Assembly (NCBI GenBank): GCA_047495785.1
Contig: JBLDXI010000024.1
Location: 372,001 to 436,000, forward strand
Reading direction: 5' to 3'
DNA: 64,000 bases
Source: Lepidodermella squamata
Taxonomy: Eukaryota; Animalia; Gastrotricha
A program made the translations under genes and the position numbers. Position 1 is the first letter of the stretch. Every line of letters begins with the position of its first letter. This document shows positions 1 through 64,000 of this stretch, in pieces. Under the pieces are notes generated by a model that was given only the letters and a program-made list of their open reading frames with translations, searched no databases and was not told the DNA's origin.

Positions 1-35
1 GCTTCAAAATTTGTTATATATTTGATCGATTTCAG

Positions 36-186
36 CCACTGGTCACTGCGGCGAAACCATCCGATGTTCGATTCTATAATTCGCACCGGGAAACTGCCGG
101 AGAATCCTGGCGAGCGGTTAACTTACGATTGGACCCCATTTATGGGTCGGTGTACAGTATGCGCTATCAAATCGGCTGCAATTTAG
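36..186 (+). CDS. Probable last coding exon of a gene starting left of the window; resembles the C-terminus of a collagen IV NC1 (C4) domain
   Basis: Acceptor TTTCAG at 30-35, then phase-2 frame HWSLRRNHPMFDSIIRTGKLPENPGERLTYDWTPFMGRCTVCAIKSAAI* (TAG 184-186). The xW..MF..GRCTVC pattern matches the NC1 end (SFWL..EMF..SRCQVC). A second frame is also open to 207, so the frame is not certain. Confidence 0.45.
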
Positions 187-790
187 ATGGGTGTGTCGCG
201 TCTTAGGAATGATTTCATGCATATCGCCTGTTTTTTGCTACAAATTGTATGTACCTCTCTGTCGTTGTTTTTTTTTGTCACTTCCGTCGAGTTTCCACAT
301 ATAGGCCCAGTAAATTTACACTCAAATAAAAGTAACCAACATTTATCAAAATTCTCATCCGATTTATTCAACGACCGAGATGTCAAGCAGTAGAAAATTG
401 GCAGGTTCCAAATCATTACCGATGTTGTCGATAATGTCAACTTTCGAATATTATATTCACATGCGAAACTCAAAAAACGAGAATAGTAATGTAAATTATC
501 AATATTTATTATATCGATGTGCTGCCGAGCAAGAGAGAGATAGGTAGAGAGAGACACGGGGATGGCATCGACAAGAATTACAAATGTAAATAAAACAGGA
601 TTACGCACCGTTTCCTAGAAGAGAAACCGATAATACTTACAGGGCAGAAGAATTCGAGAAGGAAGATTGGCGCATAACAACAATTCAACAATTTATAGTA
701 GCAAAGCGAACACACATATTACGCGGGTCAATTTTGTGACTTGATTTTTTGTCCAATAAAACGAATTATAGGTATATAAACAACCATATT

Positions 791-3250
791 TCAGCTAACA
801 TTAGTTGTAGCAGCGATAGCCTGGTTGCCACCTGTTGCCGATGAATTGCCAGTCGCGCTCGACGACGCATTAGCCCCAGACGCGTTGTCCTGGTTGCGAC
901 GCCGGCGACAGAAGCGTTTGTGTTCGTGGTACCAGTGTTCCTGTTGGCAATGCTGGCTGCAATACGCCGTGTTCCAGCAGCACGGGAAAAACGCTTCTTG
1001 GGAGCAATTGACGCACCACTGCTTCTTCTTGACCGCCGCAATCTCTTCAACCTGCTGCCGCTGTAATTTAGCGGTTTCTTCCGCCATTCTCCGCTCAGCC
1101 GTTGCCTGGTCGTTCCGCCTCTCGGCATCGAACTTCTCCTGCATTTGCTTCATTTTACTCTCGAATTCACGCTTCACCTCAACTAGTTTCCGTTCATACG
1201 CTTCGGCACACAAACTACCAGGTGGGCAAGGACCTGTTGATTTGGGCGGTGCAAGCGGAGGAGGGGACGAATGGGCGATCGGCTCGTTTTTCCCTAAATT
1301 GTGGTTTGAGTGGCGAGTCGTTGAGGAAATCGATCGTGCGATAGGTTCGGGTTTAGTCTCCGCTTTCGAGGCTACAGGTGCGTGCGATATACTACGATTA
1401 GTCACCGGCATGATCGGCGAAAGACTTGCGGGAGGTGCCACAACAACTGGGTCAGGTTTTGAGCGAATTTGAGGTGAATGATGCTTTTTTGAAGGCGGTG
1501 CTTCGGCGGCAGAGGAAGGCAGACTTGAACGCTGAGATGATCGAGTCGGCTTTTCATCGCCGTTTTGCGGCTGTTTCGAAGGTTTCACAGCAGTAGCAGG
1601 CTTTTCGGGTAATACAACAGGCTTCTCTGATTCAGCTGGTTTTAATGATCTCCGAGCTGAGGAACTAGTTTTTGGCATCGAGATTTCTTTTGTTAGAACA
1701 GGCAACGCGGGGCTACTAGCAATTATAGCCTCACTGACACTGGCGTCGCGAGAATCGTCGGCGGCCATCGAATTGCTGTTGGTTGGGGTCGGAGTGGATC
1801 GCACCGAAGTCGTAGAAATGCTCTTCCCACGAGCTTTTTTCGCCTTTCCATTACCGCTTGGCACCATCAACGCTGCTTTCTTCGACTTCTCTGTTTCAAT
1901 AGCCGCTCTCCAGTCGGAAACTGCCCACAACGCGTCAACAATTGGTGAAAATTTAGCCGGTCCATCGGAGAGAAATTTTTGCAGCACAGCTAACTCGTCC
2001 ATGGCTTTCGCGAATGCTGCAGTGCGTTTCGGCACGAGCTTTGAAACATCAGTTTCAATCGGTTTTAAACAGTCCGGCTCGATGAAAGCTCTTTCGTGGT
2101 TACCACCGAAATAACGCACATCAACAGTTGCCACTGCGTCGCTATCAACTTCGTCATCGTCTCGTAGTTGATTAACAGTTTGAACAACTTTAGCGGGCCA
2201 GTAGCTGTATCCTTTTTGCTTTGCGTAAACAAGGCGATGGGGAGGGGTGCACGGAATGGAAAACCAATTATCAGGCTTGGTATTTGAAAGAAGGTAGCAA
2301 GTTGGACAATTTTCGAGTTCGTCCAACTCGTAGTGAGCGTAGTTGTATAAAAGATCTGCAGTGGCGCTATACTCGCTTCCACTCGCCAGCACAAAACAGT
2401 GGAACATCGACTGTATGTCGCAGAGAAAATCCAAAGGGCTTCTAAAAAACATAATTAATGGTTACGTAAAGGATAACGTACAGGAGTATTACGTACTTGT
2501 AGGCATTTTTCGTAATTTTATCTTCGATAGTCTCAAAGCTGACGTATTTGAACATGAGAACTTTGTAGACTGCGTTGTTCATGCGATCAGGATCCAAATA
2601 GTGCTCTTTGAACCGCTCACGTAAAATGCAAATTATGAATATCAGCAACCTGAATCAAATATCGAAATAAAACCAATCTTGATAATACAAGCCATGGAAG
2701 ATTAAAACCTGTTGAGCTTTTTCAGATCGAGACCACATGGTTTGGCAGAACGTAGTTGACGGCACATGGAACAAACAAATTTTCCTTTAGTCGTGGGAGC
2801 ATCTACTGGACAACAAGCAGCATGGGAGACACGCCAACAGGATTCGCACGTAAGCACCACTCCACTGCCATGACAAGTGTGACAGAATGAGTCATGAGTA
2901 TACCGAAACTAAAGAACAGAAAAGGCTTAGCCAATAAAAAAACTATTATTCAAAGAACAAACAATTGGAGAGCTTTCAAAGCTGGGAATCGAGTAAATAT
3001 CTTTGCCATTTGATAACAGCAAACCATCTTCGAGCGCAAAACGAAGAGTGTTTTCAACATCAAGGGTTTCCAGCTAAAATGAAGAAATTATCATACAGTG
3101 AAAAATGCTTATGAATTAAATACTAACCTCTGGGCTTCTTAAAATATTGCTAGTTGAGCTTGGCTGCTGATTTTTCTGGCATTGTTGAATGCTATCATAA
3201 ATCTTCACCAGCACAGATGGATTCGATTTTATGAAAGGAGCGGAGCTCAT
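791..3250 (-). CDS. ZMYND11: ZMYND11/BS69-like chromatin reader (winged helix, PHD, bromo-like, PWWP, coiled coil, MYND); 5 coding exons
   Basis: ATG at 3250 ([23 protein letters not shown]...[10 protein letters not shown], like the SAMD1-type winged helix). PHD exon [46 protein letters not shown] and [56 protein letters not shown]. Short GT-AG introns join the frames. Confidence 0.85.
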
Positions 3251-4128
3251 TTCACTCAGTAATGCGGCTGCATAATCTTGAATAAAAATTAGGTAATGAG
3301 TTGTTCAACCTATATTTCATAATGAAAGGTACAGAAGGGAAGATTATAAAACCGTTGCATGTCATCAATGGATGGGTAAAATAATCTCTATGTAATAAGT
3401 AATACTGTATACGCGATAATTGTTAAATGAGCTACCAATAAATAAAAACGCGCTGAAATGGCGGAATATCTTTTCTTTGATAAAACTTTGCAACGGTACA
3501 AATTGCACAATTGAAATTGGTTTTTTTCATCACAGAGGGCTTCTATTTCCAACTTGAGGCTGCCGCGGGATCACTAGTGAACTCCACGCTGGCATAGATG
3601 GCTGGCATTTGACATTTCTTCGAGCACAGACCCAATAACAAGAAGGAAGAAGGACCCATCTCAGGAGTTCTGAGTCCCGGATCTCATATTTTCAGCCGCG
3701 CCAAATTTTGACTCAAATTTGTATCAGAAAATTACACTTTCCAAACAATTTTGATGACAGTCGAATAAATATTACACTAAAATGATTTCAATTTTTTTAA
3801 AAGTGGGCCGCCGCTCTTTTAAAAGCTCTTTTCGTAAGTCGAGCCAACGCACGGCAACAAATAACTTCTCTGTCAATCGATCAATATACCCAAGCTCTGT
3901 GATCAGGGCATTGTTTCCACCTTTCCTACTAATAGCTAAGTATTCTCAAACTCACCTGAACTTTTCAGAGAAAGTAGTTTTGCTGAGCTTCACGATATAT
4001 TTAGTAGCGCATCTGTTCCTGATAGTCTGTTCGTTGAATCTTTTTCTCTTTCACTGATTACTTGTCGTGAGTTTCACCTTGAATATTTCATGCGCATTGT
4101 ATGCTATTAGATAGTTTTGAGACAGATA
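3251..4128. promoter_or_regulatory. Divergent (head-to-head) promoter and 5'UTR region shared by ZMYND11 and IGF2BP
   Basis: The start codons point away from each other, 878 bp apart. No specific promoter motif identified. Confidence 0.4.
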
Positions 4129-6821
4129 ATGCAAGGTGAAAGCTCCACCTCCAACTCTCGGCGCCGCAGCAACCGGTTCAATCTACGAAATCTCCCAGAT
4201 TCTTATACTCAAGAAGATATCGCAACGTTTCTGGCTCCTTTCGGTAAACATACCAAGTTGGAAATTCACACCGCCGCTGATAAAGCAATCACCGTCGAGC
4301 TACATTACGAAACCCCGGAGGAAGCTACAGAAGCAGCTTCTAAACTATCTAAAGAGCAAGTCGATGGCAAAGCCTTGAAGGTTGACTTTGTTGGTGCTGG
4401 TGGCCGCTCAGGTGGTCGGAATCGTCAAGATAACTCAACTCGCATGCATAACAGCCTTGGTGGCCATGGGTCTCAGCAAGCATCGGCTAATCGCGCTGCC
4501 AATAACAATGACTTCCCGTTGCGCATTCTCGTTCCCACTGAAGTTGTTGGTGCTATCATCGGTCGCAAGGGCGAAACTATCAAGCAAATCACCCAAACTA
4601 GTCACGCCCGGATCGATATTCATGGCCGTGAAAACACAGGTCAAACTCCTGAAAAGGCCATTACTATCTACGGAACCCCTGAAAATTGCACTGCGGCCTG
4701 CAAGGAAATTTTGAAAATCATCGAACAAGAAATGAAGAATGAAGGAGCGAAGTAATTAACACCTGATTTAATTGATTGTTTCTATTATTATATTGATTTC
4801 ATGTTTCAGCGCTGATTTGGTTTTGAAGATCCTCGCTTACAATCAATTATGTGGACGTTTGATCGGCAAAGGTGGTGTAGTTATCAAGCAAATAATGTCG
4901 GAAACGAATACGAAAATAACCGTTTCTCGGCAAGAATGGTTCGCACCTGGAAACGTGACGTAAGTTCTCTGACGTCAAACTGAGCTGAGTTTCATATTTC
5001 AAATCATGTTTCGTTTCAGAGCGACTGATAGAGTTATCACTGTCAAGGGTGATCTGGACAACATGGCTCAGGCTGAATCGAAGATCTCCGAGCGTCTTCG
5101 TGCATGTTTCGAGAATGACTCTCAAGCTCAAGCACCTATGGCGCCCAATCCTGCGTTGAATATGTTTGCCCCTCCATTTAATCTTGCTCACGCCTCAGGC
5201 GGCCCTGGCGGCTCTCTGTCAGCATCATTCCCTCCGAATTATGCTGCTGCACCCGGTAATATGCAGCGCTTTCCTCAATTTCAAATGGCTCAGCCAATGC
5301 AGCAGCCTCCCAGTTGGTATTCGCAACCTCCTGGACCATGGGCCGGTGCTAATAACTTCCAGCCTCAGGCTGCTGTGAACTCGAACGCCATGCAGAATGC
5401 ATCCATGGTTATGGGCAGCGGTGGTCCGCCACCGAGCGCCGTCAACCAAATGGGTAGCCAGGCAGGCGCCAATGGCAATGCTGGCCCTGCCCAAAACGGA
5501 TCTGCCTCTGGCTGGCCGCCATCTGAAGTTGTAAATCTGTATATTCCCAACCTGGCTGTCGGTGCTATTATTGGCCAAAAGGGATCCTACATTCGTAAGA
5601 TTATCCAGTTGAGCAAAGCCTCAATCAAGGTAGCTCCTCTGCCGAAACAACCTGAAGAAACTGCTGCCAGCGGTGATAATGCCAACACTAACCGCGAAAG
5701 AATCGTCACTATTTCGGGCACGCCCGAGGCTCAGTGGAACGCCCAGTTCTACATTTTCGATAAGATCAAAACTGAGGGATTTTGTGGCAATGACGACCCG
5801 CGACTGATGACTGAAATTACGGTGCCCAAGTCGAAAGTAGGTCGTATCATCGGCAAAGGTGGTCGCAAGGTTCGTGAAATTCAGCAGCTAAGTGCTGCTG
5901 TTGTAAAGCTTCCGGAGCAGCCGTCGGATCAGGGTGACGACGTTAAAATTCAGATCATTGGCAATTTTTACGCCAATCAGACAGCGCAACGCTTCGTCCG
6001 CGCCCTGTGCTCGGCTAACCAGATGCCAAACGCCTCGATGCCCCTCGCTGGGCCACCTTCAGCTGGCGCCGGACCTCAAGCCGGCTCGTCGGCCTATTCG
6101 GCTGCGGGTCCGCGCAGCCAACAAGGGCTTCAGCAGAACCGAATGATGATGTCTGGTCCTCATCAACAACCAGGAGTTGTCGGTCACCTGCAGCAGCAGC
6201 AAGTCGGTTTGAACGGAACCATGCCGATGCCTCCGTCATTCGGCACCATGGTGCCCCCTGCCCTCAACCATCACTACCCGGGTGGCGCTCAACCACCGTA
6301 TGGCCCTCCGCACTACGGCCACCAGCAGCAGGTAATTTTGGTACTGAAATCAACTTAAAGTTCACTCTGTTTGAATACGTTTTTTATACCAGCATCCTGG
6401 TTCATATCAGCAACATCATGGCCAAGTTCATGCATCTCAGTACGGCCATGGTAGCGGACACCAGGCTTCGGGCCATCAATACCACCATGGTGGCAAGCAG
6501 TCTGGCGGCAACCAGGGACGAGGGAACCGCAACTACCAGAGCAATAAGGCCGGTTTAGTGGTTCCGCCGCCTGGCACCGTGCTATCGAACTCTACCTCAA
6601 AGGACAAGGAGACGAATGGTGCGACGAACGGCTCGAACCCGAACCTTGCGAACGGCAACGCTGCGACCAGCGAGAACGTGAGCAATGACGGCGAGAGCAC
6701 GAATAACGAGGCGCTGAATCACGAAAACGGCAGCAGTGGCTCGCCGACGGGCGGCGAAGAGGTCAACGACCTGCCGACTACGCCTGGCGCGGTCCCGGTG
6801 GCGATCGAGGGCAGCAACTGA
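4129..6821 (+). CDS. IGF2BP: IGF2 mRNA-binding protein / Imp (1 RRM, 4 KH, low-complexity tail); 4 coding exons
   Basis: RRM RFNLRNLPDSY..HYETPEEA..LKVDFV. KH1 FPLRILVPTEVVGAIIGRKGETIKQIT; KH2 LKILAYNQLCGRLIGKGG; KH3 LYIPNLAVGAIIGQKG; KH4 ITVPKSKVGRIIGKGG..QIIGNFYANQTAQ. Introns at about 4752-4810, 4960-5019 and 6332-6392. Confidence 0.9.
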
Positions 6822-9800
6822 AGTCCGACGGTGGCTGCTGCTCAGGATCAGACTTCTATTAGCATAGCATATGATTACAGAAAGAGAAATAAACAGTCCA
6901 ATTTTGGTTTTTGTAATTGATCATAACGCTAATTAGTTCTTGTTTTGTTACGCTTGTGAAAGAGAACGCTTGCTCAGAGAAAAAGCTGTGTTTTGTTGAG
7001 ACGTTTCTTCTCGTGTGTTGCTGTTGAAACAAGCAACTGATTGGTGTCATATTGACTACTCATCGACCGAAAATTGGCCTGACGCCGCTCGTAAAATTAT
7101 TCTTGTTTTTGATTAAAATACAAATGTATGATAGTTCTATCTATCGATGCGTTGCGCTCTATAATATTGAAGAAATACCCCGATATTGTGCATTGAGTTT
7201 GACATGAAAAAATCTGCACGTTGCGTGTAAATATACATTATGAAATAAAACTACTTCGCCTCCTTCCTAGTTCTTCTCTGTCGTTCGCTCTAATTACTGA
7301 TCCACCTGAAAAAAAGAAACTTAGCTTTACAATTGTCTCGGCTTTACGAGCTCATTTTCGCCTGCTTCTCGCAACTTGTCTCTTTTTAAACTAGTAAATT
7401 TGGAATGTAAGTCCTCGAAAAACTCTCCGGATTCATTACGTACAGCCCCAAGGCCCAGCTCAGCAATTCGCCATCATTAAAAATAATAAGCTGACTTGTC
7501 TATGCGCTACTTCTCACTCGATCATTGACGTAGAATTCGCATGAACCACCCTACAAATCTGAATGTGCCGTCAAATTATTACTATATTATTATTATTTCT
7601 GTAAATAACAACAAGTAATAATAGACCAGCGAGAAGATCGCGCGTATCGTAGGAGTGCGATCCAAATAATTTTGAGACGAATCGATCGCACGAAGAAGTC
7701 ACACACGATGAGGCACACAAGGTGCGGGGAAAAAATGAGAGTTATTTGCCGCAATTATTCCCGCATCCATCCATCTCCTGCGGACAGCTATTTTTCGGGC
7801 TATGTACTATTATTATTATTCTTATTCTTATTGCTTCTTGTCTGCGTAAACTCCTGTCCGGGGTACGAGTTCAAAATATGATGGTTGAAATGTAAGGCTT
7901 TGGTGTGCCGGTTCGTGTTCATCTGTGAGCTGATTCTGAGTGGTGATGTTTCCATCAACAATAATAATAATCTACTAATTGACTATTATAAAAGTTAATC
8001 ATTATTAGCAAATGCATATATATATTGCAAGTCCTTCTACAAATATATATCCGTATATACACGTATATAATATTTATAAATATCGATGCTGTTTATGAGA
8101 AAGATGATGACGATGACGATGATGTCTTCTTTTATGATAGTCCTCGCCGGGTCGGTGGAAAACTTCACATACACACACACCCGTGCTCGCAATGGCCACG
8201 CAATGGAGAGCTTTCATTTGTCTTTTTGCTACGTCCATTGAATGTTCTTCTCTTTTGGCATTGAATCGATTCTTTCAATGCGTTCAATGCGTCGAGTTCA
8301 TGTTAAAAATATCACGTATCAGAAGCCGCTGTTGCTGCTTCAATTTTCTTTTTTGATGATACGTTTTTTTGGAGAAAATTTTTCTAAAATATTGAAGATA
8401 AAGTATAATATGAAGATGGGTGATGAAGATGACGATGATAACGACGAAGGCGAGATGTTTCGTCGCAAAGCCAGCGTTTTTCACGATGATGACTGAAAAC
8501 TGAAAATGTTTCGAATCAGTGGCGATCTATCCGGCGGCCTGCTTAAAACAAAAGTAAAAAGATATCGAAATAGTATCCTTCACTTCAGAATCGCTAAAAT
8601 ACTTGAGGAAAGTACAGCGCATCAAACTTGATCTAGAAATGATGTTACAACTGCTATAGGGCAAGCGGTAGTAGTGATAAAGCGCTATTTCCCCGAAAGC
8701 ATCACACACATTTACTGAACTTCTCTTGCATAAATCTACTTGTGTAAATTTAAATCGGTTTACTGCTTTTATTATTTTTCCTCTGTTATTCGGTTTGAAC
8801 ACACTAGAAAACTATTCGCGACAAAAATCGACGAGACTTCATTCATTTCTCTCCATGTATAGTTTACTTAGTTCTATGTAACTGCATCTTGATGAAAAAC
8901 ACTTATTCATTATATAAAATCTGATTATAAAAAATTCGATTGTAGCGGTTAAAGATTCTTTGATTCTTGTCTGTTCATGTTTCTGTAATGATAATACGAC
9001 AACAGCCCTTGCGATAATAGATCGAAAATTTTCTTTTCTTCTTCTCGATCTTCTCCCTCCGATGTCTCTGACAAGTTGGTTAATTGTAAGTTGTAATTAC
9101 TCGCGGATTTTCTGACGTGTTTTGGGTCATCCCCTCGGTTTCTCTCTTTTGATTGTAATGGTAATTGGAATATCTACGATTTGCAAGTTTTGATTCAGAA
9201 TGGAAATCCTCCGCACCTTCGACTGTCATTTTTCGGTTTTTTTCTCGCTCGGTAATGAATAATGAAAATTTTCTCTGTTTCATAAATCGAAAAAAAACTA
9301 TCTAATTGCTTACATTTAATTCATGCCATAAATACATGTTTCTCTCTAATAATAATAATAATAATACTATCGATAATGATAAATCTATTATAAACAAAAT
9401 AATCTTTCTCTGTAACTACTTGATCTTCGCAAGTTTCGCCAACAGCATCCTCTTCGCCGCTTAATTTTGACTGACTGGTCGATTGATGTATGAATTGAAT
9501 TGGTGTACGTTGAGCAAAAATACACACATTCTCGGTGGTTCGAAAGCGATCACGCCGCTAATTTCTTGCTGTAAGTTCTGCCTACCCTGTACTAGGTCAT
9601 CTCGAATTCAAAACCGCTTGTGAACACATGATTGCGACTACACCATTTGACTGTCTTAACATCAATAAGTGAACGGGTTGAATTGAATACAATAATATCA
9701 CACACAGATTACCACAACTTCTTCAGATCGTTTCCTCTGCCTTGTCTGATGATGACTGATCACTGTGAAGCCACTCTATCGCCACATAAAAGCGCGCCTT

Positions 9801-10924
9801 GTGTGAACGTGTTTTGGCGTTGATTCGAAAAGCAGCGAAATAAAGTCCTGTCTGGCGTTAAAAACTCGGTGACTTTTTTTTGATATTTTATGGTTCCAAT
9901 TCGGTACAAAACATTGCTAACTGAAGCTGCGGTACTAGAGGTTTAAGCTGGAATTGAATGTTTTTACTTCAGTGGCGGTTGAAATGCAAAACAGGTGAAA
10001 ATTCTTCATTTCGCGATTCCTTTTATTAATTCATCATTTTTATCAATATTTCAGTAAACATTCTGATTTGAATATGAGACAACCTGAAAATATGAGTGCT
10101 ACGACACTAACACGCACTGCATGGAAGAAAACGGAATAATAATAATAACATCGTGTGTATCGAAGCACACCAAATAAGCATCAAATAATGGTATAACGTA
10201 AAAGATATGGCATTTGAAAATCAAAAAGCTGAGCCACGCGAAATTCGTGCCCTTTATTCATTTTTTCTACTAATTACGAAAAATTATTAATATTTATAGC
10301 ATTTGGTCTCATCAATTTCATTGATAATAATAATAATATTAATAATAATTAAATGTTCTTCAAGCAGTCCGCTAGAAATGGTAGTTTCATCGAATGCACC
10401 TTTTCAGTCTTACTTTACAGCTCTTCACACTACAGGATTCGATGGACGACAACAACGACAAGCAAGCTCGTGAAAATAAAACCTGCCAGGTGGCGTGTTA
10501 TGTACATGGTCATCATCACTTGTTGTAAAAAAAGAAGAGTAGTTTGGTGCAGTTTTGGCCCCGCTACCAAGGAAGAAGATCGACAGTTCGCTAGAAAAGC
10601 AGGTTATTTCTGACACAATGCGCTCTACCAAGGCACGACTTTGATTAGCGTCCCTTATATGTACGTGAGAAGAAAAATATAAAGAACAGCAGGAAACAAG
10701 GCGCAGATAATATTACAGTAGAGCAAGTGAATCATTTAATAAAAGATTTGTGATTATTGTTCCAAGCGATCATCATCTATCTCAACAGTATCAACAAGCT
10801 TTTGTTGCAAATTGTATAAAACTCTAAGCGTTTTTAATTAATTTATCAGCCACACACGCACATTCACATCACAAAGCATCGATGGGTCGTAAAAATAAGC
10901 TGAATTTTTGAGCGATTTTTACTA

Positions 10925-13900
10925 CTACACTCGAGCGGTGGGCGACGGTTGAGAGTTGTAAGGGCCGAACTGCTGCGGTTGCTGCTGCGACTGCCCTGGC
11001 TGCAGTTGTTGAGGCTGGTACATAGGCCGAGGAGCCAGACCTGTCTGCTGCTGTGGGTAGGTGATGGTGCGGTAGTGGGAAGTACCGGCAGCGTACGGGT
11101 CTGTGCTATTGGTCAACGGAAGACGCGAAGTCACGCCCATGATAGGCTGCATCTGAAATTGCGGCTGTTGCTGTTGCTGCTGCGGCGGCGGGTACGACGG
11201 CCGCACCTGAGGACGCGCGTAGATGACTTCCGGCTGCTGCCTCGGAGGAATGTGCTGCGTTAAGGCGGCGCTCGCTGGCTGTGGCACAGGCTGCCGCATC
11301 AAAGGCTGGAATGCCCCGCCGTTATTCATCGGCTGCTGCTGCTGCCGAGTTACGGGCTGCAATAAATTATTCTGGTGCTGATATTGCTGCTGTTGCTGCT
11401 GCATTTGCACCATTTGCTGGTATTGATAGTAAGACGGCGGCTGGCGGACCCCGGTGTTTTGTTGAAGCGGGACCTGGTAGTTCAGTTGCCGAGCTGCATC
11501 TAACGTCATCACGCGGGGTGGGGACATGACGTTAGTCTGAGGGGGCAGTCTTTGATACTCTGGCGAGTGGTGGTAAGCTGCCGGCTGCTGATGGGTTTGC
11601 GAGGGCTGGCTCAGGTTAGCCGGCAGCGAATGTAACGAAGTCGCACTGGGTCTTTGCGAAGACGATTGTTGCTGTTGTTGTTGCTGCTGGACTTGTTGGT
11701 CCATCAGCATTTTTTGCTGCCTCGCTCGCTCTATGTCGTAGAAACGTTGGCGATGGTAAGTATCCGCCGGATCGCCACTTTGGTCTCGCGATTTGCCCAG
11801 CTTGAACAAACCCTTCAAACCCGAAGCAGCTGGGGCTGTGCTAGGCGCCACATTCGCAACAGGTTGTCGTTGCTGGGTTTGATACGGCGGCGTGGAGGTA
11901 ACGGTCGAAGGCACGACAGGCATGAATTGACTCGGTTGACTGAATGTTGCCGGTTGCGGCGGTGGCGGCCTCCTCTCCGGTGACCGAGAGCTGTCGTCGA
12001 AAGCCTCGTTGATCTGCGCCGGGGCTGCGGACCGGTCGACTGCAGATCGGAAACTTTGATTGAGGCTCGATTTGCGGGTGAAAGGCGAGGGCCCCGGCGG
12101 GCTGCCGAAGTTGGTCGTCGACACGGGGTTTGCCGTCGCGATGCCCGGCGATGCGACGTGCACCGCAACAGGCTGGACGAGGCGTTGATTAGGCGGCGGT
12201 AATACAACCTGCGAATTAGGTTGCTGCTGACTAACGGCAGCTGTGACAGATTCCAACGAGGTTGACCGCCTCGGTCCACCGTTACCTATTTGGCTGTAGC
12301 CACCACCAGGTTGCTTCGGCTGAGGCGCGGTAGTTTGATACGTTCTCGGCGGCGAGGTGACTCGAGAGATGGGCGATATGACTCGCGACTGGTCCGGCTC
12401 GACTGATTTCGGCCTCGCAGCTATAGTCTGCGTCGAGGCCTGGGCCACCGCTGGCTGGGTGAGCTGTTTCATCTCCAACAACCTACGGTACGCCTCGGTG
12501 CCGCGTGGGTCCTGGTAGATGTTGTGCCGTTTTTCGGACATGGACTGACGCAGAGGCGCCTCCCGCATAAAAACTTCACCCCCAGTCTCGACATCGGTCG
12601 CCGTGCCCCGCTCGTCATCGGCAGCCTCAAGCGCCTGAAATAACAAAAACAATTTTAATAAATTGTTTGCTCTGATATGTTTGTTTTGGCGGAAAAGCAA
12701 TCATTGAAAAACATCGATCTATCAAGAAGCTGCTACGTGTTTAGGTGACACATATGATAGGCAATTTTCGAATTTGAAAGGAAACGAAGCGAAACATTCA
12801 ACATTTGGCCATTTAGGGTTAAAGCGGTTGTTTCGCTTCGTTGCCACGATGAATTTTCACAGCACATAGGCATTATACCGAAAACGCGCGAACAACAACG
12901 AATAACGGGTTGAAAAAATGGGCGGCATTTATAACCTTCTTCCTAATAAATTCAAGGCCCAGCCTTGGGCCGGGCCAGATGGAGACGCCGCCCGGACTCG
13001 CGTCAACAAAGACGGCGGTGGTAGGCGATGATCGCTAATGTTCACATAATTCGAAATCCAATAAATGAAAAAAATTGATAGTTTCCCAGTCTCACCTGAT
13101 CTGCTGATGATGTGCTAGGCATTGCCGTTGCCTGATCTTCTTGACCAGCAGTGTTCTGCTCAGCTTGATTGCAAGCACGTGCTACCCGGATCCTGATGTA
13201 ACCAGGCCGTGGTCCGGGTACGAGAATCGCTTGTTTCAACGTATCCATGGCATCCGCGTTAGTTTTCCCGAGTAGCGACACCCCGTTGACTTCAACCAGC
13301 TGGTCATTCGGCAGCAACCTTCCATCCTTATGAGCAGCCCCGCCATGGATGATTTTCATGATGAAAATGCCAAGATCGTGTGTTAGATTTTGAGCAGTGG
13401 TTTTCGACGAGGCTTTCAACGAAACGCCCAAACCCGCCGATCCTGTGTCATTCAGTTGGATATCAAATGACAAATACTGGCGGAGGGCGGTTGGTGGGAC
13501 GGCCAAATTTTCCGACGGTTGATCCTTCGAACTCTCCGGGCCATCAACTGGTTTAACGGGCGAGGACGGCGCTGATCGATGATTTTCAGCCTCGTTCACG
13601 TCAACGAGCCGAGTGATGACTAGGTTGACAGGCGAGCCTTCCGACAAACCTTTCAAAATCGCAACAGCCTGCGGTTGAGTAAGATCTGTTATCGAACGGC
13701 CGTTGATTTCAATGATTCTATCGCCGGCCCGCAGTCGCCCGTCATTCGCCGCCACGCCTTTCGCCTGGATCTGCTTGACGACAACCTGCCGATCATTCGG
13801 GTTCGTTTCATTATCCCGGCCAGCCAACGTGAAGCCCAATCCATCAGATCCTACAAAACGGTACATATTTTTCAGTAATTAAATCATATAGCAGGTGATG

Positions 13901-16900
13901 CTTGCCTTTGACAAGCGTGATTTCAACACGCTTTCTAATTTTGCGCCCACTAGCCGTCAACGCACTCGGCTTAATGCCAAGCTTTGACTGGCTCGCATCG
14001 CTGGGCGCTGGTTGTTGCTGGGCAGTGGAAGGCGCGTCATCGACAGCCACTTGTTGATCGCTGTGAGTCTTAGGCGCAACAATGACAGGTTCGCCGTGTT
14101 CGTCAATAGGCGTCGTCGTCAACTGGGCTGCGCAGTTCTTGCGAACAACAGCCAGCTCAAGGTAATCGGCCTGACGCTTCAACTCACTGCGAAACGTGTC
14201 TTGCGCACTGTAAAACAAATTAACATCAAAGCTAGCATGTAATTTTCAATTTACGACCAACATACTTTGTAAAAGGCATTTCTAGCAGAGACACGCCGTT
14301 GACTGCAATGATACAATCGCCCTGTGACAAGAGACCAGCGCGGCCGATGCGACCTTGAGGCTCGACTTGTTGCAAATATAGCCCCATGTGCCTGATCAAA
14401 ATTGAATTAAATTTGTAAAAAATCCAGCTCAAATTATGTTCTCATACAATTTGCTTTGCTGTAACACACGAGGTATGACATGAATTCCGAGTGCTCCAGT
14501 TTCCTGTTTCAGCTTAACGATTTCGTACTGTTCCCCAGTGACGCTGCAAATTGTAACAGGCTCGTGATGTTCGGGCGATGGCGAAATCGGGGAGGAAGAA
14601 CGCGACGAAACAGTGCTGCTCGCGCTACTGCTTCGAACTGTTTTTTTCGTGTTAACTGGCACTTGCGACTGAAGCCAACGCTCAGCGTCGGTCACGGCCG
14701 ACCGCCGAGCGGGGCCATCGCGTTGGAACGCCGACACCGGCTGCAAATGCAGCGGGATCGGGGATATTGATTTCACGTCTTTACTTTCTCTCTGTTGCGG
14801 TTTCACCGTTGGTGCTTTCTCTTCGAGTGGTATTGGAGAAGGCGGGGCGGTCAGAGACCATCTTCTGTGATTAGACACCTTCGCCTCGTTATCCAACAAT
14901 CCCGGCGGGAGCGGAGATGCGTCACCGCTCGGCGACGCGCTGCCATTAGGTAGCGGTGCCAAAACCGCCGATTCCACCTTAAGATGCGAATCGCTGCCTC
15001 GACGCACCACCAATCCACCGCCTGATGATAATCGTAAAAAATAATTATTTTAGGATCTCAGTCAACAACACTTTTATCGCTCGCGCAACAACGCCCGCCA
15101 TATCGCAAGTAATTATTGCCCAACGCATGCTATGTTTGTTTATTAGCCACTGGTTTGTTGCCCTTATGATGGCAGTAGGATTTTTATCACCGAAACATAC
15201 ACGCGTTTTGAGCGTTGAGCCACCCAACAAACCACGCCCACATGTCGGTACACAGGCCATTGAAGTAGGACGGCGGCGGCGGCGCAATCGCGGCGCAGAT
15301 AAAAAGGCTGTTAATGCTAAATATACAAACAAAAAGGCAATGAGTCAGCTTCGTAGCTGCTCGCCCAAGTGTTTTTCTACTTTGAATTTTTAACGAGACA
15401 CCGAGTTTCGGAGGGACTGAAACCTTTGAATTGAATTTGAATTGAAACAACAAATGCGCAACAAACAATGCTGTTCTGCAAATAATGGATGCTGGAAAGC
15501 TCGGCCGCTGTTACTGCCAAATTACATGCCTTTCAGCCGGTCGCCGGACAGCCACAGCAGAAGAAAGTCCCGCGAGCGCATGAGCACACACTCGCACTCG
15601 CTCCCGTAATTTATTGACTGAGACTGTGCGTTGTTGGGCACTACAACTAATGCGCCGCGAATAAACATAAATAACAACACGCCACTCCGGCGACTGCTAC
15701 CTACGCCTAGAATAAATACCATCGTGGAATCTCCCGAGTTACGCGCGCGCGCGAGCGAGCGTTGGAATTAATTAATTGCGGTTGTTTTTTCTCGGATCAA
15801 CAAACTAACTTTTTGACGGGCTGAAATCAGCCTCGCTAACGACAACACCAACGTTGAGTTGTTCCTTTTTCAAATTTTCCGAGCTGCCGCCGAACTTGTT
15901 GTTATTATGATGACCATGCCCGTTGTGCCGCACCACAGCCGGAACTTTATTCGCACCTGGGCGGGTTTGGCCGTTCGTCCGGCTGCTGGGCACGTCGCCA
16001 CTGCTCGCACTGCTAGTGATGCTGTTGTCCAAATTAACCGGTGGGCCAGTACCATTTGAATACGCCGCGGCTAAATTGCTACTATTAGCGTTGCCATTAG
16101 CGTCGAGGAACGACGCATACTCCTCGTAGACCGCGATCACCTGAAAACATCAAATTGCAATTATTATTGCCGCAACAACAGATATCAATATGTAATGACA
16201 TGAAGCGCTACAATAACACCGCGCGGTCGGGGAGTAGTTCACACTTTCCTTCTCCTCAATTACCTGTCACTTAACGACAGTCTCGCGCGGGCAGAAGTGA
16301 CTCCTTCCGGCCGGCGCGCAAAAAGAAACGTGAAGGCACTCTTTCATCTATGAGTCTATGAGCTCCTTTACGCATATCCCATGCGTATAGATGGAGCATG
16401 CCAAATAAATAGACGACAGAAACACGGTGTCGAACGAGGCAAGAGTAAACCAGGTCGCACGCTGTATACCATCACCGCGTAGATGGAGACAATATGGATA
16501 TTGTGTAGGTTTGTTGATGTGGCTTAGCAAAGGAATTTAGCGCAGCCAGCGAATAAGGAGAAATGCCAACACTAATAACAATAACAACGACTAGGGACCT
16601 CGTCGCGAACAAACAAATAAAACAGTGTGACATAAAAACCCTGGCAGCGGCTACGTAGTCGGTTAATACAGTCGGTCGGAGCAGGAAGACACAAGTAAAA
16701 CAGTGATGATCTCAAAGAGAGAGAGACAGATACTGCGTTAGCATAAAAACAGCAACAGCGGCAAAATCTCAAGACCTACTCGAGTTGATAGTCTGCATCG
16801 CCGCAGATTCAAACTCGCATGTCAAGGCACAGACTCGCCGCAGGTTTCGTCAATCCTAGTCTGCTTTGAAATAAAGCGCTGTTACCATCAATCATCTCAG

Positions 16901-17392
16901 TTATCATCATTGCAAACAGCCGCAAGTTAATTCTGTCAATTCAACTAGTTTTCACAAGATGCGTAACGAGAGTCAACGGCTTACGGGCAAAATAAGTTTC
17001 AATAATAACAAGCGGATATTGTGATGTACCTGTTCACGGTCATCCAAAACGTCGCGCAGTAAATCGTCGTCGTCAAGTATCGCTCCATTCGTCTGAGTTT
17101 TGAGGTGCGAAATAGCAACCTGATGAAGCGATGGCTGAAATACGGAAATTAAAAAGTAATCAGAGTACAAACTCAATTTCCGAGTCACAGGTAGTAAATA
17201 ACAACAAATTTTACACGGTGAAAAGGAAAACAAGGAACAATAAGCAAAACGGAACTCTTAAATTACCTTTTTGGTTGCCTTCTTGTAGCGAATGCAGCTT
17301 TTTTCGACCAAATCTCTGACACAGTCGTCGGGATTACATGGAATGATTAACTTTAATTGCCCGAACACCACTGTGATCTTAAAAGTGGTCAT
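10925..17392 (-). CDS. PARD3: Partitioning defective 3 / Bazooka polarity scaffold
   Basis: CR1 MTTFKITVVFGQLKLIIPC..GAILDDDDLLRDVLDDREQVIAVYEE. Par1/14-3-3 site VRRGSD. Three PDZ domains (GALGIHV; GSDGLGFTLAGRD; DTGSAGLGVSLK). aPKC-binding CR3 FMREAPLRQSMSEKR, then RRSTSLES, SFRSAVD and a Q/P-rich tail. Confidence 0.93.
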
Positions 17393-20153
17393 GAAACCTT
17401 CATAACCTATGATAATTGATAAAATACAATATGCAATGTAGGGAAATGCAAATGAGATTGAGATTGAGAGCTGATATTCAAATTTCAAACCGGCATAGGC
17501 TAGCCTGTGAACTAGATAATCATGTCAGGGGTAAGGGCCAGCAATGATTGTCAAAATTATATTTGCACGTTAGAAGCACCAAGTGGTTGTAACTGACGAA
17601 GTGAAATTCATCAAGTTTTACGGGGGATAAGTCAGTCAGGAAAAACAACTCGAAAATATGTCGTCTTCGACCAAAGCCTCTTTTTAGGTGAATTTTAGGC
17701 TACCCTACTATTCGAGGAATTGCGTTTTATTAGAGAGTCAAAGGTAACATTTGAAAACTAAACGATTTTCCAACCCTTCATCTGATAAAATAAAGCTGAT
17801 AAAGTCATTCAAAATTAAAAACTCCGACGAGTATCGCGTCGAAGAAACAAGAAAAACGCAAAACGAAGCAACGCAGTACGCAAGTAGAATATAGTCACTC
17901 AGCTAATAAAAACACGATGCACGATGCCATGTTATATGCACAGTGCACAGCCGTATTGTGTAATTTCCGATAGACTTTAATGCAGCAACGTTGGAAACCA
18001 ATTTCAGACGACTCGAGTCGTTTGGAAGAACAAGCTTGAGCTTTAATGGGTTGTACGATAACTCATACTAAGTTTACAGGGATGATGGAATAAGGCAATT
18101 CTCAAGGAAAGGATAAACTCGACGCTGATAGGGGAGGGAGATACTTCCATCAATCAGCTGGCAGGGGGTGATCCTAAACTATGGACGAATCTATTCCATC
18201 AACCATCAATTCGATGGCCCATTTCGATTAATACTGATTGATAAAGATTAATGGTTTAATATTTTGTCATCTACTAAAGAAAAGTCAAAAGCGTTGCCAT
18301 AAAATCTGCATTAATAGTACTGATGGGTTCGATTAAGCTGTTTTCCTGGCATTGGGCAAATTTCCCTAGTTGGTGCCTAGCAAAGGAAATTGTCAATGAC
18401 AGTATATTCAATATCCAATATCCTTAATTCCGCGAATGAAGCGATGCATCTCAGAACTCAGGATTTGAACCTATGAAAAATGGTGGGTTGAAGCTTGAAG
18501 CGACGATATCATAATTTGTTTAGCTGCAACGGGCGCAAGGGAAACACCTATATTCCTGATTTAGCAGCGGAGTTTATTAATAAGCATCTAAACTAAGAAA
18601 AAAACATATCCGACATACAAAGACAAATACTAAGCGACAAGTCTCGGTTCTTAGTTGACGGGTCTCAAGTCTTAAGTCATATTTGAAAGACGCGGACGTT
18701 GAAAGTCGGATGGTGACCTAAAATGTATGAAATTTGAAGAATTATTTCAAGATTGCAGTGCTGATACATGACGGCCGGAAGAGAAAAGAGAGTAGGAGTT
18801 TTTGAGAGCAATCCATCATTCCTAAGCAATATCTCATCGCCAAGCCAAGTCGCCCCTCATCCTCATTTTTTTCAGATTACCAGTTTCGCTTCAAAATTTT
18901 AAATCGAGTTGTGTCAAGGTCATTATCAAATTTATCATAATTAATAATAAAAAGCTAATTTAATAAATTTTCTGACGAAAATATTAATGCTTACTGCTTA
19001 AATATATCACATGCTTTTCTTGAAAATTGTCAATTTTTTCGAGGTTCCAGCGTCCACGTCCATCGTCCCACTCACGTTGGTTTACGCCGGCACCTAGCTC
19101 GTGAGACTTGGGACATAGCCCGTCAACTTTCAAAGGCTAACCGTTAGTCGTACCGCATCCACACGGCACCATCACTATGTCGACTGTGGGTGGGCTGAAC
19201 TGCTGATCTCACACTGAGAACGCTCTCAGCCAAGCCAAGCCACATTCCCCAAGCACCAAGGCGAGCTGCAACTTGGCCTCTACCTTCATGTCTACCTTAT
19301 CTCCAACTGAGAATTTAGATGGCGCGAGCCATTCGACGCGTATCGTCTCCTGGCACCATCTTAATCTGAAACTTTCGATTTAGGGGGCGCTTTCACCCAG
19401 GCTGTCACTTCCGTAGAAGTGATTCCTCTGATGGCTCTGAACCGGCAGCTTGGGCCCTTCCCCATGCCGCCTCCCTAACTATCCACTCTCCTCCCCAAGT
19501 GTGTGTAACCGTTGCAAGATCAACTAGATATGCTTCCATTCTGTCTGGTTCTGCCTGGCATATGGGGATCCGCTTCCAACCCCTGAATATTATTATTTTT
19601 AGATATGCGCCTCTCTGTTTTCCAGCTGCATTGCTTGTGAACATTGTTTGTAAGTGCAGGAAACAAGGAACAGCAAGTAAAAGAGTAATTCCCCTCAATT
19701 ATAGATGGTCAAAACTTGAAACTCGACTCGGTGGCGATATGCGAACTTCAAAGCGATGAGCGACGCGTCGGGACGTGAATGATGAAAAAACCGGCATCGA
19801 AGGCACAGTGTTCTGTTTTTTCTGCTGATTTCCTTTCATATGTGCGGTAATGTTGAATAAAGCCAACTAAGACGATTGATATCGCCAGTCAAAATAATTT
19901 TATTTTGAATTTGACAATTTTCAAAAGTTCATATTTCACAGGGAAGTCTTCGCAATACTATCTTTTTATTTTATGCAATCGGCAGTATTCAACTAAAATT
20001 TAATCACAGGCATCACTTTGAAATCAATAAATTCATGATATACCATTCCACACAGCTTGAATGAAGAAGATCGAACCTTTAATCGTAAGAATTGCCATCA
20101 AAGATTACACGTCGTTTCATAAACGTATCATTTATAAAACATATTATGTTAAG

Positions 20154-21170
20154 CTAAGCACATAGAGATGGTTGGATTTTTTCTAAAAGCTCCACAACTT
20201 TAGTCCGTTTAGCACCAATGGCTGTTTCAAGCGGACTGCGGCCTTTTTTGTCGCGCAAATTCAGAAGATTTGGATCGATGACAAGCAAATATTCAACAAC
20301 ATTCGGGTGACCGAATCGAGCAGCTAGGTGAATAATCGTTTGCTCATCATCGTCAGCATTGCTCCGGGCATATATATTAGCGCCTCGCTCAATCAAGTAT
20401 TTAACAGCATCCAAATGACCCATACTGGCTGATTGGAGTATGGGCGTTCTGCCGACCCTACCAGCAGTTTCAATGTTGGCACCAAATTTATCCAAAACCA
20501 ACTTGATCACCGGCACATGGCCTCCTAACGCAGCATAACAAATCAGAGTATCGTTATGAATATTTGTCGTGGAAGCTAGTTTCGGTTCAACCGAAATAAG
20601 GTACTCAACAGTTCCAACAAATCCAAATACAGCAGCGAGATAAACGGCATTTTTCTCAAAATCAATATTGTTACTTTTCGCCATAATATTCGCGCCAGCT
20701 TTGAGAAGAATTTTCACCGTATCCAAGTGACCATTGGCTGAAGCTCGCAACAGGGGAGTCCGATCTCGGTAACCAGGTGCTTCGATATTTGCGCCTCGTT
20801 GAAGCAATAACTTAACAACTTCGGTTCGGCCATTGTAGGCCGCACGTGACAACGGCGTGTCGTTATCCTTATCCCTAGCTTCGAGATGTTCGGGGACAAT
20901 ATCTAAAAAAAACCTGACAACTTCTACGTGCCCATATTCAGCCGCCAAGTGGATAGCCAATGACAAATTGTCCGTTACATAACTTTGAGCGTTTACATTG
21001 GCTCCTTTCAGGACAAGTAGCTTAACAACATCGACGGCTCCATTCGCAGCTGCCTGCAACAAACCAGTTCTGCCAAGGGTATTTTTATGTTCCAAGGTGT
21101 CAGGCCGAGTGTCGACGAAGCACTCGACAATCAAAGGATTGCCAGTGGACACAGCTTGATGAATTGACAT
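20154..21170 (-). CDS. Intronless ankyrin-repeat-only protein (~10 repeats, 338 aa)
   Basis: Uninterrupted ORF with repeated TPL..AA..G...VVK.LL..GAN motifs and an in-frame stop just upstream of the ATG. Confidence 0.9.
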   Translation of the reverse strand: MSIHQAVSTGNPLIVECFVDTRPDTLEHKNTLGRTGLLQAAANGAVDVVKLLVLKGANVNAQSYVTDNLSLAIHLAAEYGHVEVVRFFLDIVPEHLEARDKDNDTPLSRAAYNGRTEVVKLLLQRGANIEAPGYRDRTPLLRASANGHLDTVKILLKAGANIMAKSNNIDFEKNAVYLAAVFGFVGTVEYLISVEPKLASTTNIHNDTLICYAALGGHVPVIKLVLDKFGANIETAGRVGRTPILQSASMGHLDAVKYLIERGANIYARSNADDDEQTIIHLAARFGHPNVVEYLLVIDPNLLNLRDKKGRSPLETAIGAKRTKVVELLEKIQPSLCA

Positions 21171-22744
21171 GCTTCAGCCCACCATTACTTAGTTGTTAAG
21201 GCTCCACAACCGAGTTAACTGACTAGTATATACCTATCATATGAATAAAAAAAACTCATCGTAAACGCCTCGTCTAGCGTGTTTCTCGCATCTTTCATCA
21301 TATATATATAAGAATAATGTAATCCAACCGCAACAAAATACTAGTTCGGTGAAACCCTGTAGCCAAAACAACACATTGACAGGAAGTATTCTTTGTATTT
21401 TTGCCACGAACGTTTAAATTCGTCCGCATAAATTCGCTTCAAACAACCAAAATACAGTCAATTTCACTTCACACTGCTGTGACGTATACAATAGAGGCGA
21501 AATTGTCATAAACATTTTCATTATAGAGTAGAAACAAGAACATCAATCAAATGCAGCAATGACAGTTCCCCAGCTTCGGATGAATGGAATTCAAACGCAG
21601 TTTACGGAAATGATGCTGCAATTAGCTTCAAGTACAGCACGCAGTTTAGAAAATAAATTCTCGAACACTGAAAATCATGAGTAATGCGCCAAGAGTTTGC
21701 TACGCCTAATACGAACAAGAAAAGCAAGAGGAGTCCGGCATCAAGAATTAACAGAAAACATAACCGGCAATGCTCCTATATATCAATTCGATAGTTTAGA
21801 TAATTGAACCTAATCGAATTTTTAGCCAGCGTAATGAATTAATAACAACGGTATCGATTCATGTCACAAATGTGAAAAAATGAATTTTCAATCCGAACTG
21901 TAATCACAATACTGCGCTTTCACATACTTAGCGCCGTTTTTTAGTAATTTAAGATAAAAATTCTCTCTTAACTCAAGAATTCGACAAATTATTCATTCAA
22001 CTTAAAAAGAAAGAGCGTCGAGTATGACAATACAATCAATCAACATAAGTAATATTGCGCGATTTTCGGGCCAACTCGTCATTCCAGAGGATCACGTATT
22101 CACACAGAATATAAGCAAAGAATAGCAATAAAACAGTGAGTTGTAACGCAGTCAACGGACGAGGTTCGGCATTTAGATATCTGTACATTAACCGATAGCA
22201 TGGTATTGAGATGGGACAGAGGTAATTATATGTCACAATTGAATATCGAACTCGGCGAAGCAAATCAGCAAATTGTGAATTTAGCTCTAACAATTTTTCA
22301 CTTGGTGTTTCACCATTCTTATCGCAGTTTCGCCTTCTACCTCAAGTATTGCGCAGCAAGCATACAAAGTGTTCGGATCGTAACGGTTAGCATTTATTCT
22401 TTATATGATTTGTATAAAAATAATATTGGTAAATTTACAATAACAATAACAGTGTAATCAAACGAGTAAAAGGCACAATAATTACTGAAAACGCATTTGT
22501 AGGTCATTAGTTTTCGATTTCAGGAGCTATTCCCACTTTTACACAAGTCTCCAATAACAATAATTTCTATCTCCATAAACAATTTGAGACAACAAGAAGT
22601 CAGGTATAAGTGTCGTGCTCTCCTTAACAACGTTATGACACTCTTAACATCAACTCTATAAGATACAACGCAAAAAAATAGAACGACTATTAAGTGAGTG
22701 TTTTCAATTGCAGTTTTGTTAGTATATTCTTTGGCATTTATCGA

Positions 22745-25700
22745 TCAAGCCGTAACCACCTTAATAGAAGGACAAGAATGCTTCACAACTTCGAGAGCCG
22801 GCATTTCAATCAGCCTCGGCGCATCATGCAAGCAAGTAGACCAGTTGGGCGCTAAGGCTCGAAGAACCCGGCGGAGACTTTCCTGCGCCGGCAAGCAGAT
22901 AGGATTATGTAGTGCTGCGACGTTTTCAAACGGCAGCGGGTTGCGTCCCAACAAAGCGAGCGTGCACGATTCAGCAGAGTCGCACAACGTCTCCAGATCA
23001 TAGCCGCCCTCAAGTACCAGCACAATGCGCCCTTCAGCCACGTTTTCGTTCATCAAAGCCTGAACCATGTGTCCAAAACACGCGGCAGTCACGTTGTAAC
23101 CACCCAACGGGGCTTGGTGTCCACACGTGGCATCAAAACCGGCAGAGACAAGGATTATCTGAGGCCGATAGTCGCGTAAAATTGGCAGAATTACAGCGTG
23201 AAATGCAACCATATACTCGGCATCGCCCATTGGCGGGTTAAGGTCAGACGAGAACGCTACGTTAACAGTATAGCCCTCTCCTCTCTCAGCCCCGATGTCT
23301 TCCGGCGCGCCACTGCCAGGGAAAAAATTACCGTTTTCAAAACGGTGCATCGATATGTACAAGACGTCTGATGAATCGTAAAACGCCGCTTGAGTTCCGT
23401 TGCCGTGATGAATATCCCAATCTAAGAAGGAAAAATGGTCATGAAATTTTCTGTTTAATTTTAAGACAGCTTACCTAGAATCGCAACCCGCATGCCTTTG
23501 GAAATGATATTTTTGGCTGCAATAGCGATGTTGTTAAAAAAGCAGAATCCCATCGGTCGGTTCGACTCAGCGTGATGCCCTGGAGGCCTAACCAGGGCGA
23601 AACCATTTTGAAGTTGGTCTTGGGCTACCAGCATCGAAAGATCCACAACACTACCAACAGCAGCCAGGGCAGCAAGTGCAGTTTGGACTGGGTGCCAGTA
23701 TGTGTCTGCATCGACACCAACGCCGCCGCAGGGCAGGCCGAACATGCTGGGGGTGGGCAAGGCCTGGGAATTGCTCGGCGAACTTGCCCCGGCAGCGGGC
23801 GGTGAATTCACCGAAGTTCCTTTACCATAGAAATTTATATGACCTTCGGTGTGAACTAACTTCAACTCAGCCGTAGTCGCCAGTCGGTTCGGTATGGTGA
23901 CACATTTTGATAACAACCCGCGTTCAATCAACCTAGTCCATACCGATTGAGTTCGGTTGGGATTTTCCGGGTGCCAACACCCGCAAACACATTGATGTTT
24001 GAGCGTAAGCTCGTTGTAAGCCACGCCAGTTCGCCCGCCTCCCTCGCCACTAGCGGCAAGGTCGAGGATCGAAGGCACCTCCAACGTTGGGTCTGACACC
24101 GAGCGTGGCAGCAACTGGCGGCCACGCGATGGGAATGAAATGAGTGGTCCCACGACGGACAGCTTTCGATCCGATCGTTCGGTGGGCAATTCCCCGCTGC
24201 CATGCGGCGGCGTGACATCCATCGGAGTCACGTCAGTCTCCGGTTCGGGCATTTTGTCCTGGTCCTGGTCGGCGGATGACACCGAGTCAGCACCGTCACA
24301 GCGGCTCGGCATCTGGAAATGATCGACACTGGCGTCGTCAGACATGGAATTCGCCAATCGCGCATGGTATGAGCGGCGCGACGACGGCGGTGTCTCGCTG
24401 CCGTAGCCATTTAACAAGCGTCGCCGATGGGAGACTCGCTCAGCAATCAGCCGATCTGCACCAGACGGGAGTGAAGTGGCATGACTTGAATAGCGATCGT
24501 GCATATATTGCGAGTCAACCTCCTGTCGCGGGAAGAAACGAGGACATTTTTATTGAATTCTAGTTTTTTACCCATGCTATTTAACTTTAAATTAGATCAT
24601 ACGCCTTCTTAATAATTTTCATTTGTACCTCACATTTGCCGCACGGCTATAAATAGAGTTGATTTATTCTATTATTAGAAATAAATAATTACGCTAATGA
24701 TGAATTGAAAGGGCGCCGCTGCATGCGGCTGCGCGGGCACAGCGACCGCTGATATGAAGCTTATTTTTGTCGCTATAATTTCCAAATAACAGGCAACCAA
24801 CAGCTGATGAGCGTAAACACAGTGCTAGACGGCTTATTAATGCGCCGCATGGCGATAGTGTTTTTCCGTATATAGCTACTTCTATACATTCACGAGATAA
24901 GACAAATAATAATGAAATTGCTTGCGGCTTAGAGATACCGCGCGAGAAGCCTGCAAATATAACGAGATGAAAATCAATGAAGAGCATTTTGCCGTTGAAG
25001 AGCAAAATAAGTAGCGCAGATATTGATGTTTAACACTTAATAATAAAAAAAATCGGGATGGCTAAAAATAGCCACGACGAATTAGGTGTGAAATGCACCG
25101 AGAAACCCACCTGAAAACTGTCCTCGTGCACGGAGCCAGGCGTAGATGGTGGTCCGGGAATGTTTTGTCGGAATGACTGGAATTGAGGGGCGGAAAACAA
25201 GGAGCCAGGTTGGATTTGAAGGTTTTGCGGCTGCTGCTGCTGCAGCTCCGAAAACAGAGCGGCGAATGGGAATGGCCAAGGGTTGCCGCCGATCATCGTC
25301 GACGAACTGGTCGGCACAGATGACGAGTGCGCCGGGGTGGCATTCATTTGCCTGGCTTGGGAAGCCAACAGCTGAGCTAGGGCTTCGTTGGAAAGCTGCT
25401 GTGGCAGACCAGTAGCCGCGCTCACGAAATTCGCTGGGCCCATGTGAGCGGGAGGTGGAGGGTGGAAAACAGAGCCACCGATAAGGTTATTCGGAAGGTC
25501 GCCCATAGGGTGCCCGGGGCTTTCAGGTCGAGAGCCGCCACACACAGGACTGCTGTAACCGGAACTACTGTAAGGAAATTGTTCGTGTAAACAAACATTT
25601 GAACAAGTAATAGTGATAAACTCACCCAGGGACGCTGTCAGATCGAGACGCCGCACGCTTTGGGTTAGCTGATGCAGCATTCGATGTCGAAGCAGTAGCA

Positions 25701-26817
25701 CCGCGTCGCTTCGCCGAGCTCGGGAAGCCCATCGATGATGAGGGAATCATGGAAGCGGAAGGCGGCAGCACTCCTCCGCCAAGACCCGAGTTACTCGGAT
25801 GAAGAGGGGACTCTCGGCCATTGTGAAAACGTTGCCTGACCGCTGACGGCGCCTTCAAGCTCGGCTCACTCGGGTATTTCCGCAGGTTAGTCGTGTCAAA
25901 TCCACCAGCCATCGTCCCGCCACTGGACGATGAGGTGTGGGGGCCGTGGCTTGACGACGGTGAAACTCGCGCGTGGCCCGAGTGGGTCGGGTTGCTCGAC
26001 GTCGACAAACCAGCCATCATCAGACGCTCGTTTGAAGCGCGCGGCGACTCACCGTCGTTCGCCGACGAAACAGAAACATTTCCGCCATCGGCGCCCTGCG
26101 CGTTCATCATCGGCGAAGTTTGCCGTCGCACCATTTTGTTTTTAATAAAATCGTGAAGGCACTCTTTGACTGCCGGTGATGCAGTAGCGCTATGTTGATT
26201 GGCCTGTTTGTGTCGGATTGTTTCTAGTTCCTTACGTTTACGTTGCTCACGCTCGACAAAATCCTGCTGACGGCGCCAATGCTCAACGAGGTAGCTGAGC
26301 TGCTGGCGTTGCTGCTCCTGCTGCGCGTCAAGGCGCAACTTGCGTTCCAAGAACTCGTGCAGCAATTCATTCTGTCTATAGTCGTACTGATTTCGCCACT
26401 GGTTGAGCAAAGCACCGAGGACTGATGCACTCTCGGCGTTATCGCCGAGCTGGGCCGCCCCTGTAATGAGCCCGGGAGGAGCAGCTGCCAGCGGAATGGC
26501 ATAGGGTGGCAGACCGAGAATGCTGACTGCAGGTGCAGGGTTTGCGCCTAGGTTGGACGCCGCAGCATTCATTGGAACAGCCCCGGCTAGAAAAGCGGCG
26601 GCAGAGGAATCGACGATGTGATCGGAATGTTGAGACATCGAAGAATCCGACAGTTGAGCTGGGTTCGGAATAGCGCTGCCTGCGTTGAAGGGAGAACTTT
26701 CTGCGATAATGAAAAAGCTTATATACGCAAATTCATGGAAAAAATACACCAAAACACACCACCTAATCCGCGGTTATTGCTAATGGAGTTGAATGGCAAA
26801 TGCGGGAATGGCTGCAT
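22745..26817 (-). CDS. HDAC4: Class IIa histone deacetylase (HDAC4/5/7/9 family)
   Basis: Q-rich helix; MEF2-binding-like SATASPAVKECLHDFIKNK; 14-3-3 sites LRKYPSEP and LPRSVSDP; structural Zn site HQCVCG..HPE and LPCGGVGVD; RPPGHHAE, DWDIHHGNGTQ, SAGFDA, LEGGYDL. The first exon (MQPFPHLP.., ATG 26817) is inferred from splice phase. Confidence 0.92.
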
Positions 26818-29800
26818 ATGATCACTGGTTCATTTAAGATAGCAATTAATATATCCTACACAGTTTAAAACAAGCTGGTTGAGCATAAACTAGGCCTATA
26901 CGGATGTCCAGAAAAAGCAGCAGTACTTGATATAAATCGCGGAGAAGATGTCGCTTTAGTCAGAGTGCAAGTGTGATCAATACACGTGTGTATAAACACA
27001 GGCACATGAATATACATACATATTCAAGCTGTGAACACATTGCAAACATAATTCGCGAGGAGTTTCGATAATATAATCGATTTTTTAGTTTTGTACGCGC
27101 GAAAATTAGCGAAAGAGTAAAGCTACCTCGTAAAAACATATGAGCCTTTATACTGATAACAAAAAGAGCAATACTAAACGTATAAAAATAGCTTCATCCT
27201 CAGCACTACCGTGATGATGAAAATATCACGTTTCATCATCAAATTGACGACATATTAAGAAAGAGGCGGCAAACGGCGAATGCCCATATGTGTGAGTATT
27301 TATCAAGCCTATAAAATGATGTGCATTATTCACTAATTAAACATTTCACTTACGCGATTTATAAAAATATTCAACAACAATTATAATTATAATCAACAGA
27401 AGCAATGACTTTGCGACCAAAGCAGTCAGAAGCAACATAACCAGTAGTCCTTATCGACAACATTTTTTCTATTTTTAATGATATGAATCGTCATCTTTCG
27501 GTAATGATCGCTTCAATTTAATGATCGAGATATCACAACGCAACATTCAACGCCTAAAAATCCCAATTATGAATCACTAGGGGTATGGGAAAACGTGATG
27601 ATAGAAAAAGATAAGAGAGGAAGCGCAGCAACTGTACAACTTAGTCAACTAAGCTTAACAAGCGCTATTTCCGTCGATGCTGATAACGAATAATTTTGTC
27701 GACAGATATTTTCGCCATTAGTTGCGACAAATGAGACACGATAAGAGATACCGGTACTAAGTAGGTTTTTCTGTCAAAGAAAAGGGTATACTAGCGTGAC
27801 AATGTTTATTTGTTAATGTCTTTTCAAATAACTTGAAATAAAAAAATATGTGAAACATTATGTGAATGAATGTAATCATAATCATCAACTCTGGTCTCAA
27901 TCGATGCCAAAAATGATGGGATATATCAATGGCAATTTTTGGCACACCTTTATTTTTGAATGTTAATTGGAAATATATTCGGATAATTGGGGAATCTTCC
28001 GTTGTTGCTACCATTTCCAATACCCATATTGGAAATGGGAAAATGTTCCTATCACACGAAAAGGAACAGTTTCTTCTGATTGACACTGGTTTGTTGACGA
28101 TTATTGCCTCGTCGGATGCATTCCCGGCCTCCATTTCTCACCCTGTGAAGCCGGGAATGGCAAGCGTCTAGCTGTAGCGTGGATGGTTTGTTTACCAAGA
28201 TTATGGTGGATACTTATAACTTATAGCAGGAAATTTCAGATTTGCGATTGGCACTATATTCTTACTTTGCAGAAGTAAACTGATGGCGAATTAGCAGATA
28301 AATCGATGCCTCAACCAGAGCAGTATTTCTCCTATACTGTAAACCTCACTAACGGTCACTAATCATTAGCGATTAAAACCTCTTATCAAAAGTAAAAGAG
28401 TGCCAAAAGCTAAATTATAATGATGGCTGACTGGGTTATACTAAGATGAGGTAGGGGAATGGCGCGATATGGGAGAAGTAATGGTCGACACTAAACCCGC
28501 AATAACATAAAAACTCCAGCTGAAGAGCTTATATATAGCTTATAGAGCTTATCATTTTGAAAAATTGGAGAGCTTTCACCAATGAAGACGCATAAGCCTG
28601 AACGAGAACCCGAATGCCATAAATACACCGATAATCCTTCACACCGCGATCCACCACCTTAATTTTATTCTCACGGCAAGACGCAGGAGCATTATTTAGC
28701 GAAAGCGTTTCATTAGCCTAGCGCTTATACGACTTTTTGCAAACAATACGCAACCAGATTCCCTAAATTCAAGCTATGTAATATTACCGAGCTATGTGAT
28801 ACCGACATTATTGGATAGGTATTACAACGATCCAAGATAATCCAGATAGCTAATTGTTAGCTGTACAACGTGTTAAATAATAAAAATAAAAGTAACTCAA
28901 ATATTGGTCACAGATACTACCAGCGAATACCACTTCGCTCTTCGTAGTCCATAGGTATTTGCGGCGGGGGCCAGAGGAGCGGTGTCAGGTCTTCTATCAT
29001 CGGAAAGGTTTCCATTTATCATTTAATCCCGGGCTCAAAGAGGTAACCGTTTAATAAATCACATCGTCTCATAAATCATCTGAGAACATCACATCAACAT
29101 ACCTGTGAAAGCCTGAGTGTCACCTTAAGCTACATAGGACGCAGATGTTTGATTGAAAATTGAAAGCAAGCGCAAGTTAATGCCACAAAAGCAAACTCAA
29201 CTTCTCCAAATTTTATAGCATCTAGCAGCTAGCAGTCCCTAGCACTTGACTATCATTGGGTTCTGGATGTATATACTGGTATTTATGTGCTTTGCCGCCA
29301 AGCGAGTGTATAACGAATTTCAAAAGCCTCCAGCCGAATAGGATAATGCACCAAATTTAACAATTATCCGATTGGAGATAGGAAAGAGGCTCGGAACAAA
29401 TATCATATTTTCCTAGGGCGGTCAATTGACCCGACGGTGAGAAAAAGGACAACAGAACGGTTTCTCCAAGGCCTTCAAACGTCCGGGAGCCAGCGACGGA
29501 AAACCACAGCGGAACGTTGAATTCGGGGAAACTAGCAAACTGCGATGCGGATTGAAAAAAACAGAGCAGCTGAGACATACGTGAAGGTCGCAAAAATAAT
29601 AAAACTATTTAATTTTATAATCATAACTTATTTATTTCAGATTAATCACAGTTTAAGAGATAAATTTGCTGTTTATTGTAGCCGAATTAGAAAATAAAGC
29701 AAAAATGCAATCTGTTTTTGCTTCGCGTGGGCTCCTCGGGGACTTTAGGAGCTTTGGGTTTGGGCAGTTGCTACTCACCCAGATCAGCCGAATCAAAGAT

Positions 29801-30793
29801 CTCCATCAAAGTTCTGATATTAGCCTGACATAGAACATTCACATAGAGCAAGAAGAGACATTCACTGCACAGCAACAAATATTTGGTCTCACCGCAAATC
29901 GAAATGGCCATTTTTAATGCTCACCTGTGAAATTCCACCAAGTTTACAAGCTGGTTTAAGGCTTATTGTACTTCAGGAAATGCGGGAATTGCATGGTGCA
30001 ACCATGGTACATCTTTTACAACCCACATGCAAATCACGTGCTGGTGAATGGACATTTTGGTGAATGGTGATACCACTTTCGAACATTCGACTTCGTAGCA
30101 TCTCCTTATGTTCAGCTATAAACCAACTTTTGACACGGATCTTTTCAATTCCGTTTTCAATATAGCAAAGGTTGCAGAATAAGCTCTAAAAGTTAATAAG
30201 CGAAGCCGTCCACTTCTCTTCACTTAACTCGAATAGCTTCCACCTTACAGGATATTGAATTTCCAGGCTAGTTAGATGAAATGAGCCACGGAAACGAATG
30301 TTAGGTTGCTGGGGTGCCTCAACGGTTTTCAGCTCAATTGATTTTTTTTAAGATTATAAACATGGTGATAGTGTGAAAGTGATTACTCCATGTGATAGAT
30401 AAAAGTTCATCATTTATTTTTTATACCAAAAATCATCTTTTTCGTTGTCAGGCACAACAATTTGAAATTGAAAAATCGCACTTCGGAGGATTTGTAGAAC
30501 TCGGCGAATCAGAGGCAACTTTGATCAAAACTATAAAGTCATAAATTATAATAGCTGAAGTAGGTTAAGATGATAAATCCAATAGCGGTGATTTCCAAAC
30601 CTAAAATAATTCAAATGATCTACCTATGATTGCGTCATATAGTAATGCACATGCTTCAGTCGCTGAAATTATTCACACACGGCTATATTAATACATATTT
30701 TATAAGATCACATAGATAAAAGACTCGGGCGCTCGTCGTCGCTTTCGGCAGTAAAAATGAAAAATTAGATTTATAAGACTATATATTTATAGA

Positions 30794-33526
30794 CTAGATA
30801 TCGTCCCAAAGCAGGAATTGATTAGGTGCGCGGAAGAGAATAGCCAAAGTGACGAGCATTGTCACAGACAGAAAAAGCATCAGCAACAGTCGATCAACTA
30901 TTGCAGCAGCCTTAAAAAAAATTGTCAGGGTGATTATGATCGAAAGCAGACTGAAATTACCTGTTGCCACTCCAAGCTAATAGCGTCTTTTAGCTCACGT
31001 TCGCGGAGACGCCCTTCACTAATATCAGCCATATTGTTGGCACGTCTGATAATCATGTCCAACTTAGCTTCGATATGGCTAGACATGAGGGATATTCGAG
31101 GCGAAAGACCATTATTTGTATTGTTCATATTAGCTGCCATTGTGGTTGGTGTCGTAGGTTCTGAGGTCGTAGGCCGCTGATTGAATCGGGCAGCTCGAGA
31201 CCCTCCGCGTCCTTCTAGTGTTGAGCCATCATTGTTACTCAGCATGAATTGCGTTTCATCTTCATCATCGACGGTGAACTCCCCAGGCATTCGGCTTGTA
31301 CCGCCGATTTGATCGCTGAATGCAACTGATCGGCGCGGTCTCGCGATGCCGTCCTCGCCCATATCCACGAGCTCTGTTTGACTGTTGTTTCTATTCGCGC
31401 TCCTCGACCTCATTCGCAGATTCCATAAGCGTTCAGACTGTAAGTTGGCACCAGGTCTTCTTTCTAAACTAGCACTTTCAATCTGAATGTAAAAATCAAT
31501 TGTTTAGATGAAAATTGTAAAAAATGACCGGCTAACAAACCGGATTCCTCGAGTTGGCGGACCACTGCGAACCGACAGGGTTTTGCTGTACAAGATCGCG
31601 AACAAAGCGTGGGTTTCCGGCTGCGTCTTTACCCCCTCGAGACATATTAGGCCATTGTAGAGCTGAGCCTAAACTTCCAGGCATTTGAATCCCAGAACAA
31701 ACGGCTCCATTGCTGAGGAATCGAGAAGATTCAGCACCATTAGCTCGCGCTTCCTCTTCGGCTTTCATTTTAGCCTTTCTTGCTTTAGCCTCCTCGAGTA
31801 TATGGCTATTAGGCAGATGGACTCGAAACAACACGAATCTCGCCAAAATTTGGAAACAAATGAATCGCAAGAATTTTGGCAGCCTAATGCCTCGTTTGCC
31901 TTTGTGATGAATATTCAAAGTGAGCACAGTCATCGCCGTGGCACATGATACCACAACAATAGTGAAACCGTAAAATAAACCGAGCAAAGGAAGTTGGTTC
32001 TTTGTTGGTGGCATATTTTCCGCAACCACCATCAAAAATACGGTCATGGAGCTAGACAGTATCAATTTTTAAAATCCTGAAATATATGCCATTCCTATTC
32101 AACTTACAGCAATGTTGTAATACCCATCGTCACTTTTTCACCAGAATCTGATGGAACATAAAAACCCAAAAGGGCAACCAAAGTGATCCTAAAACATCAA
32201 GAATCATCATCGTAGCCGGTTCAATAAACTTGAAACTTACAAAATGCATGGAAGCATCATATCTAGAGGGAAAAGGTTAAATTTACATGTAAGGTAGAGA
32301 TAATTTGCGATTGAAACTTACTGTAAACGTAAAATAGTGGTCTCCTTCGAACGACCACAAAATATCTATAACAGACAGAGCACGTCAATAAATTATATCT
32401 CTACTAAAAGTGTGACTTACGTTATGAAAGGATAAGGCTCGTTGGGACAGCAACTGAAAAATTTGACCTCTCGATGTTGTATGAGTTTTACCAAATGCCA
32501 TTCAGTGTTTTCAATGTAATTTGAAAGATCTCCCTCGACACCATTAGCTTCAATGTTCATCTGGATTAAAAAAGGTTCGGGCTAGATCTATTTCAAAATT
32601 AAACATGAATTTACCTGAAAGCCGTCGTAAGTCCATGAAGCAAAAAACAATGAGCAATTTTGCTCATCGAACGGAAACTAAAAACAATAATTGATGCTCC
32701 GTAATTGGAGAAATTGATATTACTTACATATTTCACATCGATAGCACAAGTACTGTAAAATTATTTGCGTAAAATCGTAGTATAAATACCTGGATTAACA
32801 TATTCGAAGGGTAAACGAACCTTTTGAAAATCATCATTGACAGCCAAGTAACGTTTCCGTCGTATTGAGCGATTACATTGGTACTGACGGCAGATACATA
32901 GGTCATCACGTCGGCGTTGTTGTAAAGTAATATATCTGGTAACCTAAAAACAATAAAAACTCACATGATTGGATTTCACCTCGATTTTCCACATTTGTTA
33001 CCAAATGGTGTTGTATGGTAGCCTTATTATTTTGATTCCATCGAATTTCTCTGGATCCCATTGAAGCTGAAAGTCAAGCCAGTGCTGATTTAGCCAGCAA
33101 TTCGTTGTAACAACTTGATTTTTCTCATCCTATAATAAGCGGCAATATTTTCGTAACTGAAAACTGAAAGCTGAAAACACGTACCACGTCAATTATTTGG
33201 GACAGTGCCAGCCCAAATGTTACATTAAGTACTTGGGTGACGGATTTCACTGGTCGGACGCGTCTGTCGTAGTTGTCCAAAAGGTAGCGAAGCAGCTTGT
33301 ACTCGGCTGGTTTCACCCTATCACGCCGACCGATACCACCCCTAGGCGGACCTGGAACCATTTCACTTGCATCGTCCTCCAAACTGACGCCTGATATTTG
33401 ATCGAATGGATTCTGAAGTCTGCCAGGTTTAGGCACGCTCTGAGCATCAGCGAGGGAGAGGCTTGAACTGCTTTGCAAAACGAATACAACCACGAGTAGT
33501 ACTAGATTGACAAGCATGGAAACCAT
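30794..33526 (-). CDS. Nicotinic acetylcholine receptor alpha subunit (alpha9/10-like, cation-type M2); 12 coding exons
   Basis: Signal peptide [17 protein letters not shown]; [12 protein letters not shown]; [11 protein letters not shown]; Cys loop [15 protein letters not shown]; loop B SWTYDG; vicinal cysteines FSCCPNEPY; M2 [29 protein letters not shown]; M4 [17 protein letters not shown]; TAG at 30794-30796. Confidence 0.92.
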
Positions 33527-36500
33527 GGCGAGAGCCTTAGCCAAGCGCCCGCTCCGATCGCAGTGAAACTGCTGATCATCAGACGGCACCGTTATCGGCA
33601 CAGACAGGTGCCGAAAGGGTGCTGCGAATTCAACCAAGTCTAAAAGTGTCAACAGATATTAAATGTTTACAGTGCAAAAGTAGAACATTTCTAATATAAT
33701 ATTCAGCTGAAAATTCACACAACAACATCAATAGATTGATATCCGTAAAGCATTTACCTCTATTGAAAGAGCGATTGGCCATGAGTGGTGCGGATGTCGC
33801 TCGGTCACCGAGCTGCTTTTCTAGGCTCTTCATCCAAAAATAGGAAGATATTAGCCTGGAGAAGCCTCATACAGCGCGAAGGGCTGCTTTCCAGAAACTC
33901 GTTTCCATGAAATTTCGAATAGTTAGCGCTACTTATTTTCCATAGCTCGAAATTCTTCGGAAATTTTTATTGACAAAAAGACACGGTACCTCTACTCCAG
34001 CCTCATTTCATTCAATTAAGAAAAAACTATCGAACAAAAGCGAGAAATTAAACTGGTAAATTGTGGTATGCAAAGATGTGAGTCAAGAGTTTTACAACAC
34101 AGGTGGAATGAATTGTCATATATGGCTGTGTAGTATCGAGCGTGCGGCATGCTCATTCGCAGGGACCGCGCACCGATCGCATGATGATTTCGCACAGATG
34201 AATATACGCAAAAAGGTGGCAATGTATAGCAACACCGATCCCAGTCTCATTATTTATACTGGAGTGCATCTCCAGTTGTCGACTAATACACACTTGGTCG
34301 GTTTTAATTTATTACCGCTCCTCTTGCCAGGCAAGTTCCGATTAAGTTGTGAAGTACGGTGTAGCAAACAATCGATAAAAGCTTTAGCTACTTAGGGCCA
34401 ATTCGATGAATTTAATAGCCAAACAGCTAAAGTTGAGCCACATCGCCAGTATCCTCCGGCGCTATAGTATACTAGCGAGCGCTGCAGCCACCGTCTGCCT
34501 ATTTGTCCACTGTATTATTGTCTTCTACACTCGTTAAAATAAAGCTATGAAAGCAGTGTGAGACGGCAGCCGAATACACATTTTGTAGAAATAGTGTAAT
34601 TACTGATGTTTTACGCATAACAAGGACGGCTTTTTGACGAATAAGGTTTGATCTATAGGGCGTAATAAGATGTGCTAGTTTTCTTGTGCGCTTTTTTAGG
34701 TCCGCAAAGCTACGTGATGAAAATTAATAATTAAAGTTTGGTTGCACGCGATCAGAATGGAATGCGGCGCATGCCACGAGGCGCAACTCTTCTTCGCCAG
34801 AAGTTGATAGTATCTAGCGGCACTTGACCAACCAATTTGTTGTCACCTTTTAGCAGCATTCATTCAACTGGCCAAGTAGGCAATAAGGATTGACATATTA
34901 TTTGTTTAAACAGCAGAAAAACCAAAACAAATCACCCTGTTATCGATTGATCGCGGCAATCAGGCGAGAGAAAAATAATGGCTGTGCAAAAAACCCTAAA
35001 ACTGCTCAGGCGGTGCCTGACGATGAACAATATTTCCATCCATTAAATAACATGAAGTAAAATATAAGCGTATTTATTATTGTTGAGAGATCCTAATACC
35101 TGTTTTCGCGGCGGCAAATCGTTGTCGGAGGATGGGAGAAGACATGCTGATGAAATTAAATGCTGTGTTGTACGCACGGCATCCCCTGTGGGATATTTAT
35201 GCGCCACGAGAAAAATAATCAGAGGCGTTATTTTACGGCGCGAAAATGAAATAAAAACGCGCGCATGATACGTGAGCGATGGTCGCTCAGTTTTGGTATC
35301 GATACGAAGAAGAGTCGCGTAAGCGTTGCTCATCTCGCGGGCATCGCTGTCTGGGATCGTCGGCTGCTGTTTCACACAGCATTGTACTGTCCACGTAATA
35401 TAAATGATTGAAAAAATCGGCGTACATGTTCGAAAAGCGGCGGCGATGATTTCGTAAATTGAGGCAACCGCCGGACAACTAGGACTTTTTCGACATGCGC
35501 GATGTGAAATAGAATGCACCAATACTACAAAATATCATAAAGAATGAGACAACAATTCGTTAGAGGATTGTTGCCGAGGTTGTTGTTTCGTATTATTCTA
35601 GGTCTACTACTACTATGAGTTTTATGGGCAGGAAAGAATCAGCTGGCGTATCAGAAGCGATTTCTTCTACATTTCTATCAGACAGCGATTCGCTTGTAAT
35701 ATGTCATAATGGCAAAAATATTGAAAATAAGAGGCAGATAATCTGGAATGCGCGCAAAATCACGACACACACCACGTCGATAGCCGGCTAGTTACGATGA
35801 TACACGGCATATCATTGTCTACTAATTTGGTTCAGGAGTACTGATAGATTCAGGAGCCAAGAAAACTATCGTCCATCTGAGAAGTTAGTCAATCAATATA
35901 TTTTTAAACATGCTGCGATACATGACCATTTTACACAAATAACATCATCATTGAAAGTATAAATTAAGCCAGCGCGTACGGTTGATATATGGTGGGATGC
36001 AGATGAAACGAGGAAATCGAATCTTGACCAAACGGACGCGGCAGACAATAGCTGTCTTCTAGGGTAGAATCATTGTATGTTAATGCTATTATTAGAAACA
36101 TCGTTATTTATTTTACTATTACTACAACAATCAAACCGTGCGCTAGTACACTGATTGAAATATGTTCACTACGTTCTATTTTTAAGCGTAGCGTTTTGCT
36201 GATTTGGTCACATGCATTTGATGATAAAACCCTTTTGGCAAATTGCCCCGATTCGCAGTCACATGCTCATACATTTTCCTTTCGCCAAATGAAAAAAACG
36301 GTGATAGAAAGCTTCTCAAATTGAGGTGGAGGATGGTATGATTCCTGATGGCGTCATAAATTATTGCTATCTACTATCGTTTTATTCTTGGAAAGACAAG
36401 CATCTCGCACTCAGCTGTAAAGAAATCGACGCCAAAATCCATGCCGTCAAAATATGGTCAAAATTTGTTCATGCTTCAGAGTATGAAATTATTTTTACGA

Positions 36501-36813
36501 AAAATTGGGAGAAACGACACCCACAACGATACATCAATCTTTGTTTTATTTTTTCAAGACAAGCGCAGTTGACGCTTTTGCGTAAATAATGAAATTCAAC
36601 TAAAATTAGCTATATGGCGCTCTTTTTTGTGCCATGTATAGCATGGCATGAACGAGTATGTAGCATGCATCGTTCGGAAGATGCTTCCCGGCAAAAAGCG
36701 ATCAAATCTCACGCTGAGGCTGGTTAAATTCCGAGCTTGAATTTAAATTAGCCGCTTCCAGTATTTTCATGAAGCGTGGGATCAGACAAGAAAAAAATTA
36801 ATGCATTAAGAAC

Positions 36814-39649
36814 TCAGAATGGTTCATATACGCAGACTGTACACCGACTGATTCTTTCAAGAGCATCTTCATTTTTTAGCATGGTAACAACACGTTCGGC
36901 ATCGCTCACAGGAAGCGCGTCCATGGCTAGCAGCCAGTAACTGGAAAAAGCGGTAATCCTAATTGAATCGAAATTTAATGATAATCAACTAACCTCATTT
37001 TATCAGGGTAATAATGACAAGATCCATCTGGCAGGCATTCGATGTAAGGATTCGCGCGGTATTCTGCCAAGCAAGATCCAGGAGAGTCCAACGGTTGACC
37101 CCCACCAACACTTCCAATGGCATGCTTAACGCGGAATAAAAAACGCTCAAGATTTGTTCGTAAATATGCTTGAAAATTATTACCATAAGGAAAGAGAAAC
37201 CATTCCATAGCTGTCGCCAGGCCGCACCAGGGCAGCTTGGAATAGCGGTTGTTTGAGAGTGGATGGTCATCACAGGGCCACGAGCCGCACAAACTACACA
37301 TCGAGAGATATACTGTATGGTCCGATCGGCGCCTCTGACTGGCATAGGTGCTTCATTTGATGAATAACCAGACGGCATCTCGTGATCCTCATTTCCCTCT
37401 CGATTATCGTTGCGATGATTATCGCCAGACTTGGCGTTAGCTCTTTGCTGATTCTTCCCATCGGAATTGCCGTCAGATGATGGGTTGCCAACGCCTCGCC
37501 GCCTGTTGAGATAAGCTAACGTTGTCTTCGTACGGTTCAAAGTGCCCAACACGCGGCTGCTCGCTAAGAAGTAAGTAGCTGCAGAGCGATGGGCCCAAGT
37601 ACTACAGAAAGCAACATTTACAAGTAAATTAATCAAGGTCCAGATTTGATGTGGTTACCAAATCTTGTTGCTGCCACAAAACAGAAATGGCATGGGGTCG
37701 AAGGCCCTCAAGCATGAGCCGGGTCGCCCCAAGTCTTGAACATTTGATCGCCCATCGTCCTCTGTATGTAAAAGACTGAACCCTGTCCACAACAGAGCAT
37801 GGCCGTTGCCGCATTGTGGGCTGATCGTCGATTGGGAATGGCGAACGTAAAAGAATGGTAGCGTAACTAATGGACCTGGTGTGCCTGGTTCGCCTTTCTC
37901 ACCCTTGCGACCTGGAGGTCCTGAAACCTGTTGGCTTTCGCCAGGTGGACCAGGTGGACCAGCGTCTCCCTTCGGCCCAGGATATCCCTTTGAGGAAAAA
38001 AGCAGAATGATATAGCCTAAGAGTAAATCGTGTTGACATCAAAGTTACCTGAGGTCCAGGTTCGCCCTCGCCCGGCTCGCCTTTCTGCCCACGAAGTCCA
38101 GGAAGGCCAGGTTCTCCCGGAGGCCCGGTCTCTCCAGGGTCTCCACGTTCTCCTTTTTCGCCTTTGAGCATGCTTCAATTATGAACATATTAAATTCACG
38201 ATCAGCAAGCTTAAAATGAAATGAAGAACCTTTCGTCTAGAAGTACACGGTCGCCTTGTTCACCTTTGGGACCCCTAGGCCCTGGTGGGCCAGGTGGACC
38301 CATCGCTTGCTTGCAGCCACAACCTTAAATTTCGGATGTTCAAATAATGCATTCCTTTTCAAGTTTCTACTCACCTGGTAAGCCATCTCGCCCGGGTGGG
38401 CCTCGTTGACCCGATTGACCCGGTGGTCCCGGTAGGCCAGGCATACCAGAGGGACCAGGTGGACCTGGGGGACCCTATAGAAAACAAATGATGCCAAAAT
38501 TGATGCGAGGAATGGATCAAGTCATTATACATCTGGGCCGATTCTGCTGTAGCAGCTGCAGCTGTCTGCGTTTGCACACTGGTAAGAATTGCTTTCAGGT
38601 TGAGGCATCGGCGTAGTCGTTTTTTTATGCGAAAGAGCGCGACTCTTGAGTGATTTGCTCCGAGCAACAGCTCCGATTGGACCTGTGTGACCGTGTTTCT
38701 TGCGTTCCTCCTCGTTGATCATCTCAGGATGATCCTTATCTTCGAAAGCTTCGGGCAGATCCTGCCACGAGGAGCTCGCAAGCCGCAGGCCGTTAGTCGA
38801 CAAATCGGGCGATGTTGACGAGTTGACAATAGGTGCCATCAATATCATCGAAAGCTCATCCTCTTCGATGTTTTCGTTTGTAGCGTCAGTATCGTGGGTT
38901 CCATCAATGATAGTCACCTCACTCGATCGATGAAACTTCTGCTCAGTATCTAGATTTTCCAGCTGGTGCATTTCTCGCTCCTCTTGGTACATGTGCTGGA
39001 ACTGGACAGTCTCAACACTAGGTAACGCATCTGATTTTGCCTGGGTGATATTAGCTATCGCCTTGGCTAGTAATGAAGCCGATTCTAATCCGCTATCAGT
39101 TGGAGGCACTGTGGGCACTGCCTCCGCAGCTGTTGATGTGCTAGCAGTAGCTGGCGTTGTCGTCGATGTCGTCGTTGCTGGTTCAATGGTTGACGTGGAA
39201 ATCACGTCTGCTAAAAGTGCCTCCGCTGTTGGGGATAAAGCGGGTGGTAGGGGAGGCGCGGAAGGTTTTGGTGGGCTCAATCGAAACGTGCCATCCATGA
39301 CGAGATTTTTCGACAACTTCTCCGCGAGATGGGGAGGTAAAGTCACAACCCGAGCTGAATCTGGTGACGGCAGAGCGCATGCGTATAGTGGTCCCGTTCC
39401 AGCAATGGCTAATATTGCTGGAAAGAAATAGTTTTACAAAACGTTGTAGGCTGAGGCAATTGAGTTACCGAATGCGAAAGCCACGCTTTCTGAAAATAGC
39501 ATACTACTAGCGCTCTTGACAGTTCTTTGATAGCGCTTTCGAGGGTCGTTCAAATATCCGACATGGTGGTGTTTCGGAGATTGATTCCTAGAGAAAGTTT
39601 GCACCAAGCTTTGTATAAGACGGTGGAAAAATTGGCGCAGGGCCGACAT
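36814..39649 (-). CDS. Short-chain collagen IV-like protein (hydrophobic leader, mucin-like region, ~41 Gly-X-Y triplets, complete NC1)
   Basis: Gly-X-Y exons between about 37870 and 38475. NC1 repeat 1 [43 protein letters not shown]1 repeat 2 [56 protein letters not shown] at 36814-36816. Start is ATG 39649 or 39502. Confidence 0.85.
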
Positions 39650-40408
39650 TCAGCTAGGATGAGGTTAACTTGTCACCTGGCCTGAGAATATTCGCAGTTC
39701 AACACAATATTTTACTGCATGTAACCTTGTCCTGTCGGTATTTGAAATAAAGGTGTCCCTTGAAGACGTAACTGCGGCGAATGAACATCGCGGCACCGTG
39801 GATATGCGGCGGGCGTGTGTTTAAAAGTAAACTTCACCGGATGCGGCGTAGTTAGCGCAATTTTGAGGACACGCCTCAAATGTGTGCGTTTACGCCTCCT
39901 TCCAGGTGTGCCTGTCAACACGGCATCTCAAACATAGCACAACGCTGTAACAATTTAGTCCCCATAAGAGGTGTGACAGGCTAATGCGGTTGTGCCCTTG
40001 GTGGTGGTGTTTACGCTTGGTTTCGGCACAGGGCGAAATCGTGCTGCTTATACGAATAGCCGGCAAATTTTCAACTCGGGCAATTACGCCTGCTAATGAC
40101 AAGAGACGCTTGACATATATATTGAACCGTGTTTATTGAAAACTTTACTCGTTACAACTATTTCAATGTCGGCGACGAAGACAAATAATAGTTTCGCTCG
40201 AGTATAATAAAATGCCGCTCATGGTCAAACAGCAAGAGACGTATAACGAACTAGTTATAAGACGGAAGTCAACTACTATACAGAATAAAGACTTGAACAT
40301 GATCGAGAATCAACTGATAGGGACCACTTTTCTGTACAAGATGGGTAAAAAAGCCAGGTTTATGTAACATCAACAATCCGTCTTTTAGCGCACCATCTTG
40401 CTCCGTGA

Positions 40409-42482
40409 TTATGCTTTTCGCTTGTGAGCCATCCGAGCTCGCCTTCTGCGTTCAGTCTCGACCAGCTCCTCGACAAAACGAACGCCGCGTTCGACTTGAG
40501 AGGCCGACCCGGCGACAGTGACCAGGCGTCTATCGCTACCTCCGTCTCGACCGCCGACTGACACCCGCGCGCCGCCGCTAGCCCGGCCGATTTCACGCAG
40601 GCCCTTACCGCCAGGGCCGAGAACGACCCCGACCAACGAGTCTTCGACGTAGACCTCCCGCTTCATTTCATTGCCCTGGTCCATGCCGTTCCCGCCACCC
40701 ATTCCACCCATGCCGTTCATCCCATTCACGCCATTGCCGTTGGCTCCCAGAAGACCGGCCATGCCAGCCATGTTAGCCATGTTGGCCATGTTCATTCCGG
40801 GTGGGAACATTCCGTTTGCTGCAGCAGCGGCTAGGGCAGCGGCAGCTGCGTTTTCGTTCATGCCCATGCCTTGATTGCCATTTCCTGCGTTCATCGACGA
40901 ATTGAGGCTGGCATTACCGTTGGCAGATCCGTTTGATTGAAGATTCGCGACTATATCGTGAAGGCTACCCACTGCTGATAGCGAAACTAGGAGATCTGAA
41001 ACAGCAAATCAGTAAAAACCTGACGGAAATGGTAGAAAATCTTACTTGTGATCATTTCGTTATTTTGGCCAATTCCGGGGAGCAAATTGTGCTTGGCCAA
41101 AATCAGCAGGGCTTGGATGATCTCATCCTGGGCGATGGGAGCATAACGAGATGCGTCGAGAAGGCCGCGCAATTTGTCAAGGCTCGCAGCAGCCGAACGG
41201 GGTAGATTCATTCCACCAATGGTAAGACCGCCCCCGTTAGAAGCACCCCCGTGACCACCCATCAGGCCAAGCTGGGCACCCAAGGCACTCAAAGAACCGG
41301 AATTGCCGTTACCATTGTCGCCGAAACCTAGTTGCTGTCTCAAGTCCGTATCCATCATGCCGCCTTTGTCATTAAGGAGAGGCTGAAGGTTGTGTTGTTG
41401 CTGCATGCGGTCTTGTTGCTGCTGAGCAGCGGCGGCCAGTTGCTCCATGTTACCGGAATTACCGCCGCCTCCGAAAGCCGCAAGCATGCCTTGCATGCCG
41501 CCGTAACTAGCCATCATAGCCGCAGCCTGGTCAGCGTTGGGACCCATACCAGGAGGCATTCCCATCCCGGGCATGCCCATACCACCCATCATACCAGGGC
41601 CCCTGGGTCCGAAAGGATTCATACCAGGCATCATACCCGGCATCGGCATTCCCATCATTCCACTGAGCATCGACGCGGCCTGGTTGCCATTCATCTGATT
41701 ATCGTTGTTACCGCCACGACCGCCGTCATTGCGGTTCCCACCCCGGCCTTGGCTCTGACCAGAAGGCAGCTGCCCGCCACCGCTGTTGTTCCAATGCGAA
41801 ATGTCTTGGTTTGACATGTGGTTAGGGTCCTCGCTGATTTTCTGAACAACCATTTCACAAGCCCGGTCGACACCGTCTTCGTTATCCCCCTCAACAGTAA
41901 CAATTCGTTCGTTACCGCCGTCGACGGACTCGGATTTCGAGGATACGATCGCCTTGACACCGCACAAGTCACTGATTTCCTTGATGTGCGAACCACCTTT
42001 GCCAATAATCATGCCGGCACTTGTGTTCGGGACTACGAACTTCACCTGTTTATGGCGATTGTTGTTCGTACGGCCCTGAGGATCCTGCTTCGGGTTCGGA
42101 TCCGGCTTCTCAACAGCTGCAGAAACATAGCGATAACGCAACACGTAAAATTGAGACAACTCGACTTACTTTTCCGGTGAATGTATTTGACCAGTTCGAC
42201 GACGCCGTCCAGGGGTCCAGTGAGCATGCAAATTCGCTCATTGACCGTGCCCGGGTATACGTCATCTGGCTTCGACATGCGACAACGCGCGCCAACTCGT
42301 TTTTGCAAATCAATGATAGCCTCGCCGCCCTTTCCGATGATCGAGCCCACGGCTAAATGGGGCACCAGCAACTTCAGGTACAGAGCACCGGGTTCGGCGC
42401 CGTCGTGGTCGCCCATCGATGAATCCCCCCGGCGGACTCGCTTGTTTCCGCGTTGGTATCCTGCTCCTTCATCATCGGACAT
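40409..42482 (-). CDS. NOVA: Nova/Pasilla-like 3-KH RNA-binding protein, copy B (2 coding introns)
   Basis: KH1 YLKLLVPHLAVGSIIGKGGEAI..RMSKPDDVYPGTVNER; KH2 QVKFVVPNTSAGMIIGKGG; KH3 VEDSLVGVVLGPGGK. Introns at 42117-42169 and 40996-41045. Confidence 0.85.
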
Positions 42483-43811
42483 CTTCAAAAACAGAAAGAA
42501 AACATGATCAAATAAACATGATAAAATTCCATTTTTTCTGCGAGAAAATTTTCATGTATAACGAGAAAGCTGGGTGAGTGGCATAAGGCTGTCAGGATGA
42601 GCGATTTTGTAATTGAGACTAATAGCGACTTTTGAAATCGAAGATAAGTTGAACATCTGCTAATGTTGCTTAGCTTCCAAAGGATGATGTGTTTCGTGTC
42701 TCGAGAGAAATTGACGAAATTCAGTTGTATGTTATGATTGTTTGAATTGCAATGGATGTAACGAAGGAATTAAGAAACACACAAGACGAAAAAGGTCATA
42801 CCCTTGTAAATTATCGTTTGTTGACAGCAACCGCGCAAGTTCAATTCAAAACGATGAGGCGAAACGTTGAGACGAAACGATGTGATCGAAGTCGACGATA
42901 TCGATACTTCAAACAATCAAGTTAATTAGACTCGAGCCTATTTTCGAAGATTTGGTAGAAAGAATCGTCGAGATAAGATGTTATGTCACGGATTCGATGT
43001 TATGATTGATGATAAGACACCAGATCGCCCAGTCAAATGACTCGAAACTTACCCGGACACGGAATTAAAGTATTTTTTTTATATTCGCAGTATAAACAAA
43101 TATTTCAGTCGTTCGCCTTTTTAAAATAAAATTTCAGTAATAAAATATAGCTCAACATTCAACAGCTCAAGTTTGTAATCAAACGATTATTCAAGTCATT
43201 CAAAATCGACAGACGGCATGAGTCGGTGAGCACAGGTATCCATGGCTGCAAAGCGCATCCTAAACTGGTTAAACGTCAGAGAGAAGCCGCCGTAAGATAT
43301 AGCTGTTCGGAGAAAAAATGAGAATAATTAAGATTTTTAACGCGATTCTTCGTTGACGTAGATCTAAAATCAGAGAAAAACCGGAACCGAAGCTGAATTT
43401 GATAGAGAACGGTGATGCGAAGATCCGAGAAACGACAGTCATGCGAAATATCAACCCTCATTACCCAAAACCAGAAGAAAACATACCTTCTGATGAAATT
43501 TGCTTCGTACGAACGTTGATTGCCGTGGTGAAACATTTTTTATTTAAGATCACTACAACAAAACATGAATTTAGTTAATTTGAGCAATCTGTTTTCATTA
43601 TGATCCTGCAAAACTTGTAAGGAAGTAGCTTTCATCCTCGTTCTAGGATATGTAAGCAGTTGTAGAAGACTAAAACAACAACGGATTTTTCCACCAGCTA
43701 ACCCGATATCGTGATGAAATCTCAAAGCCATATAAAACACGCTGTGTGCAGAGGCAAGTGGCAAAAGTATGGACACAGCACATCACAACTAAAATTTTCC
43801 AAACAAGTTCG

Positions 43812-45311
43812 TCAAGCTTTACGCTTTTGACCACTAGCACCCACTCTCTGCCGTCGCCGCTTTTCATTAAGCAGTAAATCTTCAACAAATCGCTGGGCTC
43901 TATCGACTTGCGACACAGTTCCGCTCAGTGTGACCATGCGGGGCTGGCCAGCGTCGCCCTCATTTCTATGGGAGACGGTTATATGAACGCCACCACTCGC
44001 CCTGGCGATTTCTCGCAGGCCGCGACCTCCCGGTCCGAGGATTACACCGACCAGCGCATCTTCCACGGGAACTTCTCGCCGGATTTGAACGTCATCTTCC
44101 TCTTTATTATCGCTCGAACCACCGCCGGCATTGCCGTTCCCAAATGCAGAGAACATGTTACTCCCACCAGGGAAAACGTTCGGGTTCTGAGGCCCACCAA
44201 AACTCGATTCATTAGGTTGGTTCGACAATTCGTGAAGGCAGCCGACAGCGGACAAGGACACCAATAAGCTTGTAATTACGTCGTTATTCAATCCAACACC
44301 GGGTAGTAGATTGTGACGCGCGAGAGTGACCAGAGCATGAATTATTTCATCTTGCGCAGATGGAATATAGCGCGAGGCGTCCAACAAGCCGCGAAGTTTA
44401 TCCAAGCTTTCGGGGCGAGGCATCATTTGAGGACCGCCATCTAAAGACGGGGGCAAATTTTGCAAAGACGATTGCGACTGAGTCATTGCTGCAGCAGCGG
44501 CCAACATGCCTCCATAATTCATCAGCGCTTCAGGCCCAGCACCTGGCATGAAACCTCCTCTAGAAAATGGCGACATCATTGGCGGGATCATTGGGTTTCC
44601 CTGCATCGGGCCACCTCCGGATCCAGAATTCATACCGCCACCTCCAGACATATTCCCCGAAAGATGCGGTGATGGTGCAGGATAATTGAGCTCAGGGAAA
44701 GCAGCGTGATTAGGATCCTCTTTCACTTTTTTCACTATTAGCTCAACGGCATTGTTCACCTCGTCCTCTTCGCCATCGATTTTAACGACGCGCTCATTCG
44801 GATAATCTTCGTTTTTATTTGCGACAACCGCATGAGCATGGGTGGTTTCGTTTATTTCCTTTATGAAGAAACCGCCTTTTCCGATGACTAGGCCAGCTGT
44901 TGAATTTGGAACAACTAGCAGCACCTGCTTGTGGCGGTTAGGATTAGGCCGTCCGCTGACGTCAACCTTTGTATTGGGATCAGGTTTTTCGCGAATTATC
45001 CGATGGATGTATCTGATTATCTCAAGGACAGCCTCTTCAGGCCCAGATAAAGCGCATACTCTTTCGCTGGTAGTGCCAGGATATACCTCGTCTTGCTTGG
45101 ATATTCTACATTTCCCGCCAACACGCTTCTGAATTTCAATAATTGCTTCGCCTCCCTTGCCGAGTACCGCACCCACGGCGATCTGAGGAACAAGCATCTT
45201 GATGAAAACTTTGTCGTGAATGTCATCTGACTCTTCGTTGGCTAGCGCGCTATCGCCGCGGCGACTCCTTTTCATAGTTTGCCCGCCATCGGGCGTGGAA
45301 GCTTCATCCAT
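43812..45311 (-). CDS. NOVA: Nova/Pasilla-like 3-KH RNA-binding protein, copy A (intronless CDS)
   Basis: Single ORF. KH1 IKMLVPQIAVGAVLGKGG..YPGTTSERV; KH2 VVPNSTAGLVIGKGG; KH3 VEDALVGVILGPGGR; C-terminal KRKA. Confidence 0.85.
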   Translation of the reverse strand: MDEASTPDGGQTMKRSRRGDSALANEESDDIHDKVFIKMLVPQIAVGAVLGKGGEAIIEIQKRVGGKCRISKQDEVYPGTTSERVCALSGPEEAVLEIIRYIHRIIREKPDPNTKVDVSGRPNPNRHKQVLLVVPNSTAGLVIGKGGFFIKEINETTHAHAVVANKNEDYPNERVVKIDGEEDEVNNAVELIVKKVKEDPNHAAFPELNYPAPSPHLSGNMSGGGGMNSGSGGGPMQGNPMIPPMMSPFSRGGFMPGAGPEALMNYGGMLAAAAAMTQSQSSLQNLPPSLDGGPQMMPRPESLDKLRGLLDASRYIPSAQDEIIHALVTLARHNLLPGVGLNNDVITSLLVSLSAVGCLHELSNQPNESSFGGPQNPNVFPGGSNMFSAFGNGNAGGGSSDNKEEDDVQIRREVPVEDALVGVILGPGGRGLREIARASGGVHITVSHRNEGDAGQPRMVTLSGTVSQVDRAQRFVEDLLLNEKRRRQRVGASGQKRKA

Positions 45312-48300
45312 TTGAAACACTTCAAACTGAAAAAGAGATAGGTAAGCATTAGTTTTAGTATAAACTGATCAGAATTATATGTTGATATATTTACGGAAAA
45401 TCCTACAATCACGATAACAAGCAATGAAATCATACCATGTACGCTTTACCTTGGTCCAAACTTGACAGAGTGGATAACGATGAGGAGGTCAAGTAGGCAA
45501 TCAAAGTAAGAAAAAGCGCTCTAGAGTGAAGATGAATGAAGGTAAGAAATAGAAAGATGAGCACAGGTTGAGTTGAACTTGTATCCAATTTTATTAGCTC
45601 CAATAAAACAGCATACCAAAGGCCAACAGATCAAATGATCAGAGTATCAAACAGATTTTTCCTCGATTTGAAAAAGCGATGACCAAGTGAAGACGAATGA
45701 AAATATTACAGGTGACTCAATCAATTAATATCTAACTCGCATAAACCGTAAAAATGTAGTACGAACTTTGCACCAATACGAGAAGCCGATCCAGCCGGCG
45801 AATGCCGCCAACTGGTATTAAAAATAATCCATCAGTTGAAAACACGCGATTGAACCACGATCACTGACCGAATTGATTGTTCACGGCATTGGCTATGACA
45901 GCTTCGAGAAGGCAGCCATCGGCCGAAACTCTAGCCTTATATGTGAATATAAAATAAAAATATGATATACCTACATCATAAAAATATAATTAAAAACTAT
46001 GCTCTGCTTTTGGATGTCGCGAAGTAGTCAGCGGCAAGTAAATACCAGCATACTTCAATTGTTCATTCGATTGGAACGTAGATACCAATTAGCGCCTCAA
46101 GCCTCAAGCCTTAGTCAAATCTTAGTAAGGGAGCTCAGGGAAAAGGCGTCAAAATAATTCGAAAGGGATAAATTATGGCCCGAGCTCAAAGCTCAAACTT
46201 TATTGAGTCGTTTGTTTTTATCATCTTCATTCTCAATGGCGTAGTGAATAGTAACTATAATCTATAATATCGCTTTGAAAAGATAACAAAGCTGAAGCTG
46301 AAGTCATTCAGAAAATGGTGCCAAACTGGTCAATTTCAGAATTTCAAAAAGAGAGGGGTTAATGCGGCTATTTCCTTCGCGTACTATGTAATGGGACTGT
46401 CTACGCCACGCGCCGCTGAAAGAGACATCACACGACGAGAGCGGCTTCGCGCAAAAAACGACTCCCTTCGAACGCGCCTTCAGCAGCCCAGCGCATCGCG
46501 CCATTGCTAAAATTTCCACGATTAATATCACACAGTTTAATAAATAATAAGCTTATTTTTTGTTCTGTTATGCAAATTATATGTCATGTTAGTCCGCGAA
46601 TTATTTTTCTTGCGGTTTTCTGTCGCCAAGTCGGCGGTTTCTCGGTGCCATTTCAGGGATCATACCAAGTTTACAAAGGACTCAAATCGGAACTTTTATC
46701 TTTGAGACTCTTTTCTTCGCTTCCAAATTCCACATTTTTCACTAGGTAGACATCGAAGCATTCAATTGAACGCGTAGCGATATAAGAAAACCGGTCGCTA
46801 TTACCCGGGCCGTGAAGAGACTTTGAGCTTGATGTCTGGAGCTTATTTTTGTTACTGCAGATCATACTGGTTCATTGAGGCTTTATTTGTTGGTAACCTT
46901 CGCGGGCTATTGGATATCTACTTTCTACTTTCAATTTTCTTGTTGCGCTGCCCGCTGCCCCTGCTGCTTTAAAAAGTTTTCCTTGACGTCACAACATCTG
47001 CATTCTGCATTTTGATAGTTTTGGCTTATTCCTTATTCGCCAGTAAGTAAAGGATTTGGGTTTTAAAGGAGTTTTAAAAGTATACCATTTTTAAGTATAT
47101 GACCTACGAGCCATTAAATCTGGATCTAGGCTTCGGGCATATTTAATTAAGCGCTGTTACGTCATCGAGAACCAGTATTTTAATCTGATATTTTTGTTCC
47201 CGTGTCACTCCTACCAGGAAATGACTGGATCTTATTGCTCTTCATTATTGTTTTATCTATGCAGTTTCGGAGAAAACGTTCAGGACAAGTTAGTTCATTT
47301 GTCTATGCCTATTTCATCGCTAGTTATCATTTCTCCGCCACAATTTCGGAACTCTTAAACTCGACTTGGAATGCTTGTATTACAGTGCGCTTTTTTAATG
47401 GATAATCTGTTGTTTCTTTTATTATCTTTGCTCTAAATTTAGGCTAACAGAGGAGCCTCAAAACTAGCGAAATAATTACTGCAGTTCAAAGGATGAATCG
47501 ATTTCATCGATAAAAGGCTGTCGATGTCATATTAGGCTAGTACATTATTACTCTGTAAATTTTTTCGGATCGGTGATCGGTAAATAACGAAAGACTTGTA
47601 AATGAGGAATTTCAGGGCCTTAAATAATTCGAATTAGAGCTTCGATAGCCGTATTTGCGGTTTTCTGCGAGCCTCGATTACTTTGTTGTCAATGGGTGCC
47701 ATCGCTTATCAAAAACACGGTATACGGTGTCATTTCTATTTCTTATAGCGATTTCATACATAAACTTTGCATAAAATATTTTGAAATATACCATACAACT
47801 ATTTTTACCGCTCGAAGTCAATCTCATACAGCCGATAGGATCCGTTTTATTGGTTTCTGGAAATCGGTAGTTTGCGATAATAACGAAATCAAATTGTAGT
47901 GATTGATTGATGTGACATCCTTACCTGATCGAACCTGATCGAACCGAGGTTTTCCTCGCTTTCTATTTTAGGTTTCGCTTATCAGGCCGTAACTAAATTT
48001 TAGAAATTCTATATTCATTTTTGAATATATTTAACTTCTAACCGATTACTTCTTCATTTAGAGCGAATGCTAGCGTTGCTGAATGATTGCTCTAATTATC
48101 TTCATTGTGATATTCACCGGTTTAAAAATCTGCGTTATCGGCTTTTCTATTTGCTCAGCATGAATTGATTTATTTCAAATAGCAATCAGGCGAAACGATA
48201 GCGCTGGATCCAACAACTTGAGTGTCTAGAGCAAATATTTTGAGACCAGTTCTCGAACGCGCTATATTTTTGCCAGAATCTTCAGTAGAGTGTGAATATA

Positions 48301-49421
48301 TTTTGTGAAGCATTATGTAAGTGCATAACCATCTTACGGCTCTTAATACCATTATTTATGTCTAATTCAAGTGTGAGGCTGCCCGTGATTTTCTGTGATT
48401 TACCAGAAACGCCTTATATGTTATTAATATTTAACGATTCAATGCAGCAAGTGTATTTTTTGTATGGCTAAGGGGGATAATCAGCGCTGATTTTATGTTT
48501 CTTTTGTATTTCAATATTTCTTCAATTTCTGATTTTCCGTTTTAGTGTTATTGTTTATAGAAGTTTAGGATAGAATGTATTTATTCGAAAATGTCCTATA
48601 TGCAACAATGGCTTAAAACTGTTGATAAAAGGTACGATTCGTGATTTCATTTGCTTTTTATTGTCAGCCAATTTGTATTTTATATACACTTACCGGTTGC
48701 CATCGACCACTTGTAGTTTGCTTTATTTTTTTATGCGCGGTGGGGCGTCATGCGTGTTTTGCGCTATCAACGCTCGTGCCTGCTGGACAACCCACAAGGG
48801 CACATTTATCGACCAGTCAGCTGCACTTATCCAATAGGCTTCTGAAATTTACGATTTTGCGTTATGCGACTGTTTTAATAGTAGTGCGCGCTTTGGCTAT
48901 AGTCGAATGCTAATATACTATATGGAACGAAAGAAGAAATAGTATAGCATGCAGTCGGCAGAATTCGAGTGACACATTTCGTTTCAATAATTTCATTGAT
49001 TTCCAGGCGAAGCGTTTTTTGCACATGCATTTTCTAGACTGCCGACAGTTACAAATGCATACACAACGATAAACTATAATGTGCGTTCGCGAGTTGCTTC
49101 GGTCAATTCTGCTTTATTTGCGAATAGCCGCCTCTCACGGGCGATGTGCCTAACCAATAAATTCTGTGTTTGCGGTAGTGCTTCGCGGAAAGGCTTCGAT
49201 AAATTCGTTACTAATCGACAAAAATACCACGAGATTTTTCTAGTATTATTACAGCCGTCACTAGTAATACTAAATCTAGAATTCAACCCGGCGACTTGTT
49301 TCAAGTATTTGGTAAGCAGAATCTTGTTTTGCTCGAACTTTAAATGCAGATGGCTTGCATATAAATCGAAATAATATACTACTTGATAAAAAAAAATCAA
49401 GTGTCGCCGTGCTGTTGTCAG

Positions 49422-52400
49422 ATGGAATCACGCCCGCGTTATGATCTTGATGACAATGAATGCATAATAACGAGTGTGTACGCAGCTTCCTGGTAATGCG
49501 CAAGTACAAGATGACGTGAAAGCGGGTCGATGGCAGCCGTGTGTTATTGATATGTATATTTATGAGTCGCAAATCATTGATTTGTTTTCCTTTCATTGCA
49601 CAGGCCCCCCGATCGATGCGGCTTCGATCTCGATGTCATTTACACAAGATTGCAGCGGGTGAAGGCGTTTCGACGCTTTCACCCTTTGATGCTCCAGCAG
49701 GTGGCATATTTCGGATATTACGAACAGCTCGAGGCTGGCGTCACATGTGAGCTTTCTTCCTTAATTTCATCCGGAAAACTTGACGAGAACAGAAAAGCGA
49801 GTTTCTGACTACATATCGGCGTTGCTAGGAACCTGTTCTTCAATTTCGTATTCACAACTCGTTACAAGCCCCCTGCTAAATGATACTAACAACCGCTTGC
49901 GTGATTCGCGTCGATATGGAGCAATGAGAAGAGAAGGGAAAACACAGGCCTCGCTTGGCTTGGCGGCTAAATAACACCCTTGCGCTCTCATGATCGCTTG
50001 TGGAAATGCCTTTTATTGGCATCCCGCTGAATAATTGCCGAGTCCAACATAACTCAGTTTGATTTTATCGGTATCTAGCTTGCTCGCATCGCAGACGTAG
50101 GAGTCGCGTTTTATGCTGATGTAATATCATTATCAGTTATTCGACTCTTGAGACCAGTTTGCATTCTGTTCTGTGCGCGCTCTTGCTGTCGGGCAAATTA
50201 TACTTTTCTCACGACTCGCAGCGAAGCCGAGGCATTTAGAATATTGCAAAAAGCTGACGAATCAAATTAGGAATTTCTGCCATATTCTATCACGTTCGAC
50301 TTGAATTAAGATAGCCACGGTATCCAGAACAAAGATTTCACGCCATGAAATGATTGAAAAAACATAAATCGATTTATCAAATTGACAGTCATTTTACTTC
50401 CTTTTATCCAGTGTTTCATCAAGGCGACGTCGGAACGAACTGGTATGCAGTATTATCAGGAAAACTAGAAGTGCGAGCATCTGAAACCGGCAACAGTAGG
50501 GTTTGTCATTCAATTTCAACCAGCCTTCCTTTCGATAAAAGAAATGTTATTCAGGAGTCTACGACTTTATGTATTCTTGGCCCTGGCAGTTCTTTCGGTG
50601 ACTCGGTGCTAACAAATAAACCACGCCTGGCAACGCTTGTTACCTGTGAACCATGTGAAATTTTTCGGCTAGAGCGAGATGACTACGTCATGCTCTGCAT
50701 GGTAAGTGGAGTGATTTTTTCTGTTAACTTATTCCACCTTAAATTTTCAAGTAAACGATGAAAAATAGCGCGCTAATTCTGATTCTTGTCTCGAGGCATG
50801 ATTTGCATTCATCGCGTTATTTACAGCGCTGATAATTACGACAGCGTGGTGAAACTCCCGTGTGTGTTTGTCTCCGGGCATTAGTTTTTTATATCCTAGT
50901 GAATTCCAGTTGGAAATGAACGCGTGGCCGAGCTCGCTTCATCACGGTAGTATAAGATTCGAAGCACTGTCTAATTTATCGATCATGCGCATCAGTGCCC
51001 ACATTGTGCGCGCATGTGTGTCCGTTGCCGTCTGACACACGGCCGCGATGTACTTCTCCTCAGTAGTAGTGAAAATTCATAGAAAATTCGTGAAATTGAA
51101 GAATATGTTACGTCGGATACGCAGAGGGGGTAAATGTATATGAAGAAGGTTCGTGTTTTAGATTGATTGATTTTTTCTTCATATTCGCTCTCAGTTCTTT
51201 TCCGCCTGCTTTCTTCTCAACGCCTCGCGCGTTAAATCGTAATAATAATAGTAATAGTAATAATAACAGTAGTGGTTATAGTAATTTGTAATAAGGAGCA
51301 GTTTGTTAAAAATCGAAGTATTGTTCGCTACTATACGTCTGGAAATCTCATTGGAGCTCAGCTATGGCATTTCTAATTATCTTTTTCCGGTCTGCTCCAT
51401 GGCAACTGCGTTGCTGAAGGAGGCCAGAGGACATGAATTTCGTTTTGCTATCGAAGGTACCTAGCGGTTTGCTCTTAGCTGGTAGCGCGGATTAGCTGCA
51501 CCGATCATTACGGTTCTTTCTCCTTTTTCATTACTTGAATTCTGTGAAAACGCTACGCTGGACTCGAAAAAGAAACGCATCCGACTCGTTTTGCTCAGGA
51601 TTTTTCGAAAATCCCATTATAGACGGCTGATTGCTGAAGTATGCTAGTATTCTATTGTCTTATGCATGTCGTCACGGATTATCCCGCGAATTTATCTGCA
51701 TAACAAATATCTCATTGATTTTTTTCTATCTTTGCAGCGTAACAAGCGGCTGCTCGAGAGCACTGGCAGCAGTCAATCGGTCGGTGCTTTTGAAGGCTTT
51801 CGACTTCTCTCTTCGAGATGGGCTGAGGCAAAAGACTACCCCTTGCCGCCGCCGTCGCCGCCTCCCGACAAATCATCGCACATGCGAGCATCGTCGTCCG
51901 CGACCGTTACCGCTGCTGCTGCCCAATCTGCTGTTGACTGTGATAACTCGATATATATGCCAGTCCCGTCTGCTGTTTCGGCGCCCAACCTCGGCGGCAT
52001 CTGCGAGCATGGCCTGCGTGAGACGACGGCCGATTTGGCCCGCGCCGACCCATCGGGCCGCCTGCCCTCCGGCGCCGTCCTCACCGTAGAGGACATCCCG
52101 GCGAACGAGCCGCTACCAGAGCCTGGAACTCTTTCAAGAAGCACCTCTCGGCGGTCTTTGATGCACGACACTAATAACTCGACTCTAACTCGACACAATG
52201 CTCCGGTTCCTATCGTAACTTTCTCGCCCGATGTCTCCGCCGGCCCGACAATGTCCTCGTCGAAGCACTTGCTGAAACGAACGACCGTGCACAAGAACCC
52301 GGCTGACACCGTTTTCGACCGATCTACCGACTCGGTGTTTCGGATTTCACGCATGCTTCGAACGCTGATCACTAGTCGCTTTCCTGGCATGATCCGTGAC

Positions 52401-55009
52401 CGGAAGTATCATCAACAGACGCATCGAAGCTGCATGGTCGGGACGGAAATGGTCGATTGGCTAATACAACAGTGCGAGCACATCCAGTCGCGAGCTCAAG
52501 CGGCGTGGATGTGGCAAGTTCTGCTCGAATCCGGTCACATCGTGCACGTGTCGCGTGAGCAATACTTTCAAGACCGCTACCAGTGTTACCGGTTCAGCGA
52601 GGACGACGCCGCTATTGTCAGCCTGCCATCCGTGGGCGAGCGGCGGGAAGCAATCGACAGTGCTCCGTCTAGTTTATCGCTGCTGCTATTATTAGCGCCG
52701 GAAGCGATGCTACGTGTGATTTTGCGCAAACAGCCCCGTGACCGCTCAGTTGTTGAGCTTGAAATCATATGCGAAGAGCTGAGACACCTCGCCTCGTTTG
52801 CCTACCTCTCGACATCGCTGCGGCGAAGGCTTGCGCCCGTCGTGCGATTCGAAGCTCATTTCGGCCAAGGGATGCCAATTTTCGAGCGAGGCGACAAAGC
52901 CGATGCGTGGTACACCATTTTCAGCGGTAATTTCATTTTTCTCAATAAATCCAGTTTCTCATTCTCTCAACTTGATAGGTTGTGTCGACGTTATGTCCGA
53001 GGACGGCAGTCACGCGGTTGCAACGTTGCGAGATGGTGACGACTTCGGGAAAATGGCCCTCGTCTCGGACGACCCTCGTAAAAACTCAGTTGTGCTCAAG
53101 AGTAGCTATGCTCACGTGCTTAAAGTTGCCAAAGCCGATTTTCGCCGTATATTGTACGAAATTGAGGCTAACACCATTCGAGTTCAGGAAGATGGGGTTG
53201 ACGTTTTTGTCATTGAAAGAGTTTGTTTAGAATTTCGCTTGCCTTACTCCGTAATCCATAATGTTTACTTTTAGCTACCCGACGGTCGAAAAGCCATTCT
53301 TGCCGGTACAGATGAAAAGATTTTCGAATACCTCCTAGATCACTGCATAACAACTGCGAACGCCAATGCGTTATCTGCCTCCGAAGCAGCTGGGGTGACG
53401 GCTACCGATCCTCAAGTTGCAGACATTTTGATCGCGATGCCCGCAGCCGGTACCTCGAAACGCGTCATCGCCGTGCTTTTCAAGCTCTACCTCGCCGCTA
53501 CTCAAATGATGCAGCAGTACGGAAGCCACTGGATCACCAGGTGCCCTGATGCTGTGAAAACGGTCGCTATCGAACGGAAGCGCGCTGTTGTTGAATTCGT
53601 CCGGCAATGGGTCTATGTGACAGGCGATGCAATTTGGCAGGACGATACAATCAGTGGCTTTGTGTCCGAACTGGCGGCCGAGGTGTGCAACGACTCGAAC
53701 GTACTACCTGCTCTTTCAGAATCTCTAGCCACGGCTCGACGGCTCTGCGATCTACGCGACCAGGCACTTGCTGTGGCCTCATCGATCGAAGCTCAACAAG
53801 AGGCGGCTTTCATCAGCCGGCAAAGCTTCGGCGCTGTCATTCGGCCGATTCGTACCAATGATGAATGTAAGCCCAGCCTTTCCTGTTATTTCTTATAATA
53901 CCTACCTATTCATATTTTTCAGTTTTCTTTAAATTGCACTCATCTGACGATACCTGTGCTACACTCACGATGCCTGTTGATACAACGGTGCGCGACTTGC
54001 TAGTCGAAGGCGCGAAATGCCTTGATATTGATGACCCTGACTTGATATTAGTAGAGCTACGTAGCTCAGGGGAGAAAGTTGTTTTTGAGAGCGCCGACGT
54101 CGGTGTTTTTACCCGGCTGACGCCCAACGGGCGGCTTTACCTCATTCCATCGGTCTGTATTGATGACCTAACGGTGGCGCCTATGCCAGCACCACAGCCT
54201 ACATTCACGAATTTTCATATCGTAAGCTCGAGAGATGTTGCCTATACCATCTCAGTTCAAGACTGGGAGCTTTTCAACTGCATTCACGAACACGAATTGC
54301 TTTTCGCGATTCTTGGGCGGGATGTTCACAACCGAGCAACGCCGAACCTGGACAGATTCTTAAGGCGCTTCTACGAACTTCAGTTCTGGACTGCCGGTGA
54401 AATTTTGGTTCAGTCGAACCCAAGCCGTAGGGCTGCTCTTCTAAGAAAATTCATCAAGGTAAGCCGGTTGTCGATGATGATATTTGAATATTTCAACTAT
54501 TTTAATTCGTACAGATATCGATATTGCTTCGTGAATATCACAATTTGAACGCCTGCTTCGCCATTGTGATGGGCCTTGCGAACCCAGCCGTCGCGCGAAT
54601 CACCAACACCTGGTCACGAGTGCCTAATAGAATGAGACACGCCTTTGCAGAATTGGAGATGCTGGTCGACCCTGCCCGAGATAATCACCCTTACCGCCGG
54701 CTGATTGCTCGACTCCATCCACCTGTCATTCCATCTGTACCTCTACATCTCAGACAGTTGGCGGACACTCGAGCTCTAGCGCGGTCAACTTACAATGGCA
54801 ACTTGCTTAACTTCGAAAAGATCTCAGCCTTCGCGGCGCCGTTGAGGCTGATTCGCTTCAGCCGCAGTCAACCGTTGACCCTGCAGCCTCCGATCGGATT
54901 CGGCAGATGGCGCGATTACCTCTTTAAATATTTCATGAATCTCCAGGTGATCGATTCGCAGCTAATGTTAAATCAATTATCACATTGCCTACAACCATCT
55001 GCTCATTGA
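49422..55009 (+). CDS. RAPGEF4: Epac, cAMP-activated Rap GEF (CNB-A, DEP, CNB-B, REM, RA, CDC25)
   Basis: [87 protein letters not shown]; CDC25 LRKFIK..NLNACFAIVMGL..NFEK. The first coding exon (ATG 49422) is uncertain; the conserved part starts at about 49604. Confidence 0.9.
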
Positions 55010-56679
55010 TATACTGCCCCGAAGTCTGTATTTGCTTTGGCTGATCTGTGCGAATTCTCTGGATAGATTATTGATGGTATCATTTCCTACAATTTTCTAC
55101 GTGAAATTTTCAATTCTTTTTTCAAAGTGTGCTATCAACTTATAACTGCATTGTAGTTATAGGTAAATTCTATTGATCTCTAATATTAATAATCATAATC
55201 GATATACTGAATGAAGAGCGATCGATATTTTCTTTCTCTGAACGGTGTAATTGATGATGCATGTAATTGTGCGAAATAACAATACTTATTCAATGAAGAA
55301 AAGTACAGCTATTATATTTATGATGATACCTTCGAATGGCTAATTGATATATTTTTGTGAAAAACTGCCAATATCTATATTGATGACAGTATCATATTCC
55401 TGCTTGTATTGTGTGCAATTTTAACGACGGGATTCGCTTCGCTGGGAGTGGTCCTCTTCCATTACGTTCATTTATGTTATCAGCGGCACTTGCTTATTCG
55501 TTGTTGTGTTTAGTCATCCAGAAGTTTCGGTGTTATCGAAATCGATGTCATGATTCATCGGAGAATTCTTATGAAAGAATTGGTTTTATAAGGAAAATAA
55601 ATTCTTCAATTCTATGTTGCTTTTTGTATCCCGATTTGTATCCAGAAGCAGTAACTAAAAGACTATCAGCGACCAATGCTAGCATCAGATAGCTGAAATC
55701 TTGTTGCGACAAAGGGTTTTTGAATCTATTCCGAGGGAAGCGAGGTGAAGATAACGCCAGAAGGAGATGGTTCAGCTGATATCAACATTTATCAGTTTTA
55801 CCTTATTAGTTCAGTTCAGCTTGAGTTTAGTTATAATTTTTAACTCCTCGAGTTTGACTATTAGATCTATGGGGCAAATCCCGGTGTATGTGCCGGCATC
55901 CTGTAACGTCTTATTACAGCGATTTAGTTGAAGAGTTTCAGCTTCCAGCCTTTTGCGCACAATTGCGCGCGCGTTTATACCATCCATGAGACAGGTAGGA
56001 TTTTTCACGCCTTTTGATTCACATGAGGCGTTAGAGTGCAGAAAACGAATTGGATTGCTAATGCTACAGAACTTGGTAACATAAATATCATAAACTTAAC
56101 CCAGCTCGCGAGTCATCTGAAAGACATCTGAGCGCACAAAGTAATTTTGCATGGTTGGTAGCCATAGAAAAATGAAATTTAAATCAAGGCATATCTGAAA
56201 TCGGCTACAATCGGTTGAAATTAGCTTAGAGTTTGCTTAGCGTACCGTCTGGCTCAGCTAGAGGAGGTCGAACAAAAACTTGGTGACTGGGCCAGGGACG
56301 CGGGGACTTGAAAATTAAAAACGACAAATACTGCGGCTGCCTAACTGCAAATTTTTGTCGACAAATTTGAATTTTAAGAAAAAATTGAATATGTTTGACC
56401 AATTTTTAAATTTATAAATTTTCATATTTATACCCGATATTTCTATTTTTAACCCGAAATCTAAGGTTCTGGGAAATCTTCGGATTTTCGCCTGGAAACG
56501 CTCGACGTCTTGCTCCAAATACTTATTCTTACGTTAACTTTTGATTTTACCTTCTATGCCTTATGTTGGGATTGATGATGATGATGATTACAGCTTTACA
56601 CTTTAGTTTCGCCGCCTTCGACTGAAGCAGAGCAATTTTAGGTTAGGAATCTGGCGTCGGGACTGAATGTCATGAAGAA

Positions 56680-59490
56680 TTGGACTGTTTGTACTATAAT
56701 TTTAGATCTATTGTTCATAAAGTTGATATTCTTATCGATATTATTCTCAACCGTCCTGTAAAACCAAAAATTATAGTTGGAGTTGAAAGCTGGCTCTCTG
56801 ATGATATTGTGCTTAACGAATTGAATAATCTTGGTTATGAAGTCTTTAGGTGTGATAGAAGTGACTGCGGCTCTCCTAGCGGAGGAGTTCTCCTTCTTGT
56901 CTCGAAAGAGTTGTCTCCTATTGAGATCACCAAGATGTCCTCGCACATGTGTGAAATTCTGATTTGCGATATTTTTGTGAACAATAATCCTCTCCGTATC
57001 TGTGGTGTCTATCGATCTCCCTCGGCTCCATTAGATGGCACTTTGATGTTGAATAAATTTATATCCGAGCATCTTAGTGACAAATTATTTGTCCTACTTG
57101 GGGACTTCAACTTTCCGCAAATTCGTTGGGATTCATATGATGTTGTTCGTGGTGAAGCGGCTGCTAGGAAATTTGTAAATACCATTCTTGACTTGGATGC
57201 GAAGCAGCTTGTTTCTTTCCCCACCAGGAAGAACAACACACTTGACCTTATATTTTCAAATAGCTCATCTGTTGTTACCAAGATTGATTCGCTGCCTCCG
57301 TTTTACACATCTGATCATGTGTCGATCGGCTTCTCGCTGTCGTTCTCTGATTATACCATGCCGTTGTCTCTTAACCCTGTCAAGTTATTGGACTTTCATC
57401 ATGTTGACTTCCCTGGCTTTGAGGTATTCTTGGCATCTGTTGATTGGCAGAATGTGTTCGCTAATTGCTGTGATGTTAATGCCATGTATAATGCGTTTGT
57501 TGAGGTTATTTCCCATGGATACTTCAATTTTGTTCCATTGAAACAGTTTTCCAAGCAGCGTAAAACTACGCCTTGGTATAACAGAGATTTACATCGCCTC
57601 ACACGCCTACGTGAAAAATGGTGGAAATTATACTGCTCTCGTAAACGTCAATATGACCTTGATAAATTTTATAAATTATCGCGGAAATGGAAGGCTGCAA
57701 ACGACAACTTGCGCGCTGAGTATGAGATGAGGGTAGTAAGCAATGGCAAAATCAAAAGTTTTTACCGTTATGCTAATTCTCGCTTGAAATCAAAACCATC
57801 CGTTCCTAGTTTGCGTTCTCCGGATGGATCTGTAATATCTTCGGATGTCGGCAAATGTAATATTTTAAACTCCTTCTTTTCTTCTGTTTTTACTATTGAT
57901 AATAATCTACCAATTCCTCCTTCCGCTAATCCTTGTTCTTCTGAATTGTCCAGAATCAATTTTCCTGTGACGATTATTGAAGGCTTTCTCAAAAAGATTG
58001 ATGTAAACACGTCTATGGGTCCGGATTGCATTCACCCGACCATCTTACGTAATTTATCTAACTCTTTGTCTTACCCTATGTCTCTAATATTCACTGCTAG
58101 TTTTGAAAGTGGTGCCTTACCAGACCTTTGGAAAATAGCAAATGTTATACCCGTTTATAAAGGCTCTGGTTCTTCCTCGTCATGTGAGAATTACAGGCCT
58201 ATTAGCCTTACCAGTGTGCCTTGTAAAATAATGGAATCCGTTGTTAAATTTGACATCTTATCTTTTTTATTAAAAAACAATTTGATATCTCCGTCTCAAT
58301 TTGGTTTCCTCCCTGGTCGTAGTACAGAATTACAACTGCTTGAAACTGTGAATGATTGGTCTCGCACTCTTGATTGTGGTAAATCTGTTGACTGTATATA
58401 TTTTGATCTCAAAAAAGCATTCGACTCTGTGTCCCATATTAAATTGTTATCCAAATTGAAATACTACGGTATAAATGGCCCCCTTCTTGATTGGATAAAT
58501 TCTTTCTTATCAAATCGCTTTCAGCGTGTTGCAATCAATAATTCTTTCTCTGCCTGGTCAAATGTCTCATCTGGTGTCCCTCAGGGTAGTGTACTAGGTC
58601 CACTGTTGTTTGTTATATTTATCAATGATCTTCCTAAAGTGGTGAAACATTGTATTATAAAAATGTACGCTGATGATGTTAAGCTGTATCCTAAGCCTGG
58701 CATTTCTCCTGAACTTGTGCAATATGACATAAATTCTGTAACGAATTTTTTTATCTTACATCAGATGTCTATTAATATGAGCAAATGCGTTGTTCTTAGA
58801 CTTGGTCATAATAATCCTTGTTTTCCTTACTTTGTAGCTGATAATCCTATTAAATCTGTTTATGAAATCAAAGACCTAGGTGTTATTATTGATTCTAAAT
58901 TATCATTCTCTTCTCATTGTAACTACATATACAATAAAGCTAGACGTCTTTGTGGCCTAATTCTTAATTCCTTTGTATCTCGTGATTCCTCTGTCTTAAT
59001 AAAAGCTTTCAATTCTTACGTGTTACCTTTATTTTTATATTGTTCCACAGTATGGAATCCGACTAATATTACCGATCGTAAGCTCCTTGAAAAATGTCTA
59101 AAAAATTTCTCATCCCGATTGATTGTCCCTCCTTTCGCCCCGCTATGTTATTCCGATCGGCTTAGTAAATTCAATATTTTATCTCTTCATCAACGATGGA
59201 CCATTAGAGATCTCCAAATGACTCATAAAATTATTCACAACCATAGCATTATACCTCCTAGTGATTTCTATATTCTACCTTTTTCGGATAAGACTAGGTC
59301 ATGTCACAACAGCAAATTGATTCTCCCACCATGGCATCATAAGTTTAGGTACTCTTCCTTTGTTATTCGCTCTTCGCTTCTATGGAACTCACTACCAAAT
59401 GAGTTAACATGTATAATTTCTTCTTTGATATTTAACTGTAAAATTCATAAATTTGTTGTTTCATCTTTGCCTATTTTGCCTGTATCCTAA
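56680..59490 (+). CDS. LINE ORF2: AP endonuclease plus reverse transcriptase
   Basis: APE motifs YYNFRS, GVESWL, GGVLL, VYRSP, LGDFN, LDLI, SDH. RT motifs NYRPISLTS, QFGF, DLKKAFDSV, GVPQGSVLGPLLF, YADD, KDLGV. Confidence 0.95.
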   Translation: MDCLYYNFRSIVHKVDILIDIILNRPVKPKIIVGVESWLSDDIVLNELNNLGYEVFRCDRSDCGSPSGGVLLLVSKELSPIEITKMSSHMCEILICDIFVNNNPLRICGVYRSPSAPLDGTLMLNKFISEHLSDKLFVLLGDFNFPQIRWDSYDVVRGEAAARKFVNTILDLDAKQLVSFPTRKNNTLDLIFSNSSSVVTKIDSLPPFYTSDHVSIGFSLSFSDYTMPLSLNPVKLLDFHHVDFPGFEVFLASVDWQNVFANCCDVNAMYNAFVEVISHGYFNFVPLKQFSKQRKTTPWYNRDLHRLTRLREKWWKLYCSRKRQYDLDKFYKLSRKWKAANDNLRAEYEMRVVSNGKIKSFYRYANSRLKSKPSVPSLRSPDGSVISSDVGKCNILNSFFSSVFTIDNNLPIPPSANPCSSELSRINFPVTIIEGFLKKIDVNTSMGPDCIHPTILRNLSNSLSYPMSLIFTASFESGALPDLWKIANVIPVYKGSGSSSSCENYRPISLTSVPCKIMESVVKFDILSFLLKNNLISPSQFGFLPGRSTELQLLETVNDWSRTLDCGKSVDCIYFDLKKAFDSVSHIKLLSKLKYYGINGPLLDWINSFLSNRFQRVAINNSFSAWSNVSSGVPQGSVLGPLLFVIFINDLPKVVKHCIIKMYADDVKLYPKPGISPELVQYDINSVTNFFILHQMSINMSKCVVLRLGHNNPCFPYFVADNPIKSVYEIKDLGVIIDSKLSFSSHCNYIYNKARRLCGLILNSFVSRDSSVLIKAFNSYVLPLFLYCSTVWNPTNITDRKLLEKCLKNFSSRLIVPPFAPLCYSDRLSKFNILSLHQRWTIRDLQMTHKIIHNHSIIPPSDFYILPFSDKTRSCHNSKLILPPWHHKFRYSSFVIRSSLLWNSLPNELTCIISSLIFNCKIHKFVVSSLPILPVS

Positions 59491-59670
59491 TTTGTCTATT
59501 CATTGTTCTTAGTGTGCGTTAACTTGTCTTATATGCACCATTATGGATATAATTTTCGATTCAGTCCCGGACGCCTTAAGTCAGCGCTCGTTCCGTCATT
59601 TGTACCTATTTTTCATTATGGATTGTTTATATTATAGTTTAACTGGTGCAAAAGAACGGTGAAATAATAA

Positions 59671-59690
59671 AGTTTGAGTTTGAGTTTGAG
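59671..59690 (+). repeat. (AGTTTG)n microsatellite tail at the LINE 3' terminus
   Basis: AGTTTGAGTTTGAGTTTGAG directly follows AATAAA; short tandem tails are typical of CR1/L2 elements. Confidence 0.85.
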
Positions 59691-59807
59691 AGCGAAATGT
59701 GTCGAAAATTGGTGACTAGGTTGATATCGGTTTGTAGAACTTGTTGAATTTCGAGATCTGACTTGGCCGCAAAATAGACTATCGAACTATCGAAAATAGC
59801 AGAGGTC

Positions 59808-60299
59808 CTAAGACTGACCCTTGAGGTACTCCATAATTGATGAAAGCTGGCGAGGATGGTTGATTGTTACAGATTTACAGATGGTTGTATCGTCAAGGCG
59901 TATTCCCGACGATGACACCCTGCCAACGGCTGTCGAGAAACTACTTGCATAGCTCTCGGCTGCTTCGTTCTCCCGCATACGCAGGTTGAACAGGCCACGG
60001 CAGGCTAATTATTGAGCCGAAGGATTTTCGGACGAAAAATACCTTAGTATCGCCGCCCACATCCGAGAAGGCTCATCTTCATTCTCGATCAAGAACGACA
60101 GTTCATCGGAGATGGATTTATTCAAGATCATTAAGACATTCTCCTTAGCGTCGAGCCAAGTTACCTGCAAGGAAGGATCTTCCGGCTTCCGGCGGGTCCA
60201 GAGGACGACCATCGACACCTTCGACCAAAGCTAGCAGATGCTCCTTTCGGAGTAGAGAGCGCATGTAGTAATGTAGTTATTCACAAATGCAAGATTCAT
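59808..60299 (-). pseudogene. Degenerate Ty1/copia-type gag fragment
   Basis: YMRSLLRKEHLLALVEG, a frameshift, then AKENVLMILNKSISDELSFLIENEDEPSRMWAAILRYF..AQ*LACRGLFNLRMRENEAAESYASSF..SSGIRLDD. This follows the copia gag (UBN2) consensus pattern, with an in-frame stop at 60009-60011. No LTR recognised. Confidence 0.65.
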
Positions 60300-60682
60300 G
60301 AGCCATGAGAGCTGAGCTTCCACGAAGGCGTCATACCTTACCAGAGTTCGCTACAATTGTGTTTGCATTCTTACCAAATACCGCGCCAACCAATGCCCGT
60401 AAACATAACGCATAACTGCGCGCGAAGTTTAGAGAGTGAAGCTCCGTTTTCGATCAACAAGTGCGTTGTGAAAAGTTTCACATCGCGCTTGTTAAGTTGA
60501 TCGTACAACCTTGAGCACAACGCAGACGGCAGAAGATTGACATCTTTGGAGTAATCTTGTTAATAGTTGCAAGTTGTGTCTCGAATGTGAGATTTAGTTC
60601 GATACTTGATCGTGTCAATATCGATGTTCATTTTATAACAATTTTTTAGATTCTGCTTCTACAAATTACTCAGTTGTAGAGC

Positions 60683-63154
<2,472 letters not shown>

Positions 63155-63454
63155 TCACTGTTATATTTAATGACAGCGTTCGTGTTTACTTCTCTACGCC
63201 CGTAATGTAAAATGAACTATGATCCATCAACTGCAAATGATATAGTGATGATGATAACAATTCACCTTATTATCACACAGTTAGAATACTTTTAATTAAT
63301 GGCGACCTTCGAAATGACTTTCCCTTCAGCTGGTAGATTTATGTAATAAACATGAAAAATCGCCCATTCTGCAAGAATAAAAGATGGCGAGATTCACAAT
63401 AAAGTTTATTATTGTTGGAAACCTGTTTTGCATTGTAGAGTTTTTGTTGTGTAA

Positions 63455-64000
63455 ATGTTGACGAAACGGAGTGTTTTGAATGCGATAAGACGATGCATTT
63501 CCACAAGATTCACTTGCCTTGCGTTTGAAACGAGTTGCGATGATACTGGGGTTGCTATCGTAGATTCCGAAGGCAGCATTTTGGGAGAATCTGTGTACTC
63601 GCAGCTGAAAAACACGATCCGCTTCGGCGGTGTCATCCCACCCATCGCCGCTGAATTTCATAAAGAATCTCTGCAGCCGGCTCTCGGTGAAGTTCTTGCT
63701 CAGGCTTCCAAGTACAATATTACAGCCAACCTGGATGGTATTGACTATATCGCAGTAACACATGCGCCTGGAATTCCTATAGCTCTTAAAACGGGATTGA
63801 ATTTCGCGAAAAAGCTGGCGATAACATTCAAAAAGCCACTTGTTCCCATTCATCACATGCAAGCTCATGCTCTAACACCTCGTTTACTTGAAAAGTTGGA
63901 TCATTCTTCTAACGAATACAAAACTGATGTAGTTTTCTACTTGCAGAATCCAATATCCGTTTCTCGTTTTACTGATAAGTGGCGGTCACTCTTTATTAGT
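63455..64000 (+). CDS. OSGEPL1: Mitochondrial tRNA t6A37 threonylcarbamoyltransferase (Qri7/TsaD-like), partial; runs off the window
   Basis: MLTKRSVLNAIRRCISTR (presequence-like), then FETSCDDTGVAIVD, FGGVIPPIA, VPIHHMQAHALT and, after an intron, YPFLVLLISGGHS. Absent from the ORF track because the frame has no stop inside the window. Confidence 0.93.
   Translation, partial: MLTKRSVLNAIRRCISTRFTCLAFETSCDDTGVAIVDSEGSILGESVYSQLKNTIRFGGVIPPIAAEFHKESLQPALGEVLAQASKYNITANLDGIDYIAVTHAPGIPIALKTGLNFAKKLAITFKKPLVPIHHMQAHALTPRLLEKLDHSSNEYKTDVVFYLQNPISVSRFTDKWRSLFIS

Follow-up and report, generated by a model that had tools for sequence, protein, structure and literature searches.

The minus strand of the 64-kb window (the whole stretch of DNA that was analysed) carries, at positions 36814-39649, a mini collagen IV gene that is real, transcribed and strongly conserved; it has nine exons and encodes a protein of 796 aa, and all features located below lie on that strand. 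The gene keeps a canonical NC1 domain with intact hexamer-interface and sulfilimine residues on a helix only a tenth as long as usual, behind an anchor-like start and a mucin-like stalk, and we did not find this layout of full NC1, short helix, anchor-like start and mucin-like stalk described in the literature. Probably the gene is functional and encodes a short-chain collagen IV family member that is specific to its lineage; what the protein does we only infer. To our knowledge, collagen IV is treated as a near-invariant and very long network former, with the spongins and their degenerate NC1 as the only short relatives. Most invertebrates have two collagen IV chains.

Gene Structure and Expression

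The coding span (36814-39649) comprises 796 codons from an ATG at 39649, which has an in-frame stop a short way upstream, and the stop TGA at 36814-36816. Its eight introns are all of the GT..AG type and 51-61 nt long, which gives nine exons where a first-pass annotation of the same DNA had modelled eight. Exon 1 (39469-39649) contains the start codon, a basic N-tail of 49 aa and part of a hydrophobic segment, and ends in phase 1. Exon 2 (38531-39417), for which a Pfam search returned no family match, contains the rest of the hydrophobic segment, the stalk, a Cys cluster and the first GPD. Exons 3 (38375-38474), 4 (38230-38323) and 5 (38049-38172) are followed by exon 6 (37659-37987), which joins the end of the helix to most of C4 repeat 1 (Pfam C4, E 2e-20). 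The end of that repeat, an insertion and the start of C4 repeat 2 fall in exon 7 (37184-37601; E 1e-11), the middle of C4 repeat 2 in exon 8 (36994-37124; E 7e-9), and its end, with the stop, in exon 9 (36814-36940; E 5e-3). Pfam thus finds C4 on exons 6-9 and Collagen on exons 3-6, in agreement with the domain content proposed at first pass.

Spliced transcripts of the gene exist among the X2 contigs (2015 run), which skip introns 3, 6, 7, and 8 and have loose ends that define intron 4, so that five of the eight introns are covered. We take X2 to be RNA because its contigs skip introns, the tool itself only guessing as much. The joint over intron 3 lies at 38323/38375, while loose ends at 38175 and 38230 give the junction of exons 4 and 5, from 38172 to 38230. 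An alternative splice model at this place (donor 38248, acceptor 38161, an intron of 87 nt) was excluded by the X2 join 38172-38230 and by the ortholog, which reads LLDES(M/L).K. For the exon 5/exon 6 junction the evidence is solely colinearity with the intron-free ortholog. X2 depth is zero above 39596, which leaves the 5' end without RNA support in a part where coverage is thin and absence cannot be proved.

On the same strand, the next gene upstream encodes a KH-domain protein. No second collagen or C4 coding sequence was found in the 64-kb window, and the earlier remark that the gene has no adjacent partner therefore stands, this being the sole collagen/C4 locus there. A search of the whole window against Rfam gave no match.

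Ortholog and Selection

An ortholog was found in metagenome contigs, three of which carry it (L003 among them). It lacks introns 2-5 and reads through with matching residues at every junction, and it has a phase-1 intron that matches intron 1. Downstream of the gene, on the same strand, both species have a Cys-loop receptor gene (55% identical). Synonymous divergence between the two species is saturated, with pS at 0.75-0.9 in every region. Against this background, C4a and C4b (the NC1 outside its insertion) are 94% identical and the helix 74%, and 36 of 37 residues of exon 9 are the same in the ortholog's last exon. NDUFS1, compared between the window and the metagenome sample of L003, is 80% identical; constraint on the NC1 thus exceeds that on a core protein of the respiratory chain. 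The window's NDUFS1 shows about equal identity, 62-66%, to the proteins of molluscs, hemichordates, vertebrates, crustaceans and annelids, and an ESM Atlas search with it did not narrow the taxonomy. Among 19 exonic variants in X1/X2, 17 are synonymous, and both non-synonymous ones fall in the NC1 insertion. Purifying selection on the NC1 is, judged from these comparisons, extreme.

The Collagenous Helix

The collagenous domain (residues 357-501, 37871-38474, exons 3-6) is 145 residues long and has exactly 41 Gly-X-Y triplets in five runs, with an internal GCGC. It would measure ~40 nm if wholly triple-helical. The ortholog's helix, encoded in a single exon without introns, counts 152 residues and 43 triplets and shares all three interruptions; the interruptions kept include [17 protein letters not shown] and ESQQVS. 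Since this intron-free helix is of nearly equal length, the short helix of the window protein is no product of assembly collapse, and the suspicion raised at first pass, that Gly-X-Y exons might be collapsed or missing, can be set aside. The helix also contains an RGD (GERGDP), which is not kept in the ortholog.

The NC1 Domain and Its Insertion

The NC1 domain (residues 502-796, 36817-37870) consists of two C4 repeats with 12 Cys (residues 521, 554, 566, 572, 673, 676, 695, 729, 741, 747, 788, and 791). The PF01413 profile is covered at positions 2-63 by repeat 1 and at positions 2-30, 36-71, and 75-109 by repeat 2 (exons 6-9). Matches to collagen IV NC1 chains in the PDB reach E 9e-28 and 4e-17, and identity to canonical NC1 domains is 42-51%. 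Both HSQ motifs are present, as RHSQS (37829-37843) and IHSQT (37250-37264). With the residue numbers of the human alpha1 NC1 counted by hand on the PDB chain, the NC1 alignment places the Arg76 equivalent at 37586-37588, and the Glu175 equivalent is also kept. Of the two sulfilimine residues, Met93 has its equivalent in Met658 (37343-37345), 15 residues ahead of the ISRC Cys, as in human alpha1, and Lys/Hyl211 in Lys777 (36874-36876), 11 residues ahead of the C-terminal ISRC Cys (TMLKNED vs STLKAGD). The chloride-switch D78 is Ala in this NC1, and N187 is Asp. The Cys cluster, the 41 triplets with GCGC and both C4 repeats of the first-pass annotation are all present on the minus strand, and its classification of the gene as a short-chain collagen IV variant is borne out by an NC1 of the canonical collagen IV type (PF01413, HSQ, 12 Cys) and not of the derived spongin type.

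That annotation was silent on two features, the N-tail ahead of the hydrophobic segment and an insertion of 68 aa in the NC1. The insertion (residues 588-655, 37352-37555) lies between the C4 repeats, just ahead of the Met93 equivalent, and is rich in N/D/G/S/R. Conserved in it are a sequon, NRT here and NKT in the ortholog, and a KTTLA..NRR.G at its start; its counterpart in the ortholog is 70 aa long and merely 34% identical. A hidden intron at this place was rejected, because the stretch keeps the frame, every bin across it has X2 depth, no joint skips it, and the ortholog has a counterpart of similar length. Adjoining the Met93 equivalent as it does, the insertion could hinder hexamer formation rather than permit it.

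N-Terminal Region and Topology

The protein begins with an N-tail (residues 1-49, 39503-39649) that has 9 K+R vs 1 D+E, an amphipathic LRQ..RL.Q.L and an invariant NDPRKRYQR (39524-39550). All nine residues of this last motif are the same in the ortholog, with six synonymous and no non-synonymous codon differences. We conclude that the N-tail is translated: the motif is kept through six synonymous changes, and the ortholog offers no further Met after its first ATG ahead of the hydrophobic segment. A start at ATG 39502, with a plain signal peptide of 26 aa, was initially attractive, as X2 depth ends near 39596; it was rejected on the lack of an internal Met in the ortholog and on constraint at the protein level in the peptide upstream.

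The hydrophobic, uncharged segment (residues 56-79, 39362-39484) is split by intron 1 and is a candidate type II signal anchor or signal-peptide core. The uncharged stretch measures 24 aa here and 21 aa in the ortholog, with 9-11 K+R vs 1 D+E in the N-flank, and its most hydrophobic core 11 aa and 16 aa, respectively. Its Kyte-Doolittle maximum over 19 residues is 1.86 (1.74 in the ortholog), and on the same scale the rest of the protein has no further hydrophobic peak. The sum on the Hessa scale, +2 to +3 kcal/mol, is marginal. Retention of the segment as a type II membrane anchor is, by a modest margin, a likelier outcome than cleavage by signal peptidase. An anchor is favored over a cleaved leader because the N-tail is conserved. 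The hydrophobic leader noted at first pass is present but, with a conserved tail of 49 aa ahead of it, is likelier to be a type II signal anchor than a cleaved signal peptide.

Cleavage of the window protein is quite possible, judging by a good candidate site, A-C-A ahead of L-P. The segment would then be the core of a long, cleaved signal peptide, and the product a soluble mucin-tailed mini collagen that covers the NC1 ends of network collagen IV or forms free dumbbell dimers of trimers, e.g., as a lubricating, adhesive or cuticle-associated matrix component. We consider such a secreted protein possible, if on the unlikely side. The shortness of the hydrophobic core in both species, the G-T-G-P that follows it with the small-residue -3/-1 site A-C-A, and the positive Hessa sum would all suit it, as would a disordered mucin-like N-region, which is typical of secreted matrix proteins. 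However, constraint on NDPRKRYQR across saturated divergence is not easily explained if the peptide is discarded. The n-region would be 40-49 aa long, a length very unusual for a signal peptide, and the best cleavage context in the ortholog is poorer. Related genes of the lineage, moreover, use ordinary signal peptides of 20-25 aa.

The stalk that follows (residues 80-335, 38594-39361) is rich in S/T/P/E/A, about 255 aa long, and predicted to be mostly disordered. It corresponds to the P/T/S/E-rich region reported at first pass, which is indeed present, as about 255 aa of non-collagenous sequence. S/T/P/E/A/D make up 56% of the residues of the non-collagenous region, and by composition the Thr/Ser/Pro block at 39092-39199 is mucin-like. 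AlphaFold2 gave a mean pLDDT of 42.6 for the stalk (alignment of n=3 sequences), and the only long helix that it predicted (residues 134-164 in exon 2, pLDDT 54-69) lies where the ortholog has a deletion or shows no conservation. Identity of the stalk to the ortholog is 31%, with short conserved islands; Pfam assigned it to no family, and the ESM Atlas returned no usable look-alike. Adjoining the helix is a Cys cluster of the form Y-Q-C-x5-C-x-C-Y, [12 protein letters not shown] (38549-38584), a candidate interchain disulfide knot. Residues 336-356 around it are 86% identical to the ortholog despite saturated synonymous sites.

A Clade of Mini Collagen IV Genes

The NC1 domain separates from those of canonical chains. 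In an unrooted NC1 tree, built without spongin and ctenophore sequences, the canonical domains (cnidarian to vertebrate) split from the other nine rows, including this NC1, at 98/100. A tree rooted with an outgroup, likewise without those two groups, gave the mini clade a support of 100/99 and a stem of 0.82, and does not resolve where this clade attaches among the canonical chains. The nearest NC1 relatives in a cluster look-up are all in unannotated environmental assemblies and without names; neither this look-up nor the literature yielded a described short-chain C4 family to which the gene could belong. Members of the mini NC1 clade are the tandem genes P0067/L004, P0031, P0023, P0160, P0158, and P0003, a chain with a doubled NC1. 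By its NC1, then, the gene belongs to an expanded lineage clade of mini collagen IV genes and is not a lone oddity. Stretches like LHTED(D/E)GR..VQDLG are shared within the lineage, as is an intron at the same place (...K-M/A / RLV read-through). The N-tail, the stalk and the 68-aa insertion of the window chain are missing from all of these genes, and their NC1 identity to it is 51-56%; the L004 mini genes examined have ordinary signal peptides of 20-25 aa, a helix that starts almost immediately, and longer helices.

The existence of such relatives bears on whether the protein might be a heterotrimer subunit, with mini collagen IV chains from other loci as its partners, in the way that alpha1 and alpha2 combine in canonical collagen IV. 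Several mini collagen IV genes, some in tandem, occur in the relative L004, and in collagen IV it is the NC1 that selects the chains (Fidler 2017, PMC5395295). Against this, the L004 paralog has a helix of >300 residues over three exons, beside which the 145 residues of the window chain are short, and an NC1 just 51% identical. Furthermore, neither the window nor the protein searches yielded another gene that matches this one in N-tail, stalk or helix length, and we regard this arrangement as improbable. A protein word-index search with the 472-aa exon of the ortholog returned only ordinary collagen IV fragments (helix plus half of C4), its N-region being covered by no annotated protein. The same search limited to the N-region returned nothing, a weak result, as the query's own record was not returned either.

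Comparison With Known Collagens

Network collagen IV (COL4A1/A2; emb-9/let-2; Cg25C/Viking) and the window chain share two C4 repeats, 12 Cys, two HSQ motifs, the equivalents of Arg76, Glu175, Met93, and Lys211, and an interrupted Gly-X-Y helix. The network chains, whose genes often form head-to-head pairs with a shared promoter region, have an N-terminal 7S domain and a helix of about 1400 residues, whereas that of the window chain has 145, and the latter has no 7S-like N-terminus, beginning instead with a basic tail, a hydrophobic segment and a mucin-like stalk. It also differs in the 68-aa insertion ahead of the Met93 equivalent, in the lack of a head-to-head partner in the 64-kb window, and in an NC1 placed in a separate clade on a long stem.

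Another short type is that of the spongin short-chain collagens, reportedly the subject of Aouacheria et al. in 2006. These are widespread in invertebrates and have a short helix with a C-terminal NC1-like domain (PMC5395295), a gross plan like that of the window chain. Their NC1 is derived: it lacks the HSQ motifs, has 7 Cys in common with collagen IV and 3 of its own, is without four collagen IV cysteines, and by modelling has no domain-swap region (PMC5395295). Moreover, their C-terminal domain gives no PF01413 match (PMC12749355). The window NC1, in contrast, has both HSQ motifs, 12 Cys, and strong PF01413 matches, and by these marks the chain is not a spongin short-chain collagen; the chances of membership in that family are very slim. 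Least credible of all is an assembly artefact or decaying pseudogene of a full-length collagen IV gene, a notion that nothing but the unusually short helix would suggest and that is already refuted by the intact frame, the spliced transcripts, the colinear ortholog with its conserved neighbour, and strong purifying selection within and between species.

In predicted type II topology and a short interrupted helix, the window chain resembles the MACITs (collagens XIII, XXIII, XXV, and COL-99; also collagen XVII), a likeness of plan and predicted topology only, with no sequence relationship claimed. MACITs have their N-terminus inside, with a short cytosolic tail, and may link the cell surface to the basement membrane; a juxtamembrane coiled coil nucleates their folding, and they have a conserved furin site, R-x-x-R, at which they can be shed (PMC4678570). 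Neither AlphaFold2 nor the alignment revealed a conserved juxtamembrane coiled coil in the window protein or its ortholog, and no R-x-x-R between hydrophobic segment and helix could be read from the alignment in either species. MACITs lack a C4/NC1 domain, whereas the likely trimerisation module of the window chain is its C-terminal collagen IV NC1.

A collagen IV NC1 outside the long-chain architecture has precedents (PMC5395295; bioRxiv 10.1101/2023.10.18.563013). Ctenophore NC1 domains are without Met93 and Lys211 and have a cysteine loop instead (PMC5395295); the window chain, in contrast, keeps the equivalents of both.

A Possible Cell-Surface Tether

If the membrane retains the hydrophobic segment as a type II anchor, the strongly positive N-flank would place the N-terminus in the cytosol and the remainder outside the cell. 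The C-terminal NC1 would select and register three chains, as in collagen IV, and the helix would zip from C to N. The short helix could then be stapled by disulfides of its own conserved CxC and of the C-x5-C-x-C cluster at its N-end. The distal NC1 trimer may dock head-to-head on another NC1 trimer, whether from the same type of chain or from network collagen IV, and peroxidasin may fix the docked pair through a Met-Lys sulfilimine bond, which is possible because interface and cross-link residues are retained. Since it has no 7S-like N-terminus, the chain could not add length to a network and would instead serve as a terminator or tether, i.e., a cell-surface stalk covalently hooked to the basement membrane or to its like on a second cell.

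Taken as a whole, this amounts to the first membrane-anchored collagen IV, a type II mini chain that forms an NC1 hexamer in trans with network collagen IV or with itself, is locked by peroxidasin, and has a glycosylated insertion that regulates docking. We put this forward as a speculative proposal that is rather more likely to fail in some part than to hold throughout. If true, it would describe a direct covalent tether between cell and basement membrane that bypasses integrin-type receptors. The gene makes testable a role of NC1 apart from the network, the covalent hooking of a cell to the basement membrane, and the diversification of collagen IV in a poorly sampled animal lineage with a whole clade of mini chains. 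It also supplies a natural small construct of NC1 and short helix that is tractable for assembly studies. A chain shed from the cell would be a soluble cap. The first-pass annotation had proposed that the protein caps or decorates basement-membrane networks or builds a cuticle or adhesive matrix; of these roles, only capping or tethering has support at the level of sequence, in the hexamer-interface and cross-link residues and the missing 7S.

Gene structure and transcript support

A three-frame reading of the minus strand (36700-39700) resolves the short-chain collagen IV gene (36814-39649) into nine coding blocks with GT..AG introns of 51-61 nt, replacing the eight exons of the first-pass annotation. 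Its product is 796 aa long if translation starts at the ATG at 39649, which is immediately preceded by an in-frame stop. Two splice models diverged at the fourth intron; in model B, exon 4 (38230-38323) and exon 5 (38049-38172), both on the minus strand, flank an intron of 57 nt. The window sequence is present in two public sequencing runs, X1 (2024), which contains 92% of sampled words of the window and from which the assembly may derive, and X2 (2015), which carries a different organism label and a type guessed to be RNA, and in which 74 of 96 placed contigs are ≥99% identical to the window. Contigs of X2 skip introns 8 (36941-36993), 7 (37125-37183), 6 (37602-37658), and 3 (38324-38374), with CT..AC ends on the plus strand, indicating that this run holds spliced cDNA of the gene. 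Loose ends at 38175 and 38230 carry letters from the opposite side of intron 4, which fixes the junction between 38172 and 38230 and shows model B to be correct. Transcript evidence thus covers introns 3, 4, 6, 7, and 8, while no X2 joint is listed for introns 1, 2, and 5. Toward the 5′ end of the gene X2 coverage thins out, reaching zero above 39596, so that the opening 50-150 nt of the coding sequence have no RNA support.

An ortholog in a second species

Queries in the sequence searches were individual exons or the large exon of the ortholog. In a full-library HMMER search, exon 7 returned 452 matches, just one of them below 1e-30: P0001, a 107-aa ORF fragment that is 66% identical and reads into the same intron as window exon 7. 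Three metagenome contigs (L001-L003) bear this fragment, and the ortholog assembled has five exons (vs. nine in the window gene) and 756 aa. One intronless 473-codon ORF on L002 encodes the last part of the hydrophobic segment, followed by stalk, Cys cluster, entire helix, and first C4 half. Because the ortholog's residues are continuous at the sites of window-gene introns 2-5, it independently supports those junctions. These four introns (37988-38530; phases 0, 1, 2, and 0) lie in the helix-coding part and are all missing from the ortholog (L002:2380-3826), a difference that reflects introns recently gained or lost in a collagen gene; the helix introns show no 54-bp exon pattern. A Cys-loop (pentameric ligand-gated) receptor gene (31535-33652, minus strand) is the immediate downstream neighbor of the collagen gene. 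It occupies the same strand and position in both species and is 55% identical, including its poorly conserved N-terminus, which supports orthology of the collagen genes. Cys-loop receptors are not known from ctenophores or sponges, and this gene, together with the retained sulfilimine residues of the collagen, suggests a cnidarian or bilaterian animal.

Codon alignment of the two genes gave pS of 0.75-0.9, i.e., saturation, in every region. Identity to the ortholog is 94% in both C4 repeats, 86% in the Cys cluster, 74% in the helix, 49% in the basic N-terminal tail (residues 1-49), 34% in an insertion between the C4 repeats, and 31% in the stalk. As a yardstick, the window's NDUFS1 fragment and its counterpart in the L003 metagenome sample share 80% identity. 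Within the species, 19 exonic sites distinguish the X1 and X2 contigs from the window; 17 of these are synonymous, among them all 14 that lie in the helix or the folded C4 parts, and both replacements fall in the insertion. X1 also contains two haplotypes at similar depth; in exon 6 they are separated by 9 differences over 193 bases (4.7%), every one at a third codon position (37655-37847; also 37038-37167), and heterozygosity in this animal is very high.

A short helix on a variable stalk

Pfam matched Collagen on exons 3-6. The collagenous part is 145 residues long; its Gly-X-Y triplets number exactly 41, grouped in five runs, with three interruptions and an internal GCGC, as first described, and Pro dominates both X and Y positions. 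Collapsed or missing Gly-X-Y exons are not the cause of this brevity: the ortholog helix, encoded without introns, has 152 residues, 43 triplets, and the same three interruptions, so the short helix is real and maintained. The expected Cys cluster, C-x5-C-x-C, was found N-terminal to the helix. The preceding region is indeed rich in S, T, A, P, and E, with a Thr/Ser/Pro block, although it spans about 255 residues rather than the ~280 proposed. No Pfam family matched exon 2 (295 aa), and a search of the ESM Atlas found no look-alike of the stalk. AlphaFold2, given an alignment of three sequences, returned a mean pLDDT of 42.6 for exon 2 and one helix that is not conserved in the ortholog; with so shallow an alignment, this result simply agrees with disorder.

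N-terminus and topology

The first-pass annotation described a hydrophobic leader. The hydrophobic segment is present, but a conserved tail precedes it. Both species share M-S, LRQ..RL.Q.L, and an invariant NDPRKRYQR that has six synonymous differences and zero replacements, evidence that the tail is translated and constrained. In the ortholog, no internal Met separates the first ATG from the hydrophobic segment, which a phase-1 intron interrupts at the same place in both genes. The tail carries 9-11 Lys+Arg and one acidic residue in both species, and by the positive-inside rule the N-terminus would be cytosolic and the collagen outside. The following uncharged stretch measures 24 aa in the window gene (Kyte-Doolittle 19-residue maximum 1.86) and 21 aa in the ortholog (1.74), but only a short core of it is strongly hydrophobic, and the sum on the Hessa scale is positive. 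Retention of the segment as a membrane anchor seems somewhat more probable than its cleavage. A conserved tail of 40-49 aa is ordinary in type II membrane proteins and rare in signal peptides, and related genes of the same lineage have ordinary short signal peptides; both points favor the anchor.

The NC1 domain and its relatives

Both C4 repeats of a collagen IV NC1 are in place: Pfam places C4 (PF01413) on exons 6-9, and solved human, cattle, and Drosophila chains match the NC1 (295 residues), which aligns end to end with vertebrate alpha1 save for one linker insertion. All 12 cysteines and both HSQ motifs are kept, with Arg at the Arg76 position, Glu at the Glu175 position, a Met93 equivalent 15 residues ahead of the first ISRC cysteine, and a Lys211 equivalent 11 residues ahead of the last; the Asp78 position is Ala and the Asn187 position is Asp. 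The insertion, overlooked initially, consists of 68 aa rich in N, D, G, S, and R, directly before the Met93 equivalent, and contains the sequon NRT.

Known short relatives of collagen IV are the spongin short-chain collagens, which lack HSQ motifs and have seven cysteines in common (PMC5395295), whose C-terminal domain does not match PF01413 (PMC12749355), and which in Nematostella are described with "derived NC1 domains" (PMC12549020). Compared with these published descriptions, the window protein, with its HSQ motifs, 12 cysteines, and PF01413 match, is not a spongin. An NC1 phylogeny separated 18 canonical chains (sea anemone to vertebrates) from the window protein and its nearest relatives (support 98/100). 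In a tree rooted on prokaryote-type C4 proteins, six mini-type NC1 domains (window protein, ortholog, P0160, P0158, P0023, and P0067) form one clade (support 100/99, stem 0.82), whose point of attachment among animal chains is not settled. Of the comparison originally suggested, these trees cover the COL4A1/A2-type chains. NC1 identity is 51-56% to mini-type relatives and 42-51% to canonical chains. Those relatives whose origin was traced stem from ENA metagenome assemblies that lack annotation, and P0158 from a Logan assembly. Contig L004, from the related metagenome species, carries at least three tandem mini collagen IV genes on one strand (2339-2584, 3102-5056, and 5739-6026); the two with a visible start have ordinary short signal peptides, and one passes almost straight into Gly-X-Y. 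The tail, stalk, and insertion occur in none of the related mini collagen IV chains compared.

Open papers yielded no already described short-chain C4 family to which the protein belongs, and nothing on a short canonical-NC1 or membrane-anchored chain; reports of unusual collagen IV concern COL4 copy-number variation in protostomes, a ctenophore stand-alone NC1, and a Ministeria gene.

P0003 (770 aa, ENA contigs), a short collagen, carries two complete NC1 domains one after the other (four C4 stretches by Pfam) and sits on very long tree branches. Among the matches to exon 7, six metagenomic proteins of 295-430 aa (P0002, P0004, P0006, P0007, P0008, and P0012) combine a full pair of C4 repeats (PF01413, E 1e-56 to 1e-65) with prokaryote-type N-termini and lack collagen repeats; they form one clade, used as the tree outgroup. 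P0004 matches the N-terminal methylation (pilin) motif PF07963, and collagen IV NC1-like domains on pilin-like proteins may merit separate study.

Possible function

In collagen IV, NC1 governs which three chains join and in what register, and it starts C-to-N folding; two NC1 trimers then form a hexamer that peroxidasin fixes via Met93-Lys211 sulfilimine bonds (PMC5395295). The window protein keeps this module almost unchanged and has no 7S-like end. Plausibly, it can trimerize and dock via NC1; it would be unable to extend a network. At only about 40 nm, the helix would be stabilized by its CxC and by the conserved Cys cluster. With the anchor retained, the protein would be a stalked cell-surface hook for basement membrane or its own kind; cleaved or shed, it would act as a soluble cap. 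The insertion near the Met93 equivalent, variable, charged, and putatively glycosylated, may tune or gate docking, and could equally block it.

Other genes in the window

Three KH-domain genes lie within 40 kb (5006-6358, plus strand; 40409-42159 and 43812-45320, minus strand), and a long low-complexity tail rich in Gly, Met, Asn, and Ala (40409-40972) belongs to the one upstream of the collagen gene. An open reading frame of 936 codons (56680-59490, plus strand) was labeled a LINE by sequence-only reading. A large exon of NDUFS1, the complex I 75-kDa subunit (61706-63154, plus strand), shows a uniform 62-66% identity across many animal phyla and reaches 80% with an unannotated metagenome protein, pointing to a lineage without a close annotated relative in the protein collection.
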